In this document: positions 1-64,000 of the stretch, piece after piece
How positions within the stretch are numbered: the stretch's first letter is position 1
Layout of the letters: every line of letters starts with the position of its first letter
Source: Bolinopsis microptera
Taxonomy: Eukaryota
Direction of reading: 5' to 3'
Length of the DNA stretch: 64,000 nt
NCBI RefSeq assembly: GCF_026151205.1
Contig: NC_087073.1
Coordinates: 19,356,658 to 19,420,657, forward strand
The notes under the pieces: generated by a model
Told to the model about the DNA's origin: nothing
Database searches by the model: none
The model's input: the letters and a program-made list of their open reading frames with translations, nothing else
Made by a program: the position numbers and the translations under genes

Positions 1-1070
1 GGCCAAATGAAGATATTTTCTTGTGTTTGACCTTGTATCTCCACTCACAGACGAAGAAATTTTTTTATACTCCCTGAAATTGACCGTATTATAGTGTTCT
101 AACTATTTGAAGAGTTTAAAGAACATTTATCAATACAATTTTCCGTTATTTAAGAATCCGGCAAAAATTCTGGCCAAATGAAGATATTTTCTTGTGTTTG
201 ACCTTGTATCTCCACTCACAGACGAAGAAATTTTTTTATACTCCCTGAAATTGACCGTATTATAGTGCTCTAACTATTTGAAGAGTTTAAAGAACATTTA
301 TCAATACAATTTTCCGTTATTCAAGAATCCGGCAAAAATTCTGGCCAAATGAAGATATTTTCTTGTGTTTGACCTTGTATCTCCACTCACAGACGAAGAA
401 ATTTTTTTATACTCCCTGAAATTGACCGTATTATAGTGCTCTAACTATTTGAAGAGTTTAAAGAACATTTATCAATACAATTTTCCGTTATTCAAGAATC
501 CGGCAAAAATTCTGGCCAAATGAAGATATTTTCTTGTGTTTGACCTTGTATCTCCACTCACAGACGAAGAAATTTTGTTATACTCCCTGAAATTGACCGT
601 ATTATAGTGCTCTAACTATTTGAAGAGTTTAAAGGACATTTATCAATACAATTTTCCGTTATTCAAGAATCCGGCAAAAATTCTGGCCAAATGAAGATAT
701 TTTCTTGTGTTTGACCTTGTATCTCCACTCACAGACGAAGAAATTTTTTTATACTCCCTGAAATTGACCGTATTATAGTGCTCTAACTATTTGAAGAGTT
801 TAAAGAACATTTATCAATACAATTTTCCGTTATTCAAGAATCCGGCAAAAATTCTGGCCAAATGAAGATATTTTCTTGTGTTTGACCTTGTATCTCCACT
901 CACAGACGAAGAAATTTTTTTATACTCCCTGAAATTGACTGTATTATAATGTTCTAACTATTTGAAGAGTTTAAAGAACATTTATCAATACAATTTTCCG
1001 TTATTCAAGAATCCGGCAAAAAAATCAGCGCCAAATAACAAAACTTATCCTTGTGTTTCAGGTATTGCCT
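1..1070. repeat. Satellite-like tandem repeat, unit ~171 bp, 6 full copies plus a degenerate partial 7th. The array runs off the window start.
   Basis: Unit starts at 1, 172, 343, 514, 685 and 856, each beginning GGCCAAATGAAGATATTTTCTTGTG. Copies are ~97% identical. A degenerate copy lies at ~1027-1070. The related CCGGCAAAAAT motif recurs at ~1215. Confidence 0.9.
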
Positions 1071-1459
1071 AGTGATCGCTATGTCTATATTACTTCACAG
1101 TGGTATATGTGGAAGTTGGTATTATCCTGTTAATATTTGCCGAGTTTTGTGGACAGTTGGCCATGATTTCAAGTGATATTTTGGAAAAGTTTGGGAAATT
1201 TGCAGCGCGATTATCCGGCAAAAATCCGGCAATTCTGGTCTCAAGTACTTCTGCGCGCCGCAACCGAATCAGATTTAAGTGCACTTTTTTCATTGTAAAC
1301 ACTACATACGACGCACAACACGTTCTACGAGGTCGAAATTTTCGAGGTCTCTAACACCGGAATGGAGCAATATTTAGACGATCTGACACTTTCTGGGGCT
1401 TAAGCAACCTAAGAGAAATTAGGGGAACAACTCAGAAAAAATTTTTAGTCGATATTCCG

Positions 1460-3400
1460 GTGTCTGTAGATGTTCGAAGTTTTGGCAGTAAAGTGCTCAC
1501 AACACAGCTTCTGAAGGCTCTAGAAGGTTCCCGATACCGTCAGAGTGTTCAGTACACTCCATTCTATCATATAAGAACCCTAAAAGAAGTCCCAGGGCTC
1601 GAGCAGAGAAGTGCAATATTTGCCCGTAAGAGCCTCTACTATTAAGCAAGCTGTACCACACATAGTTGAGCCACTGACCCACATTGTCAATCTGAGCCTT
1701 AATACAGGTGTTGTACCAACCCTTTGTAAAAAAGCTAGAGTAACTCCCATCCATAAGGCAGGAATGAAAGATGATCCTAATAATTACAGGCCAATATCCA
1801 TCCTTCCACTTGTAGGAAAACTTATAGAATACTTTGTCGGCAAGCAACTCACTGATTACATGGAAGAGAACAAACTTTTCATCCGGCATCAATATGGCTT
1901 TCGGAAAAATCACTCCACAACTTATCTGATGTACGATCTGATGGACGAAATATATATGAGTAAATCTAAGTCTTATAAACCAGGAATCATCTTTCTTGAT
2001 CTTAAGAAGGCCTTTGACACAGTGAATCATGAAATATTGCTTCAAAAATTGGCATATTATGGAATTGGTGGCATTGCTTTAACCTGGTTTAAGAACTTCT
2101 TATCTTGTAGATATCAATGCACTAGGATCAATGGCAATCTAAGCTCATTTTTAGAAGTTCTGAGTGGTGTACCACAAGGAAGCATCATTGGGCCTATATT
2201 ATTTAGTATCTTCATAAATGACATCATTTATGCCTGTAACCTATCTAAGCCCTTTCTATTTGCAGATGATGGTGCACTATTCTTTGATCAAACCTGCAGA
2301 AGCACATTTATAAACATGAAAATAGAACTTATGACAATCTTTAAATGGCTCAGTGTTAATAAATTATCACTCAATGAAAAGAAGACTGAATTCCTATTGT
2401 TTGATTCTGTTGACCAACATGATGAAATAACCATTGATTGTAATGAGGTAACTTTCACAATCAAGGAGTGCAAAGAGACAAAATATCTTGGCCTCATTCT
2501 AGATAGTAAATTAAACTTCAAAAGCCATGTAGATTATATTATTAGGAAGGTCATGAAGAGAATTGGTGCCATGTATAGAAGTAAAGCACTGCTACCCATT
2601 AAATATAGGAAAATGTTTGCCAATGCACTCATGTTGCCACAATTCGATTATTTAGACACGATCTATTGTAGAGCTGGCAAGACAAAACTTGCTGAACTTG
2701 ACACTCTGTACAAAAAGGTAGCCAAAATAGCTCTCAACGTTCCAAAAACAGAGAGCAGCCTTAATGTTTATAGAGACATGAAATGGTTACCACTCCATCT
2801 TAGACGACAACTCCATCTGTCAAATTATATGTTTAGAATCATCCATGACAATTGTCCTACAAACTTTATGAACAAATTTAGTTACATATCAGGAGGTAGT
2901 AGGAGCGGCGAAAGCTGCAACCTTTATGTCAATAGATCAACATCACATAAAAACTTTCAATACTTGGGGGCAAAATGTTGGAATAATGTTCCAACAGATC
3001 TACGAAATCTGCCCGATGTTAAAAGCTTTAGTGATTCGTATAAGAAACAGCTACTATCATCTATAACAACAGACCCTAATTATACCGTCGACAATTCATA
3101 TGACAAATTTTACACTGCAATCATAGTCGCCGATAACTAAGTAACTTCTAATTCTTTTAAATCTGAGGCATATATAATTGATGTATCGAAAAGATATTCC
3201 CTTTTTTACCACCTTACCATTCTGATTGATTTTGCACATGACTGACATGTTTTAACTGGAGAAGGGGTTCCCACAGTGGTAGTTTTATAAACCACTTTTA
3301 ATTTATTGACCTATTATACTTAGTGGTAGTTTTATAGACCACATTTAATTTATTAACTTATCATACTTAGTATTTTTTTTGGTGACTGTATCACCCAGTT
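1460..3400 (+). mobile_element. 5'-truncated non-LTR retrotransposon copy (CR1/L2/RTE-like) with RT only and no endonuclease. Short tandem duplications lie in the 3' UTR.
   Basis: The 509-aa ORF carries RT motifs 0-7. No APE domain lies upstream. The upstream reading frame is broken at 1460-1645. A ~45-bp tandem duplication sits at 3270-3370 in the 3' UTR. Confidence 0.75.
1611..3140 (+). CDS. LINE ORF2 reverse-transcriptase domain (partial ORF2)
   Basis: Translation contains KARVTPIHKAG, NYRPISIL, QYGFRKNHST, FLDLKKAFDTVNH, GVPQGSIIGPILF and FADDGALF. This is the canonical non-LTR RT motif order 0 to 5. Confidence 0.85.
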   Translation: MQYLPVRASTIKQAVPHIVEPLTHIVNLSLNTGVVPTLCKKARVTPIHKAGMKDDPNNYRPISILPLVGKLIEYFVGKQLTDYMEENKLFIRHQYGFRKNHSTTYLMYDLMDEIYMSKSKSYKPGIIFLDLKKAFDTVNHEILLQKLAYYGIGGIALTWFKNFLSCRYQCTRINGNLSSFLEVLSGVPQGSIIGPILFSIFINDIIYACNLSKPFLFADDGALFFDQTCRSTFINMKIELMTIFKWLSVNKLSLNEKKTEFLLFDSVDQHDEITIDCNEVTFTIKECKETKYLGLILDSKLNFKSHVDYIIRKVMKRIGAMYRSKALLPIKYRKMFANALMLPQFDYLDTIYCRAGKTKLAELDTLYKKVAKIALNVPKTESSLNVYRDMKWLPLHLRRQLHLSNYMFRIIHDNCPTNFMNKFSYISGGSRSGESCNLYVNRSTSHKNFQYLGAKCWNNVPTDLRNLPDVKSFSDSYKKQLLSSITTDPNYTVDNSYDKFYTAIIVADN

Positions 3401-4041
3401 TTAACATTTGATAATTGTACAGTTTATTGACGACACATTGACTGAATGTTATTTTATATTCTAATTTATATTCTAGATATTTTATTTATTTTACAACAGA
3501 CGACAACTTCCTGTTTTTTCTTCTATATTAGTTACTCATATCTCTTGTACAGACTTTTTACAAGGACATTGACAAATGATACTCACATTAGGCATTCATT
3601 ATTGCATCTAAATTATTTCACTTGCATTAGGCTTAGAAATTTATTCTCTGGTCAACAGATTTCAAATGTTTAATTAATTTGTAGTATGACAGTAAGGTAT
3701 ATAAGAAGTTATTTAATTTTGCTTGGGCTATTATATTGACTAGGTATTGAGGTTTAATGATGATATGGAATTTGAATTCTATATAAATTTACACTATGTG
3801 GTTGGGGCATTTTGCATAGTAAATATGGTTACTACTCATATATATCATATTATTTGATTGGTATTCGATTTCTGATTATTTCTCTAGGAATATGATTATT
3901 ATATCTCAATTTGGCTTTAGGTAGGGTGCCCCGCTAAAAGAACTGGATTCTTCCAGGAAGCATCCCGTGCACAGAGCTTGGTCTACATATATATTAAATT
4001 ATTAACCATTCATTCTGTATGTGCACGAAAATTTATTTCAA

Positions 4042-4623
4042 TCAATGATGTGGAACACTATCAAATGCTTTACAAAAATCTAAGTAAAACACATCTACGG
4101 GTGCACCATCTTCTAATAGTTCGATGATACATTCTACACTCTCTAATAGATTAGATAAACAAGATTTACCTTCTACAAATCCATGCTGGTTTGGATTTAT
4201 CTTCTTACTAACAAAACTCATAATATGCCTCCTTACTAATTTTTCATATAATTTACACAAAATGCATGTAAGTGACACTGGCCTGTAATTTAGGGCATCT
4301 TTCCGACTACCCTTTTTATAAAGAGATGTAACATTTGCTGTCTTCCACTGTTCTGGAATTTTTCCACTTGAAGCACATGTTTGAAATAATTTAGTCACAG
4401 CAGAAACAAAACTTGAATTATGTTCAAGTTCTTTTAATAATTTAGGATGAATGCCATCTGGCCCTTTACTTTTACTAATATTAATGCTTTTCAGTTCTCT
4501 GCCAACATCATCCATTGTTATCTCAATATTTTCAATGTGTAACTCATCTGCAATAAAATAACATTCTCTGTTCAAAGGTCCATCTGGTTCTTTGACAAAA
4601 ACTGAAGCAAAAGCATCAGCCAA
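4042..4623 (-). CDS. LINE ORF2 RT N-terminal motifs (0-2), frameshifted relative to the endonuclease ORF and truncated
   Basis: Motifs WKTANVTSLYKKGSRKDALNYRPVSLT, HGFVEGKSC and VFYLDFCKAFDSVPHH. Confidence 0.7.
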   Translation of the reverse strand: MADAFASVFVKEPDGPLNRECYFIADELHIENIEITMDDVGRELKSINISKSKGPDGIHPKLLKELEHNSSFVSAVTKLFQTCASSGKIPEQWKTANVTSLYKKGSRKDALNYRPVSLTCILCKLYEKLVRRHIMSFVSKKINPNQHGFVEGKSCLSNLLESVECIIELLEDGAPVDVFYLDFCKAFDSVPHH

Positions 4624-4635
4624 TACTTCGGCAGT

Positions 4636-5865
4636 TTAAAAATTACTTTTGGTCAAAGATCCGTCAGGTTTTTCCAGGGATGATACACAACTTTTTAACA
4701 CTCTTTTCCCTCTTAAATATGCATAAAATGGCTTTGTATTATATTTCATACACTGTGTAATTTTTCTTTCATAATTAACTTTACACTTAAATGACTTACT
4801 ATCAAACTGTCCTTGTTGGTTCAGTGCAACATTAAGATTTTCAGAAGAAGGATTATTATCAAAAATATACCAACATTTATCTGTCTTTTTCCTGCATCTT
4901 TTTAAGGATGAATTTGCCCAAGGCTCACATTTAAAGTTCTTTTCCGTCGGAACTATATCAGATACTAAGTTAAGCTTTGAGTGTAACTCACTCCACATAT
5001 CTTCAGAAGTTAAAGTACCCTCACTAAAAGACCAGTCAATTTCAGCTGATCTGTGTAACAATTCTTTGCCAGAGACTTTTCCCCATAACTTTCTAGGCTC
5101 CTTTGCAGCCTCATCATCTTGCTTACTGTTACTAAGACTTAGATTTAATTCTACATTAAAACAAACATGATCGCTCTTCCCCAAGGGGGAGACAATCATT
5201 ACTTCATTGACAATAGCTTTGTTTGTAGAGAGAACCTGATCTAGTGTACTCTCTTGAAGTTTACCGCTGACAACTCTACGTCTGGTAACTTCATCTGTGA
5301 TATACCAAACCAAGCCATTGTCTTGTACACATTCCATAAAATTCTTTTCTATAATTAAACCCTTATTACTTGTTCCTAAAGGAGCATTAACAGTTCCACT
5401 AAGCCAAGATACATTTGGTAAATTTAAATCTCCAACTAGGATTGATTCAACATTAAAAACAGCTAGTTTTGCAATCATTTTGGTCATCGCATTGTTCTGC
5501 GCTTTAGAAAGAGACATTGATCTATAAATACATGCAATATTTACCCTACCAATGTTGCTATCGAATTCAACAGCAATCGAATCAGTGACCCTAAACCAAT
5601 CTATGACAACTGGGTTCAAAGAGTCTTTAATATAAATAATACAGCCTCCACCACTACTAACAGAACTTTCTCCTACTTCTTCATTAACTGTAAAATCTCT
5701 ATCTTTTCTAAATATTTTGAAACCAGGTATGCTAATTTCAGCATCAATAATTTCATTGTTAAAATGAGTTTCATTTATGCAAACAATGTCAGACTGGTAC
5801 AGCGAAACAGCATTTCTCAATTCACAAAACTTATTACATAAACTATTACTGTTACTATAAAACAA
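4636..5865 (-). CDS. LINE ORF2 N-terminal part: APE-type endonuclease domain
   Basis: Motifs CINETHF, GDLNLPNVSW and SDH are typical of the endonuclease/exonuclease/phosphatase fold in LINE ORF2. Confidence 0.7.
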   Translation of the reverse strand: MFYSNSNSLCNKFCELRNAVSLYQSDIVCINETHFNNEIIDAEISIPGFKIFRKDRDFTVNEEVGESSVSSGGGCIIYIKDSLNPVVIDWFRVTDSIAVEFDSNIGRVNIACIYRSMSLSKAQNNAMTKMIAKLAVFNVESILVGDLNLPNVSWLSGTVNAPLGTSNKGLIIEKNFMECVQDNGLVWYITDEVTRRRVVSGKLQESTLDQVLSTNKAIVNEVMIVSPLGKSDHVCFNVELNLSLSNSKQDDEAAKEPRKLWGKVSGKELLHRSAEIDWSFSEGTLTSEDMWSELHSKLNLVSDIVPTEKNFKCEPWANSSLKRCRKKTDKCWYIFDNNPSSENLNVALNQQGQFDSKSFKCKVNYERKITQCMKYNTKPFYAYLRGKRVLKSCVSSLEKPDGSLTKSNF

Positions 5866-5882
5866 TTTAAGGTTTAGGCATT

Positions 5883-6572
5883 CTATAGCTTTGCTTTCTC
5901 TGCAAGTCGCTTTCTCCGTTCCTGTCTCACAAAAAATTGGACGTCTCTGTCAGCTCTGTTCAGATCCTGATTGATCCAATAAACTTCTTTCTTCGTTTTC
6001 TCAGAATCCACTTCTATCTTCCAACCTTTCCCATAGTTACTCCAATACAATGCAGCCTCTTTTGATTTTAGTTTTACAATCAGCGGTCTAGGTTGATGTT
6101 CTCTGCTTTCACCAGATTCAGTTAATTTACCTGCCCGAAAACAGGACACAATCACGTCTTCTTCCATGCCACAAATTTCATGTAAAAACTTGAGATCATT
6201 GCTTTGAGATCTGTTCTCTTTGATAGCCGTTTCGGGAACGTGTCTAATGATCACATTGCATTCTCTTTTGATCCGTTGGATCTTGTCAGCATCAATCTGT
6301 TGGACTGTTGCCTTCACTAATTGAGTTGGTGGCTTGTCACTAATAGTTGCCTGGAGGTCAACCTTCGCTGCATCAACGTAGCTCTTCACTTTTGAAGATG
6401 ATTCATTGACTATATCTTTTTTGACAGCAGCCATTGCGGTTGGTAACGCGTTCTGCAGACTGTTTTTAACAGCATTGGTAATCGTTTCATTAATGGTTTC
6501 ACTCAACTTGATCAGCATTGTTGTCGCATTGACAATGCAGTGTGGACACTTATATTGTTTGATCAAAAGCAC
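5883..6572 (-). CDS. LINE ORF1p-like (coiled-coil + RRM-like NVIIRHVPE motif + CTD)
   Basis: ECNVIIRHVPE resembles the L1 ORF1p RRM motif N-I-I-V-x-G-x-PE. It sits immediately upstream of ORF2 on the same strand. Confidence 0.5.
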   Translation of the reverse strand: MLLIKQYKCPHCIVNATTMLIKLSETINETITNAVKNSLQNALPTAMAAVKKDIVNESSSKVKSYVDAAKVDLQATISDKPPTQLVKATVQQIDADKIQRIKRECNVIIRHVPETAIKENRSQSNDLKFLHEICGMEEDVIVSCFRAGKLTESGESREHQPRPLIVKLKSKEAALYWSNYGKGWKIEVDSEKTKKEVYWINQDLNRADRDVQFFVRQERRKRLAEKAKL

Positions 6573-6573
6573 C

Positions 6574-6650
6574 TGGGGCTAGGTGGCCTAGTGGTTAGAG
6601 CATCCGCCTTCTGCGCAGAAGGTTCAGGGTTCGAATCCCAGTGTCACCTA
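6574..6650 (+). pseudogene. tRNA-derived (tRNA-like) degenerate sequence, either a SINE head or a tRNA pseudogene. It is not a bona fide tRNA.
   Basis: It carries the D-arm-like GGCCTAGTGGTTAGAGC and the T-arm GGGTTCGAATCCC. A perfect 7-bp acceptor-like pairing joins CTAGGTG and CACCTAG. The cloverleaf cannot be closed: there are 3 extra nucleotides between the T-stem and the acceptor, and the D-loop is too short. Confidence 0.35.
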
Positions 6651-6722
6651 GTCTAGGGAGTAGCTAAGGATCCATTGGATCTATGCAACCTCCTCGGTCG
6701 ACTCAGCCGAATGATAGGAAAC

Positions 6723-7049
6723 TTAATTGAGGGTTAAATGAGGAGGAGTACCTGTTAAAAGTTCAAGAAACTTCCTAGGATACCCCTTCAGTGCATACTG
6801 TAAACATAGTACTGTTACCTGAACCTCGTCAAGTCCTGTCAGTCCAACACAATCAAGATGACACCATTTGATGCAGCAATCACATCTAATCCATAGAGAA
6901 TCTTCAATGTGTTCCTTGCAGAAACAATCTTCTTCAGGTTTAGTAATTTCTTCTTCAGCTTGTTCATTCGTCTCTACATGTTCTCTACTGGCTGGGGCAC
7001 TATCAATGTGCCCCGTTTGCCCGTCATCGTTTTCCATCCCTGAACTCAA
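6723..7049 (-). CDS. PHD-type zinc-finger ORF, same frame as ORF1 but separated from it by a stop and a tRNA-like insert
   Basis: CFCKEHIEDSLWIRCDCCIKWCHLDCVG matches the C4HC3 PHD spacing. Coordinates 7049 and 6572 share the same frame modulo 3. Confidence 0.45.
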   Translation of the reverse strand: MSSGMENDDGQTGHIDSAPASREHVETNEQAEEEITKPEEDCFCKEHIEDSLWIRCDCCIKWCHLDCVGLTGLDEVQVTVLCLQYALKGYPRKFLELLTGTPPHLTLN

Positions 7050-8229
7050 TAAATGTAATAGATTTGTAGTGTTGTAATTAGTTTAACCAGTAGGTTGGAG
7101 AGTTTTCACTCGTCTGAATCCCCTGATAGATGTTATGCACGTGCTCAGCAAATCAAATTGCAGTCTGCATCTGATGTAGGACATCACATAGCGGGAGTAG
7201 TTGGCGGTCGTTTCACCACTGAATGTTATAGTCATGAAAAGTTGACGTGATGTATGTTCAATGATAAACACAGTCACATGGAGATCACATTACGTGGAGT
7301 GTTTGGTAAGATATGTTCCATACCGGTGGCACGGTGGACAGGTCCCTGACACCATATTACAGATACTATGATCTAAATGTACCACCAGACCTAACGTTAT
7401 GCCACTGATTCAATGACATAATTAGTAATTACCTGGAGACCTCAGACTGAAATGTATAAAACATCGTTCAGTGACGACGTGAAAGTATTTTATTGCTTGA
7501 AAGGGGCATATCTTAATATTAAACTTGTTACTATACTGTACCATCATGTACTGTTATGAATTACAAACTGCAAATATTTCTAGACTAGTTGGGAAAATAA
7601 AGATAGCGCTCGATTCTGGAAGAACTGTGTGACGCTATGCATAATATTATGCACCAATGGGCCGCGCCGCGCATCAAATAGTGCTTATCGCTTCCATCAG
7701 TAATCAACAAATTAAATAATTAAATCGATAACTAGCCAACGAGCTAAAAAAGATCAAAATCTACAATCGAAGAAAAAATAAAATCATTGTGCGATCAATA
7801 CATTTTGCTGCGTGGCTCAAAATTTGGTCACTGCTATATAATATGTAATAATGTAAAAATGATTAAAATTTTGCTTAGTTGCGTAAATGGTAAACAGTAA
7901 ACTAGTTAACATTCTTTACGTTAAATATGCGTATACAGTTTGGATTTAAACATTTTATTATAACATGAGTAGTAGAGATACTATTTTATTTTATTTTGTG
8001 ACTTTCGTTGACAGCATATATAAAAGCTTACTGGGCGGTGCTCAGCCTGTCTGCTGTCATTCCGCCGAATCTCTATTATAGTATAATATATATATTACTA
8101 GAACTTAACTATACTATTATATGTTTATGAACATAATAGTATAGCCTGGGGTCCCCAAGTAAGTAAAACAAAATTTAAATTTTATTGCCATTACAATGAA
8201 TAATAATATCATAATAAATATAAGTAGAC

Positions 8230-8660
8230 ATCTATGGAAACGCATGTGTGTCAAAAAAATAATGATACACATGCGCTTCCTAGGTAGCGTATGTGTGTCA
8301 AAATTTTTTTTGATACACATGCGCTAGCAGGTTTATCATGTATTTCATTAGGTGGCCCATGTGTGTCATTTTTGTAAAATTGCTGTAAAATCTCTATTTA
8401 ATATTCTAATCGCTATCTTTATCTATTTATATATGTATTTTATCCTTATCTCTATTTTATCTTTAAACTCCTCTCCGCTCGCCTCCCGTGTGAAACGAGC
8501 GCGCCTGCACGCTGCAGTGGCGCGAAAGCACATGGTTAGGTTAAAGCGCGTGTACTGTTGCTGCACAGGCTATAATGTCAACAAATTTTTTGACACACAT
8601 ACGCTACCTAGGAAGCGCATGTGTATCATTATTTTTTTTGACACACATGCGCTTCCATAA
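8230..8660. repeat. Cluster of near-palindromic hairpin motifs centred on CCTAGG, with at least 4 copies
   Basis: The motif is GATACACATGCGCTTCCTAGGTAGCGTATGTGTGTC flanked by T/A runs. It recurs at ~8256, ~8310, ~8590 and ~8640. Confidence 0.6.
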
Positions 8661-10133
8661 TACGTACACATCAGCTCATAATACTAAATAACAATAATAA
8701 ATAAATTAAAAGCATGAAGAGGTCCAAAACCAGTTCAAGCATGCGACACCAGGATGAATACATTAACATCGGAAGCTGCAAGCTTATTAACGTTTGATTC
8801 CACGTTGATCCGTTATTATGAAGTCACCTTCAGGCGGTGTCGACGGATCATGCGAAAAGGGTTTTTGACAGGCTGTGCCCTTACCATAATTAAACTGAAC
8901 CATTGCCTGCAGGTACGATGTAAACATGAGTGGTGGATAAGAGAGCCGCGCAAGCGCTCGCGCGCGCATTTGTGTTGCTCTGACAAATAGCGCTTAAATA
9001 ATTTAGCTACCAAGACGTAAATTGCGCGTTACGTAAAGTATCATTTTTCCTTTCGGATAAAGCGAACGGTACACCCGCGTGTAACCTTCTTCAATGGGTT
9101 GTGTGCGTGTTTAGTGGAGTGAGTGTATAATGTAATGATTGAATGAATCTTTTTATTTTGTGGTGTATATATATGATGTGAGTGACAGGTGTAAAATTTC
9201 ACATAGCCATGTGTCTACGCGTACTGCGTGACGCGCTTGTTTCACAAGTAGATTTTGCCGCCTTCGGCGGTCGCGCGCTACTGCAAGCGAGAGGGCTCTG
9301 GTTAGAGCAAGTGTAAAATGTAAAAGATATAAATATAAATGGGGGTCTTTTCATAGGAAAGTGTTGAAGTTTAAGTCCTGCCAGTTATAATATTGTTAGG
9401 TTGGTGTTGAGCCTTCATGATAGAATACTTCAATTGGGATTTAATTGAGCCTAGTGAACCTATTTTGATCCCAATTTAACAAAAAAAATTTGTATTTGTT
9501 ATATTACTTTAAACTAGGGCTGGTGCATGGTCAATGGTGGGCTTAATTATTGTTATGTTCCGCGCTCAGCCTGTCATTCCGCCAAATCTTTTATATAATA
9601 GCTTGGTGCTTGGGGTTCCCAGCTAAAAATATCTGATTGATATAATATAATCATTTATTAAACTATAATTCAAATGATCTTGATAAACGTTTAAGTATTT
9701 TTGATTATCTTTTGTAAGTGCATACAAAGCTGCACAGTTGATTTATAAAATGTATTTACATGTTACAATTTTGCTTTGCACGCCATTTTTGATTAATCCT
9801 CTGCACTGCGCGGCTTTCTCCCCCACTTTTTTCACATTAACGAAAAGATCGAATATTAAGTAATTTAACAATTAAAGCTGCTGCAGAATGACATGATAAC
9901 GGCACGCTACTTCAAAAAAGGCCGAAAATATAAAAAATATTAGAATTATAATATGTAGCAACATTTGTTTAATATAATGGCCGCACAGATGCTAAAAATT
10001 TAACTTTTAAATCAATTAGTTGTAATCCATTGACGTTGGACTTGTAGCGCAATGAATTATTGGGCCACGCCGTGCATCAAATAATATTTTTCGCAACCAC
10101 TTCGTTAATACTTGTTGTTTCAAATATTAGACG

Positions 10134-10600
10134 GTCGACGAGTCCAACTCAGCGCGCGTCTTGGCAGGTTATATGATGAAATTCTTTTAAAAAATAAGTG
10201 GCTACAATGAGCATCTTTAAAAAATTAAAGATATAAAGAATTACTACCCTTCAAAATACTATTAAAAATGTTCGTGTATCAAAATATTTGACTTTACCAG
10301 TCTCTTGACGTTTCAAAATGAAACTAAGGTGAAAATGCAGTTACAACAGGACACTGGTTCTTTATGATTACTGAAAGAAATTATTTCAAAATGTTATAGT
10401 TCTAAACACTTCATAAATGCTTTTCTGTGAACTAAAGAGATCATATCGAAAAACTATTCCCCTGATATTACGACAATATTTGTAGGTTTACAACCTACCA
10501 GGACGCGCGCCGAGTTGGACTCGTCGACGGTCCTGGACGGTCCAATATATGGAACAGATATTTTACGAGTATCACCCGTTAAGACAATATCTGAATTAAA
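10134..10600. mobile_element. MITE-like element with ~40-bp terminal inverted repeats. The repeat family also has a copy at 39291-39410.
   Basis: 10134 GTCGACGAGTCCAACTCAGCGCGCGTCTTGGCAGGTT is the reverse complement of 10485-10528 GGTTTACAACCTACCAGGACGCGCGCCGAGTTGGACTCGTCGAC. The shared peptide LTGDTRKISVPYIG in ORFs 10454-10654 and 39196-39384 confirms the repeat family. Confidence 0.55.
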
Positions 10601-10882
10601 GATGTTTCTTGTCGAGTAAACATAGTCGAATATCATTTTACTACACCTCAACATGTTTGTTCGTTCATACTTGTACTATAAGTAACATAATTAGCAAAAT
10701 ATTTAATGCTATAATAAATCTCGTAAATTCTAAGAATAAGAAAACTTCATCTTTTTGACAGATTAATCTTACGCTTAAGATTTAGTCCCTGGCTTTCCAC
10801 AATTTCAACACAGACACTTATAAAAATAAAGTATGATGGAGGCCTGCTCAGCTGCTAAGTCGACAATGGACTTTCCACTATT

Positions 10883-11185
10883 TCACAGAGTGATGATGCG
10901 TTCAGCTTGACACTGTAGATTCCTATCTACTAGCTGACAGCTTAAAAGTAGGTGCAGAGCTGTTTGCTCATCCAGGCCACAAATACATAGCGGAGAATCC
11001 ACTGCCTTATCAACTCTGAAGAGAAACGAGTTCAAAAGATTGTTCTTGTACAAAAGACTCATTATCAACACTTCCACCTGGCGGCTTACTCCAAAGGGGA
11101 TTGGAAGACAGCTGCACGAGACTCTTGGAATATCAGACCATCCTTCCATAAGTAGTAGGTTTTGTAGACTTTCTTGCCAAAGCAA
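10883..11185 (-). mobile_element. LINE ORF2 C-terminal tail fragment
   Basis: PLCICGLDEQTALHLLLSC is the C-x2-C...ET..H-x4-C knuckle found at the C-terminus of CR1/L2-like ORF2. Confidence 0.5.
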
Positions 11186-11946
11186 CTCTGAGGATTGCTG
11201 TATTATTCCCTTGGTGTACTTGTAAGTCTTTGGGGATAGTAGCAGGTAGGTTATAAACCTATAACCACTTCGTTAAATTGATGCAATGCACTACCGGTGA
11301 CTAGGCCGGGCACCAAGCTTCAAAGGATTAACATTGTCAATCAACTCTCTCTCTCTCTCTGTTCTGGTCAACAGTTTCTGGCCTCCTACTTAAAGAGGGA
11401 GGTCTTATCACCGTGCCCATAGAATGCAACTCCTGCTAGCTACATGCAGTGGTGTAACGTTGCCTGTTAGCGCCCCCCGCCGAAAAGGCGCCCCCTCCCC
11501 TTTTGGTACCCCTCCCTAAAATTGAACAAATTAGGTGATTTTAGAGGATACGCCGGTAAAATCTCTAAAAGTTAAGTTTTCGAAATTGTCCCACATTCAA
11601 ACGACGATTTGGCGCCCCCTAAGACGGCGCCCCCTGCACAGCGGGGTCAGCGGGGCCCTTCGTTACGCCACTGGCTACATGCCAGGACTCCCAAAGTATA
11701 TACGAATTACGAAATCATAAAATAATAAATATCAATGCAACAGACCTCTGGAGTCTTGAAGCTGTCACTACCTGTCTCAGAGCAAACCCACTTCCAATGT
11801 AGTAATTCAGTGGGCAGACAAAGGACTTCCGAGCAAGGCCATCTCCTGGAATTGGTGCTTCTATTAGGTTTTTTCCTGGAATTATGTTATTTCCTGATGT
11901 GATTTCCTGGAATTTAGGTTATTTCCTGATGTTAAATCCTAGAAGG

Positions 11947-12162
11947 TTACACAAAGAGATCTTCCTTTTCTAATCTTTTTGACTGTTCCACAAATTTTAT
12001 GATGTGGTTGATTTTGCTGTTGATAATTTCCTCCATTGTGAGAAGAGGTCTACCAAATATCCTCATTCTGATAGTCATCAGCTGTACACATTCACAGAGG
12101 AAGTGCTGTGAAGTTTCTGCTTCTCCTTGGCAGTGTTCGTCAATCAACTCATCAACCATCAA
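11947..12162 (-). mobile_element. LINE ORF2 C-terminal tail fragment (second copy)
   Basis: HCQGEAETSQHFLCECVQL shows the same C-terminal ORF2 motif. Confidence 0.45.
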
Positions 12163-15100
12163 CCATGTTATTTCAAATAGTCACCATACGTTGCAGTTTT
12201 GTGAAATTTAGAAAGAAAATGTTAAGTTTAAATTATTGAAACTATGATTATGAGTTATGAGTTGAGTAAAAACAGTATTGAGGAATCGTTATACATGATT
12301 TGATAATACAATAAAACTTTGTATGCCGAGTTCTCTAGTAAGAGGAAAAGTGAACGGTACAGAAAATTACTCACAATCTTATTCGATCAACACTAGTATC
12401 TGTAGCCCCTTAAATAAATAACCTGTCAAGTGGGCATTATATTATATAAACACGTGCTGTGACAAATAAAATAGTGATGTAATAACCTTTTCTGGTCACA
12501 TATTTTGCTCATTAACATAAAATTATATACATCATCAAAATTAATGTAGTGACATGTTTAACACTTAATATCCATACAAACAGAACAAGAAATATTGTAA
12601 GACATATAAAACAGAACATTCATCATTTTTGAAAGATAATTGAATTGTGTACAATAAGATTGTTTAATATTAATTAATATCCATTATCCATTTACTATCG
12701 ATTTTTATTTTTAACTGCCCCTAAGAGAGATTTCCATTTGTTTGTCACATCTTCTGATGCTCTTCTTCTGTACGATATGGTTTTCCATGCTTTTGACCAA
12801 CGTTCTGATTTTTGCGGTGTCTGCAGCTGGGGTTCTGGATCTAACAAAAAATTGTTATGTCAGCCATTAATATCGAATTGTTTTGTTAAAGTATTAGTGT
12901 TTTTGCAATTAAAAGGTATTTCTTAAAATTAACCATGTACCTGTTTGCTTTTTTGGCATCTGACATGGGTCAGATGCTGTGAATCATAGCTCAATGAATT
13001 GAACTAATTACACAAATAAACCAGGTTTGTGAGGGTTTTGAGTTTTCCTTTGCACAAGTTGAGATGCTATTTGTCTCTGCTTCACAACCATTCCAGCTGA
13101 TTTCCACAAGTTATTTTTCAAATCTGTACCCTCTATCTTCTAGAAATGATAATTTAATTAGTGAGCTTTAGAAATGAAAGGAATTTTGTAACAAATTTCC
13201 TAATAAGAAAGTGTAATGTTATGATCTGCATTGATGTATTTGTGACTATTATCTACTGGTAATCTCATTCTATACAAGTCAAACGATTCGATTTGTCATT
13301 TGATGTGACAAGTTTCAATGTTATGTGTGGATGGGTAAAAATTAATTACAAAGCATGACCATGTAATCGTAAGTGCTGACTAGGAGTACAACTATATGAT
13401 CACCTCAGCACTGTTTGTCTCTAATATATTTAATTAACAGATCGCATGATATCGTTTTAAGAAGGGCTTAGTTCTATTGGCAGTAAGTTTATGGTTTCAG
13501 GTAAAAATATATCTAGCTCATATTTTGCCATTTGCTCAAAGTTTCATGAGAGCGCATCCCAAATATTATGCAGTCTGCTAAGTAGTATTCAATCTTAACT
13601 TTTCGTCACAAGCTCAACGCAGAAACGTTTTCTGTTAACCAACAACATAGAGCTAATTATGTGTAACTAAATCTAATTTAAAAAACTGGATGCTCTTACC
13701 CTGTCATCTGAAGGACCCTTATCTTGCATTTTGATGATATTAGATCTCTGAGATCTGGTAGACGAGGGCTCCATCACTAAAACTCGCCTTTGGAAACGAA
13801 TAGCTGGCAGCATCCTCTTACTTGCAACCTGATTGTACAACAAATGTACAATGTACAAGAAATGTTAGGAGATGAAGAGTGGTCAAATTATTGCTCCATT
13901 AGCTTATATCCGAGTTTTGTACTAAATCGAAATTCGTTGTACCGGTTTACAATAATTAGTAATCACAAAAATTTGTACTTTTAAACCTTCCAATTTTCAT
14001 TGCTTGCTGATGCAGGTGTCGCAGCTCTTGAGTCACCAGTTTTAATTGTGTTATCATATTTCTGAAATAATACTCTATTTCATATTTCGGTAGTTAAAGG
14101 AAAACAGTGCCGCAATTATATTTAAAAAAAGAAGTAAATAGATAAGGTATCCAGTTGTATAGGAAATATAAAACTTGAACTACCGAATCACAGAAAAATA
14201 ACAGTTTATTAAAACATGCCAATACGTCACATTAAACCTTTTTGCTAGTTTAATTCTTTAAAAGCTTTTTTCTGTGGAAGTAAAAGAATAGATTCAAGTC
14301 GATTTTAAAACTAATTAATTCAGCACCTCTGGACAGATCTAATCGACCTTACAACATCTTCTGACAATTGAAAAATTTATGTCGTCCTCATTTCACTCAG
14401 ATTAAACAATATACATATACATTACTTCTCTACCAATACCCAGGATTCCTAATACCAACCTAAAACCATGATGCCTTATATCTACCTAAACTTTCACGAT
14501 GATCCGACACACAAACTATGATAACAATAACGAGACAATTCTTTACTATCAAGACGAAATATGATTAACCTCGAGTGGTTTTACAATGCTAAACACCTCT
14601 ACACAATTTCACTGTAATTAAATACTGATTAAAGATCTGTGCGCATTCCTGGCATTAATCTCACGAATTATCTTCTTCTTTTTTGTACTCTACAACCCCG
14701 TACAAATGCCACAAATCCTTAATCAATAATTATAATCGCTTGCTATAGATAACGATATTATATATTTTGATAATTGAAAGTTTTCGGTATCTTTAAATTG
14801 ACTATATCTAAATATAAAATTAATAAAATATGTAATTGATAAAATATGTTTAATAAATTGTGTTTATAATTATGGTACATTGTTATTATATTTATATTTT
14901 AGGCTGTAAACTTATTAGTCCAATGGAATAAACCTAGCATGCCTTGGTTGCAGCATCGCTTCACTTATAGGTGCATATAGGGCCCGATATAATTGGTATT
15001 ACCAGTTTACTGGTCAACTGGTGTTTCGGTGTCCCTAATTTTGTTTACACTCGGTCACTTGTCAAGGCATGTAAGGTCATTCAGCGAATTTTCTTTGAAA

Positions 15101-16205
15101 TAAAATGATGTATTTGTGTAACTATCTGGATTCTGGTCCCTAAATAAGCTATTTCAGCCTTGAAATCTCGAATGTAGACGTTTGAAAAAAATACTGAAAG
15201 ATCGCAGAAAGTGCACTATAAACAGCTGCTATGAGATATTTCCTGCTTCTTTCCAAGAAAATGGGTCATAACTCTTATCCCCAAGTAGTTACGGGTCTGT
15301 TAGAAAATCACCACAGAAAATTTCATGCATGATCTGTGTCGGTAATTTTGATCCTGTTGCCTATTAAAACTGAATTAAACTGACCGAGTGAATTGTAGAA
15401 GGCTTCCTCTGAACAACTCTTAACAGTCTGTTCTGCTCGCCAGATATCGAAGAACAGCTGGAATGATGACTATCACTACTTTGGGATGAGATCTTGCTAC
15501 TGCTAGTTTTTTCTTTGTCATTGGTGGTGTCCACTTTTTGATTGTAGACTTCTTCTGCCATAATAAACCTGTAATAAATGATCGAGTTGATTGCTAAAAG
15601 TTGGGTTATTTTAATGTCGTGCCATAACAATTAGATAATTCAACGCTACAGGTAAATTTAGTTGAGTCCACTAATTAACAAAGAAAGATGTGCCGACATA
15701 TAAAATAACGCTTAACTTCTCGTTGTACCCACATTAATTTGTACCCACACAGTTTTAAATTAAAAACTGTGTTTTGTCAGTCTAGTGTGGGTGTATGATT
15801 AATAAACCCAAGAAGAGGTGATGTGACGTGAGTAAAAGCACATAATTTACATTTAGAATAGATTACATAATTAGAATAGATTGTTTGTAACGAAGTATAA
15901 TATTTATTCAAATTCCTGCACAAGTCATAAAATATTCATAAATCATAATATTGAATTCCTGGTAATGTGACGAAGCATAGAAATATTACGCAAATGTAAT
16001 ATTATCACAGACTTGTAATAAGTTAAAGCATCCAACAAACTACATAAAGACATGATCTAACCGAAACCAATGCTAAAACCCCTCGCTAGTAACCTTATCA
16101 ACACTTCAACAAAATTACAACGAGGCATAACTTAATTTTCAGCGCGCTTCACTCAACGCTACATTGAATACTTGGAGCACATTTCGTTCGTCAGTATTTT
16201 GCAAG

Positions 16206-16832
16206 ATGTTTAATATTATAATTGTCTCCGCCCTGACTTTGTCCTTCATACTGCCTGTGACAAGCGAAGAGTTGACTGCTCTCAAATTCGGAGATGATGG
16301 CTACAGTCTAATCTCGTTACAACCTAACATGTCACCACTTACTGACAAGTTTACAGTTTGTCTTTGGTTTAAAAATGTATTTGCATGACTACAGAGGTGA
16401 CAATCGTCTGTTTGGAGCATATAAATCCCTTCCTAGTGAGTTCATAACTCCAATGAGAGTATGGACCCACTATTGTGGAACATGGAGTGTTGCTTCAAGG
16501 ACGTACCGAGCCTACATCAACGGTAAACTAGCTTACTAGCTGGTTTCCAGATCACAGCCTCTGGAAGAACATTGAAAACAGGTGGAACTCTGGTGTTGGG
16601 AGATTATAGAGATACTGCAGTTTCCGGTCACCACTTTGGTGGTGATATGTTTAGGTTCAACTTCTTCTCCAAAGAGTTAACTGGGACTGAAGTTGCAGCA
16701 ATGTCAACAGATGGGCTCTGTACAAAGATCCCTGAGGAGCTGGAACAATACAGGACAATCAGATGGGAGGGTATTGTGAAACTTCCCAGACGTGGAAACG
16801 TTCAAGATATCGACAGTGGATGTTCTTTTTAA
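16206..16832 (+). pseudogene. Secreted pentraxin-domain gene, single exon, with two frameshifts. It is either a recent pseudogene or an assembly error.
   Basis: Signal peptide MFNIIIVSALTLSFILPVTS. Pentraxin signatures FTVCLWFK (CRP FTVCLHF) and HDYRGDNRLFGAY (CRP STRGYSIFSY). CGTWSVASRTYRAYINGK (CRP CTSWESASGIVEFWVDGK) and HFGGDMF (CRP SFGGNFE) lie in three successive frames. The frame breaks sit at a TTTAAAAATG homopolymer (~16373) and at an 8-bp tandem duplication CTAGCTTA-CTAGCT (~16520). Confidence 0.55.
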
Positions 16833-19815
16833 TTGTACTAAACCCAAAGAAGATTCAAGAAAGATATTGTAATTTGATAGAATGTTCTACAGTCACATTG
16901 GTATCTGTTACACCAACTTTGAATTCGTGATTGTGGTGTTTGAAGTTTTATTTTATATATTCACTACTTCAGGAGTTTATCAGTGAAAAAGACACTCTTA
17001 GGCTCAGTCTGAACAACACACAAGCAGAACTGCTCAAGTTACAGAAACTGTTTAATTCTAGCCAGGAGGAGTTACGGACGGTGAAGAGAAATCTCTTATC
17101 TACGACAGAGGAACTCAATGGCACTAAGATTAGTCTCGAAGAAACAGCACTCAAATGGAATGAAACAAGAATGAGGCTAGAGAATACAACCGTAGAATTG
17201 AATGAAACTAGGACCAAACTAGATGACGCAACTCTAAAACATTCAGGGTGTACTGTAAGTAGAACGGAACTTTTAAAAACCAAATTATTATATTATAGAT
17301 CTATGAATTTTATACAGGTTCTTTATATAAATGGCAATAAAAACCAATTACATTTTGGTTACTGGGAATCGGCTTGAAAAACTACAGAAATGTTACAAAA
17401 CTTTTCAGGAGAGGCTGAATGAGGCGCAGAGAAACTAAAGAAATGTTACAAAACTTTTCAGGAGAGGCTGAATGAGGCGCAGAGAAATTTTCGCTCAAAA
17501 GAAGAGGAACTCAATGAAACAAAAGTTGAACTAAAAAGCACTCGAACTATTTGAAATTAAAGCTGAGCTCGGGGACACAGAGTTGGAACTGGTTGGAACA
17601 AAACTAGAAGTGAAGAATGTCAGTGAGACTAAATGTGCGCTGCAAAAAGGATTCCTGACGAAATGGGACGTCCTGTACTCTTGTGATTACTACAACAAGA
17701 CTTTTACCCTCCGGCTATATAGACAGCTACAGACAACGTGGGCCTCCCTTACTCGTAAGAATTAATTCTTTTCATCAAATGTCTAGATACTCTGTTACAT
17801 CCGATTTAATATTCTATAACGTAGGACTATCAAATTTCATGTTTCCTATGAAATTGACTACATAAAAGGGGCTCACATTTTTCGAGCCCGCCTTATCTAC
17901 AAACATTTCCTAACAATCAGCATTAGGTATGTCAATATAAAATTCCCACTATTTCAGGCAGAATATTGGGTATGACTATCACTGACAATCTCATTGAATT
18001 CATCAAAGATATAGATGAAGAAAACAGCTGTGATGATTACTCCTAAAATAAATTGCGATACGTCGCACTTTGTTCAGTATTAAATCTAAAGTAAGCGTGA
18101 TTTAACGTTACCGAAACTCTTTATAATTTTAATTGAGACACCGTAATTACCAAACATTTTTGTGTCAAACTTTGGGATCAATAAATTTGAGTACCAAAAA
18201 TGTTTGCATGAAATTTGGACTTGTTTAGATATGAAGTAATTTTGCTCTTATATTATAATATTAATGATATTTTATCAGTCTTGGATTATCAAAATCATAA
18301 AAGTATCTAAAGATAAAGAAAAAGACAATAGTATCTTATCTCATTTAGATATAGTGTCGAAGGCAGTCAAGGAACTAATACATCGAAGGCAGTGGATGAC
18401 AAACTGATTAATTTTAGGCATATTGTGGACAAATAATTTTTCTAGGCAGGACTACTCGTTAATTCCCTACAGTATACACATCAAACCACAACCATTGGTC
18501 CAATACGCTGACTATCACACAATTTGTTTTGAGGAAATCCTTTTTCCTATATCATTGAGTCTGTTTGATAAACCTGGCCAGTGGCCAGAGCCCAGAAAAC
18601 ACTATTTATAATTATATCGGATGTATTTCGAGCTCAGCACGCTGAATCGATAAAAGTCAGTTCAAGATGTGATGGCGGCGAACAACAGCCTATCTACAGA
18701 ACGTTCGCCCAAACTTTTGATCGCCCAAATTTGTGGGAACTTAGGTTATAGGTAATCAGGGTTCAGGGTATCCTTTACCCATTTATCTCACCTGAAAGCT
18801 TCTGCAACTCTACGATCAAGGTTTTTAGATGGTTTAGGAATGTTATTGAGTGTTTTCTGGATATGGAGCTGTTGTCGTTGTGTAACGAGTGTTGTTCTCC
18901 TCAGCTGGTTTTCCAGGTGGTTCAGTCTGGATTGTAGCAATCTCTCTTCCATCAAGTTGTGATACTTCGGACCTGGACAAGGGTAAATGTCTAGTAATGC
19001 CATGCTTACCATATTCAAAAAGGAAGATTTTATACGATAAAGAGGAATCATTCCGTTGTACTTGTAGTTTTTAATTGTATTCGTAGACGAATAAAGTATA
19101 ACGGTATTTCGGTAATTTATCAGGTTTCAACTAGATATTTGCTACTAAAATCTATGATGTAATAATTTAAATTTGACGAATGCAGTGATATATCAGATAT
19201 TGTACCTTTAAGGCTGATGTCCGTTTCCCTGAGATGCACAGTGCAGTGTATGGGTGTCACTGCGTGATACGAGGCGCAAAATACAGACGGGTTCATTCTT
19301 AAAACCAAAACTTCAATATTTAAAAGTCAAAAGGAAGCTTTAATAACCGCAAATAGAACAAAAATCACTCACAGCTACTTAAAACGTCAATTTTCTCAGC
19401 ATTGGTGAGCGGCACGTTATTGAAGACGAACTGCTTGATATTGCTGTTTAAACTTACCGATATACGGATCAATTCAGCAGATATTATAACGTCGTTCGAC
19501 AGATATTTCAAGCAAGAAAGTTAGGTTAAAACGGACGGCAGAAAGCACTACAACGTTGTGATGAGAAATCACGTCAAAGATTATTATTGCTTGTCATGAT
19601 AATATTGCCCGAGATTAAAGACAGTACCGATACGTGCTAGTGTTTGATGTAATGCGTCTGGTGTCTCTGTACTTGCTCGTGAATGGTGGTTTTAATAAGT
19701 AATTAATGAGTCTGTAAGTAGAAAAGGTCGGGTGAATTGGAGTCGTGTGATAGTGTGATGTGTGCACGACATCAAGACGATGGGTAATTACATGGAGTAA
19801 TCTGCCCTGGTATAT

Positions 19816-19935
19816 AGTGGGATAGAGAGTAAAGATAAGATAGAGTAAAGATAAGATAGAGTAAAGATAAGATAGAGTAAAGATAAGATAGAGTAAAGAT
19901 AGGATAGAGTAAAGATAAGATAGAGTAAAGATAAG
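19816..19935. repeat. 16-bp tandem repeat GAGTAAAGATAAGATA, ~8 copies
   Basis: Direct reading. Overlapping ORF 19615-19977 is a translation artefact. Confidence 0.85.
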
Positions 19936-20823
19936 ATCTACACAAAAACAGGTATGTTCGTCATGTAATTTTGTCATTAGGATTCATCTGGTAATTATGC
20001 AGACGGAATGTCAAATTTTAAAAATGCTTGTAATTAGAGCTTGTTTTTAACTATGATCTTAGTGGCAATTGTCTCGGGTGGCATATTTTAATTCTTATCT
20101 TATCTTATCTTATGAGGATTCGTTGCGACGCAACAAGGCCATCGAATGAGTCGACCACCTTTGTTATTTTACTTCGGCATTACCTGCATTACAATGTAAA
20201 CCAGCACGTTCAAGGAAGAGCTTTACAAGAAGCCGAAGGATCGTTCCTAAGGCCAGCGACGGTTAAGGCACTTTTTAAGAATTGAAACTTTTGATTTGAA
20301 AGGTGCCAGGTAAGTCAGAATTCTTAAATAAATCAAGTCAAATGTCAGGTTGTATTTACACAGCAAATGAAACTACATTCAACATTCCATAAGTCAAAAT
20401 ACACTGTCGTATTCATTAGGGACCTTAATCTGCGTATCAAACTTTATCTTACTTATTAGATTTATTAACAGGAAAAGGTTCCCTTGAATCCTTCACTTTC
20501 CTTTAATCCTTCACTTTCCTTTAATCTTTCACTTCCATTCAATCTTTCACCTCAGTTTGATCTGCTTATTTTTGCAGATATGAAAATTAACAAAATATAT
20601 CGTCGAACATAGCAACTGCAAATGAACTAAATGACAAACATTTTTCTAAATATTCAAATATAAATGAGCTATAATCCAGAGTTTGAGTCAGTGAAACGCC
20701 TTTGAGCCAGTGGCTGACATCTCTTTTGTAACTGGACTCCTGTTAAGAATTTGCCACATTTCTATCGTAAATATTATTCAAGTGAGCCATTAATCTAGAT
20801 ACAATTGCTGCTAAATCCCAATC

Positions 20824-20968
20824 ACGTGGCGGTGACGTCATGTGGTGGTGACGTCATGTGGTGGTGACGTCATGTGGCGGTGACGTCATGCGGTGGTGAC
20901 GTCATGTGGTGGAGACGTCATGTGGTGGTGACGTCATGTGGTGGTGACGTCATGTGGTGGTGACGTTG
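20824..20968. repeat. 16-bp tandem array GTGGTGACGTCATGTG, 9 units. Seven carry the perfect CRE palindrome TGACGTCA.
   Basis: Perfect TGACGTCA occurrences are 16 bp apart. One unit is a variant AGACGTCA and the last is truncated (TGACGTTG). A CACGTG E-box lies at 20823. Confidence 0.85.
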
Positions 20969-23656
20969 TTGTTATTGTTGTCTCCACCATGTGCTACCTC
21001 TATAAGGTTTAGAACACTGAGAAGTCGGTTAATCGCTGGTTTATTCGGAGTAGTTTCTGAGTTCTCTTCACTTTCCAACCCTGAAATTGTTTTTATTGTC
21101 TGCTTAATACACTGCATCTATAAAGTCAATTCGGCGAGTTTATTTGGCTTGATTTAATCTAATTTTGTATGGCTCTGCGGATATGATTGAGTTCATTTTT
21201 GATTATACGACACTCTTTTGACACTCTTTTGACACTCTTTTGGCAAAATAATTCACCTAGATATTACATATCAAAGAAATTACTTACCAAGCCAAATAGA
21301 CTGTCGCCACTGTACTCAAAACAAATGATACAATAACGCCTTGAACCACACTAAGCATGTTAACCCCTAGGAAAATTCCAGTGGTAAAGACTTCAACATT
21401 TTGAAATGTTCACATGAAAAGTGCAAAATTTGTATTATCAACTAATTCATGTGCGAGGTATTTTACAAGGTTTATTCATGTGTGCATTCCTGCAGCTGCC
21501 AACCCAAAAAGAACGCCCACGTAAGATACATTTTACAGACCTTGAAGTTCAGTGATAGCAGGTGGAGGGGAGTCCAAAGATAGGCTCTTTCTGGGAGATA
21601 GAGGCTGATGTTTTGGGTTTCCTTGATCTCCATAGATAAGGACTTTGGAGAAAGGTGTTCAGGACTGTGCAGTGACATGCTCTGGGCTCGGGACCGATTC
21701 TGAGAGTTGTTGAGTTGTAAATATCTAGGCCACACATTTGTTTTGACGCAAACACGTGATGTCAAACACTATTTCCATTGCCAATATCTACAAATATGAC
21801 ATCTAAATTAATATACACTTTCCTAGCACTACCTCACTTAGCACTTACTAGATTTGTTTTCTTTGATTTCTTGAGAACAGCTCTGCGATTGACGACAGAC
21901 TTAAAGTGTCTGGTTTTAAAGGGCTCCTGTCCTCCCAAGTTCTCAACATCTCCCATATCAGCTGTTGATAGGAATGAGAAGGATTGTCGGAGTCGCTCCG
22001 CTTTCAGATACTTCGTCCTTGGGTCACATATGTTAAGATCAACCTGGCGTTCTGTTGATTTATTAAACTTAGTTGCTCAAATGCAAATGAATACAACTAG
22101 CGGCTAGTAAAAACTGAGATGAACGATGTTGAAAAACAGCCCAAAAACCTGAGGCAGTCTTTAGCGTTATAGAGTTGCGAGAAAATAGTTTGAATTTCAG
22201 CATCTGAGTTTAGAGGGTCTCTCCAATCACCCAGTACAATAGATCTGTGTGTCTTGCTACAACCTTGATCTGTTAAATATACGACACATTATTTATCATT
22301 CAACAAAAACAAAAGGTTTTAGATCGTATATCTGGAAAATTTTGCCATGATATGTCTCTGCCTATATTTCTTCACTTCAAATGAAGGCTTGCCTCACTTA
22401 CCAATAAGCGACCGAGCGGTGCAGCAGGACCATCTCTTACACTTGTAGGCTCCAGGATGGTAAAACTTGAGAGTCTTTGTGTTCTTTGAACAGGTCTTGC
22501 GGAGTGAGGATATCCACTCAGTTACCTCGTTCAATGTCTACAGAGGATTACTTTATATTATTGTATTTGTGACCAATATTATTGAAATATCATCAAATTT
22601 TGTTTTAATAAATAACAATAAAGGTGTACTTAAAATATACAACCCACCGAACCTTGAGTTTCATGTACAGAACAGAAGGACGCTCGTTATTCTTGGATAT
22701 CAGTATCTGTAGTATGTGTTTGTGTCCGAACACGTACTTATCCACTCTTTCCACCGAGGTGATATCACTGATAGCTATCAACTTAGTGCACCCTAGTGAC
22801 TGTCCCTGGAGATGTTGCATTAAGCGGGTCTTTTCAAATGGGGGCTGCTTCACGATTACATCCTTTGCAAAGTTTTCATCCTTATATGTTATGATTGGTG
22901 GCTTTTATTTCTTATTTGTACGCTCAAGCCTATTTTATATGACCTGATTCATACCCAACGAGCTTCCGTGATTATACTACGCCCTTATCTTTCTTTAGCA
23001 AAAAATACAACTTGCACGAAATTTATCAAAAATTCATAGTTATGAGAAATTATCTTAATCTGATAAAAACATGAAATTGGACGGCTTCCAAAAGCTGAAA
23101 AATCAGAAACTTGAGCTAAACTTACCGAAGATGCTTTAGAACCGTAGCTAAGTGCTGCGAAAGACAGAGAGAAGAAGCGTTTCTTGAATACTCGGACTGT
23201 TTGGGATTGTCCGAGACTAATCCGGTATTTCTCAGCCCACCCACTTTGTATTATCGTGGTGTGGGAGAAGAGATGTTGGGAGGTAGGGGTCGCTATCTTG
23301 GCGGGAGGGCTGCTGCCTGATAAATAGGCAATTGTTAACAACAAATATTATCTTGTTATCGTAATTTCAGTTATGAATTGTTGTATTGATAAGCTTAGTT
23401 AGGTACCCTCTTTAGAATTAGAGACACTACGATCCAATAAAGCCCGTTTGATTGGCAAAATATCGAGGGACCATCCTTAGATTGAATTTTGGAGCCAATG
23501 ACCGAATATCTACAATATAAAATTAAAGTACTCAGTAAAATAAAATATCATGATTAAGTCTGTCAGCCATCCTGCAGTATTATTATAAAGATGATGTAAT
23601 TTCGCCGCCACAATTTCAAAATTTCAAAATACTACAAATCCTGTCAGGCAACCATT

Positions 23657-23975
23657 AGCAGCTCCAATCTTACATTAGCAGCTCCAATCTTACATTAGCA
23701 GCTCCAATCTTACATTAGCAGCTCCAATCTTACATTAGCAGCTCCAATCTTACATTAGCAGCTCCAATCTTACATTAGCAGCTCCAATCTTACATTAGCA
23801 GCTCCAATCTTACATTAGCAGCTCCAATCTTACATTAGCAGCTCCAATCTTACATTAGCAGCTCCAATCTTACATTATCAGCTCCAATATTACATTAGCA
23901 GCTCCAATCTTACATTAGCAGCTCCAATCTTACATTAGCAGCTCCAATCTTACATTAGCAGCTCCAATCTTACAT
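23657..23975. repeat. 20-bp minisatellite TACATTAGCAGCTCCAATCT, ~16 copies
   Basis: Direct reading. Two variant units occur at ~23875. Confidence 0.9.
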
Positions 23976-24545
23976 TTGTAGATGGTCACAAGATTGCTGA
24001 TAAAGTGTCGAACGTTGTCTGTTTGCCTTTCTACAAAAGGGAGGAGGGGGAGCATGAAACTCTCCTTACACGGCTGAGCGCACATGTTACCTATCTGCTG
24101 CATCGCCTGAAACATATCAGAAGATAAAACACTACCAGAAATTAATAACAAGCAATTGCACAAAGTTTATTCCATTTAAGATAATAATAACGTATTTCGT
24201 TTGATCCATCCGTACAGAATAGTTGGGGGTAACCTATCATTATCTAACCTTAGCACAGAGCATAAGAGTACGAGATATTCTCATGTTAGGGTGATTGCTG
24301 TTTAGGTAGAACAGTTTAGGGTTCATTATTGCGGGAACGAAGAATCTCAGAAACACAAAACTGCTCACTGCCATATACTGTAGGTCCTGATGGTTGTAAT
24401 GGGGATACATGTTTAGAATTCATTCTGGTGAAATCTATGTTTCATATCGAAGAATGAAATCGCGATTTAAAATAAAAAGTGCGAGTCAAAAGTCGAGATG
24501 ATTTTGCCAGGTTTGATTTATCGTAAGAAAATATCTTAGACTTAC

Positions 24546-24714
24546 TGGATTTTCTGGGAATGTTCTATGAACAAGGTCAAATATCATGGCGCAAACTTTG
24601 CGAATACCAAAAGGACTAGCAGTCTTTGACTGCATTATACTGTTCACTATTTCCATCAGATACAGATTTATCTGTTTCGTACTCTGCTTCACTATCGCCT
24701 CTTTATTCAGTATC
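24546..24714 (-). CDS. RasGAP exon (GAP domain), phase 2 to 0
   Basis: Branch-point TACTAAC plus acceptor GCTTTCAG. It encodes ...EIVNSIMQSKTASPFGIRKVCAMIFDLVHRTFPENP (RasGAP KFPE motif). Donor GTAAGT. Further downstream exons (PH/BTK) were not resolved. Confidence 0.6.
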
Positions 24715-24999
24715 CTGAAAGCCTGAAGTTAGTAAAATCCGCTTTTATTTGGGGTAGCCATCAAAGACACATCTTCTTAAAACCAATTTAGAGCAATAAT
24801 CTTTATTAAAAAGAGGCAATATTGGAGTTACCTCAAATAGAAACTATCGCTCCATAAATACGACTCGACCTCAAAAAGCAGATCCCAATATAGTCTAAAC
24901 GGTAGATATTGTCATTAAAACAGGCCGAGGCCCGAGAGGCCCGAAAGGTCAGTCGCAAACTGCCAAATGATGCTCTATATATTCAATACCTACCCGTAC

Positions 25000-25144
25000 T
25001 TTTTAGTTATCCTCGACTTGTCCATTTCGCAATACTTGTTCTCCTTGTAGATAAGCTTTATTGTCTTGCCCAGCACATTTTGTAGGTATAGTGTACCCGT
25101 TATCTTCATATACTGGTCCATACATTTGGAGGCCAGGGTGTTCT
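25000..25144 (-). CDS. RasGAP exon (GAP domain), phase 1 to 2
   Basis: Acceptor CATTTTCAG. It encodes ENTLASKCMDQYMKITGTLYLQNVLGKTIKLIYKENKYCEMDKSRITK, matching RasGAP FRGNSLASK...YL..VL. Donor GTACGG. Confidence 0.65.
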
Positions 25145-25428
25145 CTGAAAATGTAATAGTACAGGACGTGTTGTACAGCATCATGGACTGATGTGCAATT
25201 GGTGTAAAATAGTAAACCTGTTACATCCAATATACGAGAAGTAGTCAGTCGTCATCATGCACACTCTTATATTATCATTAGCTTACAATTCGTCAGCTTT
25301 TTGAAGGTCACGACCTTTTGATGGTCACGACTCGCGAAATGTAAACTCGTTTTTAAATCCGTTGAATTTGTTGTTCAGTTGATGTCATTTGCAAGCAGGC
25401 TGACCCGTGTATGAACTATGAATCTTAC

Positions 25429-26629
25429 CTCTGAAAATAGTCTCAGGAGTAGATTTCTTAGCCTCAAGAGTGAACAACATGCTCAGGAGCCCCTCTATCT
25501 TTCCCTTTCCAAGGAATATCCTGACCAACATGTAGGCCATCTCCATTCTGTCCGTCATGGCTTCCTCCAACAAAGCTAGCGGAGTAATCCCTGTTCTGGG
25601 TATTCCGTTGGTAAAGTTATCCACCTGGAGGATATTCATTAAATTGTGGATATTGTTATATTTTTGTAGGGTAGCTATTTTTGTACTTTTGTGAATTGAT
25701 ACTTTAGAAAGTAAAACCGAACTTTTCCTAATCCAAACCTCCTCAATAAGTAAGTCAATAAGTGGTTGATAAACTAGGGAAGGTAGGATGGATGCCGTGA
25801 CATATCTTATTTTCATTCTTATTGACCCGGCAGCTTGGTGCCCTATAAAGTCTCTCGGTTTCAACCAGAACCACTGATTATACTCCAGTTTCTTCTCAAT
25901 TCTCTTCAAACTAAACGTGATCTCCCCCATGAACTCATCCTTCCCCACAATGTCCCTGTCCCAGAGGGTCAACCGAACTATCTGGTCTGCAGTATCAGCA
26001 GGAACAGGTAAAGTGGTCATCGCATTCCACCTAGGGAACCGGGTCTGTTTCCTTATCTCCGTCTGATACGAGTTTGATCCGAGAGTTAATATCCCGTATG
26101 GATCGGAAGACCCTGTTTTGTCCTTGGCTGCCAGGTCTCTCGCTTCTGCGATTTTAACATCAAGTTTCGTCTCAGATAGCTTGAACTCAAGTCTCACCTC
26201 GCCTGTCACCTCAGAATCCTTAGTCACCTTCTGAAGAGCAAACCAGCGCTCATCCCCAATATTATAGTCTCTCACCATCTCCTTTTTCGTCAGAGTCACC
26301 TTCCCAATGACGTCATCATACCTCAAATCCTCGTCGTACACGTAAACAGAGAGCGCGAAGAAGTTGCGCTGCACGTGCAGCGTGTACTCCTCCCCCCAGA
26401 AGGGGGACAGGGTCCGGTATATGGTCATTGTCCGTAACACTGTCTGGCCGTCCACCTTGACTACACAATACGGGTCTGATGATTTACTCAACGTGTCCAT
26501 TATGGGAAAGTTTTTGCCCTCCGCTATTTTGAGGAATATGGTTGTTTTGGTGTTGTCACTTTCGAATTCATCGTCTGAATCGTTCATAGAACTTGCTACT
26601 GCTTCCATCAGCCGGTCATTAGTTTTCAT
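25429..26629 (-). CDS. RasGAP (GAP1 family: RASA4/RASAL-like) exon encoding tandem C2 domains and the start of the GAP domain. It ends at the arginine-finger FRG.
   Basis: C2A: SDPYCVVKVDG...YVYDEDLRYDDVIG. C2B: SDPYGILTLG...LWDRDIVGKDEFMGE. The exon ends ...TPETIFRG before a GTAAGA donor, in phase 1. Confidence 0.75.
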
Positions 26630-27770
26630 CAGGCTGCAAGAATAATGTGAGATTTTAATTAGTTTATGGGTATCTTTCTACTTATAAAAATTGTAAAGTA
26701 ACCTAAAGTAAGTATTGTAGGGAGCATCACAGCTCTCGACAGACAAAGTGAAACAAGGTGAATAATAATAATTGAAAAACTGTTCAGAAATAAATTATTA
26801 ACCATATTAACTATTATTGACCATATTATTAACCATATGAACTAAATTAATAAACTACTGTAACTATGTTTAACTATTATTAAATATTTTAAAAAAAAGT
26901 TTATTTAAAGTTTGTCTAAACCCTACAGATATATACAAAATGATAGCGAATTATTGTCGGTTAAAGCAATAATTGAGTTGCTTATCCTGCCAAATAGTTT
27001 TGGTGACTTTATCAAAAGGCAAACTTGACCTGTGGTGCCTGATTTGATTCTAGGAAAATGCCATTCATTTCCATGGTGCTACTAAGTAATGGAATAGACG
27101 AATTGAGAATTATTGAGGCATCCCGGGTCTTAAATACTGGTGTGCCCAATTCATCTTAATACCAAGGTCCAATTTTTGCCGTTTAATAACTGTCAAAATT
27201 TGATCGAATGCAAAGAATTCAATTTCGCTGATATTGCTTTTTCAATATGTCCCTGGAATGAGCCCCAATATTTTCCTGGTACCAGAAGTATTTCCATTTG
27301 TTCTGCATGATATTTGATATTGGGCCCAGGAATTTGTTACTCAGTTAGGACTACGTATATTACCGTTATTAAGGATTAATTTTATAGTGTCACTGCCTTC
27401 CAAGGAACACTTCCCCACGTCACGGTGACGTTACGTCACCACTCGCTTAATAATCCCACGAAAAGGCTATGGTCAGGAAGGGGGGAATGAAATGCGGTGG
27501 GATTTGAGTTTATAAATCTATTCTATAAATAGATACATTATTACAAAGCATTTCACATTGTCACAAGACACAGTACCGCGGACTTTTAATTAACCATTTT
27601 CTGGAGATTGATACCAGTACCAGTACCATAGACCAGTCCTGCTGGAGCTTGTTCGTGGAAAATCAGCTATTCTTAAGGATGCAACATTATGGGGAAATTG
27701 TTTAGATGGACAATTTAGAATATTGTGACCAATCACATATATATAATATATATATTTTATATCAATCAAG

Positions 27771-28510
27771 GGGGGGGGGGGGGGGGGGCGGAGGGGTGGG
27801 GCTGACCATATTAAAGTATATTAAAGTATATCCCCGGCCCTAAATCGGGAAAAAATCTACATTTTAATATACTTTAATATACTTTAATATACTTTAATAT
27901 ACTTTAATATACTTTAATATACTTTAATATACTTTTATTTATTTAATATACCCAAAATTAGTCGAGCTATATTCTGCGTTTAGATTTGCAAGATAAGCCT
28001 GTTTTTGGACTAGTACATAAATTTACATCTAGTTTGGTCAAAAAATGGCTGAGTTATGAGCTTCAAACCATATGCCTATATTTGGGCATACGCACCAAAT
28101 TTGAAAGCTACTGCCCAAAATTCGAACAAATTTCAATATTTTTGAATGAGACTATGTGAAAGATATAGCTCGCTATCGGTTGAATAGTGGATACTAAGTA
28201 AAAAGACCTCCATGAACAAAATTGCACGTGTAATATCTCGGTTCGGGATACTAGCCAAAATGACTTCAATAAAATTGAAATAACTTCATCAGTTTTCAAT
28301 ATTTTTGCATGAAATTTTCGGAATCGATTAAGAATTGCATTTCAAGCCTATTGTGGGCAGCGATTTTTGATTTAGGCCTCCAAAAAGATAGGGATATAAT
28401 ATTAAAATATATTGAAGTATATTAAAGTATATCAAAGTATATTAAAGTATATCCCCGGCCCTAAATCGGGAAAAAACCTACATTTTAATATACTTTAATA
28501 TGGTCAGCCC
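27771..28510. mobile_element. MITE-like element (~740 bp) with ~60-bp TIRs. It has a poly-G(19) at the left border and an internal 10-bp tandem repeat.
   Basis: Left end GGGGCTGACCATATTAAAGTATATTAAAGTATATCCCCGGCCCTAAATCGGGAAAAAA... pairs with right end ...TTTTAATATACTTTAATATGGTCAGCCCC. ATACTTTAAT occurs 8 times at 27860-27945. Confidence 0.6.
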
Positions 28511-29287
28511 CCCAATCAATAATAACTAACAAATCTTATCAGTATCAATAAAAACTAAATACCAATTTGCTGTCGTAACAAATCTAGGAGTGGTTGATCA
28601 ATGATCAACTGCGACAATATGATATGAGACAATGATCAACATGTCTCCCAATTTGAAGCCCACGCCTATTATATAGTGCTTTTGAACAGGTTGCTAAGTT
28701 GACACCTACAAATTGAAGTAGTGCATTAAACGTAGGTGTCCGAACTGCCATATATCTCAGACCTATCATCAATATAGAGAAGGTTACCGAGTTATTGTTG
28801 AGTCTCGGGATTGACAAGTGAGTAATGTCTGCCTGGTTAGACAAACTAAGATAAGATTTATGCTGTTATCTTGTCGAACAATCCTCGTCATGGGTGTTAT
28901 GTCTAAAGGATACGGCGTTATAGTTCTTTTATCGAGACTATTGACATATATTTGACATCTTATTATTGATATAAGCGTAATATTACCTTATAAACCGATT
29001 ATTGATCGAATATACTGTCAGGAAGGAGCATAATGGTATATAATACTTATGAAAGTTTTGATGATTTAAAGGATATTTTACTAATTCAGTGGCTAGTAAA
29101 ATAAACATATCAGACTTATATCGTAAGATATAATATAAGACACGGTGAAAGTAACAACGGATTCTAAAAATTATCAACAAATTTTATCAACCCTTTTTAA
29201 AGCAACTATAATTTGCAGCTGATGACTGAAAAATCTGACACGAAACGCACTAACTAAAAATAGAATAATTGACATGACATACCTTAC

Positions 29288-29681
29288 GAGACATATTTAA
29301 AAGGTACGAAAGTCGGTGGTTTTCCGAAAAAAAACACCATTTTTTCGGACTACCGAAATTTAGGTCATCATAATTTTTTTCCCCGTATTTTTTTAACGTA
29401 CGTATTTTCTTTAATTATGACTTTGTCGATTTACTATAAATATACATAGTATAAGTAAGTTATCGATATGATTCATCTAACAAATGAACACTAGTATTAC
29501 ACCTGGGACTACACTGGAGAGAGAAACGTCCCTGAACCAGAAGATCAAGAAGAAATCGACTTGTAATTTTTCAAATTTCATATTTTATTTTATTGATTTT
29601 TGACAAATATTTGGTTTTATTTTTGTAAAATAAAGAAATGAAAAAAAATTCGTCGAATATAAATATGTCTCGTAAGGTAAT
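29288..29681. mobile_element. Small MITE-like element with 20-bp TIRs
   Basis: 29288 TACCTTACGAGACATATTTA pairs with 29660 TAAATATGTCTCGTAAGGTA. The interior is A/T-rich. Confidence 0.45.
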
Positions 29682-30544
29682 GCACTCTAACGTTTCATTT
29701 TGTCTGACAACAAGATCAATAAAAAGAGACCCTCACGGGTCACGATCGGAAGGTTGATTCAGATGAATGTGCAAAATAGGCGGGAGTCCTTTAGATAGCA
29801 CCATGAATCTATTATCTGTCATCAGGGTGTCACACGCAGCTGACATCTACAAAGTTCTTTGTATAAGCATTCTTTGTTCTTATCAGTATTAGGGATAATA
29901 TTATATTAAAAGACTGCTGCGTTCGTATGAGGAGCCAATAGCAAGAATACAATCGAAAATCGAACCACGTCCAACAAAATGATAGACTATTTTTGGCATC
30001 GAACGTTCTAACTTTAGAGTAGCAGTCCTGCAAATTACAACTACTGCTATTCCGGGATCCTGCTATAAGAAACCGAACCTCCATTCTCCAACACTCTCAG
30101 ACTTATAGCTCTCTACATGTTCAATCGTTCTATAATACGATTTGGTGGCTCTGAATAAATTAAAATATCCTCAAAGGTATTTTTGAATATTAAAATGTAC
30201 GACATTAGGAATGGCTCATTATGCTCCTTAATGTTCTAGACCTTTTAATAATTTAAAGTGTTTCAACTTACTACTTTATTGTACTTAAACTCATAATATA
30301 AGACAGACTACCCCCCATGTAACTGATTTGAAACTATAAACTGTAAGTAGAAATGGAAGTCTTCGTCTTTCATAAATGGAATATATCAGCAGTAAGCTTA
30401 AAGAGGCTAAAGGAAAAATCATAGATATTTTAAAAGTGCGCCTATTCTATTATATATCTACTATATATCTGTCTAATGTGTCTATGTGAGGTGCTTAAAG
30501 TTAATTGGACGTGTTCAAACCTGGTTGGTGGTTTTGTTTCATTT

Positions 30545-31530
30545 TTCCCAATCATTACTTCTGGGCCCCCAGATTGAAATCTGTAACATTTTAAGAATAA
30601 CTGAAACTACTGACAAAAACTAGACCCTTTGACTGAGGGCACCCTTAAATCAAAATTTTTGTAACATATTCAGGTCCTGAGATATAGCAGTTTAGTTGGG
30701 GGCCCTGGATATTGAATTTTGTAACACATTTCTATGTTACACTTTTTCAATGGGTTTTTAGAGAAGCTTCTTGATAGTTTTTCAAGTTCAGACCAGTTTT
30801 TCTAGGTCACAAAGGGTTCCATAAACCATATTCTTGACCAAATTTTGTACTTAGGCCCAAAACATTGAATTCTGTAACATATTTATGTTTTCACTGCCAA
30901 GGTCATATCTGGAATATTCAATATATTTTTGTATTGGTAACATGGTTTTTAGATTCTCATACAAAATTCTGAAGCAATCCTTATTCATATAATTTGATAA
31001 AATGGCTGCGGAACTTGAATTATGTAACATTAGAAAGTAAGTGTATAGAGTATGTACCCTAGTGTGAGGGGTATTAGGTAAGCTATATTATAGTTCAGAC
31101 CAGTTTTTCCAGGTCACAAAGGATTCCATAACCATATTCTTGACCAAATTTTGTACTTGGGCCCAAAACATTGAATTTTGTAACATATTTATGTTTTGAC
31201 TACAAAGCTCATATCTGGAATGTTCAATATATTCTTTTACTGGCAACATGGTTTTTAGATTCTCATACAGAATTGTAAAGCAATCCTTATTCGTATAATT
31301 TGATAAAATGGCTGCGGAACTTGAATAATGTAACATTAGAAAGTAAATGTATAGAGTATAGTATATAGTATGTATCCTAGTGTGAGGGGTGTTAGGCAAG
31401 CTATATTATAGTTTTTGAAGTCCATGCCAGTTTGCCTAGGTCATAAGGCCAAGGGTTCCATCAACCATATTATTGACCATATTTTGTACTTGGGCCCAAA
31501 ACATTGAATTTTGTAAGTCCACAGATGGAC
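30545..31530. repeat. Tandem repeat, unit ~310 bp, ~2.3 copies plus diverged partial copies
   Basis: Copies start at ~30786, ~31094 and ~31404 (partial). GGGCCCAAAACATTGAATTTTGTAACAT recurs. ORF 31088-31399 is an artefact. Confidence 0.8.
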
Positions 31531-32726
31531 ATGGAACTCTGACCTGGCATTTTATTGTTACAAATTTCAATATGTAGGGCCCAATTTCTATTTTCTATAC
31601 AATTTGATATATAAATTAAATAAGTTAAATATCCAACCTTTAATCTAATTAGCTATATTAATTTGATTAAATTTACCACGTTCTGTCGCGGATTGTCAAT
31701 TTAAATTACATTACATTTAAATTGTTACAAAATTCAATAATTTGGTCCCAATTATCATTTTTTAAATTTATTAAGTTGTTTCATGTCTTTATTTTAATGC
31801 ATCAACTAACTTAAAACCAATACTGGATCAAACAACCCTGTATAACATACTCATTTGTAACCATGTTACGTTATTCAAAGAAATGGGCCTTTTATTGATT
31901 ATGAACCATATACAAAGATTGTGGTAATGCCTTTATACAAGAATTGCTGCACTAATAACCTGGTTTGAGAGTTAAATACATATCCTACACTAGCTGTGGT
32001 TGTAACAAACTATAAAGATAGATTCATGAAAACAAGATGTTACAAAATGTCCATTTTGGGCCATTTTATGAAATCAAAAGTGGGCCTTTTATCATTCCAC
32101 AGATAAGCAAATACCTAAAGTACATTTTTGTGAAGCAAGAATCTTTAAAATTTAATAATTGGCTGAGCCATTGAAAAGTGTAACCAAATGTTACATTTTT
32201 CAACATAACTGGGCCATTTTACAATATTATTTATAGCCGATGACCTAAGACTATTTGTTATCACAATTATAATCATCTCTGAAAGTTTCAAGACCATCGA
32301 GTAATTATTAATGGAGTTATTGTAAAAATGAGAAAATCGCCCATTTTGGCAGTGAAACAAAACCACCAACCAGGTTTGAACATGTCCAATTATAGTCTGT
32401 GAATATAGATTATATATATGTTGCTAATTCTTGATAATTTGGAACTGAATATTGAATCCAATGACAGATTTCCTTTGAAGGGTGATAAAGGGTGACTGCT
32501 CGGCCGCAATATTAATTGCTGCTTTTCTGATATTTTGACAGCTATTCTAGGGCAGCTACTTATCGACCTTAGATTTAAGAAATAACTTTTAAACTCATGA
32601 TATATGTGATATTGATAAAAGTATTGCCAGTATTACAGTTCATGACTCTACTCCCTGTATCAATTATGAAGGTTTCACGCATCATACCGATGTAATTATA
32701 AATCTCTACCCTATAGAAAGCAAGGA

Positions 32727-32921
32727 ATGATACTAAAAGCGGGTGCAGCTAAGATCCGAGTCCTTCTACCAGTTCTTGGATTCGTATGTTTCCTTGTTTT
32801 CCAGTTCCTGAAATCAGATGATGATGCTGTCACAGATGTTAACACTTTCCTAAGAACGAGACTTTCAAAACTGGTGGATGCTTTTGATGAGAACCATGAC
32901 GGTGTTCTCAACAACGATGAG
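32727..32921 (+). CDS. CREC-family (reticulocalbin/calumenin-like) exon 1: signal peptide plus EF-hand 1
   Basis: Hydrophobic N-terminus VLLPVLGFVCFLVFQFL. EF loop DENHDGVLNNDE. Donor GTAAGA in phase 0. Confidence 0.65.
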
Positions 32922-33245
32922 GTAAGATGTTTTGATGGGGGAAAAGTAGTAAGTAAGAGGATGTAGTCAGTATGTGGGGAACCACACATGAAACGAACAA
33001 AATCACGGACCCTGAGAAATTGTGCAAATGTTGCCAGCTTACAGTCGTTACTATATAAATAAACTATAGATCTTGCGAAATCTTTGATCTTAAATATCAC
33101 CCCAAAGAAGCAAATACAATGGCGGGCTCGGCACACATTATTACATTTAAAGATTTAATGACAATTGTGATACATACTCTCGTCCCGGCCGGCACTGTTA
33201 ATGGACTACCTACTGAAAGTAGGGGTGACTCCTTCAGTCGGTCAG

Positions 33246-33398
33246 TTCATCAAGTATATAAACAAGTTTATCTCTCAGTTGTTATCGTGGTTCTACATGG
33301 TAGACATGGGAGACAAGGCAAACGAACTGAAGGTGACATGGGAGGGAGCTGACCGTGATGGGGACGGGCACATCACCCTCAACGAATACTTAGAGCAA
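33246..33398 (+). CDS. CREC-family exon 2 (EF-hand 2). Boundaries are approximate and the donor is non-consensus.
   Basis: FIKYINKFISQLLSW...WEGADRDGDGHITLNEYLEQ resembles calumenin WIKFAQKRW...WKGHDLNEDGLVSWEEY. The acceptor is a CAG. The donor was not confidently located. Confidence 0.4.
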
Positions 33399-35281
33399 GT
33401 CGGCTTTTTAGCGGTCAGCATATCCACCATTTGACCTTATACAGATATTTCACGTGTTTTCTCGTAAGTTGGGGCTTTCTTTCTCTCGTCGTAATAAGGA
33501 CTTGTTCTTTGTTAAGAAAATAAAGTACCCCTGGTCATGTGACAGGTTACGCAGAGTACGCAGAAACATTATTTTTAGCACCCGTACTGTAAAAGGTTCT
33601 TTATCTTCATTTACCCTCAGAAAGAAAGGTGTTCTTAGCCTAAAGAAATTCAGGATATGAGAACAAAGGCCGTAAAAAATGTAGGATAGTGCTGCAGTTA
33701 GTTTCTTATAGAATAAGTTTTCATTAAAGTAACAGGGCGGTCAAACAATAGTTAGTCAGTTTAGTTGCCCCAATGTTGCATAAAATTAGTGCATCATTTT
33801 TAGGGCGTGGGTCTATAGTCTATACTTATAAGTTGCCATTCTAAAAACCGTCATTAATCGAGTAAAATGAGATCGAATTAGCTCTAAATCCATCAGAATT
33901 TGCTGACGGTGACGAATCAAATTTTCTGGATTTCTAATCGTGTATTCTTCTTTTCTACGACTACTGGACCTTTTAGAGTAACAGTATTGAAAAAAGGGAT
34001 GAGATAAAACTTAGATATGGGATGATACTTGATAGTATCGGCTGATAAGAATTAACTCTAGAGATACTGAAACAATACTAGGTACCTTAAATACCTTTTC
34101 AGCTTATAGATCTGTTTAGAGTTGTTATTATGAGGAGCAAAAAACAAAAAGACTAGCTAACAAATAATTTAAAGCTTTTAAGTAGCACGATAAGGGGAGA
34201 GCAAGGTAGCACTGAGGTGACAGGAGTGACAGTGCCACCGGCATCATCCAGTTATTTGGCTCTGAAATGAAATCGAAATATCTAGCTCTCTACACCAGCT
34301 ACCTAACGAGATTTACAGGGAACTGACTGTCCTTGTAGTTATATATCCGTGAACTTGACTGAATTTGTCAAATGAGGTGTGACGATGAACTAATTTCCAT
34401 TAAATGTTAATATAGTAGCGACTAGAACGAGACACCGTCTTTAGCAGTGCAATCTTCGTGTCCTCTGTCAATACTTCACTAATACGTCACTAATACGTGT
34501 GCTCTGTCAATACGTCACTAATCTTTCTTTTATATGATTCGCTCAACGTCCTGATCATCTGTTAATTATTTTATTTTTAATTAATTATTTGAATTAAAAT
34601 TTAATCAAAATCTTGCTTAATCTGACTAAACTCTAATTTTTATTGGTTTCTTCTATAGACATTTTTGAAGTTATTGCTTAAAATAGTAACTATTATATCT
34701 GACTTGAAAAAGGGGACTCACTTTAAGGGATAAAATAAGGATAAAATCAATTATAGTCATATCTGTGACAGGCTACTCCAGTTGATCTAAACTTTCATTC
34801 ATCATTGTTTTTCAAATAAGTTATAATCTTACTATATATAAAGCGAGACGATATATATGGATATATGGATCCGACGGATCCATCCGTGCCATTTTACTGA
34901 CACCAGGGCATCAACTTTAACGCGACTTTCCGCAAAAACCGTAAAAGATATACAACTGAAACTTTTTTGACTGGGTCAAATGCTTTAATGGCCTTCAAAT
35001 CAGCATGAAAAAATTAAAAATTGGCCAAGGAATAAGAATTTTAGTGCCCAAAATTTGGACTCCCAAGTGGTGTCAAAAACGCGAATTAAATAGGTAATAA
35101 TTATTTTATTCTCTCGAGTCTTGACACCACTTTAGGGTAGACGGGTTCCTGCTAGTTACAAATAAACTACAAAAGAAAAAGCCCGAACATCTGTTTGATA
35201 TGAGATTTGCAGAAGGGAGGAGTTGTAAAAGTAAAATTTGAACAATTCCATACTTTTAATCTGATACTTTTATATTTTCAG

Positions 35282-35445
35282 GACGACCCAAGTTTTGTAA
35301 AAGCGACAAGACGGAGGTTTCTAAGCGTCGACAAAGATCGAAATGATATGCTGAGCAAAGAAGAGTTTGCTATATTCTTATTTCCTGAGCTTTCTCCTGA
35401 AATGACGCACACTCTGTACGACGAGGAAATGGCGGATCGCGACGC
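35282..35445 (+). CDS. CREC-family exon 3 (EF-hand 3 plus the start of EF-hand 4)
   Basis: Acceptor TTATATTTTCAG. ATRRRFLSVDKDRNDMLSKEEFAIFLFPE matches calumenin [29 protein letters not shown]. Donor GTAAGT in phase 2. Confidence 0.7.
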
Positions 35446-36463
35446 GTAAGTTAAATTGATTGATTGAGAAATTAATGAGAATGAATACAGGTTAAATGAG
35501 ATGTTGGTTATTAAACCACTTCAATGATACCTCACAAACATAACGTCTGCGTCAGGGACTGCACAGTTAACAGAAACCGGAAATAATGTTGTAATAGCTG
35601 TGCAAGCAGTGATGGCATAGTTCTAATGTACCGTCACAATAGTGAATTTAATATATAATAATAGCAGTTTTTGACCTTTATATCAATAGACCGTCTATGA
35701 ATCATAGCCATTTAGCCTGTCTAGAAAATTAAAAAAACACCGATTCAATCCCACAGAAACGGCTCCAGAAATGTCATCAATATTATATAATATTGTAATA
35801 AAAACTAAAAGTAGCAGCCATTAGCCAACAACTTCCCCAGTCGCCGCCCTCGCAACGCCCACTGGAATGTGGGGGTGTACTACGCAGTTGGGTTTATCCC
35901 TTTTATCGAATATCTGCCACTTCCAGGAGCTTTTCCTCTATATTTCTACTTAAAACAGTCTCTCTGATATTATATAAATGTCGCCGAAATTTGCTTCACA
36001 GTTCACCGTAAACTGAGATTATCGTCATATCGATATAAGTAGTGATTATTTTCTTATTATCTATAGAAATAATACTTGGTCCACTCTGAGCACTGAATTA
36101 TGCTATGCACGTGAGACGTGAGTGAAGTCGATATGAAAAAAATATTTTCTTTACGATCCCCCACATGAATGATTAAGTTTGGCCAAAATTTTGAATCGAT
36201 CAAAAAAGCAACTAAGATTGTCTTACATCAAAGCAAATTATTTAAGTATTGGTGGTTAAAATGTCATCATCCAATGAAGGGATGGGTTTCGAAATACCGA
36301 CAATTTAAGTGGCATGAAATGACGTGTGAACGATCCCTTAAACGATTATAAAATTGGAAATGGTACGACTTCGATTTATAACCCTTTTACCCTTAACCAA
36401 ATTAATTTGTAAACTAATTGATGGATGAAGAAAGCTCTGAATATTGTGACACTCAATTCTCAG

Positions 36464-36806
36464 GAACCATGACAACCACCTCTCCCTGCACGAATATCTG
36501 GGTCTCACCGAGGAGGAGCTAGCTGACCAGGAGCGACAATTCACTGTCCAGCAACACGTGGACTACTTTCGCGCGCATCTTGACACCAACCACGACGATA
36601 TCCTTAACCCTGACGAGGTTTTAGCGTGGGTTTCAGATGATAAGAGACATTTGAGGGTGAAAGCGGAGAAGGTGATGCAGACGGTGGATAAGGATAGGAA
36701 TGGGGTGTTGAGTATTGAAACTGAGATTACAAGTGATGTGAAGTATTTTTCAGAGCATGAATTGACGAGGTATGGTGATATGCTGCTTTACCAGGATGAA
36801 CTTTAG
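36464..36806 (+). CDS. CREC-family terminal exon (EF-hands 4-6), ending QDEL-stop
   Basis: Acceptor TTCTCAG. The EF loop DRDA|NHDNHLSLHE is split by the intron. Further loops are DTNHDDILNPDE and DKDRNGVLSIE. The C-terminus is YQDEL, an ER-retention-like signal. Confidence 0.75.
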
Positions 36807-37308
36807 TTTTAAAATATGTGCAATTAATTGATTGATTATTTCGAATTAATAAGTCTGGATAATAGATGATAATTTTGTTGTTTTTTGTAAATAACTTCAG
36901 GTAGATTGGATGTTGATAATTTATTTCACTCAGATTAATGTTTTTGTGACAGTGTCACAATGTAGATTGTATTGTCATGGTGTCCTGACTTTAGTGTATA
37001 TACGATGTTTTGCGGTAAGTACAACAGGTGTCTATATTTGTTTATTTATTTTGTGTGTATTGTGTAGACTATAGGTGTGACGATCATTATACAGAATATG
37101 AACAAATTCCATGAAATTTACGTGATTAAAACGATAAACCCCATTCCTTAAAAACGGTTTTATTTTAATCAGATTTTCGTAAAAATGTCATGATTTGAAG
37201 CAAAGACTGATATCAGGGAAATTAAAAGTACATTGATGCAGTCAAAGCACATTCAACTTGGAACGATCAAAGATTGCAACACAACATACAACACAGGAGA
37301 ACAATACC

Positions 37309-37478
37309 CCTTCCTTAGTATCATGAATTAATAAAAGCAAAGTAAGCAGATAAGGTGTTGGTTACCAATAAGTTCGGATTGTATGAAGTCTGGTAATCAA
37401 TATCCCACGAAGATAGATAAAGTCTTGACATGAATTTTAAACTGCATTAATTATAGTGGATAAGCACCTCCAGCATAG
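37309..37478. repeat. Left arm of an outer ~170-bp inverted-repeat pair enclosing the palindrome
   Basis: Reverse complement of 39478-39650 at ~95% identity. Confidence 0.8.
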
Positions 37479-37830
37479 AGCCGCTCAGTAATTCATACTT
37501 CATTTATATTCATTATATGATTAAAAAAGGTCTGAGGAGAAGAAATAATATACAAGTTAGATCACCAGCTTGAATCTGAATTTGACGCTGATTATCATAG
37601 ACTGCTTTTAATACCCAGCTGTTCTGATTTATAATTGATTGGCTCGCTCATCTAAGCTTCTAAGTTGTGGGATGAGTTTACTCTAATAAGATAAATATAG
37701 GTGACATATTATTACACTGAAACCAAATCTTATTTGATTTGATAATAATGGACAACGCCTCCGCGATCTTATATTAGTCAATATCATTTAAAAGTTGAAA
37801 TAAGAAATCTAAATTAAGAATTTACCATCC

Positions 37831-39192
37831 TTAAGGGGGCATACACCAAAACAGTGGTTTGTGCAGTCCAGACCAATTGACCTCATAGGCAGTTCAGTGA
37901 CCTTCTAGCGCACCGTTTCCACACCAAAAACAATTATTTTGAGAATACCCATTTTTGTAATCGACCATTTCCTGGTTAAGAGTGCAATTTTCGGGAAAAA
38001 TTAATTTGTGGTTGAGACGCTATAAGTTAATCATTTCTTGCGGTATCGGGTTGAAATTTTGCTCGCCGTTTATTCACATCTATTTGAAGGTGTGTGTAAT
38101 ATCTTGATATCGTATCTAAAAAGGCTGGTATGTTATGAATTTTTAAAGTCAAAAAGCTAATATTGTCCTTTTCAGGCTTATTTTGACAAAAAGTCAGTCA
38201 GGGAAGATCGGATTGATTTGATGCTTGACATCAAATTGTTCTCTGAATCCTGGCGCATTTTTTGATGCCCTCAAAAATGCGTTTACTCAACTGGAAAGTT
38301 GATCTTTTGGACCTCAAAGCCAAACAACAAATTTAGGCACATTTTTCGTTTTTAATATTTACCGATTTTTCTAAAATTTTGATAGGAATGTGCTAGTGAC
38401 TTTTTGAAGGGTGCAAAATAACCGCAACTAGCACATTTATATATGAGTTATGAACAACAAAACACCCTAAAATGCTTCCCTTTGAAGTTATGGGAGAAAA
38501 TGTGATTTTTCATCTGCAAAGCCAAAAAATCACATTTTCTCCCATATTTTCAAAGGGAAGCATTTTAGGGTGTTTTGTTGTTCATAACTCATATATAAAT
38601 GTGCTAGTTGCGGTTATTTTGCACCCTTCAAAAAGTCACTAGCACATTCCTATCAAAATTTTAGAAAAATCGGTAAATATTAAAAACGAAAAATGTGCCT
38701 AAATTTGTTGTTTGGCTTTGAGGTCCAAAAGATCAACTTTCCAGTTGAATAAACGCATTTTTGAGGGCATCAAAAACTGCGCCAGAATTCAGAGAACAAT
38801 TTGATGTCAAGCATCAAATCAATCCGATCTTCCCTGACTGACTTTTTGTCAAAATAAGCCTGAAAAGGACAATATTAGCTTTTTGACTTTAAAAATTCAT
38901 AACATACCAGCCTTTTTAGATACGATATCAAGATATTACACACACCTTCAAATAGATGTGAATAAACGGCGAGCAAAATTTCAACCCGATACCGCAAGAA
39001 ATGATTAACTTATAGCGTCTCAACCACAAAATAATTTTTCCCGAAAATTGCACTCTTAACCAGGAAATGGTCGATTACAAAAATGGGTATTCTCAAAATA
39101 ATTGTTTTTGGTGTGGAAACGGTGCGCTAGAAGGTCACTGAACTGCCTATGAGGTCATTTGGTCTGGACAGATTTGGTGTATGCCCCCTTAA
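37831..39192. repeat. 1.36-kb near-perfect palindrome (foldback-like), arms ~675 bp, 13-nt central loop at ~38501-38513
   Basis: 37831 TTAAGGGGGCATACACC...to 39192 is its own reverse complement. Only a handful of substitutions and small indels separate the arms. The whole stretch is non-coding and A/T-rich. Confidence 0.9.
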
Positions 39193-39290
39193 ATTATGTG
39201 GTGCTTTGTAAATCTAGTTCATAGCATAAAATTGCAGGAAACAAACCAGCCACGACGTTTAAAATATGAAATGAAATGTCCACTACCACC

Positions 39291-39410
39291 AAGGACTCGT
39301 TTAACGGGTGATACTCGTAAAATATCTGTTCCATATATTGGAACAGGACCGTCGACGAGTCCAACTCGGCGCGCGTCCTGGTAGGTTGTAAACCTACAAG
39401 GACTCGTCTG
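39291..39410. repeat. Inverted-orientation copy of the 10.5-kb repeat-family end
   Basis: ~90% reverse-complement identity to 10485-10600. It contains the AGGTTTGTAAACCT mini-hairpin. Confidence 0.6.
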
Positions 39411-39477
39411 ATATTATGTACTTGAATATTAAATAAAATATACTGAAACTGAAATTTTTTCCGGTAATTTCATAGAA

Positions 39478-39650
39478 TAATGCTGGAGGAGCTTATCCAC
39501 TATAATTAATGCAGTTTAAAATTCATGTCAAGACTTTATCTATCTTCGTGGGATATTGATTACCAGACTTCATACAATCCGAACTTATTGGTTACCCACA
39601 CCTTATCTGCTTACTTTGCTTTTATTAATTCATGATACTAAGGAAGGAAC
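39478..39650. repeat. Right arm of the outer inverted-repeat pair
   Basis: See the left arm at 37309-37478. Confidence 0.8.
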
Positions 39651-40960
39651 TGCGAGCCCTGAGGCGGGAGGGATGTCTGGTGTTGATCGGATTAAGTTCA
39701 AACCTATTGGAATAGTAGTTGTTATAATATTACGAAAATTAAACCAAACCATAACCAAATAGAACAAATTTCAAAGGAAAAACCACGTGAACATGAAAGT
39801 AGAAGCAGTTAAAACCATCATAAGTCATGTACCCACCTCCCCAAAGAATTTGGTTTGCAACAGAATTATTCCAAATATGAAAGCAATATTTAAGAATCAC
39901 AAAACTTCTTAAGTCAATTCAGTGCTTCTGAAGATATAATTTATCAAGAATCACAAGACACACGATAACTTAAAAACTGAGAACTAATCGTCTTATTGCC
40001 TAAGCGATCAGTGTCAAATGTTTAAAGAATGTTTAATTTGAATTAAAGGCAGCTCTGAGGTGGAGTTAATGCCAGTTTTCTCACTCTTGAAAAATAGTTA
40101 AGTCGTTTGAATTAGTCGTCTCGTGTGACCTTTGCCTGGAATAACTGCGGTTTGATTAAGCTAAGTAGTTCAACTAATAAGCAAAACATCGCGGAGGGGG
40201 CATTAGGCTACCTGGAATGCGAAATTTTTTCCCAATTTCTGATCCTCAATAATTGGAAAAAATAGGGTTAAAAATACGTCGATCAATGTTGGTTTTAATT
40301 ACCGAGCTGACTTTTATGGCAAAACCTTTATATTCGAATATAAAGTGATTAAACACGCTTGTTAGTGCAGATATCTCTTTTAAATGGAAGAAAATCTTGC
40401 ACTGTAGTTGTAGAGCAATTGAACATTCTCGTCAATGCAGAGCTCTCCTTTGAACCGAATCATAATCTGCCCTGCGATTGGTGGAATTGTGCAAACTGCT
40501 GAGTGCAAATGGGGGCCACTGCATTTATAAATGTATGCCAATATGTCTGTTACATCTAGCATGTGTCTCAGATCTGAGCAATAACCAAATCATTTGCAGC
40601 ACTCAAAAGGATCGTTGACACATTGCGTCAGTCTCATCGTGGATTGCTGACGTAATGATTTGAATAGTCCCAAATGACTGAACAAACAATTATAATTCTG
40701 AGATAGATTTCTATTAAGTTTACACACTACACAGTTATTTAACTCGAAAATTGTATAATTTGGAAGGCTTCTTCCGTTTGTAGAAATGACATTTTTCTAC
40801 ATAATATACAGTCGTTGGTAAAATACCTCTTATACCAACATTGTAGATAGTAAACAATTACTGTCATTTCATTAAAACACAAGCTACACCCTACGGCCTA
40901 CACACACACAGGAAGTTCAATTACCAACAAGCCACACATTTGTTCCACAACTCTGAGAGT

Positions 40961-41350
40961 GAGTTCAGTCTGCAGCAACTTCTCTGGCAGCAGAAACTGC
41001 GCTAAACTCGGCTAGAAACTGCGCTAAACTCGGCTAGTTTCAGTCTGCAGCAACTTCTCTGGCAGCAGAAACTGCGCTAAACTCGGCTAGTTTCAGTCTG
41101 CAGCAACTTTGCTGACAGCAGAAACTGCGCTAAACTCGGCTAGTTTCAGTCTGCAGCAACTTTGCTGGCAGCAGAAACTGCGCTAAACTCGGCTAGTTTC
41201 AGTCAGCCACTAGTTCAGTCTGCAGCAACTTTGCTGGCAGCAGAAACTGCGCTAAACTCGGCTAGTTTCAGTCAGCCACTAGTTCAGTCTGCAGCAACTT
41301 CTCTGGCAGCAGAAACTGCGCTAAACTCGGCTAGTTTCAGTCAGCCACTA
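40961..41350. repeat. ~60-bp tandem repeat, ~6.5 copies
   Basis: Unit GTTCAGTCTGCAGCAACTTCTCTGGCAGCAGAAACTGCGCTAAACTCGGCTAGTTTCA. ORF 41162-41380 is an artefact. Confidence 0.85.
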
Positions 41351-42589
41351 TTCACGCAAAACCTGTTGGTGTACGAGTAGATTTAGAGCTCATCTATCAG
41401 ATCCAGCATCCTGGTTCCTCACTTATCCCCGTCACAGCTGTAAACGTTAGTTTAACTAACGTTCTGCAGAAGCCAACGAAAAACAAGCAAAATGGGCGCG
41501 ATTAAATTAGAAATTAAAAACAAATTTGATTAAAGTTCAGCTGTCAACTTTATTTAAATACCAAGCACCAAGTGAAGATCTCGTTATTAATAAACTCGTT
41601 ATAGCATGACGTCAATAGGGAGGAGATTCTTAATATAAACAGCTCAAGGGATGCTACTGGTAATACTACTGGTAATACTAACTGGTCATTATATTTATTT
41701 AACTTTAGTGAGCGTTTAAAAGCGAGCTCTTAAAAACAGTTCTGTTAGATACCGTGTGCCTACATATCTGCAGGTTGAGGACCTCCTTCTGATCCGCAAA
41801 TAGTGTTTTATTGCACATCTGACAGTATTATAGCAATGCTTTAGTCCTACCAATGGTAGCTGGAATGATGGGTATAATAATTACTGGAAGTTGGAACAAC
41901 CCCCCATAATACTGCACGGCAAATAATAATTATCATAGTACAACAACTAGATCATCAAGATGGTTCTATAAGAAACACAAAGCGGTTACGGAGCAATTCA
42001 TTCCAGTCTGGACAATGTGAACTTGCAAAATGCAGATTTTATTGACCACTGTGCTGGATCACATCGAGAAAATGACGCAGGTAACTGAAAGTGAGGCCTT
42101 ATTAACTGTTGCGTAAGCAAATTTGCCAGGCTGTGACAACTTAGACCAAAAAGACCGAGTGAATGATCTAGGTTGAATTGAATTATAAAATTTTAGATGT
42201 TCCCACATTCATGGTGTATTACCAATAGGTCCAATACCAGCTCTCCGTCAATAACTGTATTTAGGGTACCGGCAGCCGGAATGCCCAAGTAGAGAATTTG
42301 TAAATGCAAAGGACAAAATTTGTAGAATCGTAGTCTTGAAACCTTTCTTCAACCAGCTCATTTCGACCAGGAAATTAACGCAACTGCAATAAAATTCTAT
42401 GCTAAAAGTATTTGAGGTATTTTCTGTCCGCAGTATTAAATGAAACCGCTTCAAAAGATCTGCCACTCCTTAGCTTCCACCCAATCGAAAAACGCCACCT
42501 TACATTTTTAAAGTAGTCTGACCAATAGGAAATTTCTCAAGTAAGTAAGTAAGTTAATGGGATTTTAGAAATTTGAAAGAATGCAGAGT

Positions 42590-42770
42590 TCCAAAACCTC
42601 ATAGCTATAGTTACATTATTGAGGTCTGTAATCTGTATCGATGGTAAACAGAGACTCATAGCTATAGTTACATTATTGAGGTCTGTACTCTGTATCGATG
42701 GTAAACAGAGACTCATAGCTATAGTTACATTATTGAGTTCTGTACTCTGTAGCGATGGTAAACAGAGACG
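42590..42770. repeat. 60-bp tandem repeat, 3 copies
   Basis: Unit CTCATAGCTATAGTTACATTATTGAGGTCTGTACTCTGTATCGATGGTAAACAGAGA. Confidence 0.85.
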
Positions 42771-43517
42771 TGCTTTTTGCTGATGAAGACTCTGTTCCAC
42801 GAGTACCGAAAGTCGTAGACTTTATAATCGTATTTTATCCCTTAAGCCGTTGATGGAAACATATAATAGTAATAATAACTATAATAAACATTATCATATT
42901 AGTGGACTTTCTTGGTTGGGCTCTATCAATTTATCTTGATCGATCCAATCGTAGTAGTCTGGAACGAGTTAAATTTTAAGTTTGATGTATAAATTGAAAT
43001 TCTTAAGTTTCAACTAATATTCCAGCGATATATATCGCTGTCAGAATGAAGGTGAGCGATTAGACGGGCGACTACGGAGATGTCGGCCAAACACCCGACC
43101 AGTTGCAATTATCAACTAACCTGGAAGATAACAGTTGACGATCTGATCGATAAGCTGCAGTTAGCTGCAGTCTTGCTAGGAGAGTAGGGGGCGTGATACT
43201 ATAGCACAATCAATAATTTTTACAATTAGTTCATGACGCAGTTAGCATGACACAATACCATAAGATTATTCTAATTACAGTCGCAATTAGCGACAGTAAG
43301 TTAGATATAACATGTTAGTAATACATTAGTTAGTTATATGTAACATGCAAGTTGTACAAGTGAACGCGCTATTATTGCAGTTAGTAAATTGACAAACAGG
43401 TGAAATATTCAAATTCTCTGACGGCTTACCTTGTTTGACAGTGATATATCGCTGGAACGCTATACTGAACCGTATTTCTCATCATATGGAGGCCACGAAA
43501 ATCACGCGGACATAGTC

Positions 43518-44783
43518 AGCTGCAAGTACTAGTAGTAGTACCAGCTCAAGAACATTGTCAGGTGCAAGTACCAGTAGTAGTACCAGCTCAAGGACATTGT
43601 CAGGTGCAAGTACCAGTAGTAGTACCAGGCACCGGCTCAAGGACATTGTCAGGTGCAAGTACCAGTAGTAGTACCAGGCACCGGCTCAAGGACATTGTCA
43701 GCTGAAAGTACCAGTAGAAGTACCAGCTCAAGGACATTGTCAGGTGCAAGTACCAGTAGTAGTACCAGCTCAAGGACATTGTCAGCTGAAAGTACCAGTA
43801 GTAGTACCAGCTCAAGGACATTGTCAGGTGCAAGTACCAGTAGTAGTACCAGCTCAAGGACATTGTCAGGTGCAAGTACCAGTAGTAGTACCAGCTCAAG
43901 GACATTGTCAGGTGCAAGTACCAGTAGTAGTACCAGCTCAAGGACATTGTCAGGTGCAAGTACCAGTAGTAGTACTAGCTCAAGGACATTGTCAGGTGCA
44001 AGTACCAGTAGTAGTACAGCTCAAGGACATTGTCAGGTGCAAGTACCAGTAGTAGTACCAGCTCAAGGACATTGTCAGGTGCAAGTACCAGTAGTAGTAC
44101 CAGCTCAAGGACATTGTCAGGTGCAAGTACCAGTAGTAGTACTAGCTCAAGGACATTGTCAGGTGCAAGTACCAGTAGTAGTACTAGCTCAAGGACATTG
44201 TCAGCTGAAAGTACCAGTAGTAGTACCAGCTCAAGGACATTGTCAGGTGCAAGTACCAGTAGTAGTACCAGCTCAAGGACATTGTCAGGTGCAAGTACCA
44301 GTAGTAGTACTAGCTCAAGGACATTGTCAGGCTGCAAGTACCAGTAGTAGTACAGCTCAAGGACATTGTCAGCTGAAAGTACCAGTAGTAGTACCAGCTC
44401 AAGGACATTGTCAGGTGCAAATACAAGTAATAGTACCAGCTCAAGGACATTGTCAGGTGCAACTACCAGTAGAAGTACCAGCTCAAGGACATTGTCAGGT
44501 GCAAGTACCAGTAGTAGTACCAGCTCAAGGACATTGTCAGCTGAAAGTACCAGTAGTAGTACCAGCTCAAGGACATTGTCAGGTGCAAATACAAGTAATA
44601 GTACCAGCTCAAGGACATTGTCAGGTGCAACTACCAGTAGAAGTACCAGCTCAAGGACATTGTCAGGTGCAAGTACCAGTAGTAGTACCAGCTCAAGGAC
44701 ATTGTCAGGTGCAAGTACCAGTAGTAGTACCAGCTCAAGGACATTGTCAGGTGCAAGTACCAGTAGTAGTACCAGCTCAAGGA
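43518..44783. repeat. 42-bp minisatellite, ~30 copies, with higher-order variant structure. It is open in all six frames.
   Basis: Unit CAGGTGCAAGTACCAGTAGTAGTACCAGCTCAAGGACATTGT. Variants GCAAATACAAGTAATAGT and GCAACTACCAGTAGAAGT recur as a 4-unit block repeated twice at 44366-44700. Indels at ~44010 and ~44330-44350 break the frame. Confidence 0.9.
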
Positions 44784-44947
44784 AAGCCGCATCACAGTTC
44801 ACAGATATCAAATTGGAAATACAGACACAAAATCTCGATGACGATCCAGCAGAGTCTGCCAGGAACTTGATCATCAAACTAAAGGAACGGGTTACTGATT
44901 TAATGACCAGGTATTACGAGCTTACCGGGTCCCGGAAATTGTCTTGA
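44366..44947 (+). CDS. Possible coding read-through of the 42-bp array. It encodes (SGASTSSSTSSRTL)n and runs into a unique 55-aa tail.
   Basis: In the + frame the repeat reads Ser/Thr-rich 14-mers. After the last unit it continues as RKAASQFTDIKLEIQTQNLDDDPAESARNLIIKLKERVTDLMTRYYELTGSRKLS-stop. The unit length is divisible by 3. Confidence 0.25.
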   Translation: MSAESTSSSTSSRTLSGANTSNSTSSRTLSGATTSRSTSSRTLSGASTSSSTSSRTLSAESTSSSTSSRTLSGANTSNSTSSRTLSGATTSRSTSSRTLSGASTSSSTSSRTLSGASTSSSTSSRTLSGASTSSSTSSRKAASQFTDIKLEIQTQNLDDDPAESARNLIIKLKERVTDLMTRYYELTGSRKLS

Positions 44948-46470
44948 ACTGGATTATATTGATTGCAATCTCAATCCTTATAAAAGGAGCTGTAACGAGC
45001 GGTACATATTAATCAAAGGCTGTTTATTGTAAAATATTTACATTGCTTTACAGATTGGCCACAGGGAAGTTGTGGCATGCACTCAGCCAATGGTTGGAAC
45101 ATGTCCTAAATGTAGTGGGTGAGTTGCAGGGAGGTAGGATAGTTGTGATCCATCGCAGAAAACTGGGTTTTCAAACATTTTGAAAAAAATGGAAAAATTT
45201 TGAGAATCCATGTAAATTAAATACGAATTGTGCCTTGAAACATCTCCGCCCAAAAAGGGCCTTTTCTATATGTTAACAAGTAAGTTTTGGCCTTTTAAAA
45301 TCGGTTTGTTTCGGTGGTTCCCTTCTGTGTGTAATTCATGAGGCACGATAAGAGCTCTGAGCTGCAGTTCCAATGGTTTTTGGACAAAAATTATAAATTC
45401 GAAAGATGTTTCCATTTTGAGGAATCACTATGAGAAATTCTCTAGTCCACTTGCGCCGATTCATTTAAATAAACATAAAAAGAGTAATCGTTAACACTAT
45501 AAATGCGCGGCACCTTTTTTTATGTACCGGACGCGAGGTTCGTTTGGACATCTAATTTGAATTGCAAATCAGCTGTTTGACAGAATGCCTCGTTAGAATG
45601 AGAATAAACCAATAAATTAAATAGCATGCATCAAATAATACCAATATCGAGTTTGGCTAGCATAAACTAATTACAACACTACTAATTACAAAACTACAAA
45701 TCTATTGGCTCCAAGTAATTGCGTAATAAATTCACTATACACTACACTACACACTACTATGTCAATGTGTTTACCGTGTTTGGGTGCCCATCATATTTTA
45801 CAAATGGGAGCAATATATTTGAACGATTCTATTTTATATTCATTTATTGCTGTACTCTGTAAAATTTGAAAAGTATTTAATAAAAATAATTTAAAAAAAC
45901 ATTTATTGAGGAAACGATGTAACAGAGTCAATATATTTTAACGTTGCCATGGGGTGGCAAGAACTCATACATGTTTGTTTGTTTGTTTGTTAATGTTCAT
46001 TAAGCATTAAGAGTTCTGTAAAATTGCCCACTCAGCGAAAAATTCTTAGCAAAATCCTTATTGAAACCTAAAAATAAGGTCGTGCGGATATTTAGTGCGG
46101 ATATTTAGTGTTTAGGAGTTGACCGCACTCCATGGATCATCAGCCGGGTAAGATCCGCGGCAGTGGGACCCTTATTTCTGTGGGATCCTGCTATTTCACA
46201 GGATCGAACAGAGAAAAGGGCTGGCACGAAGAACAGATAGTGAAACTATTTGTTCCCCCCACTGAGGCGCAAGCAAGGGTTGTTGCCTGGCCTTTTTAAA
46301 ATCCTCAACGTGGTAGGTAAAATCCAAGTTGTGGTTGCTAAAATCGTGATAAAATCTTGATAGTAGCTGATAAAATAATAAAATCGTGGTCTACTAAAAC
46401 GCAGACACGGTGCTTAGCTGGTTAGGGTTCCTCTTTTGGGGTCACCAGGACATCTTCTCTGTACGTCACC

Positions 46471-46995
46471 TCAGATGACAGGATGAGATCCGATAAATCG
46501 GAGGCTCATGCTCCTCACAGTCACTTCGATCGGTTGCACTTCAATAATGCAGGGCAGTGAAACCGACTGCGTTAGCCTGGGTGCAGGCGGAGCTGCAGTT
46601 TCTGTGAGGAGTTCTGGCTTCACCAAGACCACTTCTTTGTTAACACTAACAGGTAGGACCACTTGAGGAGATTGCAACTCATCTGTTTGAGTCCTGATAT
46701 CCGCTGTCTGCGGCACTGGTGTAGTTGCGGCATCCGCCACCACGATTCTTTTAGGCATTCTTTTCTCTGCTGCCCTTTCAATTGTACTGATTTTCTGGTC
46801 CAAATATTCAGCGAACTCCTCGTTCGCCAAATTGCTCGTCAGCTCGTAGCTGGCCATTCGACTTTCCACGTCCTCAAGAGCAGTGTCGACTGCTCGTTTG
46901 CTGGAACGGGCCCAGAAAACTCCAATAATACCGCCAAGGATGACGGCTAGTAGTAAGCCGAAGCTTACTAACATAAGGATTTCTTCGAAGATCAT
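46471..46995 (-). CDS. Hypothetical single-pass membrane protein (N-terminal TM helix plus coiled-coil/disordered tail)
   Basis: TM segment MLVSFGLLLAVILGGIIGVFW. Kozak-like AAAAGATGA. No recognisable domain. Confidence 0.3.
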   Translation of the reverse strand: MIFEEILMLVSFGLLLAVILGGIIGVFWARSSKRAVDTALEDVESRMASYELTSNLANEEFAEYLDQKISTIERAAEKRMPKRIVVADAATTPVPQTADIRTQTDELQSPQVVLPVSVNKEVVLVKPELLTETAAPPAPRLTQSVSLPCIIEVQPIEVTVRSMSLRFIGSHPVI

Positions 46996-47715
46996 CTTTT
47001 CTTTGTCTTTGAAGATGGTAAAAATAGTATTAATTCAAGATAATGATATTGTTGAAGGAATACTGGCAGGAAGATAATCTGTTGTCACAGTATTTATACC
47101 CAAATCCAGCACGTGCAAGTTTCAAGTCAGTTGCGCGTGCAAATTGATTTTATCGAGGGGGTTGGTATGGTAACAAGAATCTCGGCTGCTGTGTGAGCAT
47201 GGTTGGTCTGTTTGACCTGGGAAAGGGAAGGTAGCAACCAGATTCATGTAAACCCACATCTATCAATAAAAATCTTCAAGCTACGCTACTCTGTACTCGC
47301 TAAAACACATTAGCCCATAAATTACTTAATTACACGCTTTAGAAATTATCATCACAGGACAACATTACACTTAAAAACTTTGAACATAACACGAGGAAAT
47401 ATGGACAGAACTGAACAAGAACCACATTCGAAGACTGAAAAATCTGGAGGACTCTGCAACCCAGGAATGAACTATTCACTTATCATCGCTCAATTATCAT
47501 CAATAATCGGTTTGGTATCGACGTTACAAACTTTGATTTTCCGACTTTAAAGCTGAACTCTAAATGCTTAATGAACACACTTGCAGGTACCACCCGTATT
47601 CACACGCAGACCTGAGTTTAGTAATTTCCGATACAAGATTGGGGACGGGTTCTATAAACAAACAAACAAACAAATAATATATTATATTATATCGAATATT
47701 ATTACAATTAAGAAC

Positions 47716-47900
47716 CACAGTGGAAAATGTTGGGATTTTAATTTCGCAGAAAACGATATAAAAATAATCGTACGATTATCGACGATAATCGTCGCGCGCG
47801 CGTTAAACGCACGATAATCGTCTAATCTGACGATAATCGTCATATTTGGCGAATAACGCTATTTCGCGACGTTTATTAGGCGATAATGAGCGATATCACG
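47716..47900 (+). repeat. Transib left TIR plus a subterminal CGATAATCG/ACGATTATCG motif array
   Basis: CACAGTGGAAAATGTTGGGATTTTAATTTCGCAGAAAACGATA... is followed by at least 6 copies of CGATAATCG(T). Confidence 0.7.
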
Positions 47901-48729
47901 ATAATCACACAATAAATCATGGAAATAAAATGTATTTGTTATTTCATGTAACGAAGGAAGTATTTCGGTTATGCTTTAATATGGAAATCAGAAATCGGAT
48001 TCATATTTACAGTCTACTGGTAATGTTCCGCAAGCTTCGTAATCGTAGTGAACGCAAAACGAATGAAATTGAAAATGTCATGTTTCACAATGAAATTTGA
48101 TACTTTAATTTATTGTTATCGATAAGATTAGTTACATATATGATATAAGACAGCGGTAGTAAATATGAAATATTTATCATCTATCTAAGTTTGGCACGCA
48201 GCGCGCGGGCCGGTATCTTTTGTATAATGTATAATATGTAGTTTCCTAGTGTAATGTTTAACCCGAGAAGTAATTGCCACAGTGAAAAATTAGATTTTAT
48301 AAAATTATATTATTCATTTTAACTATTGTGTTTAGTGAACAAATTTTAGCGATCATTGAAAACATTTGTCAAATTGAATTTAAATTAATGTCTAAGCGGC
48401 GGGCCAGCGCGTTATTTTGAGCCGCGCACCAAAACCGATTTTAATGGACTTAGAATTCATAATACGAATCGAGCGCCTGTAATGTCGTTCGAGACAGATA
48501 CGCTCTCCTTGGTAACGAGCCAAGTCTATTGTTTACATTTTGTACGTGATAAATCTGATCGGGCCTTGTGATAGGAATTTAGTAGTCGGCAGTCAGAACT
48601 TTAATGACGATTATTTAGATACATGAAATTGTGTAATTTGCAATCATAACTGTTTTGACTTTTGAACCACGCAACTAAATTACTCTTGGTAATCAGTAAA
48701 AGTAATAACACATTCACAATAGAACTCAA

Positions 48730-48824
48730 ATGGATAATTCGAGACTGGTAATGTTCGCCGGGCTTACTGAGACGAATCAGCTGAAGCCCCTGGGCTCAAA
48801 TGAGCTCAGGGGGAAATGCTGGCA
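48730..48824 (+). CDS. RAG1-like transposase exon 1 (start codon)
   Basis: ATG in the context CTCAAATGG. Encodes MDNSRLVMFAGLTETNQLKPLGSNELRGKCW. Donor GTGAGT in phase 2. Confidence 0.45.
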
Positions 48825-48974
48825 GTGAGTTATCTTACCAGTTACCTCAATTATGAATATTCAAACATAGCATCAAAAAATTTCATTTTGAACAACACTT
48901 TAATAAAAAGATTTTATCCGTTGAGAAACTAATAATCACCAATTCAATCCGATTTTATTGAATCATAATTTCAG

Positions 48975-49051
48975 ACACTTTCGAGCACGGTACCCCGGGC
49001 TGAAGGAGACAGCGATCAGGCAGGCCATCGCCAAGTTCTGCTATATCGAGG
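48975..49051 (+). CDS. RAG1-like transposase exon 2
   Basis: Acceptor TTTCAG. Encodes HFRARYPGLKETAIRQAIAKFCYIE. Donor GTAAGA in phase 1. Confidence 0.5.
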
Positions 49052-49198
49052 GTAAGAAATTACATAATGAGTTTGGCTCTAACACACTTGATTAATTTTG
49101 TAGTTCAAATTAATGTATGGTAATCTACCAAGTCAATACGTTACATTTGAGCTTGATTCGGTGACTTGAGGAACTGCCCATAAGACAAAATATTGCAG

Positions 49199-49362
49199 AG
49201 AGTGCTGTTACCCCAGCACAATGCCGGGAGGTGCGGCTGCGGATGAAAAAATACGCAGCCGACGAGAAACACCGGCTGAAGAGAAGAAAGCTGGATCAGG
49301 AGCCGCAGCAGAGCACCAGCTCAGGGACCCAAACGGATCCCATACACGCTCTGTCTTGTAAG
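49199..49362 (+). CDS. RAG1-like transposase exon 3, with nonamer-binding-domain-like basic region
   Basis: AADEKHRLKRRKL resembles RAG1 RRAQKHRLRELKL. Donor GTAGGG in phase 0. Confidence 0.55.
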
Positions 49363-49471
49363 GTAGGGTCTCGTTTCTCAATTACCACCACATATTTGGT
49401 ATTATACTTATTCTAACTGCCACGTATTTTCCTCATAATTGTGATGACTACATCCACCAACTTCTAATTAG

Positions 49472-49596
49472 GATTGCGAGACCGCCTCAATGAGGCACCA
49501 AGTAGAGTTGCATCAGGCTAAGCTGGCGGAAATGAGGACCGAGCTGCTGCTGCGGGAGTGCAGCTCACCAGTTCAGTCCCAAGTGGCTGAAAGGAG
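49472..49596 (+). CDS. RAG1-like transposase exon 4
   Basis: ASMRHQVELHQAKLAEM resembles RAG1 ARNEHRQADELEAIM. Donor GTAAGA in phase 2. Confidence 0.55.
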
Positions 49597-49711
49597 GTAA
49601 GACTGATTGATAATATTTCTACATGTTCCAATATTATTTTCTCATCTCTTTTCATACTCATTGGGAAGAATTCACCCGACAGTTAAATCTTGATTTGTAA
49701 CTTTATTTCAG

Positions 49712-49828
49712 TACGGCGGTGATATTTACACCACAGCGGGAGTTTGCTAGCTCTTCGGCCCTCCCGACTCTCGAGGTCAGACCGTCACCGAGGTCGAGAG
49801 TCGCCTCACAAGCCTCGTACGCCTCAAG
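49712..49828 (+). CDS. RAG1-like transposase exon 5 (Ser/Pro-rich linker)
   Basis: Acceptor TTTCAG and donor GTGAGA. The open phase-2 frame is consistent with its neighbours. Confidence 0.45.
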
Positions 49829-49953
49829 GTGAGAAGTCATTATAAGAAACTTTTTGCGTTTTGTTTCTAGATGTTTGAGCAAGTAAGAATGATGATTAAC
49901 AAGAGCGCAATGCACACTTTCTGCTATCATTAACAACTGATTTTCACTTTCAG

Positions 49954-49996
49954 TGCGAGCGATTGTTTTGGACCAGAGTCCATTATTGAGAGCCGG
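49954..49996 (+). CDS. RAG1-like transposase exon 6 (short)
   Basis: Acceptor TTTCAG and donor GTGAGA. Ends in phase 0. An alternative reading runs to the stop at 50067. Confidence 0.35.
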
Positions 49997-50597
49997 GTGA
50001 GACAGGCGGCCCAGAAAAGGGCTAGAGATTCAGCCAAGAAAACTTTCAGTTTCAAAGATTTTAGATAGATTTATTGTGTTCTCTGAGAAGATTTATCATC
50101 ATTTTGCAATTAAACTTTCAACTAAACTTGTAATTAAACTTTCAACTAAACTTGTAATTAAACTTGTAACTAAACTTTTCACTGAACTTGTAACTATGAA
50201 TCGATGTATAATGTATATTGTATAATGTATCTAATGTGTAATGTATTTAATGTATAGTGTAGGTAATGTAAAAAGTGACAGATAAATACCCAGAACTTGC
50301 AGGCAGTTTTCACGCTCATTGATAATCAGAACTGAATTTTACAACATATTAACATTTAATTTCCCTGAACTGCAATGTATTTATCTGTCAAAGCCCCAAA
50401 CGGTCTATCAGCCTCCACGCGGCTTGGGGTGGGTGGTGTATTGATGTATTTCTGTAATTATCGTACACTAGCGAATGATTCCAAAAAAAGTATTTTCATT
50501 TGTCTTCGGAAGTTACTTAACTCTTGTTGCATGAAACCTAGAGGCACAGTAATCAAATTCAAGTAAAATTCATATTTTAGATCGTATCATGAAACAG

Positions 50598-50746
50598 TGC
50601 CCTTGCGTTGTCTGCAATGGTGAGAAAAGAACTGAACGTACCATAAAGGAGCATCTGGTCGAGTATGGACATTCAAAGAAAACTTTGCTGACAGATTTTC
50701 TCGAGCATTCGACACCAGATGACAAATTGTTCCACTATGCATTGAG
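50598..50746 (+). CDS. RAG1-like transposase exon 7 (CPC-x2-C...H-x5-H zinc-finger-like)
   Basis: Encodes CPCVVCNGEKRTERTIKEHLVEYGH. Donor GTAATT in phase 2. Confidence 0.5.
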
Positions 50747-50851
50747 GTAATTTAGCATTAGTAAATCGTCACAGAGATAAGTCAAACAAAGTTTAAAAAT
50801 AAACTCCATGGCAGTAAGTTGAGCAGATAATTCATCCATTTAACCCAACAG

Positions 50852-51023
50852 GAAAATGCTGGAGAAGAGTTTCTCACAAGGAACAATCGTCGAAGTGAAA
50901 GGTTTACCGGGTAAACCCCTAGTGATTACTTCGATAATCAAGCCTCAGAAAAATATAGCTACACCTGCAGACAGCACGAAGAGGAAACACGCTAAAGTGT
51001 TCAAGGATATCGTAGAGAGCCAG
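50852..51023 (+). CDS. RAG1-like transposase exon 8
   Basis: Acceptor CAACAG and donor GTATCT. Ends in phase 0. Confidence 0.5.
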
Positions 51024-51148
51024 GTATCTATCCTAAATAGTGTTATCAGGTTATTTTTAATCTGTAATAATGTGCAGACCAGATTGCTTATTGATCAACC
51101 AGAAATGGTGATGGTGGTGAAAATAAATAATGGATGCACTGTTTGCAG

Positions 51149-51326
51149 GCTGAATCAAGTTGTTCGAAATGTCCCGAACATGAGATCGATATGGTAACGA
51201 AACGAATAAGAACAGCTCAGATAAATTCGTTATCAAAAGAAGAACGTCAATACATCAGTGCCTCTACTGGAGTAAAGAGTATAGAACCAATTGACGCTCT
51301 TCATGTTGCCATGTTCAAAGCAGAGT
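51149..51326 (+). CDS. RAG1-like transposase exon 9
   Basis: Acceptor GTTTGCAG and donor GTGAGT. Ends in phase 1. Confidence 0.5.
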
Positions 51327-51432
51327 GTGAGTGCTTGAGTTTAAATTCTAACTGTTGATATAAAACATAGATATGAATACCGAACTAACATATCATGAGT
51401 AAGGCAGATTCTCATATTGATAAACTTTCCAG

Positions 51433-51542
51433 CGAACACGGGGACATCCAATGTTCGTAACAATCTGCGACCTATGCTGAAGAAATTTGATATCAAATTA
51501 GAATCAGAGAAAGAGATAAAAGCAGTTGAAGAGTCTTATACT
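51433..51542 (+). CDS. RAG1-like transposase exon 10
   Basis: Acceptor TTTCCAG and donor GTAAGT. Ends in phase 0. Confidence 0.5.
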
Positions 51543-51667
51543 GTAAGTTCTGATCTTAGTCACATACACTACTTGCTGATCTCGCGATAAATTTAGCACT
51601 TAAATCTAATACAGTCTGTCATCACTAAAAATCAGTTAAATTCTCAATTCTCATTGAACATCCTAAG

Positions 51668-51827
51668 GTGAGTTACATGAGTGCAATGGTGTCTCTGTCG
51701 CACAAAGCGGCGGCTCATGACAAGAACGAGACCAAAAGCGGCGATATTCTGGCACGGAGAACACCAGTGGCCTACTGCGATGGCCAAGAATTGCTGACAA
51801 AAACACTTGTAACGTTGAAGAATACAG
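51668..51827 (+). CDS. RAG1-like transposase exon 11 (first catalytic Asp candidate)
   Basis: YMSAMVSLS resembles RAG1 ALVSALMDM. PVAYCDGQEL resembles RAG1 KESCDGMGD (D600). Confidence 0.6.
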
Positions 51828-51941
51828 GTGATTAAGTTTTCTCTATTTCTGTTCGTCATAGTATTAACATTAGGATAGAGGCTGTCTTGTTTATGAATTA
51901 AGTTTTTATCAGCTGACCAAAATCGGCAATTAATGTTGCAG

Positions 51942-52126
51942 GACAGTTACAAATCGGGAGCGATAAAAAGATTTACACAAAAATTTTTATCGATGCAGAC
52001 ATAAAGTCGACAAAAGTTGCGATCAATGTCCTAAATCAACCTAATTGCAACAGCTCCTATGCCCACGCTATGTTTGTGTACACAGAGGCTCCTGACCATC
52101 AGCGAAACATGGATGTGATTTTCAAG
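51942..52126 (+). CDS. RAG1-like transposase exon 12
   Basis: Acceptor TGTTGCAG and donor GTATAT. Ends in phase 0. Confidence 0.55.
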
Positions 52127-52236
52127 GTATATTTCTTTATAAAATGTAAAATTTGATCTGCCTTTCGTGAAATTATAAACCCAACGTCATATAAGTATAG
52201 ACCTGATGACACACAAATGTAAGGTTGACACCACAG

Positions 52237-52478
52237 GTGGTAAATCGGGAGTTAATACAGCTAAAAACACTGTCATTCTGTGGAGCTGATGTTAAGCTGA
52301 TGTTGTGTGCAGACACCAAAGCACTGTGGGCTGTGTTAGGAATGGGCAGCAACGGGACTTATCCATGCCCAATGTGTGAGATACACAAAGACCTCATGAA
52401 AGTTCCACGAGCACAGAGATCAGCTGCCAAACCCCGGACCTTTGCTGGAATCAAGCGAAACTTCGAAGACAACATGAG
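52237..52478 (+). CDS. RAG1-like transposase exon 13 (second catalytic Asp plus CxxC zinc ligands)
   Basis: VKLMLCADTKALWAVL resembles RAG1 KPLCLMLADESDHETL (D708). TYPCPMCE resembles RAG1 VYICTLCD (C727/C730). Confidence 0.7.
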
Positions 52479-52596
52479 GTAATGTAGTTTCAAAATTGAA
52501 GAACTTAATCCACTCTCTGCTTGCATCGTAAGGAATTGAGTAAACCCTGTTAGGTACTCTGTTATGAAGGACTTGACCCTGAATTTCGTTTTCCAG

Positions 52597-52723
52597 GATG
52601 ACCCAGTGTAACCCGAGATCCCAAGCGAAATTCCTGAATGTTGCATCGCGACCTCTCACAGACTGTTTCGGGAATGATAATGATGATCTGATTAACTGGG
52701 TCGCTGTTCCGTTCTTGCACATA
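52597..52723 (+). CDS. RAG1-like transposase exon 14
   Basis: AKFLNVASRPLTDCFG resembles RAG1 AKPFIETVPSIDALHC. Donor GTATGT. Confidence 0.5.
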
Positions 52724-52817
52724 GTATGTGACACGAATTGAAAAACTGTTGATGTTCATTCCTGTTTCAGTCGTGCTTTATTTATTTGAATTAGCTAATT
52801 TTCATCGTGGAAAACAG

Positions 52818-52995
52818 TCACGAAACCTTAAGCTTTCTCAGACCATCAAAGTGGGGACTGTCCTGTGGACTGAGTACGGTAAATTGTGCGAGGACATTGA
52901 CTTTGTGCTAGCTTGCAACGTCACGGACGGATTTCTCCCCAACTGTTATAGCAGCACAACTGACTTCGGTGCCATGATCCTCCGCATACAGCAAG
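52818..52995 (+). CDS. RAG1-like transposase exon 15 (weak acceptor; start approximate)
   Basis: Open frame ...TVLWTEYGKLCEDIDFVLACNVTDGFLPNCY... Donor CAAG|GTACTT in phase 1. Confidence 0.45.
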
Positions 52996-53104
52996 GTACT
53001 TGATAAATGTCTTGTTCCAAAACAATACGAGGGTTTTCGAGTAACAATTAAAATTAGAAAGTATTTTCGTTAGATGGTTACAATAAACAAATTCTCTTCT
53101 TAAG

Positions 53105-53285
53105 GTAATCGTGTAGCCACGAAATGTAACAGTGGCCCGCTCTCCTCTCAATATGAGAAGTTTCTGAGGGGAATTAATGTAATACCTGAGGCTTATCATG
53201 GTGTGTCGCTGACGGGTGTTAGAGCTGGATACCTGCTGAAAAGTGACGACTCCCAATTCTGGAGGGAACAGTTTTACCAAAATGA
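53105..53285 (+). CDS. RAG1-like transposase exon 16
   Basis: KCNSGPLSSQYEKFL resembles RAG1 CQYSFNSQRFAELL. Donor GTGAGT in phase 2. Confidence 0.55.
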
Positions 53286-53396
53286 GTGAGTTGCGTTTAA
53301 TCAGAACAGTTAATCTCATGAACAAATAACGAATGAGTTGATAAATCTCCTTTGCAATTGAAAAGTTACCACGTGAATGACAGGGTCTGTATTCAG

Positions 53397-53595
53397 GAAT
53401 TTGAGACCACAGGACAAGGTGCATTTTCAGCATCGACTCTTAGCCCTCGACAGGATTAAGACCGCCTACAAAGATCTCTTGGTTGTTGGAGGCAAGAGCG
53501 GGAAGGCAGAACCTCAGGATATAAAGACTCTGATACAGTCGAGAGATATCTTTTTAGAGGAGTACAGGAAATTTGGACAGTCATCGTCTATCAAG
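53397..53595 (+). CDS. RAG1-like transposase exon 17
   Basis: Acceptor ATTCAG and donor GTATTG. Ends in phase 0. Confidence 0.5.
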
Positions 53596-53756
53596 GTATT
53601 GTTGTAGCTTGTAGCGAAACTGGCATTCTTCCAACTCCCAAGATAGCCTGCAACAATTTAGGATTCGTGCTTAAGTCTGATATTGGAAAATTCTAGTCTG
53701 ATTAATTGTAGTAATTCTCCAGCATCGTTTTCTTAACAACCTTTCAATTTAACTAG

Positions 53757-53880
53757 ATCCACATGCTCGAGGATCACTTTGTCGACCAGATCATACTGTG
53801 GGGGATGTTATCGGGCTCATTTAACGAGCAAGGAGGAGAGAGCTGTCATTCCCTTTTCAAGCGACATGAACACCTGACTA
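53757..53880 (+). CDS. RAG1-like transposase exon 18 (His pair plus catalytic Glu)
   Basis: HMLEDHFVDQII resembles RAG1 HKTLAHVPEII (H937/H942). GGESCHSLFKRHEH resembles RAG1 GNESGNKLFRRFRK (E962). Confidence 0.7.
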
Positions 53881-54056
53881 GTACGAAAATCAGCTAATTT
53901 AAGACAGTTTGATCAACTCATTTGGAGACAGAAGTTTAAGTCAACTCGTTATTAGCATTAATCACGTTTAAAGTGTACAAATAATCTCTTTCCCCCTTTC
54001 AATTTTCATGCTAGACAGTCACTATACAGTAGAATCTTAACAGCGACAATTTTCAG

Positions 54057-54151
54057 ATCACATTCGCAACGAAGAGGAAAGAGTGACTAAGAAATGTGAA
54101 ATAGCCACCAGGAAATATCTCCTTAAACTTAAATCACGGCAAAAGTCATGA
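54057..54151 (+). CDS. RAG1-like transposase terminal exon
   Basis: Acceptor TTTTCAG. Encodes NHIRNEEERVTKKCEIATRKYLLKLKSRQKS followed by TGA. The summed exon length is 2721 nt, giving 907 codons. Confidence 0.5.
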
Positions 54152-54839
54152 GCGGACACTATTATGATATTTGAAACACATCTTTCGGAAAACGCTGCCT
54201 ATTCATTATTCTACTAAAAAGTTTTCGTAAGCAGCGACTGCAACAAGATTCGCGCACGCGCGTTTTTATCGCCGCGCGAAGCTTTTAAAATTTTGATTAC
54301 GTGTCAAGAGTGTGCGATTAACACAATGCTAGACCTGTACGAAACCTTATTGAAGCTCTTAAAACCGATTAACGTGCAGTTGTCAAGCATAATTCCGAGT
54401 TTTCCGGTCAAAAATGGATTCAAAACGACTGAATAGTGAAAATAGTTTCAATGAAACTCGTTTATTCAGCAAACATGGAGAATAACGCTCCTTACAGCTC
54501 GATGCATTGTTTTAAGTGACTTTCAGGTATTTGAAACTGAAATGCAAGCAAGTCAGCTTAATTCTGACCCATTGATGAGGCATCAAATATTAAATAATGG
54601 TAAAGAGACCGGTTCCTCCCAAAACCTAGTTTTAGAACCTACTTAGATGTCAGACTTGGGTGAACCATGTAGCTGTTAAGATATATCAACTTATTTGATA
54701 TGTGCACGCATTCTACATGAGTTACTGATCATACTCAAATCACAACCACCATGCTAATAATATATTAATAAGCAAATATCATACTTGGAGTTTTATCCTC
54801 GATGGGCGAGCAATAATTGGACGTTTCTCGTCATTCTGA

Positions 54840-55020
54840 CGTTTATCGTACGATAGAGAGGCGAGAAACGATTATCGTGCGAATATCGACGATAATCGTC
54901 GGGATGTATAATAATTGCGCGCAGCAGACGATTATCGTCGATTATCGTCAAACTGCACGATTAACGTACGATTATTGTGCGCGACTAAAATCTGCGAAAT
55001 GGCCCATATTTTCCACTGTG
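54840..55020 (-). repeat. Transib right TIR plus a subterminal CGATAATCG motif array (reverse orientation)
   Basis: The reverse complement reads CACAGTGGAAAATATGGGCCATTTCGCAGATTTTAG...CGATAATCGACGATAATCGTC... Confidence 0.7.
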
Positions 55021-55400
55021 GAACGCGCCTTGCGCGCGCGCAATTTCTGTCGAACTGAACAGTAAAAAGATTTGCTTACTATAGTTTTTACAATTTCGCG
55101 CTTTACGAACTCATCATCCGGTGAATTGGCATTTTGGATATTTCATGCTTGCTGTGAATATTTTAACCAAGTTTGGCAACATTTTTATCTTCAATGGTAT
55201 CATCAGTTGGCCTTAATATATGGCTTTGTATTTGTACGTGTTTAGAATAAATAAGCGACTAAATTTTTAGATAAAGATCAAATCTTATCACGACAAAATA
55301 AATAGAAAACAGCTTCTATAATCTTCAGAGGTGTATTGAAAATTTTCATCGCATCATGAAGATTTCAAATCGGAGGGTATTTCTTTCAAAAGTTGTTACG

Positions 55401-56657
55401 TTACTTTAAACCAGTTAGAGCTAAAATTTCATCTAGATTGGCGCTGATCAAATCTAACTCCTCTTCCATTTTGCCCAAATCATCTCCAACAACGGTATCA
55501 GTACTTGTAGTTGAGATCTCACTCATTGTAGAGCTTCGACCATCAGTGTTCAAAAGGCTTGATGACCCAGAAGAAGATGATGTGTCAGACCTCGTCGAGC
55601 TAATAGAAGTTGATGTCTCCGAGCTGCTTTCTCCTGTCATCAGATTTGACATGGTGAGGTTCCGTCCATGTTTGATATCTGACAGACGGTCGTTAAAAAC
55701 CTCTTTTCTTCTTTCTATATCCCGCTTTTTAGTCTCTACACGGGTTAGCAAGGTACCGACGTCCTCGTTCAGAAACTTCAACTTACCGTGGATTGGTAAA
55801 TCAGCGCTGGCAGTAGAGCGTCTCTTAGCTATCCTACTTTGAGACTTCTTGCGGAGTAATACTTGTTCAAGTAGAGGCATGGAACTGTCAGTATTGGTAG
55901 AGTCAGAGTCAGAGCTGACTTGGTAAAGCTTACCCGATATATCTTCAAACAACGTCATCATCTCTTGGCTCAAGCCATTCATATCTGTCTGCAGAAGTTT
56001 TAAATCCTTTTGTTCATCTGAAGTCACCTTTTCTTCGGATGGTTTTTGTTCCTCTAAAGTCTCCTCTTTTTCAGATGGTTTTTGTTCTTCTATTTCTAAA
56101 GTCTCCTCTTTTTCAGATGATTCACATTCATCAGTTGCCGTCTCATATTCTAAAATACTGAACGAACTTGTCGTGCCACTGACATTAGATTGTGAAGAAT
56201 AAAGTGAACTCTCATCCTGATCAAGTAACTGTTTTCTATTCACACTATTATCACTGTCGGACAGATCACTACTATCAACAGGTGAAACATAACTTTTCAC
56301 TGACTCATTCTCCGACAGATCATAGTGAAATGATGGCGTATTATCTAGTGGTAACAACCCAAACAATGATTTGTTATTGTCCACGATTGCCTGGTTCTCA
56401 TCGACTGCTGAGCTGTCCTGCCAGGATTTATTACCACAATCCAGCTCACAATCTCCAGACAATTTCCACTCTCCATTCTCTAGTTCGGGGACACTCTTTA
56501 GGAACCTCATTAGAGTCTCAGTTTCAATGATAGAGTTGTTAAATAGTCGGGTGGCATGTTTACAAAGGCATGCTGTGGAGAGGGCGTCCAGGGTGGAATG
56601 TAAGGAATGCACACATGATATGAGGCTTGAGAGTGTGATCTCGGTGATGTATAGCAT
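55401..56657 (-). CDS. Hypothetical acidic Ser/Glu-rich protein, single 418-aa ORF
   Basis: Long ORF in an A/T-rich context, with EETLE(I)EEQKPSEKE repeats and Ser-rich tracts. No recognisable domain. Confidence 0.3.
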   Translation of the reverse strand: MLYITEITLSSLISCVHSLHSTLDALSTACLCKHATRLFNNSIIETETLMRFLKSVPELENGEWKLSGDCELDCGNKSWQDSSAVDENQAIVDNNKSLFGLLPLDNTPSFHYDLSENESVKSYVSPVDSSDLSDSDNSVNRKQLLDQDESSLYSSQSNVSGTTSSFSILEYETATDECESSEKEETLEIEEQKPSEKEETLEEQKPSEEKVTSDEQKDLKLLQTDMNGLSQEMMTLFEDISGKLYQVSSDSDSTNTDSSMPLLEQVLLRKKSQSRIAKRRSTASADLPIHGKLKFLNEDVGTLLTRVETKKRDIERRKEVFNDRLSDIKHGRNLTMSNLMTGESSSETSTSISSTRSDTSSSSGSSSLLNTDGRSSTMSEISTTSTDTVVGDDLGKMEEELDLISANLDEILALTGLK

Positions 56658-57822
56658 TCTGAGGGGTGAGGTTTATGTGTAGATTACAGTTTAGATTTAG
56701 GGTTATGAGATACTTTATAGGTAATAAGTCAGGTTGCTAAAATCATCATTTGAGGAAATCAACGAACTTGTTTAGACAAACAGGACACTTTTTAAAAATT
56801 CTTATTCTTTTTGGAATTACCTCTTTTTAATTACCCTTTTTAAAGTGAAGTCACTAACAATACAGGTAAAACCTTATATGTTTTGTGTATGAACCAAACA
56901 TATTTGGTTCATACACAAAATATGGTTTCGTATGATAGCCTATTTAACTATAAATTCTGGGCTATGCTGAACTTTAGACCGCCAGACTTTACAGAACTTT
57001 AGACCGCCAGTGTATAACGGATGATCCTTAACAGTGACATTTATGTTAATCTTTCACAATGCCGACTGCAATTAACTGAACTTCTATATACTTTATTGTT
57101 TTTTAAATAAATGATACAGCGTATTAATGAGAAATAATGTAAGAAATAATGAATCCATAGTTATTCATTATGCAATATTATCAATTTAATGAATTTTCAG
57201 CTAAATAACAATAAGTAAAATGCCGCAGTTTTAGTCTGGATCCTGAATTACATCTTGTATCAATTTAAAAACAAGCAAAAATTAATTTTAAGAGGAATCG
57301 GCAACTTACTTCATCAATAACGAGTTTTCAGCATTAATAGCACTATAGGCTCTAGTATAACTTTTGGTCAGACTCCACAAAAAAGGAAAAATTCGTTCTT
57401 ACAGGGTTACTAAATCACGAGATAAGAACTGATTTCTAAATATAAACTAAATCTGATAAGAACTAAATCATAAGATAAGAAATGATTTCCATTTAAAGTC
57501 TGAATTTTCATTAGCCGATAAAGGGAGTTATCAACATAAAGGAAGAATAACCCAACAATTAAATTAGCCGTCTACACTTTAATAGCACAATTTTAAAAGG
57601 AAATTTGATAATAATACAATTTTACGCAAAACAGTCACTAAAACAGTCGCTAAACAATCGCTAAACAGTCACTAAACAGTCACTAAACAGTCACTAAAAC
57701 TTGTAAAACTTTCAAACTGATAGTTCATGTTCGGCCAAAATTATTGAGTTTGAGAAATCAATGCACTAAAAGTAATCAAACGTAAACCGAATAAATTTTG
57801 TAACAAATACCGAACAACCGAA

Positions 57823-58494
57823 TCACCGATTGCTGGCCTGTCTTGAATCAAACTGGTGCCTGTCGTACGTCAGTAATACCTTGTTCTCCTCCTCCGGTGT
57901 GTGCCATAGTCCCTCATTAGAGGAGTTAAGGCCCTGTTCTCCCGAGGAGCTAGGGAAGCTCTCAAAGCTCTGCTGGTGGTGGTATTGGCTCTGAAGCAGT
58001 GTCAGCTCCTGCTCCAAATCAGGTACACTCTGTGAGTCTATGTTATAGAGACTGTAGTCTGGGGCAGGTGCTAATTCTTTATAGTCCCACGACCGGGATG
58101 GGCCTAGTCGCTTGTGTTTCCCACTGGGTAATTCACTTTTTTTCTGCCTTATAGTTTCATGTAATTGTTTAGTTTCTGGTGCATTGCGGCATTTGTGAGC
58201 AACGCCAGGTTTATGTACTGTGCTAGGTTTCTGCGCCACTATCCGCTGTCTTTGGTCCGTTTTAGCAGTAGCTTTCTGCAATGCACCAGGTTTCTGCAAT
58301 GCACCAGGTTTATGCACCGTGCTTCCGTAAGCTCGGTGCGGCTGAGCCAAGTTGGTGGGTGGGGGTGGCTTCTTGCTCAGATGCTTCTTGCAGCATTTGA
58401 AACAGGACATGAGGATAGAGGCGATGACGACGACAAAGAAGAGTCCCGCAACTGCAAGGATGATACCCAAGTAGTTGGTAGTTTCACCCGACAT
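57823..58494 (-). CDS. Small single-pass membrane protein (likely terminal exon): TM helix plus CFKCCKK juxtamembrane Cys cluster
   Basis: TM segment IILAVAGLFFVVVIASILM followed by SCFKCCKKH. PGALQK is repeated. An acceptor-like CCCAG lies 12 bp upstream in frame. Confidence 0.4.
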   Translation of the reverse strand: MSGETTNYLGIILAVAGLFFVVVIASILMSCFKCCKKHLSKKPPPPTNLAQPHRAYGSTVHKPGALQKPGALQKATAKTDQRQRIVAQKPSTVHKPGVAHKCRNAPETKQLHETIRQKKSELPSGKHKRLGPSRSWDYKELAPAPDYSLYNIDSQSVPDLEQELTLLQSQYHHQQSFESFPSSSGEQGLNSSNEGLWHTPEEENKVLLTYDRHQFDSRQASNR

Positions 58495-60446
58495 GTCATC
58501 TCCTTCCTGGGTAGGGGAGGTGTTGGTTACATTTTATGTTAGAACATTTTATGTTAGAACATATGAATTTCGTGCTCTATTCGAGTATTTGAGGCTCAAA
58601 TAGAACGTTGAATCTATCTGAAGTTTAAAACGGTACGTGTAAAGAAGTATTCGAAGTATTTTGGATTAAAAATGAAAACTCGGCAATTGTCTACAAATGT
58701 TAAAGTGAAGTACCTGGATGTTATGCCAGTTAATGTACAGTTTTATTGCCACATTAATGGAATTTGGATGGCTAAATTATCGATAACTTAATAATAATAT
58801 TTCAATATTGCCAATACAAGAGATATTTCCGTACAGGATAAAGAATATAAAATAGAAGCATAATTATCTTTAATATTGTACGACAAATTTCTCCAGTTAT
58901 TGCTTTAATCTAATATGGTATTGATACAAAGTACAGTATATAATAGTATCTAAGCATGTAAGTATATTTCAGTCACATACACGATATAATATAGCCTAAA
59001 ACGTTTCTGATTCTCTAGACATCTCTACATTTCCGCCCCTTATGGTGCAAGTTACCCCAGCTCTAGGTCTCCACACTAACATTACGTGTAACAGCCTGCA
59101 CAGAGCGAGTTTAAGAGCAGAAGTCCTTTTATTTATGACAGGAAACAGCAGGACGATTATCAGGTGTAATAACGGTCTGGACTACACGCCTCGCTGCATA
59201 TTAGCTCTGCTGGATGGCAAATAAAGGTTTAAACTCAGGGTCACGTGACCTCGTTAGTAGCAGGAGATGGACTGTAGTACTGCAGCTCTAGCAGGCAAAG
59301 TGCAGGTGTAACCTGTATATTTAGCACACGGAAAGTTAATATAGTACAGCTAAAGTTGTGAGTCTCGGATGTAAGAGCAGTGGTATGATCCAGTTCTATA
59401 GGTGATATATCGATTAAAACGTTTACAACCTGAGATAATTTTAATGTAATAATTATAATGTAACTTGTGTTCTCTTAGTATTGAATAGTTAGGTCAATAA
59501 ATGGACACAGTTGTTGAATTCTGATAAGTGATAAAACGGTAAAAGAATTTATAAAATTAAATCAGCTAAAGCGAAATTACTAAACTCTTAAACAAAATAC
59601 CAATAACATTTGTCTCGCGAAATTTAAGAAAGAGCTCCAACAATCAAAACAAAAGCTGGGCTGTTTAGCAGACTTCAGATTTAGAACAAAAATTAAAATC
59701 CAAATTTCCGTAGTGACAAGGTAAGAACGGAGGATGCAATGGTTGATTAGCAAATCCGATTATCATGACAAAACACTCCACTCAATTACAGGATCATTCA
59801 ATGTTCATCATACTTCACTTGTACTTGCCACTTGGTTATCATCTGCCTTAACTATCATTTCCAAATACTGTGGTAAGAGTTTTAAAAAATTGAACAAGTT
59901 TTAGGATAAAAGCATAAAAAGATAGTATCAGCGTAAAATTACGTGTTCTCGATAGGCATAATTATGGAAATTTGAAGGCAACTGTATGTTAATTACCTCA
60001 CTTAAAGATTACATATTTTCATATGGTAAGTTCAGAAATTAGAGCTTAACATCTACCTATTATCAGCTTCTAACTGGAAATACATTTTATTTAATTATCA
60101 CATATTATTACTGAAGTTAAGTTACAACACTTATAATTATTTCAAGCCTATCACACTATTGAATAAAGTAAACCTGTCTGGATGTGCCAATAGCGCAGCA
60201 TAAAAATATCATCATCGTCACTCAATATCATCAATCTTCAGCCTTTACTCAGTCATACGCAGCAGTGCCTCGTTCTCAATATTATACTCAACAGTACGCA
60301 ACTGCTTTGAACTATGACCATCTTTTCTTGTCAACCCTTATCAGTTTCAACTTATCAGATATCTCATCATATCAATATCATATATTTTATATTTTATATA
60401 ATCTGCAAGAAATAAAATACACTTCCTACGAAAGAATTTGATCAGC

Positions 60447-60917
60447 TCAAGGATTCTCCTCAATGGCACTGGCCAGGGAGGCCATACTCTCCACACTGTA
60501 ATAAAAGCTGTGTCGTTTCAGGACCTGATCACTGCCACTGTCTAGTTCAAGGGGAGGAACTGGTGATCGCTCTCGGCCGTGCACGGCTGAGCTTGTAATT
60601 TTTGGGTATTTTCGTCCATTTATAGGTATTGATTTGGCTGGATTTTTACCGTGCCCTGAAACAGCCTTGTTTTTATGGAGCTGATTACAATAGTTTTCTT
60701 TGCTCGAGGATGGAGCAGGTGTATATTTAGCGGCTCCGTTAGGAAGCTGCGCCTCAACGTTGCCCGCTGCAAGTGCTTTTTCTTGCTCAGTTCGTAATGA
60801 AAGTGCTTTCCTGCGTCTCTTCATGATACACTTGTAACATGACATACAGATTGAGAAGAGCACTGTGGTGGAAAAGAGACCAACCACCGTGAAGATAATT
60901 CCCATGTACTTACTCAT
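60447..60917 (-). CDS. Paralogous small single-pass membrane protein: TM plus CYKCIMKRRRK
   Basis: Same architecture as 57823-58494: short N-terminus, TM IIFTVVGLFSTTVLFSICM, then Cys-x-K-C plus a basic stretch. Acceptor TTTACAG lies immediately upstream. Confidence 0.4.
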   Translation of the reverse strand: MSKYMGIIFTVVGLFSTTVLFSICMSCYKCIMKRRRKALSLRTEQEKALAAGNVEAQLPNGAAKYTPAPSSSKENYCNQLHKNKAVSGHGKNPAKSIPINGRKYPKITSSAVHGRERSPVPPLELDSGSDQVLKRHSFYYSVESMASLASAIEENP

Positions 60918-61461
60918 CCTGCCCTGTAAAGATAAGATAATATAAATTTATTATATAAGCTTTAAATTCGTTTAAAAAATGGGTCATGTCAAGATGAACT
61001 AAATCCAACAAAGCAACAAATGAAAGTGCGATTGTAGCCGTTCCAAATCAGCTTTTGCGAGGGTTTAAGTAAAGATTAACATCGGAAATAGAGTTTGAAA
61101 CTTGAGTAAGCAAGGTAAAGAGTAAGGTTGTGTATTCAGAACTATTATCTATCATAACAGAGCAAGTAAAATAAATGATAATTGCAGTTTTAGTCTGTAA
61201 ATTTCATATAATTGTGAACAAAAATCATTTGCCAACAGACATTTCACTAGACAGTGGACAAACTCCTAAATATCATTATCAAGCAGAATTTAATCATTGT
61301 TTTTATGCAACGATCACCATGAATATAGAACTAAACGGAATTTCCATTCATTTACACAACGTTTATGTACAAACTGTACCTCTTTATAAATCTAACTCTT
61401 GCATTTACATGAACACCAATCTCGTAAGAAAATGATAATCATTAATCACGAATTCAGATCT

Positions 61462-63912
61462 TCAAAGATTAGAAAATTCTGCCATTTTCCCCCACGATTC
61501 ACCGACCTCCACCTTAACTTTCAAGGGAACGGAAAGGTGGATTTCACTCGTAAACTCGGACGACTCTAACATTTGATAAATGACACGTGCAAACTGATCC
61601 ACGTTCTCGTGATAAACTTCATAAAGTAGCTCGTCATGAATCTGGATGAGAAGTTGAGCATTTACTTGATTGTTAGATTTGAGATAGTCAGAGAGTTTCA
61701 GCATTGAGACCTTGCAGATGTCAGCTGCAGAACCTTGGATGACAAAGTTCACCGCTTGTCTTTCAATAGACTTTCTCAGGGCAAAATTGCTTTGGTTGAT
61801 ATCTGGAAAATGTCTTAAACGATTCAGAATTGTCCGCAGTTTTTTGGTACCTCTGGCCCTTTTGATGACAGCGTTTGTGAACTTGGATATGTTCTGAAAC
61901 TTTGCAAGAAAACTGCTCATCAACATCTTAGCCTCTGATAGTGAAACTTTTAGTATTTGGGATAGCTTAGGAATTCCGACACCATAGATAATAGCATAAC
62001 AAACACGCTTAGTTTTGTTCCTCTCAACATTAGAGACACTCTCCGATGGAATACTCTTCCAGGAGGCAGTTAGAGTAGTGAAAATGTCGTCGGAACTTTT
62101 AAACATCTCAATTAGTTCCTGGTCTTTAGCAAAATGGGCAAGAATTCTCATCTCGATAGAACAGAAATCCACTGCGACAAACTGGCATCCCAGGGAGGGT
62201 ACGATAATTTCTCTTACAGAATGACTGCTCTGTTCATCGTCCACATTGTTTTCAATAACGTCTTTAGGAAATGCCTGAACGTTAGGGTTGAAAGCAGCCA
62301 AACGGCCTGTAGCTGCGGATGTTTGGTCCCAAGAGGGGTACAGTTTTCCAAACTTCATGTACTGATGCAACCCATCCACATACGTTGATTTCAATTTACT
62401 TATCCTGCGATGAGCCAGAATGATTCGAGGAAGAGGATGAAGTTCTGTTAGTTTTAACAAACATGCCTCAGATGTGCTCTTTTCCCGTTTAGCTGCTGTC
62501 CGAGACATGTTATCTGGTATTTTCTCGTCTAATTTCAGCTCTTCGTAAAGAATTTGTCTTAACTGTACAGGGCTGGTTAACAACACATGTCGACCTAGTA
62601 CGGATGATGCCTCCTGTTCTATAACTGACAATCGTTTTGTCAGATAGATGCTCAACAGGTGAAGCTCTTTTTTGTCGATACAAATACCAGTTTGGCCCAT
62701 TTGGCATATTGTCCCAAGAAGAGGACATTCCAAGTATTGGAACAGGTTTAATAGCCTTTCCTCGGTGAGATGACTGTAAACTGCTTGTTTTATATCTAAA
62801 ATCAAAGCGAGAGAGGAATGAAGTTGGAAGGAAAAGTTGTTATGTGAAGCCACATTTGCAGTAGCTAAGTTATACCTCGAATGAAGATCGGACAATTTCT
62901 GTGGTACATCATCAGATGTTAGGAGCCAAGACGCTATCTTCAGGTCTATCATATTCTTAACAACTTCGCCGTTCATTAGAGGCTTGATCAGGATATTGCA
63001 TACAATGTAAAGTTGATATGCATTGAACGAAATTTTGAGGATATCAGATGACAAAACTATGTGCAGAAATTCCACAACGGAGTCATCATTATCACCCAAG
63101 GCAGAAACCGGGACATACAGACCCATGGCCATGTGATCATTCAATTGATCTACCTTAAACAGAAAGCATATTCCGGACACAGTTATTTTTTCAAAAGTTT
63201 GTCTGGAGGATCCTATACCTAGATGCGAAGTGTTATCTGAATAGGAAAGAGCAACAGCTACCTCCTCACATTTCAGCAACACAGACCGGACAGCCCATCT
63301 TTCAGATGAAGTTAAACTTTGAAAATCTTTAAAAGGTTCTTGAATAGAGGAGGATTTTGGTAAACATTTTGACTTGAGAGTTTCCAAAATTTTTATCGGG
63401 TTACTCATTCCATCTTCTGGTTTTGTGATCACCGGAGAATCTTGTTGCGGAATATTTTTACAGTCCAATGTTCTGTTGAAAGCTTCCTTCAGAGACTTTG
63501 AAAATGTACCCTTTTGACTAGTAGCACTATCAAAGTTTCCTGACTTGTTTCCACTTATTGTGTAATGTGTGTTAGCTGAGGTTGACGGTGAAGATTCGAA
63601 TGGTGTGTTACTTTCAAATAGATTAGTGTCAAACATATCAGCGACCAAAGAATTGTTTTTCTGGCAGGTACCAGCTGAGGAATCCAAATTGTTGGAAAAT
63701 AATGGGATGCTGAGTTTATTCCGATTTTGACTGTTGAACTGAGTAGATAGCATAACATGCCCTGGTGAGGACAGAGCAGGTGAAGATTGCAATGAAGTCG
63801 ACCTGTTTGAAAATGACCTGATTAGTTTCTGCTTTCCCCAATTTGCACTAAAGAGACGAGGAGTATTTCCAACTGATTGTGAACTTGGTGTTTCAAGTCC
63901 AGAACGTAACAT
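61462..63912 (-). CDS. Family-A DNA polymerase (Pol theta/Pol nu-like) polymerase domain, intronless terminal exon. The ORF is probably open beyond the window edge.
   Basis: Motif A DFCSIEMRILAHF. O-helix/motif B RNKTKRVCYAIIYG. Motif C QIHDELLYEV. TGRLAAFNPNVQAFP. The C-terminus EVGESWGKMAEF resembles the Pol theta C-terminus. Confidence 0.8.
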   Translation of the reverse strand: MLRSGLETPSSQSVGNTPRLFSANWGKQKLIRSFSNRSTSLQSSPALSSPGHVMLSTQFNSQNRNKLSIPLFSNNLDSSAGTCQKNNSLVADMFDTNLFESNTPFESSPSTSANTHYTISGNKSGNFDSATSQKGTFSKSLKEAFNRTLDCKNIPQQDSPVITKPEDGMSNPIKILETLKSKCLPKSSSIQEPFKDFQSLTSSERWAVRSVLLKCEEVAVALSYSDNTSHLGIGSSRQTFEKITVSGICFLFKVDQLNDHMAMGLYVPVSALGDNDDSVVEFLHIVLSSDILKISFNAYQLYIVCNILIKPLMNGEVVKNMIDLKIASWLLTSDDVPQKLSDLHSRYNLATANVASHNNFSFQLHSSLALILDIKQAVYSHLTEERLLNLFQYLECPLLGTICQMGQTGICIDKKELHLLSIYLTKRLSVIEQEASSVLGRHVLLTSPVQLRQILYEELKLDEKIPDNMSRTAAKREKSTSEACLLKLTELHPLPRIILAHRRISKLKSTYVDGLHQYMKFGKLYPSWDQTSAATGRLAAFNPNVQAFPKDVIENNVDDEQSSHSVREIIVPSLGCQFVAVDFCSIEMRILAHFAKDQELIEMFKSSDDIFTTLTASWKSIPSESVSNVERNKTKRVCYAIIYGVGIPKLSQILKVSLSEAKMLMSSFLAKFQNISKFTNAVIKRARGTKKLRTILNRLRHFPDINQSNFALRKSIERQAVNFVIQGSAADICKVSMLKLSDYLKSNNQVNAQLLIQIHDELLYEVYHENVDQFARVIYQMLESSEFTSEIHLSVPLKVKVEVGESWGKMAEFSNL

Positions 63913-64000
63913 ATGTACTAGGTTGGTCCGTTTTCGTTGTTGATAGACATTAGACCAGTTTTGTGGGAGGCGAAAGTTTTTATATTTTTCACGCAGTCTT

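Follow-up and report, generated by a model that had tools for sequence, protein, structure and literature searches.

What is a tandem series of perfect cAMP-response elements (CREs) doing at the end of a conserved coding sequence? In the stretch of the Bolinopsis microptera genome that we analysed (64,000 nucleotides, hereafter the window), a short array repeats the eight-base CRE palindrome TGACGTCA, and the first-pass annotation of this locus had offered two readings: a minisatellite in which a bZIP (CREB/ATF) site is found by chance, or a strong clustered enhancer or insulator. Our comparison of the repeat, its neighbouring genes and its counterparts in related contigs indicates that the array is most likely an ordinary variable minisatellite, not a built enhancer.

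Repeat units and the palindrome at their junctions

The array occupies positions 20823..20966 and, in the minus-strand register, consists of exactly nine head-to-tail ACGTCACCACCACATG units running from 20966 to 20823, which read CATGTGGTGGTGACGT on the plus strand. TRF delimits it at 20822-20966, with a period of 16, 9.1 copies, 93% matches and no indels. Within it, seven copies of TGACGTCA stand exactly 16 bp apart, with starts from 20833 to 20945 and the last site ending at 20952; the whole window contains nine copies, against 0.55 expected from dinucleotide-preserving shuffles. As a repeat, the array is far beyond chance. TRF and the motif count bear out the tandem CRE array described in the first-pass annotation, and the single variant and the truncated copy listed there are both seen in the sequence, the former as the one-base variant AGACGTCA at 20913-20920, the latter as TGACGTTG at 20961-20968, at the array end. 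The array hence holds full CRE consensus sites, seven of them perfect and one with a single mismatch, and its period of 16 falls within the range of about 10-100 bp for the head-to-tail units of minisatellites and variable-number tandem repeats (VNTRs). The spacing of 16 bp corresponds to about 1.5 helical turns (16/10.5), and successive sites do lie on alternating faces of the helix, as had been remarked, a matter of geometry that carries no evidential weight.

A single ACGTCACCACCACATG unit does not contain TGACGTCA. The palindrome forms solely where two units meet (CATG|ACGTCA), so that N units yield N-1 CRE sites plus two half-ends, and the nine units of the window yield eight junction sites, namely seven perfect TGACGTCA and one TGACGTCT. 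At its 5' end on the minus strand, the array begins with the half-site AACGTCA, which lies inside coding sequence and is the 'truncated copy' mentioned above. At the opposite end, the 3' end of the last unit together with its flank (20822..20830, minus strand) reads CACGTGATTGG, which is the supposed E-box plus an ATTGG. The unit register and the two array ends therefore explain all previously listed motifs without separate elements; in particular, the CACGTG that had been reported as an independent E-box at the 5' edge dissolves into the end of the last minus-strand unit, where the relatives differ.

Departures from the unit consensus within the array amount to 1/72 in the CRE core versus 4/72 in the spacer (Fisher p=0.37), and this weak, underpowered comparison gives no sign of selective protection of the core sites. 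At up to three mismatches, the 16-mer is confined to the array throughout the 64-kb window, save for one chance match with three mismatches at 27427. Every unit carries a TGA on both strands, which closes all frames within 48 nt. Within the array, unit 1 alone encodes protein, and we accordingly rejected a coding repeat as an explanation of the array.

A conserved terminal exon that ends inside the array

Upstream of the array and on the same strand lie the exons of a RASAL1/RASA4-like gene with the domain order C2-C2-RasGAP-PH-BTK (22144..26629, minus strand). Its GAP1-family architecture emerges from minus-strand ORF fragments: a 414-aa exon with both C2 domains (26629-25385), the RasGAP signature FLRF..PAI (about 24390-24247), and the PH and BTK exons (YHPGAY..KRWSCC, 23321-22396). 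Among named homologues of the RASAL-like exon, that of the starfish Patiria miniata is closest, with 39% identity, and vertebrate proteins reach 35-38%. The first coding exon, which carries both C2 domains, is unusually long, and a separate array of 16 copies of a 20-bp unit (23653-23976) adjoins a conserved block ending at 23969.

The orthologous locus of a related species, contig L001 (ENA ERZ25070731), aligns to the window exon by exon, the nucleotide identity being 77-89%. Beyond the BTK exon, further blocks align at 22273-22144, 21903-21842, 21610-21539 and 21398-21282, and in a more sensitive search the last block spans 21398-20973. This stretch includes much of a terminal coding exon on the minus strand, E5 (20950..21080), which follows a tttcag acceptor, encodes (G)LESEENSETTPNKPAINRLLSVLNLIEVAHGGDNNNNNVTTT and ends in ...KPAINRLLSVLNLIEVAHGGDNNNNNVTTT before the stop. 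The corresponding exon of L001 encodes (G)HPNEEKTERKLTKPAINRLLSVLDLIEVAHGGDANT, likewise followed by a stop. Nearly all changes between the conserved parts of the two exons are synonymous, and at least 13 codons differ only in this way, with pairs such as GCG/GCA, ATT/ATC, CGA/AGG, AGT/AGC, CTA/CTG, ATA/ATC, GAG/GAA, GTA/GTT, GCA/GCG, GGT/GGG, GGA/GGT and GAC/GAT. Across six taxa, the E5 differences are mostly synonymous, and the peptide was recovered in four more contigs, in all of which a stop follows within a few codons. The AG acceptor, the synonymous changes and the recovered peptide together mark the exon that ends at 20950 on the minus strand as coding sequence.

The first junction CRE begins with the E5 stop codon, TGA at 20950..20952 (minus strand); in plus-strand coordinates, this CRE spans 20945-20952. 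Repeat unit 1 supplies the last four E5 codons (VTTT), and the stop itself is assembled from the TG that closes unit 1 and the A that opens unit 2. The earlier view that no gene lies within 3 kb on either side has to be abandoned: a conserved minus-strand exon stops inside the array, the RasGAP, PH and BTK exons are 1.2-5.7 kb away, and the ATG of the next gene lies at 19296.

Strand, order and splice phase suggest that E5 belongs to the RASAL-like transcript. The conserved exon E3 (21539..21610, minus strand; ...PLSPRKSLSLDSPPPAITELQ) ends in phase 1 and leaves one extra base (CAA G|gt), which, as read from the sequence, joins GG TTG GAA of E5 in the conserved frame. Between the two lies the conserved exon E4 (21282..21398, minus strand; LGVNMLSVVQGVIVSFVLSTVATVYLAW), a hydrophobic, transmembrane-like segment that is conserved in L001 as well. 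By splice phase, inclusion of E4 would shift the E5 frame, which would then stop after three codons (WVGK and stop in the window, WTPK and stop in L001), while skipping of E4 would yield the long conserved tail. This suggests that one exon, read in two frames, may provide alternative tail-anchored and soluble C-termini. No Pfam family matched the tail exons.

A candidate polyadenylation signal, AATAAA at 20461..20466 (minus strand), follows 487 nt past the stop in the context TTTTCCTG(T/C)TAATAAATCTAATAAGT. This context is kept in the related contig L008, 448 nt past the stop there, and L001 has AATAAA at +335 and +500. On the coding strand, the array lies between a conserved stop and a conserved AATAAA, the position of a 3'UTR element, and would form the first ~130 nt of a 0.5-kb 3'UTR. 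The opposite orientation was considered too: a plus-strand promoter, composed of the CRE array and the TATA-like CTATAAGG some 45 bp downstream, was rejected, as CTATAAGG is where the conserved exon on the minus strand encodes N-L-I-E.

Copy number in relatives and the surroundings of the array

A search with the E5 peptide retrieved three short ENA proteins, and we compared the contigs by alignment (A2), TRF and motif counts. In L008-L010, the gene caller had taken the TGA stop for Trp, which resulted in artificial read-through proteins (P0123/P0124; ...VTTTWRHHYM...). The window has nine units with seven perfect CREs, L008 and L009 (two independent assemblies, identical over the aligned region) have three units with two, and L010 has two units with one, whereas L011 (ending in GGDN and a TAG stop) and L001 (ending in GGDANT and a stop) have neither units nor CREs; the counts in the relatives, which may be different species, come from short-read metagenome assemblies, in which long perfect arrays can collapse. 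The units of the relatives are mutually distinguishable and two assemblies agree, which argues against such a collapse. In contigs L002 and L003, from a more distant relative, the locus stops before the terminal exon, and they were left out of the array comparison.

Though unit numbers differ, the flanks are alignable and orthologous, as is the case for a VNTR that varies between genomes. In BLAST comparisons that start from the terminal exon, L009 and L010 are 94.6% and 95.2% identical to the window, and the stretch past the array 86-89%. The first junction provides the TGA stop in every array-bearing taxon. The array ends in CATGATGGGG in L008 and L009 and in CATGATTGGG in L010, and the site corresponding to CACGTGATTGG of the window reads CATGATTGG or CATGATGGG in the relatives. 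Their array ends contain no E-box, which identifies the E-box as one substitution that is seen in the window alone. The CRE sites themselves are not conserved: the close relatives have one or two, L001 and L011 none.

Two unrelated arrays, neither assigned to a strand, lie nearby. One, with an 18-bp unit (20482..20563), would also be part of the 3'UTR and comprises 3.8 copies, versus 7.6 in L008; its unit contains TAATCC and GAAAGTGAA. The other has seven copies of the 16-bp unit AGAGTAAAGATAAGAT (19826..19937), which contains GATA words (AGATAA), and TRF detects no array in L008, a contig that covers the entire intergenic region (window 21784-19197). The neighbours of the CRE array hence include a K50-homeodomain-like word (TAATCC) and a GATA-like word (AGATAA), which the register of tandem duplication produces in the same manner. 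The minisatellite reading of the first-pass annotation gains support from all of this, that is, from the series of zero, two to three and nine units, from the junction origin of the sites and from the likeness to the neighbouring arrays.

At the scale of the window (GC 37%, CpG o/e 0.75), TRF finds 31 distinct tandem arrays with a score of at least 50, which make up 8.5% of the bases (5.4 kb). A period of at least 10 and at least three copies are seen in fifteen of these arrays, and nine of the fifteen contain one or more of 18 ad hoc transcription factor consensus words (e.g. GATA, TAATCC, CCAAT), which illustrates the look-elsewhere problem in reading such words as sites.

The window holds several further features. 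Six copies of a 171-bp satellite, 98% identical, occupy positions 1-1022 and run off the window start. LINE fragments on both strands follow at 1611-6572, with an RVT_1 ORF on the plus strand (1611-3140) and endonuclease and reverse transcriptase ORFs on the minus strand (4042-5865). Together with the RASAL1/RASA4-like gene, these LINE ORFs mark the window as animal DNA. Adjoining the LINE fragments is a weak Rfam tRNA match (6577-6649, plus strand, 33.6 bits) that ARAGORN did not confirm and that is perhaps a pseudogene or what is left of a tRNA-derived SINE. An array of 30 copies of a 42-bp unit (43508-44783, 94% identity) has open frames of 405 aa on the plus and 300 aa on the minus strand and could be either a 14-residue coding repeat or an open-frame minisatellite; Pfam matches of these ORFs were sub-threshold noise only. 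Finally, an uninterrupted 816-aa family A DNA polymerase ORF (Pfam DNA_pol_A) spans 61462-63912 on the minus strand; among solved structures, human DNA polymerase nu comes closest (E=1.7e-100), and the ORF is apparently a POLN-like gene without introns.

Mobile or dispersed origins of the CRE array were also considered. We rejected a satellite borne by an LTR element, another transposable element or a Helitron: no long direct or inverted repeats and no flanking terminal repeats surround the array, and the unit has no second copy within the 64 kb. Expansion in place between orthologous flanks excludes an insertion. A non-coding RNA gene was likewise discarded, as the Rfam gathering scan gave just the tRNA-like match at 6577-6649, with no family near the array, and ARAGORN gave none. 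The two-unit pattern had no match in the viral and none in the prokaryotic collection, and a dispersed family in metagenomes was rejected as well, since the sole matching sequence (L006 = L007) has unrelated, non-tandem TGACGT words. In that sequence, two TGACGTCA sites lie 16 bp apart (CGTGACGTCATGCGGCGGTGACGTCACGG; L006 3440-3650 = L007 1500-1710, minus strand) within a non-tandem cluster of further words of the TGACGT type; the cluster resembles a CRE-rich stretch from another organism. A dispersed minisatellite family, which had been named as the finding that would speak against a regulatory cluster, did not turn up: both across the window and among all fetched loci, the unit was seen at this locus alone. 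Our literature search on TGACGTCA minisatellites found nothing relevant.

Beyond the array, the next gene on the minus strand starts with a first coding exon at 19203..19296 (MNPSVFCASYHAVTPIHCTVHLRETDISLK, then gt), whose ATG lies at 19296-19294 and whose product begins MNPSVFCASY. A second coding exon follows at 18780..18975 (minus strand; GPKYHNLMEERLLQSRLNHLENQLRR...AEAFR); the L001 protein is nearly identical. Third codon positions account for 24/37 of the mismatches to L001 in the first exon and for 29/44 in the second. This gene fits no Pfam family, and a search of 5.8 billion proteins gave two metagenome ORFs as its only matches and no named homologue. Further exons probably lie at 15572-15379. 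The ATG and the array are 1.53 kb apart at the near edge and 1.67 kb at the far edge. Window and L001 have non-coding blocks and a GTAAGT/GTACGT donor in common at about 19660-19460, which suggests that the 5' exon and promoter of the gene lie there, about 1.1-1.3 kb from the array. The array is therefore probably not in the position of a promoter-proximal CRE, which typically lies at most a few hundred bp from a TSS with a TATA box: it follows a stop codon, the ATG is 1.53 kb away, and the putative TSS region is at about 19660-19460. Single TGACG sites are found nearer to this ATG, at 19576 and 19389, and the 1.16-kb intergenic region of L001 contains no TGACG half-site.

Origin of the array, rival explanations and significance

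We hold it to be quite probable that the array is a lineage-specific VNTR that arose in place at the boundary of coding sequence and 3'UTR, and that its CRE motifs are by-products of the unit junctions. The ancestral state would have been a single copy, ...AAC GTC ACC ACN ACA TGA TTGGG, without any CRE, and a 16-nt segment straddling the end of the coding sequence would then have been duplicated in tandem. Growth to two or three units may have taken place in the common ancestor of the array-bearing taxa, and later growth to nine units in the lineage of the window, where each junction of a unit end (..CATG) with the next start (ACGTCA..) would have created another TGACGTCA. Slippage or unequal exchange presumably drove this expansion, and the array appears to be near-neutral. 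Since the register of duplication makes the palindrome, the CRE cluster is best read as a by-product, and there is no sign that selection built or maintains the TGACGTCA sites.

An exapted homotypic CRE enhancer, by comparison, seems unlikely. CREB/ATF bZIP dimers would occupy the seven to eight sites on alternating faces, the array would respond to cAMP or stress, either enhancing the RASAL-like gene from its 3' side or acting on the next gene from a distance upstream, and its copy number (2, 3, 9) would tune the output between taxa. Functional CREs act mostly within ~200 bp of the TSS, which counts against this proposal, as the likely 5' exon of the next gene (about 19660-19460) is some 1.1-1.3 kb off. 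The sites are, it is true, perfect consensus TGACGTCA with R/Y flanks, and they lie in intergenic DNA about 1.5 kb upstream of an ATG, a position from which a distal element could act and which counts against the VNTR reading; the extra TGACG sites at 19576 and 19389 are closer still to that ATG. But the motif is a junction by-product, it is missing from L001 and L011 and limited to one or two sites in the closest relatives, the core is kept no better than the spacer, the intergenic region of L001 is free of TGACG, and the two neighbouring arrays, with other 'transcription factor motifs', are equally variable. Potent tandem-repeat enhancers with homotypic motif clusters do have a precedent (PMC13373173). 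Conservation limited to the closest relatives, the lack of excess core constraint, the probable 3'UTR position and the distance to the putative promoter all make an enhancer or insulator less likely, and on this sequence evidence a CREB/ATF enhancer function is disfavoured. Whatever their origin, seven perfect, strong bZIP sites would probably be bound by CREB/ATF proteins if chromatin is open. That the junction-born array has been co-opted into a copy-number-tunable, CREB/ATF-responsive element we regard as rather improbable.

Two further proposals place the function in the transcript or in the germ line. In a 3'UTR element, which we consider very unlikely, hairpins of the (ACGUCACCACCACAUG)n RNA, paired between units via the self-complementary UGACGUCA, or else protein or miRNA sites, would affect how stable the mRNA of the upstream gene is or how it is translated. 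The array begins at the stop codon, upstream of the conserved AATAAA, and its predicted minimum free energy of -49.3 kcal/mol is well below that of shuffles (-33.4 +/- 3.5; z = -4.5), but a strong fold follows automatically from a repeated palindrome, and the centroid structure, with many equivalent alternative pairings, is much weaker (-22.6). Copy number, moreover, is not kept, and the array is missing in L001 and L011. Hardly credible, finally, is a self-destabilising recombination motif, in which ATF/CREB would open germ-line chromatin and breaks would drive expansion and contraction of the array. This idea draws on the M26 heptamer ATGACGT, found within CATGACGTCA at every junction, on the differences in copy number between close relatives and on M26/CRE-dependent hotspots documented in yeasts (PMC2396409, PMC3534124). 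It is a pure analogy, as our literature search gave no evidence of CRE-driven hotspots in animals, and the two adjacent arrays, which have no CRE-like motif, vary as much, so that a special mechanism is not needed.

The VNTR reading places the array among well-known elements. Human SLC6A3/DAT1, for instance, has a 40-bp VNTR in its 3'UTR. Like animal 3'UTR and intergenic minisatellites, the array combines head-to-tail units of 10-100 bp with high purity, an origin in place and conserved flanks; like animal VNTRs, it differs in copy number between close relatives, and it sits just past a stop codon, in the probable 3'UTR. Unlike in typical VNTRs, the variation was seen between related taxa or populations, in metagenome contigs, and not within one population, the junction spells a perfect 8-bp bZIP palindrome, and unit 1 supplies the last codons and the stop. 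Multimerised CREs are familiar from the 19-bp repeats of the HCMV major immediate-early enhancer, the 21-bp Tax-responsive repeats of the HTLV-1 LTR and reporter cassettes with 4-6xCRE. The array resembles these viral and synthetic elements in its several tandem TGACGTCA-type sites over ~100-150 bp, but in those elements a TATA box and TSS follow immediately and other sites are interspersed, whereas the array is located behind a stop codon.

Minisatellites and VNTRs have been surveyed genome-wide in animal genomes (PMC8096271, PMC11701250). The MORC3-repressed tandem-repeat element of IFNB1, with 45 PU.1 sites, shares with the array one transcription factor motif per repeat unit, identical sites and fixed spacing; for that element, binding, accessibility and enhancer activity have been demonstrated and the accumulation of motifs is conserved across species (PMC13373173), whereas the sites of the array are not conserved beyond the closest relatives. 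The ade6-M26/CRE hotspot of S. pombe, whose ATGACGT is bound by Atf1-Pcr1 (PMC2396409, PMC9775316), has its heptamer in common with each array junction, but consists of just one site, located within a yeast ORF, and its activity as a hotspot has been demonstrated.

As it stands, the array is one more variable minisatellite, an element of a well-known kind, and matters little. It does call for caution, as an 'array of perfect transcription factor sites' can come merely from the register of tandem duplication. A small gain is the re-annotation of the locus, with a conserved terminal exon, a stop codon within the repeat and a neighbouring orphan gene. If binding and activity of the array were demonstrated, nature would offer here a clean case of a strong enhancer motif that arose de novo and was amplified stepwise between sibling taxa. 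If co-option were true, the growth from two or three to nine units would have equipped this lineage with a new 3' enhancer of the RasGAP-like gene that responds to cAMP or stress, or else with an element upstream of the orphan gene nearby, and the birth of an enhancer from a minisatellite would have been caught in the act, possibly together with CRE-stimulated instability.

What the first reader, a model, noticed from the sequence alone, without database searches (positions are those of the whole stretch)
37309..39650. Nested inverted-repeat structure: a 1362-bp near-perfect palindrome inside an older 170-bp inverted-repeat pair, next to another TE end
37831-39192 is its own reverse complement, with ~675-bp arms, a 13-nt loop and only a few mismatches. 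It would form a giant hairpin or cruciform. It is non-coding and lies about 1 kb 3' of the CREC gene. It is enclosed by a second, more diverged inverted-repeat pair (37309-37478 / 39478-39650), and an inverted copy of the 10.5-kb MITE end (39291-39410) is wedged between. This looks like a foldback element, or a recent inverted duplication, inserted into an older hairpin element. Such long perfect palindromes are unstable and usually young.
Basis: seen in the sequence. Interest (0 to 1): 0.6.

Follow-up and report, generated by a model that had tools for sequence, protein, structure and literature searches.

The report
Hairpin-shaped transposon inserted at TTAA
The 1.36-kb palindrome is real, but it is one copy of a non-coding, hairpin-shaped "jumping gene" family found in comb-jelly DNA. 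It inserted recently at a TTAA site, so it is an ordinary transposon, not a one-off rearrangement or a nested older hairpin.

Summary
**Observation confirmed.** 37831-39192 is a near-perfect palindrome. The arms are 37835-38510 and 38525-39188, with a 14-nt centre, 8 mismatches and one 12-nt indel. It is flanked by TTAA on both sides.

**The palindrome is a mobile element.**
- The window comes from a ctenophore related to Mnemiopsis.
- In the orthologous locus of a closely related genome (L004, flanks ~90% identical), exactly 1358 bp are missing and a single TTAA remains. This is a classical empty site.
- The terminal 20-mer occurs in 12 independent marine-metagenome contigs. All have different flanks, and homology extends 25-250 bp inward.
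- Two conserved end types (A and B) match the window's left and right ends. One complete short derivative is also bounded by TTAA.
- It is therefore a non-autonomous foldback-type DNA transposon. A TTAA duplication with 5'-GG...CC-3' termini fits the Kolobok signature rather than piggyBac. No transposase link was shown.

**The "older outer hairpin element" is not supported.**
- The right outer arm (39480-39647) is absent from the relative.
- It has no target duplication.
- It is a recent inverted copy of the ancestral left segment.

**The wedged piece** (39301-39399) is a separate ~99-bp element. It has 8-bp target duplications and is also absent from the relative.

**Verdict:** ordinary biology, a new member of a known kind.

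The parts
37831..37834 (.). Left copy of the TTAA target-site duplication
   Evidence: The sequence reads ...ccatccTTAA|GGGGGCAT. The relative L004 has a single TTAA at this position.
37835..38510 (+). Left arm of the foldback element (676 nt), carrying the 'A-type' end GGGGGCATACACCAAAACAGTGGTTTGTG...
   Evidence: Arm alignment. The A-type end is shared with contigs L005, L009, L010 and L014.
37852..37863 (+). 12-nt spacer present only at the A end, between the terminal 16-mer and the subterminal motif
   Evidence: It is the only indel between the arms. The same extra block is present in all A-type ends of other copies and absent from all B-type ends.
38511..38524 (.). Central 14-nt unpaired loop
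38525..39188 (-). Right arm (664 nt), carrying the 'B-type' end (reverse complement GGGGGCATACACCAAATCTGTCC...)
   Evidence: The B-type end is shared with L006, L007, L008, L011, L012, L015 and L016.
39189..39192 (.). Right copy of the TTAA target-site duplication
   Evidence: The sequence reads ATGCCCCC|TTAAattatg. Empty site in L004.
37309..37476 (+). Left outer segment: ancestral sequence, orthologous copy present in the relative
   Evidence: L004 18156-18334 aligns to it within collinear flanks.
39480..39647 (-). Right outer arm: lineage-specific inverted copy of 37309-37476, with no target duplication
   Evidence: It is absent from L004, which has ~23 unrelated bases there. It shares all window-lineage substitutions of the left segment, including an 11-bp deletion.
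39293..39407 (+). Independent ~99-bp mini element (39301-39399) with 8-bp duplications GGACTCGT (39293-39300 and 39400-39407)
   Evidence: It is absent from L004.
10472..10590 (-). Second copy of the mini element (10480-10582) with 8-bp duplications GACAATAT
   Evidence: A third copy lies in L001 at 5917-6004, with duplication TCAACACA.
36558..36806 (+). Last exon of the upstream EF-hand (CREC-like, ...YQDEL) gene; context only

Best explanation
**The element.** 37835-39188 is one copy of a non-autonomous, foldback-type cut-and-paste DNA transposon. Almost the whole element consists of two ~670-nt terminal inverted repeats around a 14-nt centre. It has no coding capacity.

**The insertion.** It integrated into a TTAA tetranucleotide about 1 kb downstream of an EF-hand gene in a ctenophore genome and duplicated the TTAA. 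This happened after the lineage split from its closest sampled relative. Alternatively, the relative lost it by precise excision.

**Superfamily (inferred).** A TTAA duplication with 5'-GG...CC-3' (RR...YY) termini is the published signature of the Kolobok superfamily. The element is probably mobilised in trans by a Kolobok-type DDE transposase that recognises its ends. This step was not shown.

**End asymmetry.** The two ends are not identical. One end carries a family-conserved 12-nt spacer between the terminal and subterminal motifs. The 'indel' between the arms is therefore a design feature of the family, not decay.

**Arm co-evolution (inferred).** The rest of the arms co-evolves within a lineage, through gene conversion or hairpin mismatch repair.

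**Neighbouring features are separate events in the same lineage.**
- A ~99-bp element inserted with an 8-bp duplication.
- A 168-bp segment was copied in inverted orientation without a duplication, probably by a replication or repair template switch.
For: **Shown.**
1. The palindrome and its TTAA flanks.
2. An empty site. The relative L004 has 89.8% identical flanks, and its alignment has one 1358-bp gap (the 1354-bp element plus one TTAA), reading ...caccatccTTAAattatatgg. L004 has no inverted repeat in that region.
3. A family.
   - The 20-mer TTAAGGGGGCATACACCAAA hits 12 marine-metagenome contigs.
   - All have unrelated flanks, and homology continues 25-250 bp into the element at 76-87%.
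   - As a control, the 16-mer without TTAA gave 116 chance hits in viral and prokaryotic collections. None had TTAA and none had extended homology.
4. Two conserved end types. Both complete elements seen (the window copy and L014) carry one A end and one B end.
5. Long inverted repeats are a family trait. A-type (L010) and B-type (L006, L011) ends are followed by the same ≥140-nt sequence.
6. TTAA rather than TA.
   - Only 10.7% of TA dinucleotides in the window lie within TTAA.
   - The second end of L014, which the search pattern did not select, also abuts TTAA.
7. No ORF longer than 62 codons, and no protein relative of any frame.
8. Literature. Kolobok makes TTAA duplications and has 5'-RR/YY-3' termini, unlike piggyBac (PMC9587614). 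Xenopus Kolobok elements and T2-MITEs start AGGRR or AGGGGA (PMC6004289).
Against: - No autonomous partner or transposase was found. The only contig with a different interior behind the same terminus (L015) has ORFs without any Pfam match. The superfamily assignment therefore rests on the target site and two terminal bases.
- Because TTAA is itself a palindrome, the empty site alone cannot distinguish a TTAA duplication from a TA duplication with A...T termini.
- 11 of the 12 metagenomic ends were selected with a pattern that contained TTAA, so they are uninformative on this point.
- No other full-length palindromic copy was seen, because the short-read contigs break inside the element.
- Copy number in the source genome is unknown.
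- Absence from the relative could reflect precise excision rather than later insertion.
Confidence: 0.85

Rival explanations
1. It is the same kind of foldback transposon but belongs to another superfamily. One option is piggyBac, which also makes a TTAA duplication. The other is Tc1/mariner/pogo, which makes a TA duplication; the element would then read AGGGGG...CCCCCT.
For: - piggyBac also duplicates TTAA.
- The empty site CCATCCTTAAATTAT is formally compatible with a TA duplication.
- No transposase link to Kolobok was found.
- From memory, the terminal GGCATAC loosely resembles Tigger1 ends. This was not tested.
Against: - Per PMC9587614, Kolobok termini (5'-RR...YY-3') differ from piggyBac's; from my own knowledge, piggyBac ends begin 5'-CC and end GG-3'. 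Here they are GG...CC.
- Under a TA model, TTAA context at the window site and at the unselected L014 end would be a coincidence of about 0.035.
- The pogo-like impression of one L015 ORF got no Pfam support, even at E ≤ 10.
Confidence: 0.1
2. It is a one-off local inverted duplication (fold-back repair or replication template switch) that created the palindrome in place, unrelated to transposition.
For: - The arms are 98.8% identical.
- Only one copy is present in the window.
- A true non-transposon inverted duplication does exist next door, at 39480-39647.
Against: - Neither arm is present in the relative. The whole 1354 bp plus one TTAA is missing.
- Twelve unlinked contigs carry the same termini at different sites.
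- The arm asymmetry is shared by the family.
Confidence: 0.02
3. It is an assembly artefact: a chimeric long read or a missed hairpin adapter produced a false palindrome.
For: - Long near-perfect palindromes are a known artefact class.
- No read data could be inspected.
- No other full-length copy was recovered.
Against: - The arms differ at 8 positions and by a 12-nt block. That block matches the distinct A and B ends seen in independent short-read assemblies.
- The structure is embedded in collinear unique sequence with an exact TTAA duplication.
- Artefactual palindromes are usually perfect and lie at contig ends.
Confidence: 0.03

Closest known systems
Kolobok superfamily non-autonomous elements (e.g. 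Xenopus T2-MITE / Xmix family)
   Same: - TTAA target-site duplication.
- Purine-purine 5' termini and pyrimidine-pyrimidine 3' termini. T2-MITEs start AGGRR, one Xenopus Kolobok starts AGGGGA, and this element starts GGGGGC.
- Non-coding.
- Present as a dispersed family (PMC9587614, PMC6004289).
   Different: - It is much longer than a typical MITE (1354 bp).
- It consists almost entirely of two ~670-nt inverted arms.
- The host is a ctenophore, a phylum not in the host list given in PMC9587614.
- No autonomous Kolobok partner was identified here.
piggyBac-type MITEs and TTAA-specific elements
   Same: - TTAA duplication.
- The empty site carries a single intact TTAA, compatible with seamless excision or insertion.
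- Asymmetric spacing between terminal and subterminal repeats at the two ends. This property of piggyBac is cited from memory.
   Different: The termini are 5'-GG...CC-3' rather than the piggyBac 5'-CC...GG-3' (PMC9587614).
Foldback (FB) elements of Drosophila and other foldback-type transposons (Galileo, sea-urchin TU; cited from memory)
   Same: Very long terminal inverted repeats make up most of the element. It snaps back into a hairpin and has no coding capacity.
   Different: - There are no tandem sub-repeats in the arms.
- The duplication is TTAA rather than 7-9 bp.
- No sequence relationship was tested.

Membership tests
Kolobok superfamily (non-autonomous member) | [quoted passage not shown] | tested here: met
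   - TTAA lies on both sides in the window.
- The orthologous empty site has a single TTAA.
- The complete short copy L014 has TTAA at both ends, one of which was not selected by the search pattern.
- TA cannot be formally excluded, but it is about 28-fold less likely.
Kolobok superfamily (non-autonomous member) | Termini 5'-RR ... YY-3' (PMC9587614) | tested here: met
   5'-GGGGGCAT...ATGCCCCC-3' in the window and in all 12 related ends.
Kolobok superfamily (non-autonomous member) | Shares termini with an autonomous element encoding a Kolobok DDE transposase | tested here: inconclusive
   Only L015 shows the terminus followed by a different interior, and its ORFs have no Pfam match. No ctenophore genome could be searched.
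piggyBac superfamily | TTAA target-site duplication | tested here: met
piggyBac superfamily | Termini 5'-CC(C)...(G)GG-3' | tested here: not met
   Termini are 5'-GGGGG...CCCCC-3'. PMC9587614 states that Kolobok termini differ from piggyBac's; the piggyBac consensus itself is from my own knowledge.
Tc1/mariner/pogo | TA target-site duplication | tested here: inconclusive
   The empty site is compatible with TA plus A...T termini. However, TTAA context occurs at every informative end, with a chance probability of about 0.035.
Foldback (FB-like) elements | Long inverted arms forming most of the element | tested here: met
   Arms of 676 and 664 nt in a 1354-nt element.
Foldback (FB-like) elements | Arms built of tandem sub-repeats; 9-bp duplication (Drosophila FB; from memory) | tested here: not met
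   No tandem repeats in the arms. The duplication is TTAA.
MITE (descriptive class) | Small (< ~800 bp), non-coding, inverted termini, target duplication, many copies | tested here: inconclusive
   - It is non-coding, with inverted termini and a duplication.
- At 1354 bp it exceeds the usual size.
- At least 13 copies or ends were seen, but the true copy number is unknown.

The most novel reading that the evidence does not exclude
This family could be the first described Kolobok-type transposon lineage in ctenophores. Its conserved 12-nt spacer at only one end may be a functional left/right-end code for its transposase, comparable to the unequal spacers of piggyBac ends or the 12/23 rule. On this reading the spacer is kept by selection while the rest of the two arms is continually homogenised. 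Transcribed copies would also give perfect 670-bp hairpin RNAs that could feed siRNA silencing in a phylum that lacks microRNAs.
Probability: 0.2. Interest if true: 0.45.

Novelty: new member of a known kind. Interest (0 to 1): 0.25.

Why it matters
**Main use: annotation.**
- The structure should be masked as a transposon insertion. It should not be read as a regulatory hairpin, a structural rearrangement or an assembly error.
- The apparent 'nest' is three independent young events.

**Biological points.**
- It documents recently mobile DNA transposons in a ctenophore genome: filled against empty sites between close relatives.
- It gives a clean TTAA empty site.
- It shows that a 1.35-kb near-perfect palindrome with a 14-nt centre is present in this animal-genome assembly, and its arms carry mismatches, so it has persisted for some time.
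- The conserved asymmetry of the ends, together with co-evolving arms, gives a small tractable case for studying how foldback elements keep their arms alike.

Tried and rejected
1. **Six-frame protein query.** A chimeric query of all six-frame ORF pieces from 36.4-41 kb was searched against the 5.8-billion-protein collection, to find arm copies and the orthologous locus in one search. It gave no hits at E ≤ 1 and the search was wasted. The locus was reached instead by 'walking' from neighbouring genes through cluster members.
2. **Viral and prokaryotic scans.** The terminal 16-mer gave only chance matches. These served as a control.
3. **Pogo/Tigger-like partner in L015.** One ORF looked from memory like a DDE_1 C-terminus. 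It had no Pfam support even at E ≤ 10, so the lead was dropped.
4. **PIF/Harbinger 3-bp duplication.** Rejected because TAA on the left and TTA on the right are not direct repeats.
5. **Rfam scan of the window.** Nothing in the region.
6. **Outer pair as a transposon.** No target duplication, no terminal inverted repeats within the 168-bp unit, and no other copy in about 120 kb of ctenophore sequence held.
7. **More distant ctenophore loci.** L003 and Mnemiopsis L133 are too diverged in non-coding DNA to inform on the site.

Full report
**1. The observation**

The inverted-repeat search finds arms 37866-38510 / 38525-39169 (645 nt, 99%) and terminal arms 37831-37855 / 39168-39192. A gapped alignment joins these into one palindrome, 37831-39192.
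- It has 8 substitutions.
- It has a single 12-nt indel (37852-37863, present in the left arm only).
- Its centre is 14 nt.
- As single-stranded DNA it folds into one hairpin of -807.5 kcal/mol.
- No ORF exceeds 62 codons.
- The arms contain no tandem sub-repeats.
- Rfam finds nothing there.

The outer pair 37309-37476 / 39480-39647 is 168 nt with 3 mismatches. The segment 39301-39399 matches the reverse complement of 10480-10582 at 95%. An EF-hand exon ending ...YQDEL stops at 36806. The description is therefore accurate. The one exception is that the outer pair is not measurably more diverged than the inner one (Fisher p = 0.47).

**2. Where the window comes from**

The DNA-polymerase-A gene at 61462-63912 has its closest relatives in marine metagenome assemblies, the best at 94%. 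The named cluster members are Mnemiopsis leidyi (71%) and Pleurobrachia bachei (49%). The Mnemiopsis chromosome CM108484.1 is syntenic with the window. The window is therefore ctenophore DNA. This rests on homology and synteny; the species is unknown.

**3. The orthologous locus of a close relative**

I walked along contig ctg56448 of ENA assembly ERZ25073835 through neighbouring genes. This gave L004, which is collinear with window 34.3-64 kb.

Across 37200-39800 the aligned columns are 89.8% identical. The alignment has one 1358-bp gap at 37829-39186. The relative reads ...caccatccTTAAattatatggtgctttg... The window reads ...taccatccTTAA[GGGGGCAT...ATGCCCCC]TTAAattatgtggtgctttg.... That is an empty site with one TTAA against a filled site with two. 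The mobile unit is 37835-39188 (1354 bp).

Because TTAA is its own reverse complement, the same empty site would also fit a TA duplication with A...T termini. Two observations favour TTAA, by about 28 to 1:
- Only 10.7% of TA dinucleotides in the window lie within TTAA.
- The one element end that my search pattern did not pre-select (the right end of L014) also abuts TTAA.

**4. A dispersed family**

The 20-mer TTAAGGGGGCATACACCAAA occurs in 12 contigs of JGI and ENA marine metagenomes; most sample ids share the prefix Ga01155.
- Every contig has different flanking DNA.
- In every contig the similarity continues into the element, for 25-250 bp at 76-87%.
- Most contigs end inside the element, as expected for short-read assembly of a repeated hairpin.
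- As a control, the 16-mer without TTAA gave 21 viral and 95 prokaryotic hits. None was preceded by TTAA and none extended.

*4a. Two end types.* The ends fall into two conserved types:
- Type A: GGGGGCATACACCAAA-ACAGGGGTTTGTG-CCGGCC...
- Type B: GGGGGCATACACCAAAT-CTGTCC...

The window's left end is type A and its right end is type B. L014 is a complete ~324-bp deletion derivative and also has A on the left and B on the right. L012 joins a B end directly to centre-proximal sequence, so it is another deletion derivative. The 12-nt difference between the window's arms is therefore a family feature, not decay.

*4b. Long arms are a family trait.* Beyond the spacer, A-type (L010) and B-type (L006, L011) ends carry the same sequence for at least 140 nt. 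Long inverted arms are thus characteristic of the family, independently of this assembly.

*4c. Arm identities.*

| Comparison | Identity |
|---|---|
| Window A arm vs window B arm | 98% |
| Metagenomic A vs metagenomic B | 88% |
| Window arm vs any metagenomic end | 80-82% |

The window arms are no closer to ends of their own type than to the other type. I infer that the two arms of a lineage co-evolve, by gene conversion or hairpin mismatch repair, while the end-specific spacer is retained.

**5. Classification**

A TTAA duplication is shared by piggyBac and Kolobok. [quoted passage not shown] PMC6004289 gives AGGRR for Xenopus T2-MITEs and AGGGGA... for one full-length Kolobok. The present termini, 5'-GGGGGC...GCCCCC-3', meet the Kolobok signature and fail the piggyBac one.

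I found no autonomous partner.
- L015 has the B terminus followed by a different 3.4-kb interior, but its ORFs match no Pfam family.
- A six-frame protein query of the whole region found nothing.

The assignment 'Kolobok-type' is thus an inference from two of three defining features. That the structure is a transposon insertion is well supported.

**6. The surroundings**

*6a. Right outer arm.* L004 lacks the right outer arm. About 23 unrelated bases sit between flanks that align right up to both arm boundaries. L004 does contain the orthologue of the left segment.

The right arm shares every window-lineage change of the left segment, including an 11-bp deletion. Of the three differences between the arms, the left is derived at two and the right at one. 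There is no target duplication, and the 168-bp unit has no terminal repeats.

The simplest reading is a recent inverted duplication of 37309-37476 into 39480. A replication or repair template switch is plausible, because the outer junction lies in a short CCTTCC / AGAGG-like microhomology. This is weak evidence. The alternative is an old repeat kept alike by conversion and then lost in the relative. That would require a deletion coinciding with both arm boundaries.

*6b. Mini element.* The ~99-bp element occurs three times, each copy with a different 8-bp direct duplication:

| Copy | Position | Duplication |
|---|---|---|
| Window, near the palindrome | 39301-39399 | GGACTCGT |
| Window, at 10.5 kb | 10480-10582 | GACAATAT |
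| Relative (L001) | 5917-6004 | TCAACACA |

The copy at 39.3 kb is absent from L004. The '10.5-kb MITE' seems to be this element plus an older, diverged copy at about 10091-10180 in the opposite orientation.

*6c. Summary.* The 2.3-kb structure is therefore three independent, lineage-specific events in an intergenic stretch. It is not a young element nested in an old hairpin.

**7. Verdict**

The finding is real and well explained. It is a recently inserted copy of a foldback-type, non-autonomous, TTAA-targeting DNA transposon family of ctenophores, most likely Kolobok-related. It is a new family of a known kind, of modest interest.

The points worth a specialist's glance are:
- the conserved one-sided 12-nt spacer combined with co-evolving arms;
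- the persistence of a 1.35-kb near-perfect palindrome;
- the possible extension of Kolobok to ctenophores.

Noticed in passing
window 47716-55020: A ~7.3-kb element with termini CACAGTGGAAAAT... / ...ATTTTCCACTGTG and many subterminal CGATAATCG repeats at both ends. It is flanked by (G)AAC on each side and absent from the relative L004, which has a single AAC there. It looks like a CACTA/CMC-type DNA transposon. Its ORFs have no Pfam match.
   Followed up: partly
window 45740-55021 vs L004 11489-11810: A 9.3-kb stretch of the window is replaced by 320 bp in the relative. Those 320 bp contain their own small hairpin element (ttggttgttaaagaaatgagattttccactc ... gagtggaggatctcatttctttaacaacca). 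A 23-nt inverted pair (96%) also lies at 45994-46016 / 47555-47577.
   Followed up: no
window 10091-10180 and 10480-10582; L001 5917-6004: A ~99-bp mini element with 8-bp target duplications, no terminal inverted repeats and several internal short hairpins. Its superfamily is unclear. At the empty site, L004 carries 8 extra bases (TGGTCTGC) inside the target, which might be an excision footprint.
   Followed up: partly
window 20806-20982: A 16-bp tandem repeat (about 10 units) in which each unit carries the palindrome TGACGTCA, a CRE/ATF-type site.
   Followed up: no
window 43508-44902: A 42-bp tandem repeat of about 33 units lying inside long Ser/Thr-rich ORFs (43653-44870 on the + strand). 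It may be a repetitive coding exon. The relative aligns just downstream of it.
   Followed up: no
window 1-1155 and 23573-24052: A 171-bp satellite with 98-99% identical units runs off the start of the window. A separate, nearly perfect 20-bp tandem array of about 24 units lies at 23573-24052.
   Followed up: no
window 1611-3140, 4042-6572, 6577-6649: Non-LTR retrotransposon pieces: RVT_1 on the + strand, and an endonuclease plus RT on the - strand. A tRNA-like sequence (Rfam tRNA, 33.6 bits) lies directly next to them.
   Followed up: no
L015 1-3460: This contig has the family's B-type terminus followed by an unrelated 3.4-kb interior. The interior has 117-178-codon ORFs on the minus strand that match no Pfam family. 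It could be a larger relative or partner of the foldback element, or an unrelated insertion.
   Followed up: partly

What the first reader, a model, noticed from the sequence alone, without database searches (positions are those of the whole stretch)
47716..47760. Terminal heptamer CACAGTG followed by A/T-rich spacer. The two ends differ, so an RSS-like 12/23 asymmetry is possible.
The left end reads CACAGTG-GAAAATGTTGGG-ATTTTAATT. The right end (reverse complement) reads CACAGTG-GAAAATATGGGC-CATTTCGCAGA-TTTTAGTCG. The ends are identical for 13 bp and then diverge. This is what one would expect if the two ends carried different spacer lengths between the heptamer and a nonamer-like A/T element, as in RSS12/RSS23 and as reported for ProtoRAG/Transib TIRs. 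The flanking direct repeat is GAAC (4 bp) when ends are placed at the heptamers. Transib normally gives 5 bp, so either the ends are offset by 1 bp or the TSD has one mismatch (AGAAC vs GAACG).
Basis: inference. Interest (0 to 1): 0.55.

Follow-up and report, generated by a model that had tools for sequence, protein, structure and literature searches.

The report
Ctenophore Chapaev transposon with asymmetric ends
The flagged sequence is the left tip of an apparently intact 7.3-kb "Chapaev" jumping gene, whose enzyme is a distant cousin of the antibody-gene recombinase RAG1 and whose two tips differ by a conserved 10-bp offset resembling the 12/23 signal asymmetry used in antibody gene assembly.

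Summary
Window 47716..55020 is a 7,305-bp DNA transposon with identical 13-bp termini (CACAGTGGAAAAT), a 4-bp target duplication (GAAC), subterminal ACGATAATCG repeats and an open multi-exon transposase gene.

It is not a Transib or ProtoRAG element. Its remote homologs carry Pfam DUF1280, the Chapaev transposase family, some with a RING and a RAG1-like N-terminal zinc finger. The protein has the C(2)C, LH and H(4)H motifs. A second family also shows a 4-bp duplication (ACAC).

The transposase is still RAG1-like. An AlphaFold model of its Bolinopsis homolog best matches the RAG1 core (Foldseek E=2e-10). A Chapaev profile aligns with RAG1 at 97.7% probability, including the nonamer-binding-domain motif.

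The end asymmetry is real and conserved. Left ends place a 16-bp A/T-rich block (GATTTTAATTTCGCAG) 11 bp after the heptamer, and right ends place it 21 bp after. This holds in both families with both ends known. Right ends of two further families show the long form.

The spacing is 12/22 rather than 12/23, and the extra 10 bp are themselves conserved. Whether this enforces left-right pairing is inferred, not shown. The element is a new member of a known kind, and its end layout is of interest for RAG evolution.

The parts
47712..47715 (.). Left copy of the 4-bp target site duplication (GAAC)
   Evidence: It matches 55021..55024. A 4-bp TSD is also seen in sister element L023 (ACAC).
47716..47728 (+). 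Left terminal inverted repeat, 13 bp exact (CACAGTGGAAAAT). The heptamer CACAGTG is 47716..47722. The A-rich segment GAAAATGTTGG (47723..47733) follows the heptamer and is conserved between families.
   Evidence: (pair I13).
47734..47749 (+). Conserved 16-bp A/T-rich block GATTTTAATTTCGCAG at positions 19-34 of the left end. It lies 11 bp after the heptamer (the short form).
   Evidence: The position is the same in L006 and in the family D left end (L023 8686).
47763..47907 (.). Left subterminal array of ACGATAATCG / CGATTATCG motifs in both orientations. These are presumed additional transposase-binding sites.
   Evidence: 22 matches in the window against 2.5 expected, almost all within about 200 bp of the two ends. 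Also.
48925..49630 (+). Upstream (alternative 5') coding exons similar to the N-terminus of P0003. The start codon was not defined.
   Evidence: tblastn of P0003.
50586..54139 (+). Transposase gene of 13 exons, most with AG/GT splice borders and none with an internal stop or frameshift.
- Exon coordinates: 50586-50747, 50850-51023, 51149-51325, 51432-51545, 51671-51826, 51941-52126, 52237-52479, 52598-52723, 52842-52994, 53104-53286, 53398-53598, 53757-53876, 54053-54139.
- Catalytic and signature residues in the 692-aa composite: D277, D347, C365-x2-C368, L442-H443, H625-x4-H630, E651.
   Evidence: Homologs. Pfam. Structure and profile links to RAG1.
54840..54978 (.). Right subterminal array of ACGATAATCG-type motifs.
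54977..54992 (-). The same A/T-rich block at the right end (GATTTTAGTCGCGCAC on the minus strand), at positions 29-44. It lies 21 bp after the heptamer (the long form).
54993..55002 (-). Right-end-specific 10 bp (CCATTTCGCA on the minus strand) that create the offset. The motif ATTTCGCrG is conserved in the right ends of all four families seen.
55008..55020 (-). Right terminal inverted repeat, 13 bp exact. The heptamer is 55014..55020.
55021..55024 (.). Right copy of the 4-bp target site duplication (GAAC).

Best explanation
Window 47716..55020 is an apparently intact, probably autonomous cut-and-paste DNA transposon of the Chapaev lineage. Chapaev belongs to the CMC / 'CMCT' group and is the sister group of Transib and RAG. 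The host is a ctenophore genome.

Shown:
- The termini are exact 13-bp repeats starting with CACAGTG, flanked by a 4-bp target duplication, with subterminal repeat arrays at both ends.
- The element carries an open 13-exon gene for a DDE transposase with the C(2)C, LH and H(4)H signature.
- Other copies, 94-98% identical, occur in marine metagenomes.
- The fold and profile of the transposase are RAG1-like across the whole core, including a region that aligns with the RAG1 nonamer-binding domain.
- The two ends are built alike: heptamer, then a roughly 10-bp A-rich segment, then a 16-bp A/T-rich block, then subterminal repeats. The block sits 10 bp (one helical turn) further in at the 3' end of the element than at the 5' end. 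This offset is conserved between families whose transposases are only about 50% identical.

Inferred:
- The transposase nicks at the flank/CAC border.
- It inserts with a 4-nt stagger.
- It reads the heptamer with its catalytic core and the A/T-rich block with its N-terminal NBD-like module.
- The one-turn offset makes the left and right ends non-equivalent, so that a left-right pair is the preferred synaptic partner. This would be analogous to the 12/23 rule.

I put about 90% on the identity as a Chapaev transposon and about 80% on the asymmetry being a conserved, selected feature. I put about 35-45% on it acting as a pairing rule of the 12/23 kind.
For: Boundaries and TSD
- The termini and flanking repeat are shown.
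- A second 4-bp TSD is seen in L023.

Gene
- The exons are open, and most have AG/GT borders.

Family
- The profile search gave 184 hits.
- All 10 long hits scanned carry Pfam DUF1280. Three of them also have an N-terminal RING.
- P0014 and P0024 also carry a RAG1-N-terminus-like zinc finger.
- DUF1280 is the top Pfam hit of the window protein itself: E=1.3e-3 and 18.9 bits. It scores 23.7 bits for P0002 and 38.3 bits for P0007.
- Literature: DUF1280 corresponds to Chapaev transposases and clusters with RAG1 (PMC3985635).
- Literature: Chapaev hallmarks are a 3-4 bp TSD, CAC..GTG termini, and C(2)C, LH and H(4)H motifs (PMC4079192). All are present in the window protein.

RAG1 likeness
- The AlphaFold model of P0002 has pLDDT 80.
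- Its best Foldseek hits in the PDB are RAG1 core chains, at E=2e-10 over about 480 columns. HzTransib follows at about 3e-3.
- hhalign of the Chapaev alignment A5 against the RAG1 alignment A8 gives probability 97.7%, E=1.5e-12 and 732 columns. Window KGLPGKP aligns opposite RAG1 KGGRPRQ.
- The PDB profile search hit the RAG1 N-terminal domain at E=0.0016.

Other copies
- L002-L013 and L022 are 94-98% identical to the window element.

Asymmetry
- MAFFT of 8 ends puts one 10-bp gap at the same place in all 3 left ends relative to all 5 right-type ends.
- 6 of 8 left-right pairwise alignments need a 9-10 bp gap at that position (one places it five bases earlier).
- Right-right pairs need no gap over the first 35 nt and match at 30-33 of 35 positions.
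Against: - Only two families (W and D) have both ends known, and D is a single copy with a degenerate right heptamer (CACGGTC).
- L014 has unknown orientation.
- An alternative register aligns the exact 10-mer ATTTCGCAGA of both window ends with a 5-bp offset in the other direction. Two of eight pairwise alignments prefer it.
- The 'extra spacer' is conserved in sequence, which fits an additional binding motif better than a passive spacer.
- The left ends also have 9-23 extra A/T-rich bases after the block, including TATAAAA. This could be promoter-related and not linked to synapsis.
- The window protein on its own falls below the DUF1280 gathering threshold.
- With the shallow ctenophore-only alignment, only the region around the catalytic E aligns with RAG1 (E=0.024).
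- The N-terminal 'Chapa' zinc finger and RING of other Chapaevs are not present in the window protein.
- No empty site was available, and no transposition or binding data exist.
Confidence: 0.75

Rival explanations
1. The element is a Transib / ProtoRAG-type (RAG-family) transposon with RSS12/RSS23-like ends, and its true TSD is 5 bp (ends offset by 1 bp or one mismatch).
For: - The heptamer CACAGTG equals the RSS consensus.
- The fold is RAG1-like.
- Some Transib and RAGL-A families have TIRs with 12/23-like or 10-bp asymmetry (PMC8355894; bioRxiv 10.1101/2023.08.20.553239).
Against: - The TSD is 4 bp in two independent insertions, and 5 bp fails in both.
- Homologs are DUF1280/Chapaev proteins. 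No Pfam RAG1 family hit was found.
- A PDB sequence search with the family profile did not find RAG1 or Transib cores.
- No second gene such as a RAG2-like kelch protein is present in the element.
- The Foldseek match to HzTransib is much weaker than the match to RAG1 and covers only the catalytic half.
Confidence: 0.04
2. It is a Chapaev transposon, but the left/right difference is not a spacing rule. The right end simply carries one more copy of a transposase-binding motif (ATTTyGCAG). Alternatively or additionally, the left end carries promoter sequence. Under this reading, end discrimination, if any, works as in En/Spm, P or piggyBac, through different numbers or arrangements of sites.
For: - The extra 10 bp are conserved in sequence and repeat the motif found once in the left end.
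- Left ends have an extra TATA-like stretch after the block.
- Dense subterminal repeats typical of CACTA-type elements lie at both ends.
Against: - The offset is exactly 10 bp in both families with both ends known, and the long form is invariant in length in four families.
- The layout of heptamer, A-rich segment, 10-bp asymmetry and A/T-rich block is the one described for PflRAGL-A, whose RAG1L has an NBD.
- The Chapaev profile aligns with the RAG1 NBD motif.
Confidence: 0.4
3. The difference between the ends is a neutral indel in this copy or family and has no function.
For: Only a handful of ends were available. Many transposon ends drift inside the terminal 13 bp.
Against: The same indel at the same position separates left from right ends in family D, whose transposase is only 43-74% identical per exon. 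The long form is kept in family C (32-67% identical) and in L014. The internal non-coding DNA of these families no longer aligns.
Confidence: 0.07
4. It is a classical En/Spm (CACTA) or Mirage element, not a Chapaev element.
For: - The 13-bp TIR of the form CAC-N5-GAAAA resembles the En/Spm TIR (own knowledge).
- Subterminal repeats are present.
- There is a weak Transpos_assoc (PF13963) hit on the N-terminal zinc finger.
Against: - There is no hit to Transposase_21 or DUF1258.
- All relatives scanned are DUF1280 proteins.
- The TSD is 4 bp rather than the 3 bp (En/Spm) or 2 bp (Mirage) I recall for those groups. Only the 2-5 bp range across CMCT is documented here (PMC12730594).
- There is a single transposase gene.
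Confidence: 0.03

Closest known systems
Chapaev DNA transposons (Kapitonov & Jurka 2007). They are the Chapaev branch of CMC in Yuan & Wessler 2011 and a clade of the Transib superfamily in Kapitonov & Koonin 2015. Pfam DUF1280.
   Same: - The termini are CAC...GTG and the TSD is 4 bp.
- The transposase is a DDE enzyme with C(2)C, LH and H(4)H motifs.
- The nearest detectable relatives are DUF1280 proteins, some with RING and Chapa domains.
- The host is an animal.
   Different: - The window protein lacks the Chapa zinc finger and RING. It has a small CPC..C/H..H finger instead.
- It scores just under the DUF1280 threshold.
- The gene is split into at least 13 exons.
- Neither paper in the searched library that holds both 'Chapaev' and 'ctenophore' appears to be about this (neither was opened).
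- I found no published description of a conserved 10-bp left/right offset in Chapaev ends. The Repbase Reports could not be read.
PflRAGL-A (hemichordate RAG-like transposon) TIRs and the RAG1 NBD (bioRxiv 10.1101/2023.08.20.553239)
   Same: - The layout is the same: an RSS-like heptamer, a conserved A-rich segment of about 10 bp next to it (TR2), a spacer with 10-bp length asymmetry between the 5' and 3' ends, and an A/T-rich nonamer-like block.
- The transposase has an NBD-like region. Window GLPGKP and sister-family GGRP align with RAG1 GGRPR.
   Different: - RAGL-A makes 5-bp TSDs, carries a RAG2-like gene and has a CCGHC C-terminal tail. None of these is present here.
- The basic residue after GRP is missing here.
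- The extra 10 bp are conserved in sequence.
- The block is T-rich on the top strand.
V(D)J recombination signal sequences (12RSS/23RSS) and RAG1
   Same: - The heptamer CACAGTG is identical.
- Two classes of ends differ by about one helical turn.
- The enzyme is predicted to share the RAG1 core fold (Foldseek E=2e-10) and the D, D, CxxC, HxxxxH, E arrangement.
   Different: - The spacing is 11/21 (12/22) rather than 12/23.
- There is no ACAAAAACC nonamer.
- The ends are transposon ends with a 4-bp TSD.
- There is no RAG2.
- No pairing rule has been demonstrated.
Transib families with asymmetric 12/23-like TIRs (Transib5 of Drosophila; Transib2/N1-N3 of Anopheles; Kapitonov & Jurka 2005 as summarised in PMC8355894)
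   Same: The element has CAC-heptamer ends with an A/T-rich distal element at two different spacings in one element, and the transposase is RAG1-related.
   Different: Transib makes 5-bp TSDs. HzTransib matches the model only weakly and only over the catalytic half. The protein family is different (DUF1280).
En/Spm (CACTA) elements of plants
   Same: It has a 13-bp TIR beginning with CAC and containing GAAAA. Dense, unequal subterminal repeat arrays lie at both ends. It belongs to the same CMC/CMCT group.
   Different: From my own knowledge, En/Spm makes a 3-bp TSD and has two proteins (TnpA/TnpD), with the transposase in Pfam Transposase_21. None of these applies here.

Membership tests
Chapaev (CMC / Transib-superfamily) transposons | Target site duplication of 3-4 bp | tested here: met
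   The window copy has GAAC/GAAC. Sister element L023 has ACAC/ACAC. 5 bp fails in both. The criterion is from PMC4079192.
Chapaev (CMC / Transib-superfamily) transposons | Termini 5'-CAC ... GTG-3' | tested here: met
   The ends are CACAGTG...CACTGTG. The same holds for the ends in L006, L014, L016 and L019 and for the L023 left end. The L023 right end is a degenerate CACGGTC.
Chapaev (CMC / Transib-superfamily) transposons | [quoted passage not shown] | tested here: met
   The composite has D277, D347, C365-x2-C368, L442-H443, H625-x4-H630 and E651. These are nearly invariant columns in the 34-sequence alignment A5.
Chapaev (CMC / Transib-superfamily) transposons | Match to Pfam DUF1280 (PF06918), which the literature equates with Chapaev transposases | tested here: inconclusive
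   DUF1280 is the top Pfam hit of the window protein but falls below the cut-off (E=1.3e-3, 18.9 bits against 25). P0002 scores 23.7 bits. The intermediate relative P0007 passes at 38.3 bits, and all 10 long remote homologs pass. The equivalence is from PMC3985635.
Chapaev (CMC / Transib-superfamily) transposons | N-terminal 'Chapa' zinc finger, with or without a RING (characteristic of described Chapaevs, Kapitonov & Koonin 2015) | tested here: not met
   It is present in remote homologs P0014, P0024, P0028 and P0030. It was not found in the window protein or in P0001-P0003, whose N-terminus is a short CPCxxC...H finger with a weak Transpos_assoc hit. The upstream exons at 48925-49630 have no Pfam hit.
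Chapaev (CMC / Transib-superfamily) transposons | Phylogenetic placement inside the Chapaev clade of CMCT transposases | not tested
   No reference Repbase sequences were available. Placement rests on HMM neighbours only.
Transib / RAG-like (RAGL, ProtoRAG) transposons | 5-bp target site duplication | tested here: not met
   AGAAC versus GAACG in the window, and AACAC versus ACACT in L023.
Transib / RAG-like (RAGL, ProtoRAG) transposons | Transposase recognisable as RAG1/Transib core at sequence level (Pfam RAG1 PF12940 or a direct HMM hit to RAG1/HzTransib) | tested here: not met
   There is no RAG1 Pfam hit. The family profile finds no RAG1 or Transib chain in the PDB. Similarity appears only at superfamily level.
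Transib / RAG-like (RAGL, ProtoRAG) transposons | RAG2-like (kelch) gene convergent with the RAG1-like gene (RAGL only) | tested here: not met
   There is no other long ORF with a Pfam domain in the element.
RSS-like 12/23 end organisation | Heptamer CACAGTG at the cleavage border of both ends | tested here: met
RSS-like 12/23 end organisation | Conserved A/T-rich nonamer-like element present at both ends | tested here: met
   GATTTTA(A/G)T is conserved in all 8 ends. However, it is T-rich on the strand where the RSS nonamer ACAAAAACC is A-rich.
RSS-like 12/23 end organisation | Two spacer classes, 12±1 and 23±1 bp, one at each end | tested here: inconclusive
   The spacers are 11 and 21 bp to GATTTTA, or 12 and 22 bp to ATTTTA. 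The difference is 10 bp, not 11. It is consistent in families W and D and in four right-end families. An alternative register exists.
RSS-like 12/23 end organisation | Spacer sequence only weakly constrained | tested here: not met
   The additional 10 bp (CCATTTCGCA) are almost invariant across four families.
RSS-like 12/23 end organisation | Cleavage or synapsis requires one end of each class (the 12/23 rule) | not testable with these tools
   This needs biochemical or cellular assays.

The most novel reading that the evidence does not exclude
Chapaev transposases use an NBD-like module and a one-helical-turn difference in heptamer-to-A/T-block spacing (12/22) to force left-right end pairing. 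Under this reading, the organisation of heptamer, TR2-like segment, asymmetric spacer and nonamer-like block, together with a 12/23-type rule, was already present before Chapaev split from Transib/RAG. It would survive today in a ctenophore, far outside the lineages where RAG-like elements have been studied. Convergent evolution of the same solution would be the alternative and would also be of interest.
Probability: 0.3. Interest if true: 0.8.

Novelty: new member of a known kind. Interest (0 to 1): 0.6.

Why it matters
The origin of the 12/23 rule and of nonamer recognition is debated. Candidates include a 'Transib seed' and a RAGL-A ancestor, and current models place asymmetric TIRs and an NBD in the first RAG-like or Transib element.

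This Chapaev family lies outside Transib+RAG in the published trees. It shows the same end layout, with a conserved 10-bp offset, and a transposase whose profile aligns through the RAG1 NBD motif.

If the offset is functional, the design principle is older and more widespread than RAG/Transib. The window copy is intact and has near-identical relatives in ocean metagenomes, so it offers a possibly active enzyme on which the idea can be tested directly.

If the offset is not functional, the finding is simply a well-preserved new Chapaev family in a ctenophore genome.

Tried and rejected
- A megablast against phage records gave nothing and was not relevant.
- A PDB sequence search with the shallow ctenophore profile gave only noise.
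I used the P0002+P0001 alignment instead.
- MAFFT misplaced the single-exon fragments in alignment A2, so I discarded it.
- Exact-protein look-ups for the Bolinopsis proteins, three window ORFs and a host gene found nothing. As a result the host species could not be named and the Bolinopsis loci could not be read.
- A word-index search with concatenated short end-proximal ORFs returned only P0001.
- End-pattern scans of viral contigs and prokaryotic genome contigs found nothing.
- L015 (309-kb contig) holds only a fragment of a related gene with no clear ends.
- L004/L005 lack both ends, and L022 is 5'-truncated at the left end.
- I rejected Transib/ProtoRAG because the TSD is 4 bp and the protein family differs.
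- I rejected En/Spm and Mirage on TSD length and protein family.
- I rejected a domesticated host gene because of the intact TIRs, the TSD and the many near-identical copies.
- hhalign of the ctenophore-only alignment against RAG1 is weak. The RAG1 link therefore rests on the deeper Chapaev alignment and on the structure model.

Full report
**1. Observation**

The quoted sequences are exact.
- The left end is at 47716.
- The right end finishes at 55020.
- CACAGTGGAAAAT occurs once on each strand at these two places, against 0.12 matches expected by chance. None of 100 shuffles gave three matches.
- The ends are identical for 13 bp and then diverge.
- The flanks are GAAC|element|GAAC.

The coordinates in the finding cover only the left tip of a 7,305-bp unit.

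**2. What lies between the ends**

The window is eukaryotic DNA with 32-42% G+C and split genes.

Both subterminal regions are packed with ACGATAATCG / CGATTATCG motifs. There are 22 matches in the window against 2.5 expected, and almost all lie within about 200 bp of the two tips.

On the plus strand there is a gene of at least 13 exons between 50586 and 54139.
- No exon has a stop or frameshift, and most have AG/GT borders.
- Further upstream exons lie at 48925-49630 and match the N-terminus of a metatranscriptome-like protein, P0003.

The only named relatives are two 'uncharacterized proteins' of the ctenophore Bolinopsis microptera. They are 74-75% identical to the spliced window protein in the alignment. 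The host is therefore probably a ctenophore. I could not name the species, because look-ups of window ORFs and of the Bolinopsis proteins found nothing.

**3. Other copies**

Exon-sized ORFs found by the exhaustive profile search led to contigs from TARA and other marine metagenomes. These carry the same family at 94-98% nucleotide identity (L002-L013, L022).
- Several copies are rearranged. L004-L007 share a different sequence after element position 3811. L022 has an internal deletion, a nested insertion and a truncated left tip.
- This is the usual picture of a young transposon family with one or a few intact masters. The window copy looks like one of those.

**4. Family**

The profile search returned 184 proteins.
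- All 10 long ones scanned carry Pfam DUF1280. Three of them also have an N-terminal RING.
- P0014 and P0024 also show a zinc finger that resembles the RAG1 N-terminus.
- DUF1280 is also the best Pfam hit of the window protein itself, although it falls under the threshold at 18.9 bits. P0002 scores 23.7 bits and the intermediate relative P0007 scores 38.3 bits.
- Majorek et al. equate DUF1280 with Chapaev transposases and place it next to RAG1 (PMC3985635).
- The published Chapaev hallmarks are a 3-4 bp TSD, CAC...GTG termini, and C(2)C, LH and H(4)H motifs (PMC4079192). All are present here.
- Kapitonov & Koonin treat Chapaev as a clade of the Transib superfamily (PMC4411706). Kojima groups EnSpm, Mirage, Chapaev and Transib as 'CMCT', with 2-5 bp TSDs (PMC12730594).

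A complete element of a sister family D (L023 8686..14708, 6,023 bp) has a transposase 43-74% identical per exon. It is flanked by ACAC|...|ACAC. The 4-bp duplication is therefore real.

There is no RAG2-like or other second gene.

**5. Relation to RAG1**

The relation is real but at superfamily level.
- The AlphaFold model of P0002 (pLDDT 80) has RAG1 core chains as its 19 best Foldseek hits in the PDB. The best has E=2e-10 over about 480 aligned columns. HzTransib follows at about 3e-3 over about 230 columns.
- hhalign of a 34-sequence Chapaev alignment that includes the window protein (A5) against 12 vertebrate RAG1 sequences (A8) gives probability 97.7%, E=1.5e-12 and 732 aligned columns.
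- That alignment puts window FIDAD opposite RAG1 CDGMGD, and LCAD...CPMC opposite GYDE...CTLC. It puts window KGLPGKP opposite KGGRPRQ, the start of the RAG1 nonamer-binding domain. Sister families read GGRP at this position.
- The N-terminal part of that alignment comes from the Chapa-bearing relatives, not from the window protein.
- The ctenophore-only alignment by itself matches RAG1 only around the catalytic glutamate (E=0.024).

**6. The ends**

I collected three left ends.
- The window.
- L006.
- Family D (L023).

I collected five right-type ends.
- The window.
- L022.
- Family C in L016 and L019 (identical sequence; transposase 32-67% identical per exon).
- Family D (L023).
- L014, from a fourth family and of unknown orientation.

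All right-type ends read CACAGTG-GaAAATnTnGnC-cATTTCGCrG-ATTTTA-(a)nTTTGCAG and then run into CGATAATCG repeats. They are 30-33/35 identical to the window right end, although the interior DNA of these families no longer aligns.

All left ends read CACAGTG-GAAAAtgTTGg-GATTyTA-ATTTCGCAG.

MAFFT places one 10-bp gap at the same position in every left end relative to every right end. Six of eight left-right pairwise alignments need a 9-10 bp gap at that position (one places it five bases earlier). Right-right pairs need no gap in the first 35 nt.

The 16-bp A/T-rich block therefore starts at position 19 in left (5') ends and at position 29 in right (3') ends. The spacers are 11/21, or 12/22 if the 9-mer is taken as ATTTTAATT.

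A second difference compensates for the first. Left ends have 9-23 extra A/T-rich bases after the block (TATAAAAAT in the window). As a result the subterminal repeats begin at nearly the same distance from both tips, at positions 49 and 46.

**7. Caveats on the asymmetry**

- Only two families have both ends known.
- Family D is a single, slightly decayed copy.
- The exact 10-mer ATTTCGCAGA is present in both window ends with a 5-bp offset in the other direction. Two pairwise alignments prefer that register.
- The extra 10 bp are conserved and repeat a motif present once in the left end. 'One more binding site' is therefore as valid a description as 'longer spacer'.
- The left-specific TATA-like stretch may be the promoter.

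**8. Mechanism (inferred)**

This is a cut-and-paste DDE transposon.
- The transposase recognises the heptamer and the adjacent A-rich segment with its core.
- It recognises the A/T-rich block with the N-terminal NBD-like module, and perhaps the subterminal repeats with its zinc finger.
- It cuts at the flank/CAC border and integrates with a 4-nt stagger.
- The one-turn offset of the block makes the ends non-equivalent. It most plausibly favours a left-right synapse, as the pivoting NBD dimer does for 12/23 RSS pairs (mechanism summarised in bioRxiv 10.1101/2023.08.20.553239).

None of these steps has been tested.

**9. Comparison with known systems**

The layout is heptamer, conserved A-rich segment of about 10 bp, 10-bp asymmetric spacer and A/T-rich block. 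This is the layout reported for the hemichordate RAGL-A transposon, whose RAG1L has a GRPR/K NBD.

12/23-like TIR asymmetry is also known in a few Transib families (PMC8355894). That review calls those the only known transposons with such asymmetry. The later RAGL-A work adds RAGL families to the list.

I found nothing in the searchable library on such asymmetry in Chapaev. Only two held papers contain both 'Chapaev' and 'ctenophore', and neither appears to be about this (I did not open them). The original Repbase Reports on Chapaev are not in the library and may describe the ends.

**10. Verdict**

The element is a new, well-preserved member of a known kind, a Chapaev transposon.

The family assignment (Transib/ProtoRAG, 5-bp TSD) and the exact 12/23 reading do not hold up.

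The interest lies in the possibility that RSS-like end asymmetry plus an NBD-like domain predate the Chapaev/Transib split. That remains a hypothesis resting on a small number of ends.

Noticed in passing
window 48278-48290 (also L004 7555, L005 2613/7498, L006 601, L022 7693): An internal, plus-strand TIR-like sequence (CACAGTGAAAAAT in the window, CACAGTGAAACAT in other copies) lies about 560 bp inside the left end. It is conserved in every copy of the family. It could be a relic or alternative left end, or it could be chance.
   Followed up: partly
L004 10668, L005 6920/10668, L006 3796, L007 1464 (element position 3811 = window 51526): Several metagenome copies share a breakpoint inside exon 4 and then continue into a common sequence that is absent from the window. 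In L005 the 5' part is also tandemly reiterated. This looks like a rearranged or recombinant subfamily at high coverage (contigs labelled 311x-443x).
   Followed up: partly
L022 6913-17984: This copy of the window family has a truncated left tip (the first 17 bp are replaced) and a mutated right heptamer (AACAGTG). It also has an internal deletion (element 3798-5522) and a nested insertion of about 5 kb carrying a 495-aa ORF on the opposite strand.
   Followed up: partly
window 47750-47762; L023 8720-8745: Left ends, but not right ends, have an extra A/T-rich stretch after the 16-bp block (CGATATAAAAATAATCG in the window). It looks like a TATA box and may be the transposase promoter.
   Followed up: no
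window 50080-50208: A 12-bp-period minisatellite (TTGTAATTAAAC / TTTCAACTAAAC) lies in an intron of the transposase gene.
   Followed up: no
window 1-1155: A 171-bp tandem repeat (satellite) of about 6.7 units at 98-99% identity sits at the start of the window.
   Followed up: no
window 1611-3140 (+) and 4636-5865 (-): There are ORFs with reverse transcriptase (RVT_1) and endonuclease/exonuclease/phosphatase domains on opposite strands. These are non-LTR retrotransposon remnants. Similar RT genes flank the Chapaev copies in L004 and L015.
   Followed up: no
window 37309-39647: A large, nearly perfect palindrome has 645-bp arms (37866-38510 / 38525-39169, 99%). It lies inside a second inverted pair of 168 bp (37309-37476 / 39480-39647, 98%). 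This is a foldback-type structure.
   Followed up: no
window 10480-10582 and 39301-39399: Two 100%-identical inverted segments (56 nt and 42 nt) lie 28.7 kb apart, and a partial copy lies at 10130-10173. They are probably copies of a short repeat or MITE with GC-rich termini.
   Followed up: no
window 43508-44902: A 42-bp tandem repeat of about 30 units overlaps open reading frames on both strands (43653-44870 +, 43975-44877 -). It may encode a repetitive protein.
   Followed up: no
window 20806-20982 and 23573-24052: A 16-bp tandem repeat built on TGACGTCA (a CRE-like palindrome) and a 20-bp tandem repeat of about 24 units.
   Followed up: no
window 61462-63912 (-), 25385-26629 (-): These are host-type ORFs. 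One is an 816-aa ORF with a family A DNA polymerase domain (E=1e-109). The other is a 414-aa protein with two C2 domains.
   Followed up: no
L014 150-290: The fourth-family end in L014 is followed internally by a GC-rich tandem repeat (GTGCCGCCTCA-like units). No coding similarity was found, so it may be a non-autonomous derivative.
   Followed up: no
protein cluster of P0074: The 90%-identity cluster of a 53-aa exon-4 ORF of this transposase family also lists a 711-aa 'PBP1A family penicillin-binding protein' from an Acidimicrobiales MAG. This is probably a clustering artefact or contamination.
   Followed up: no
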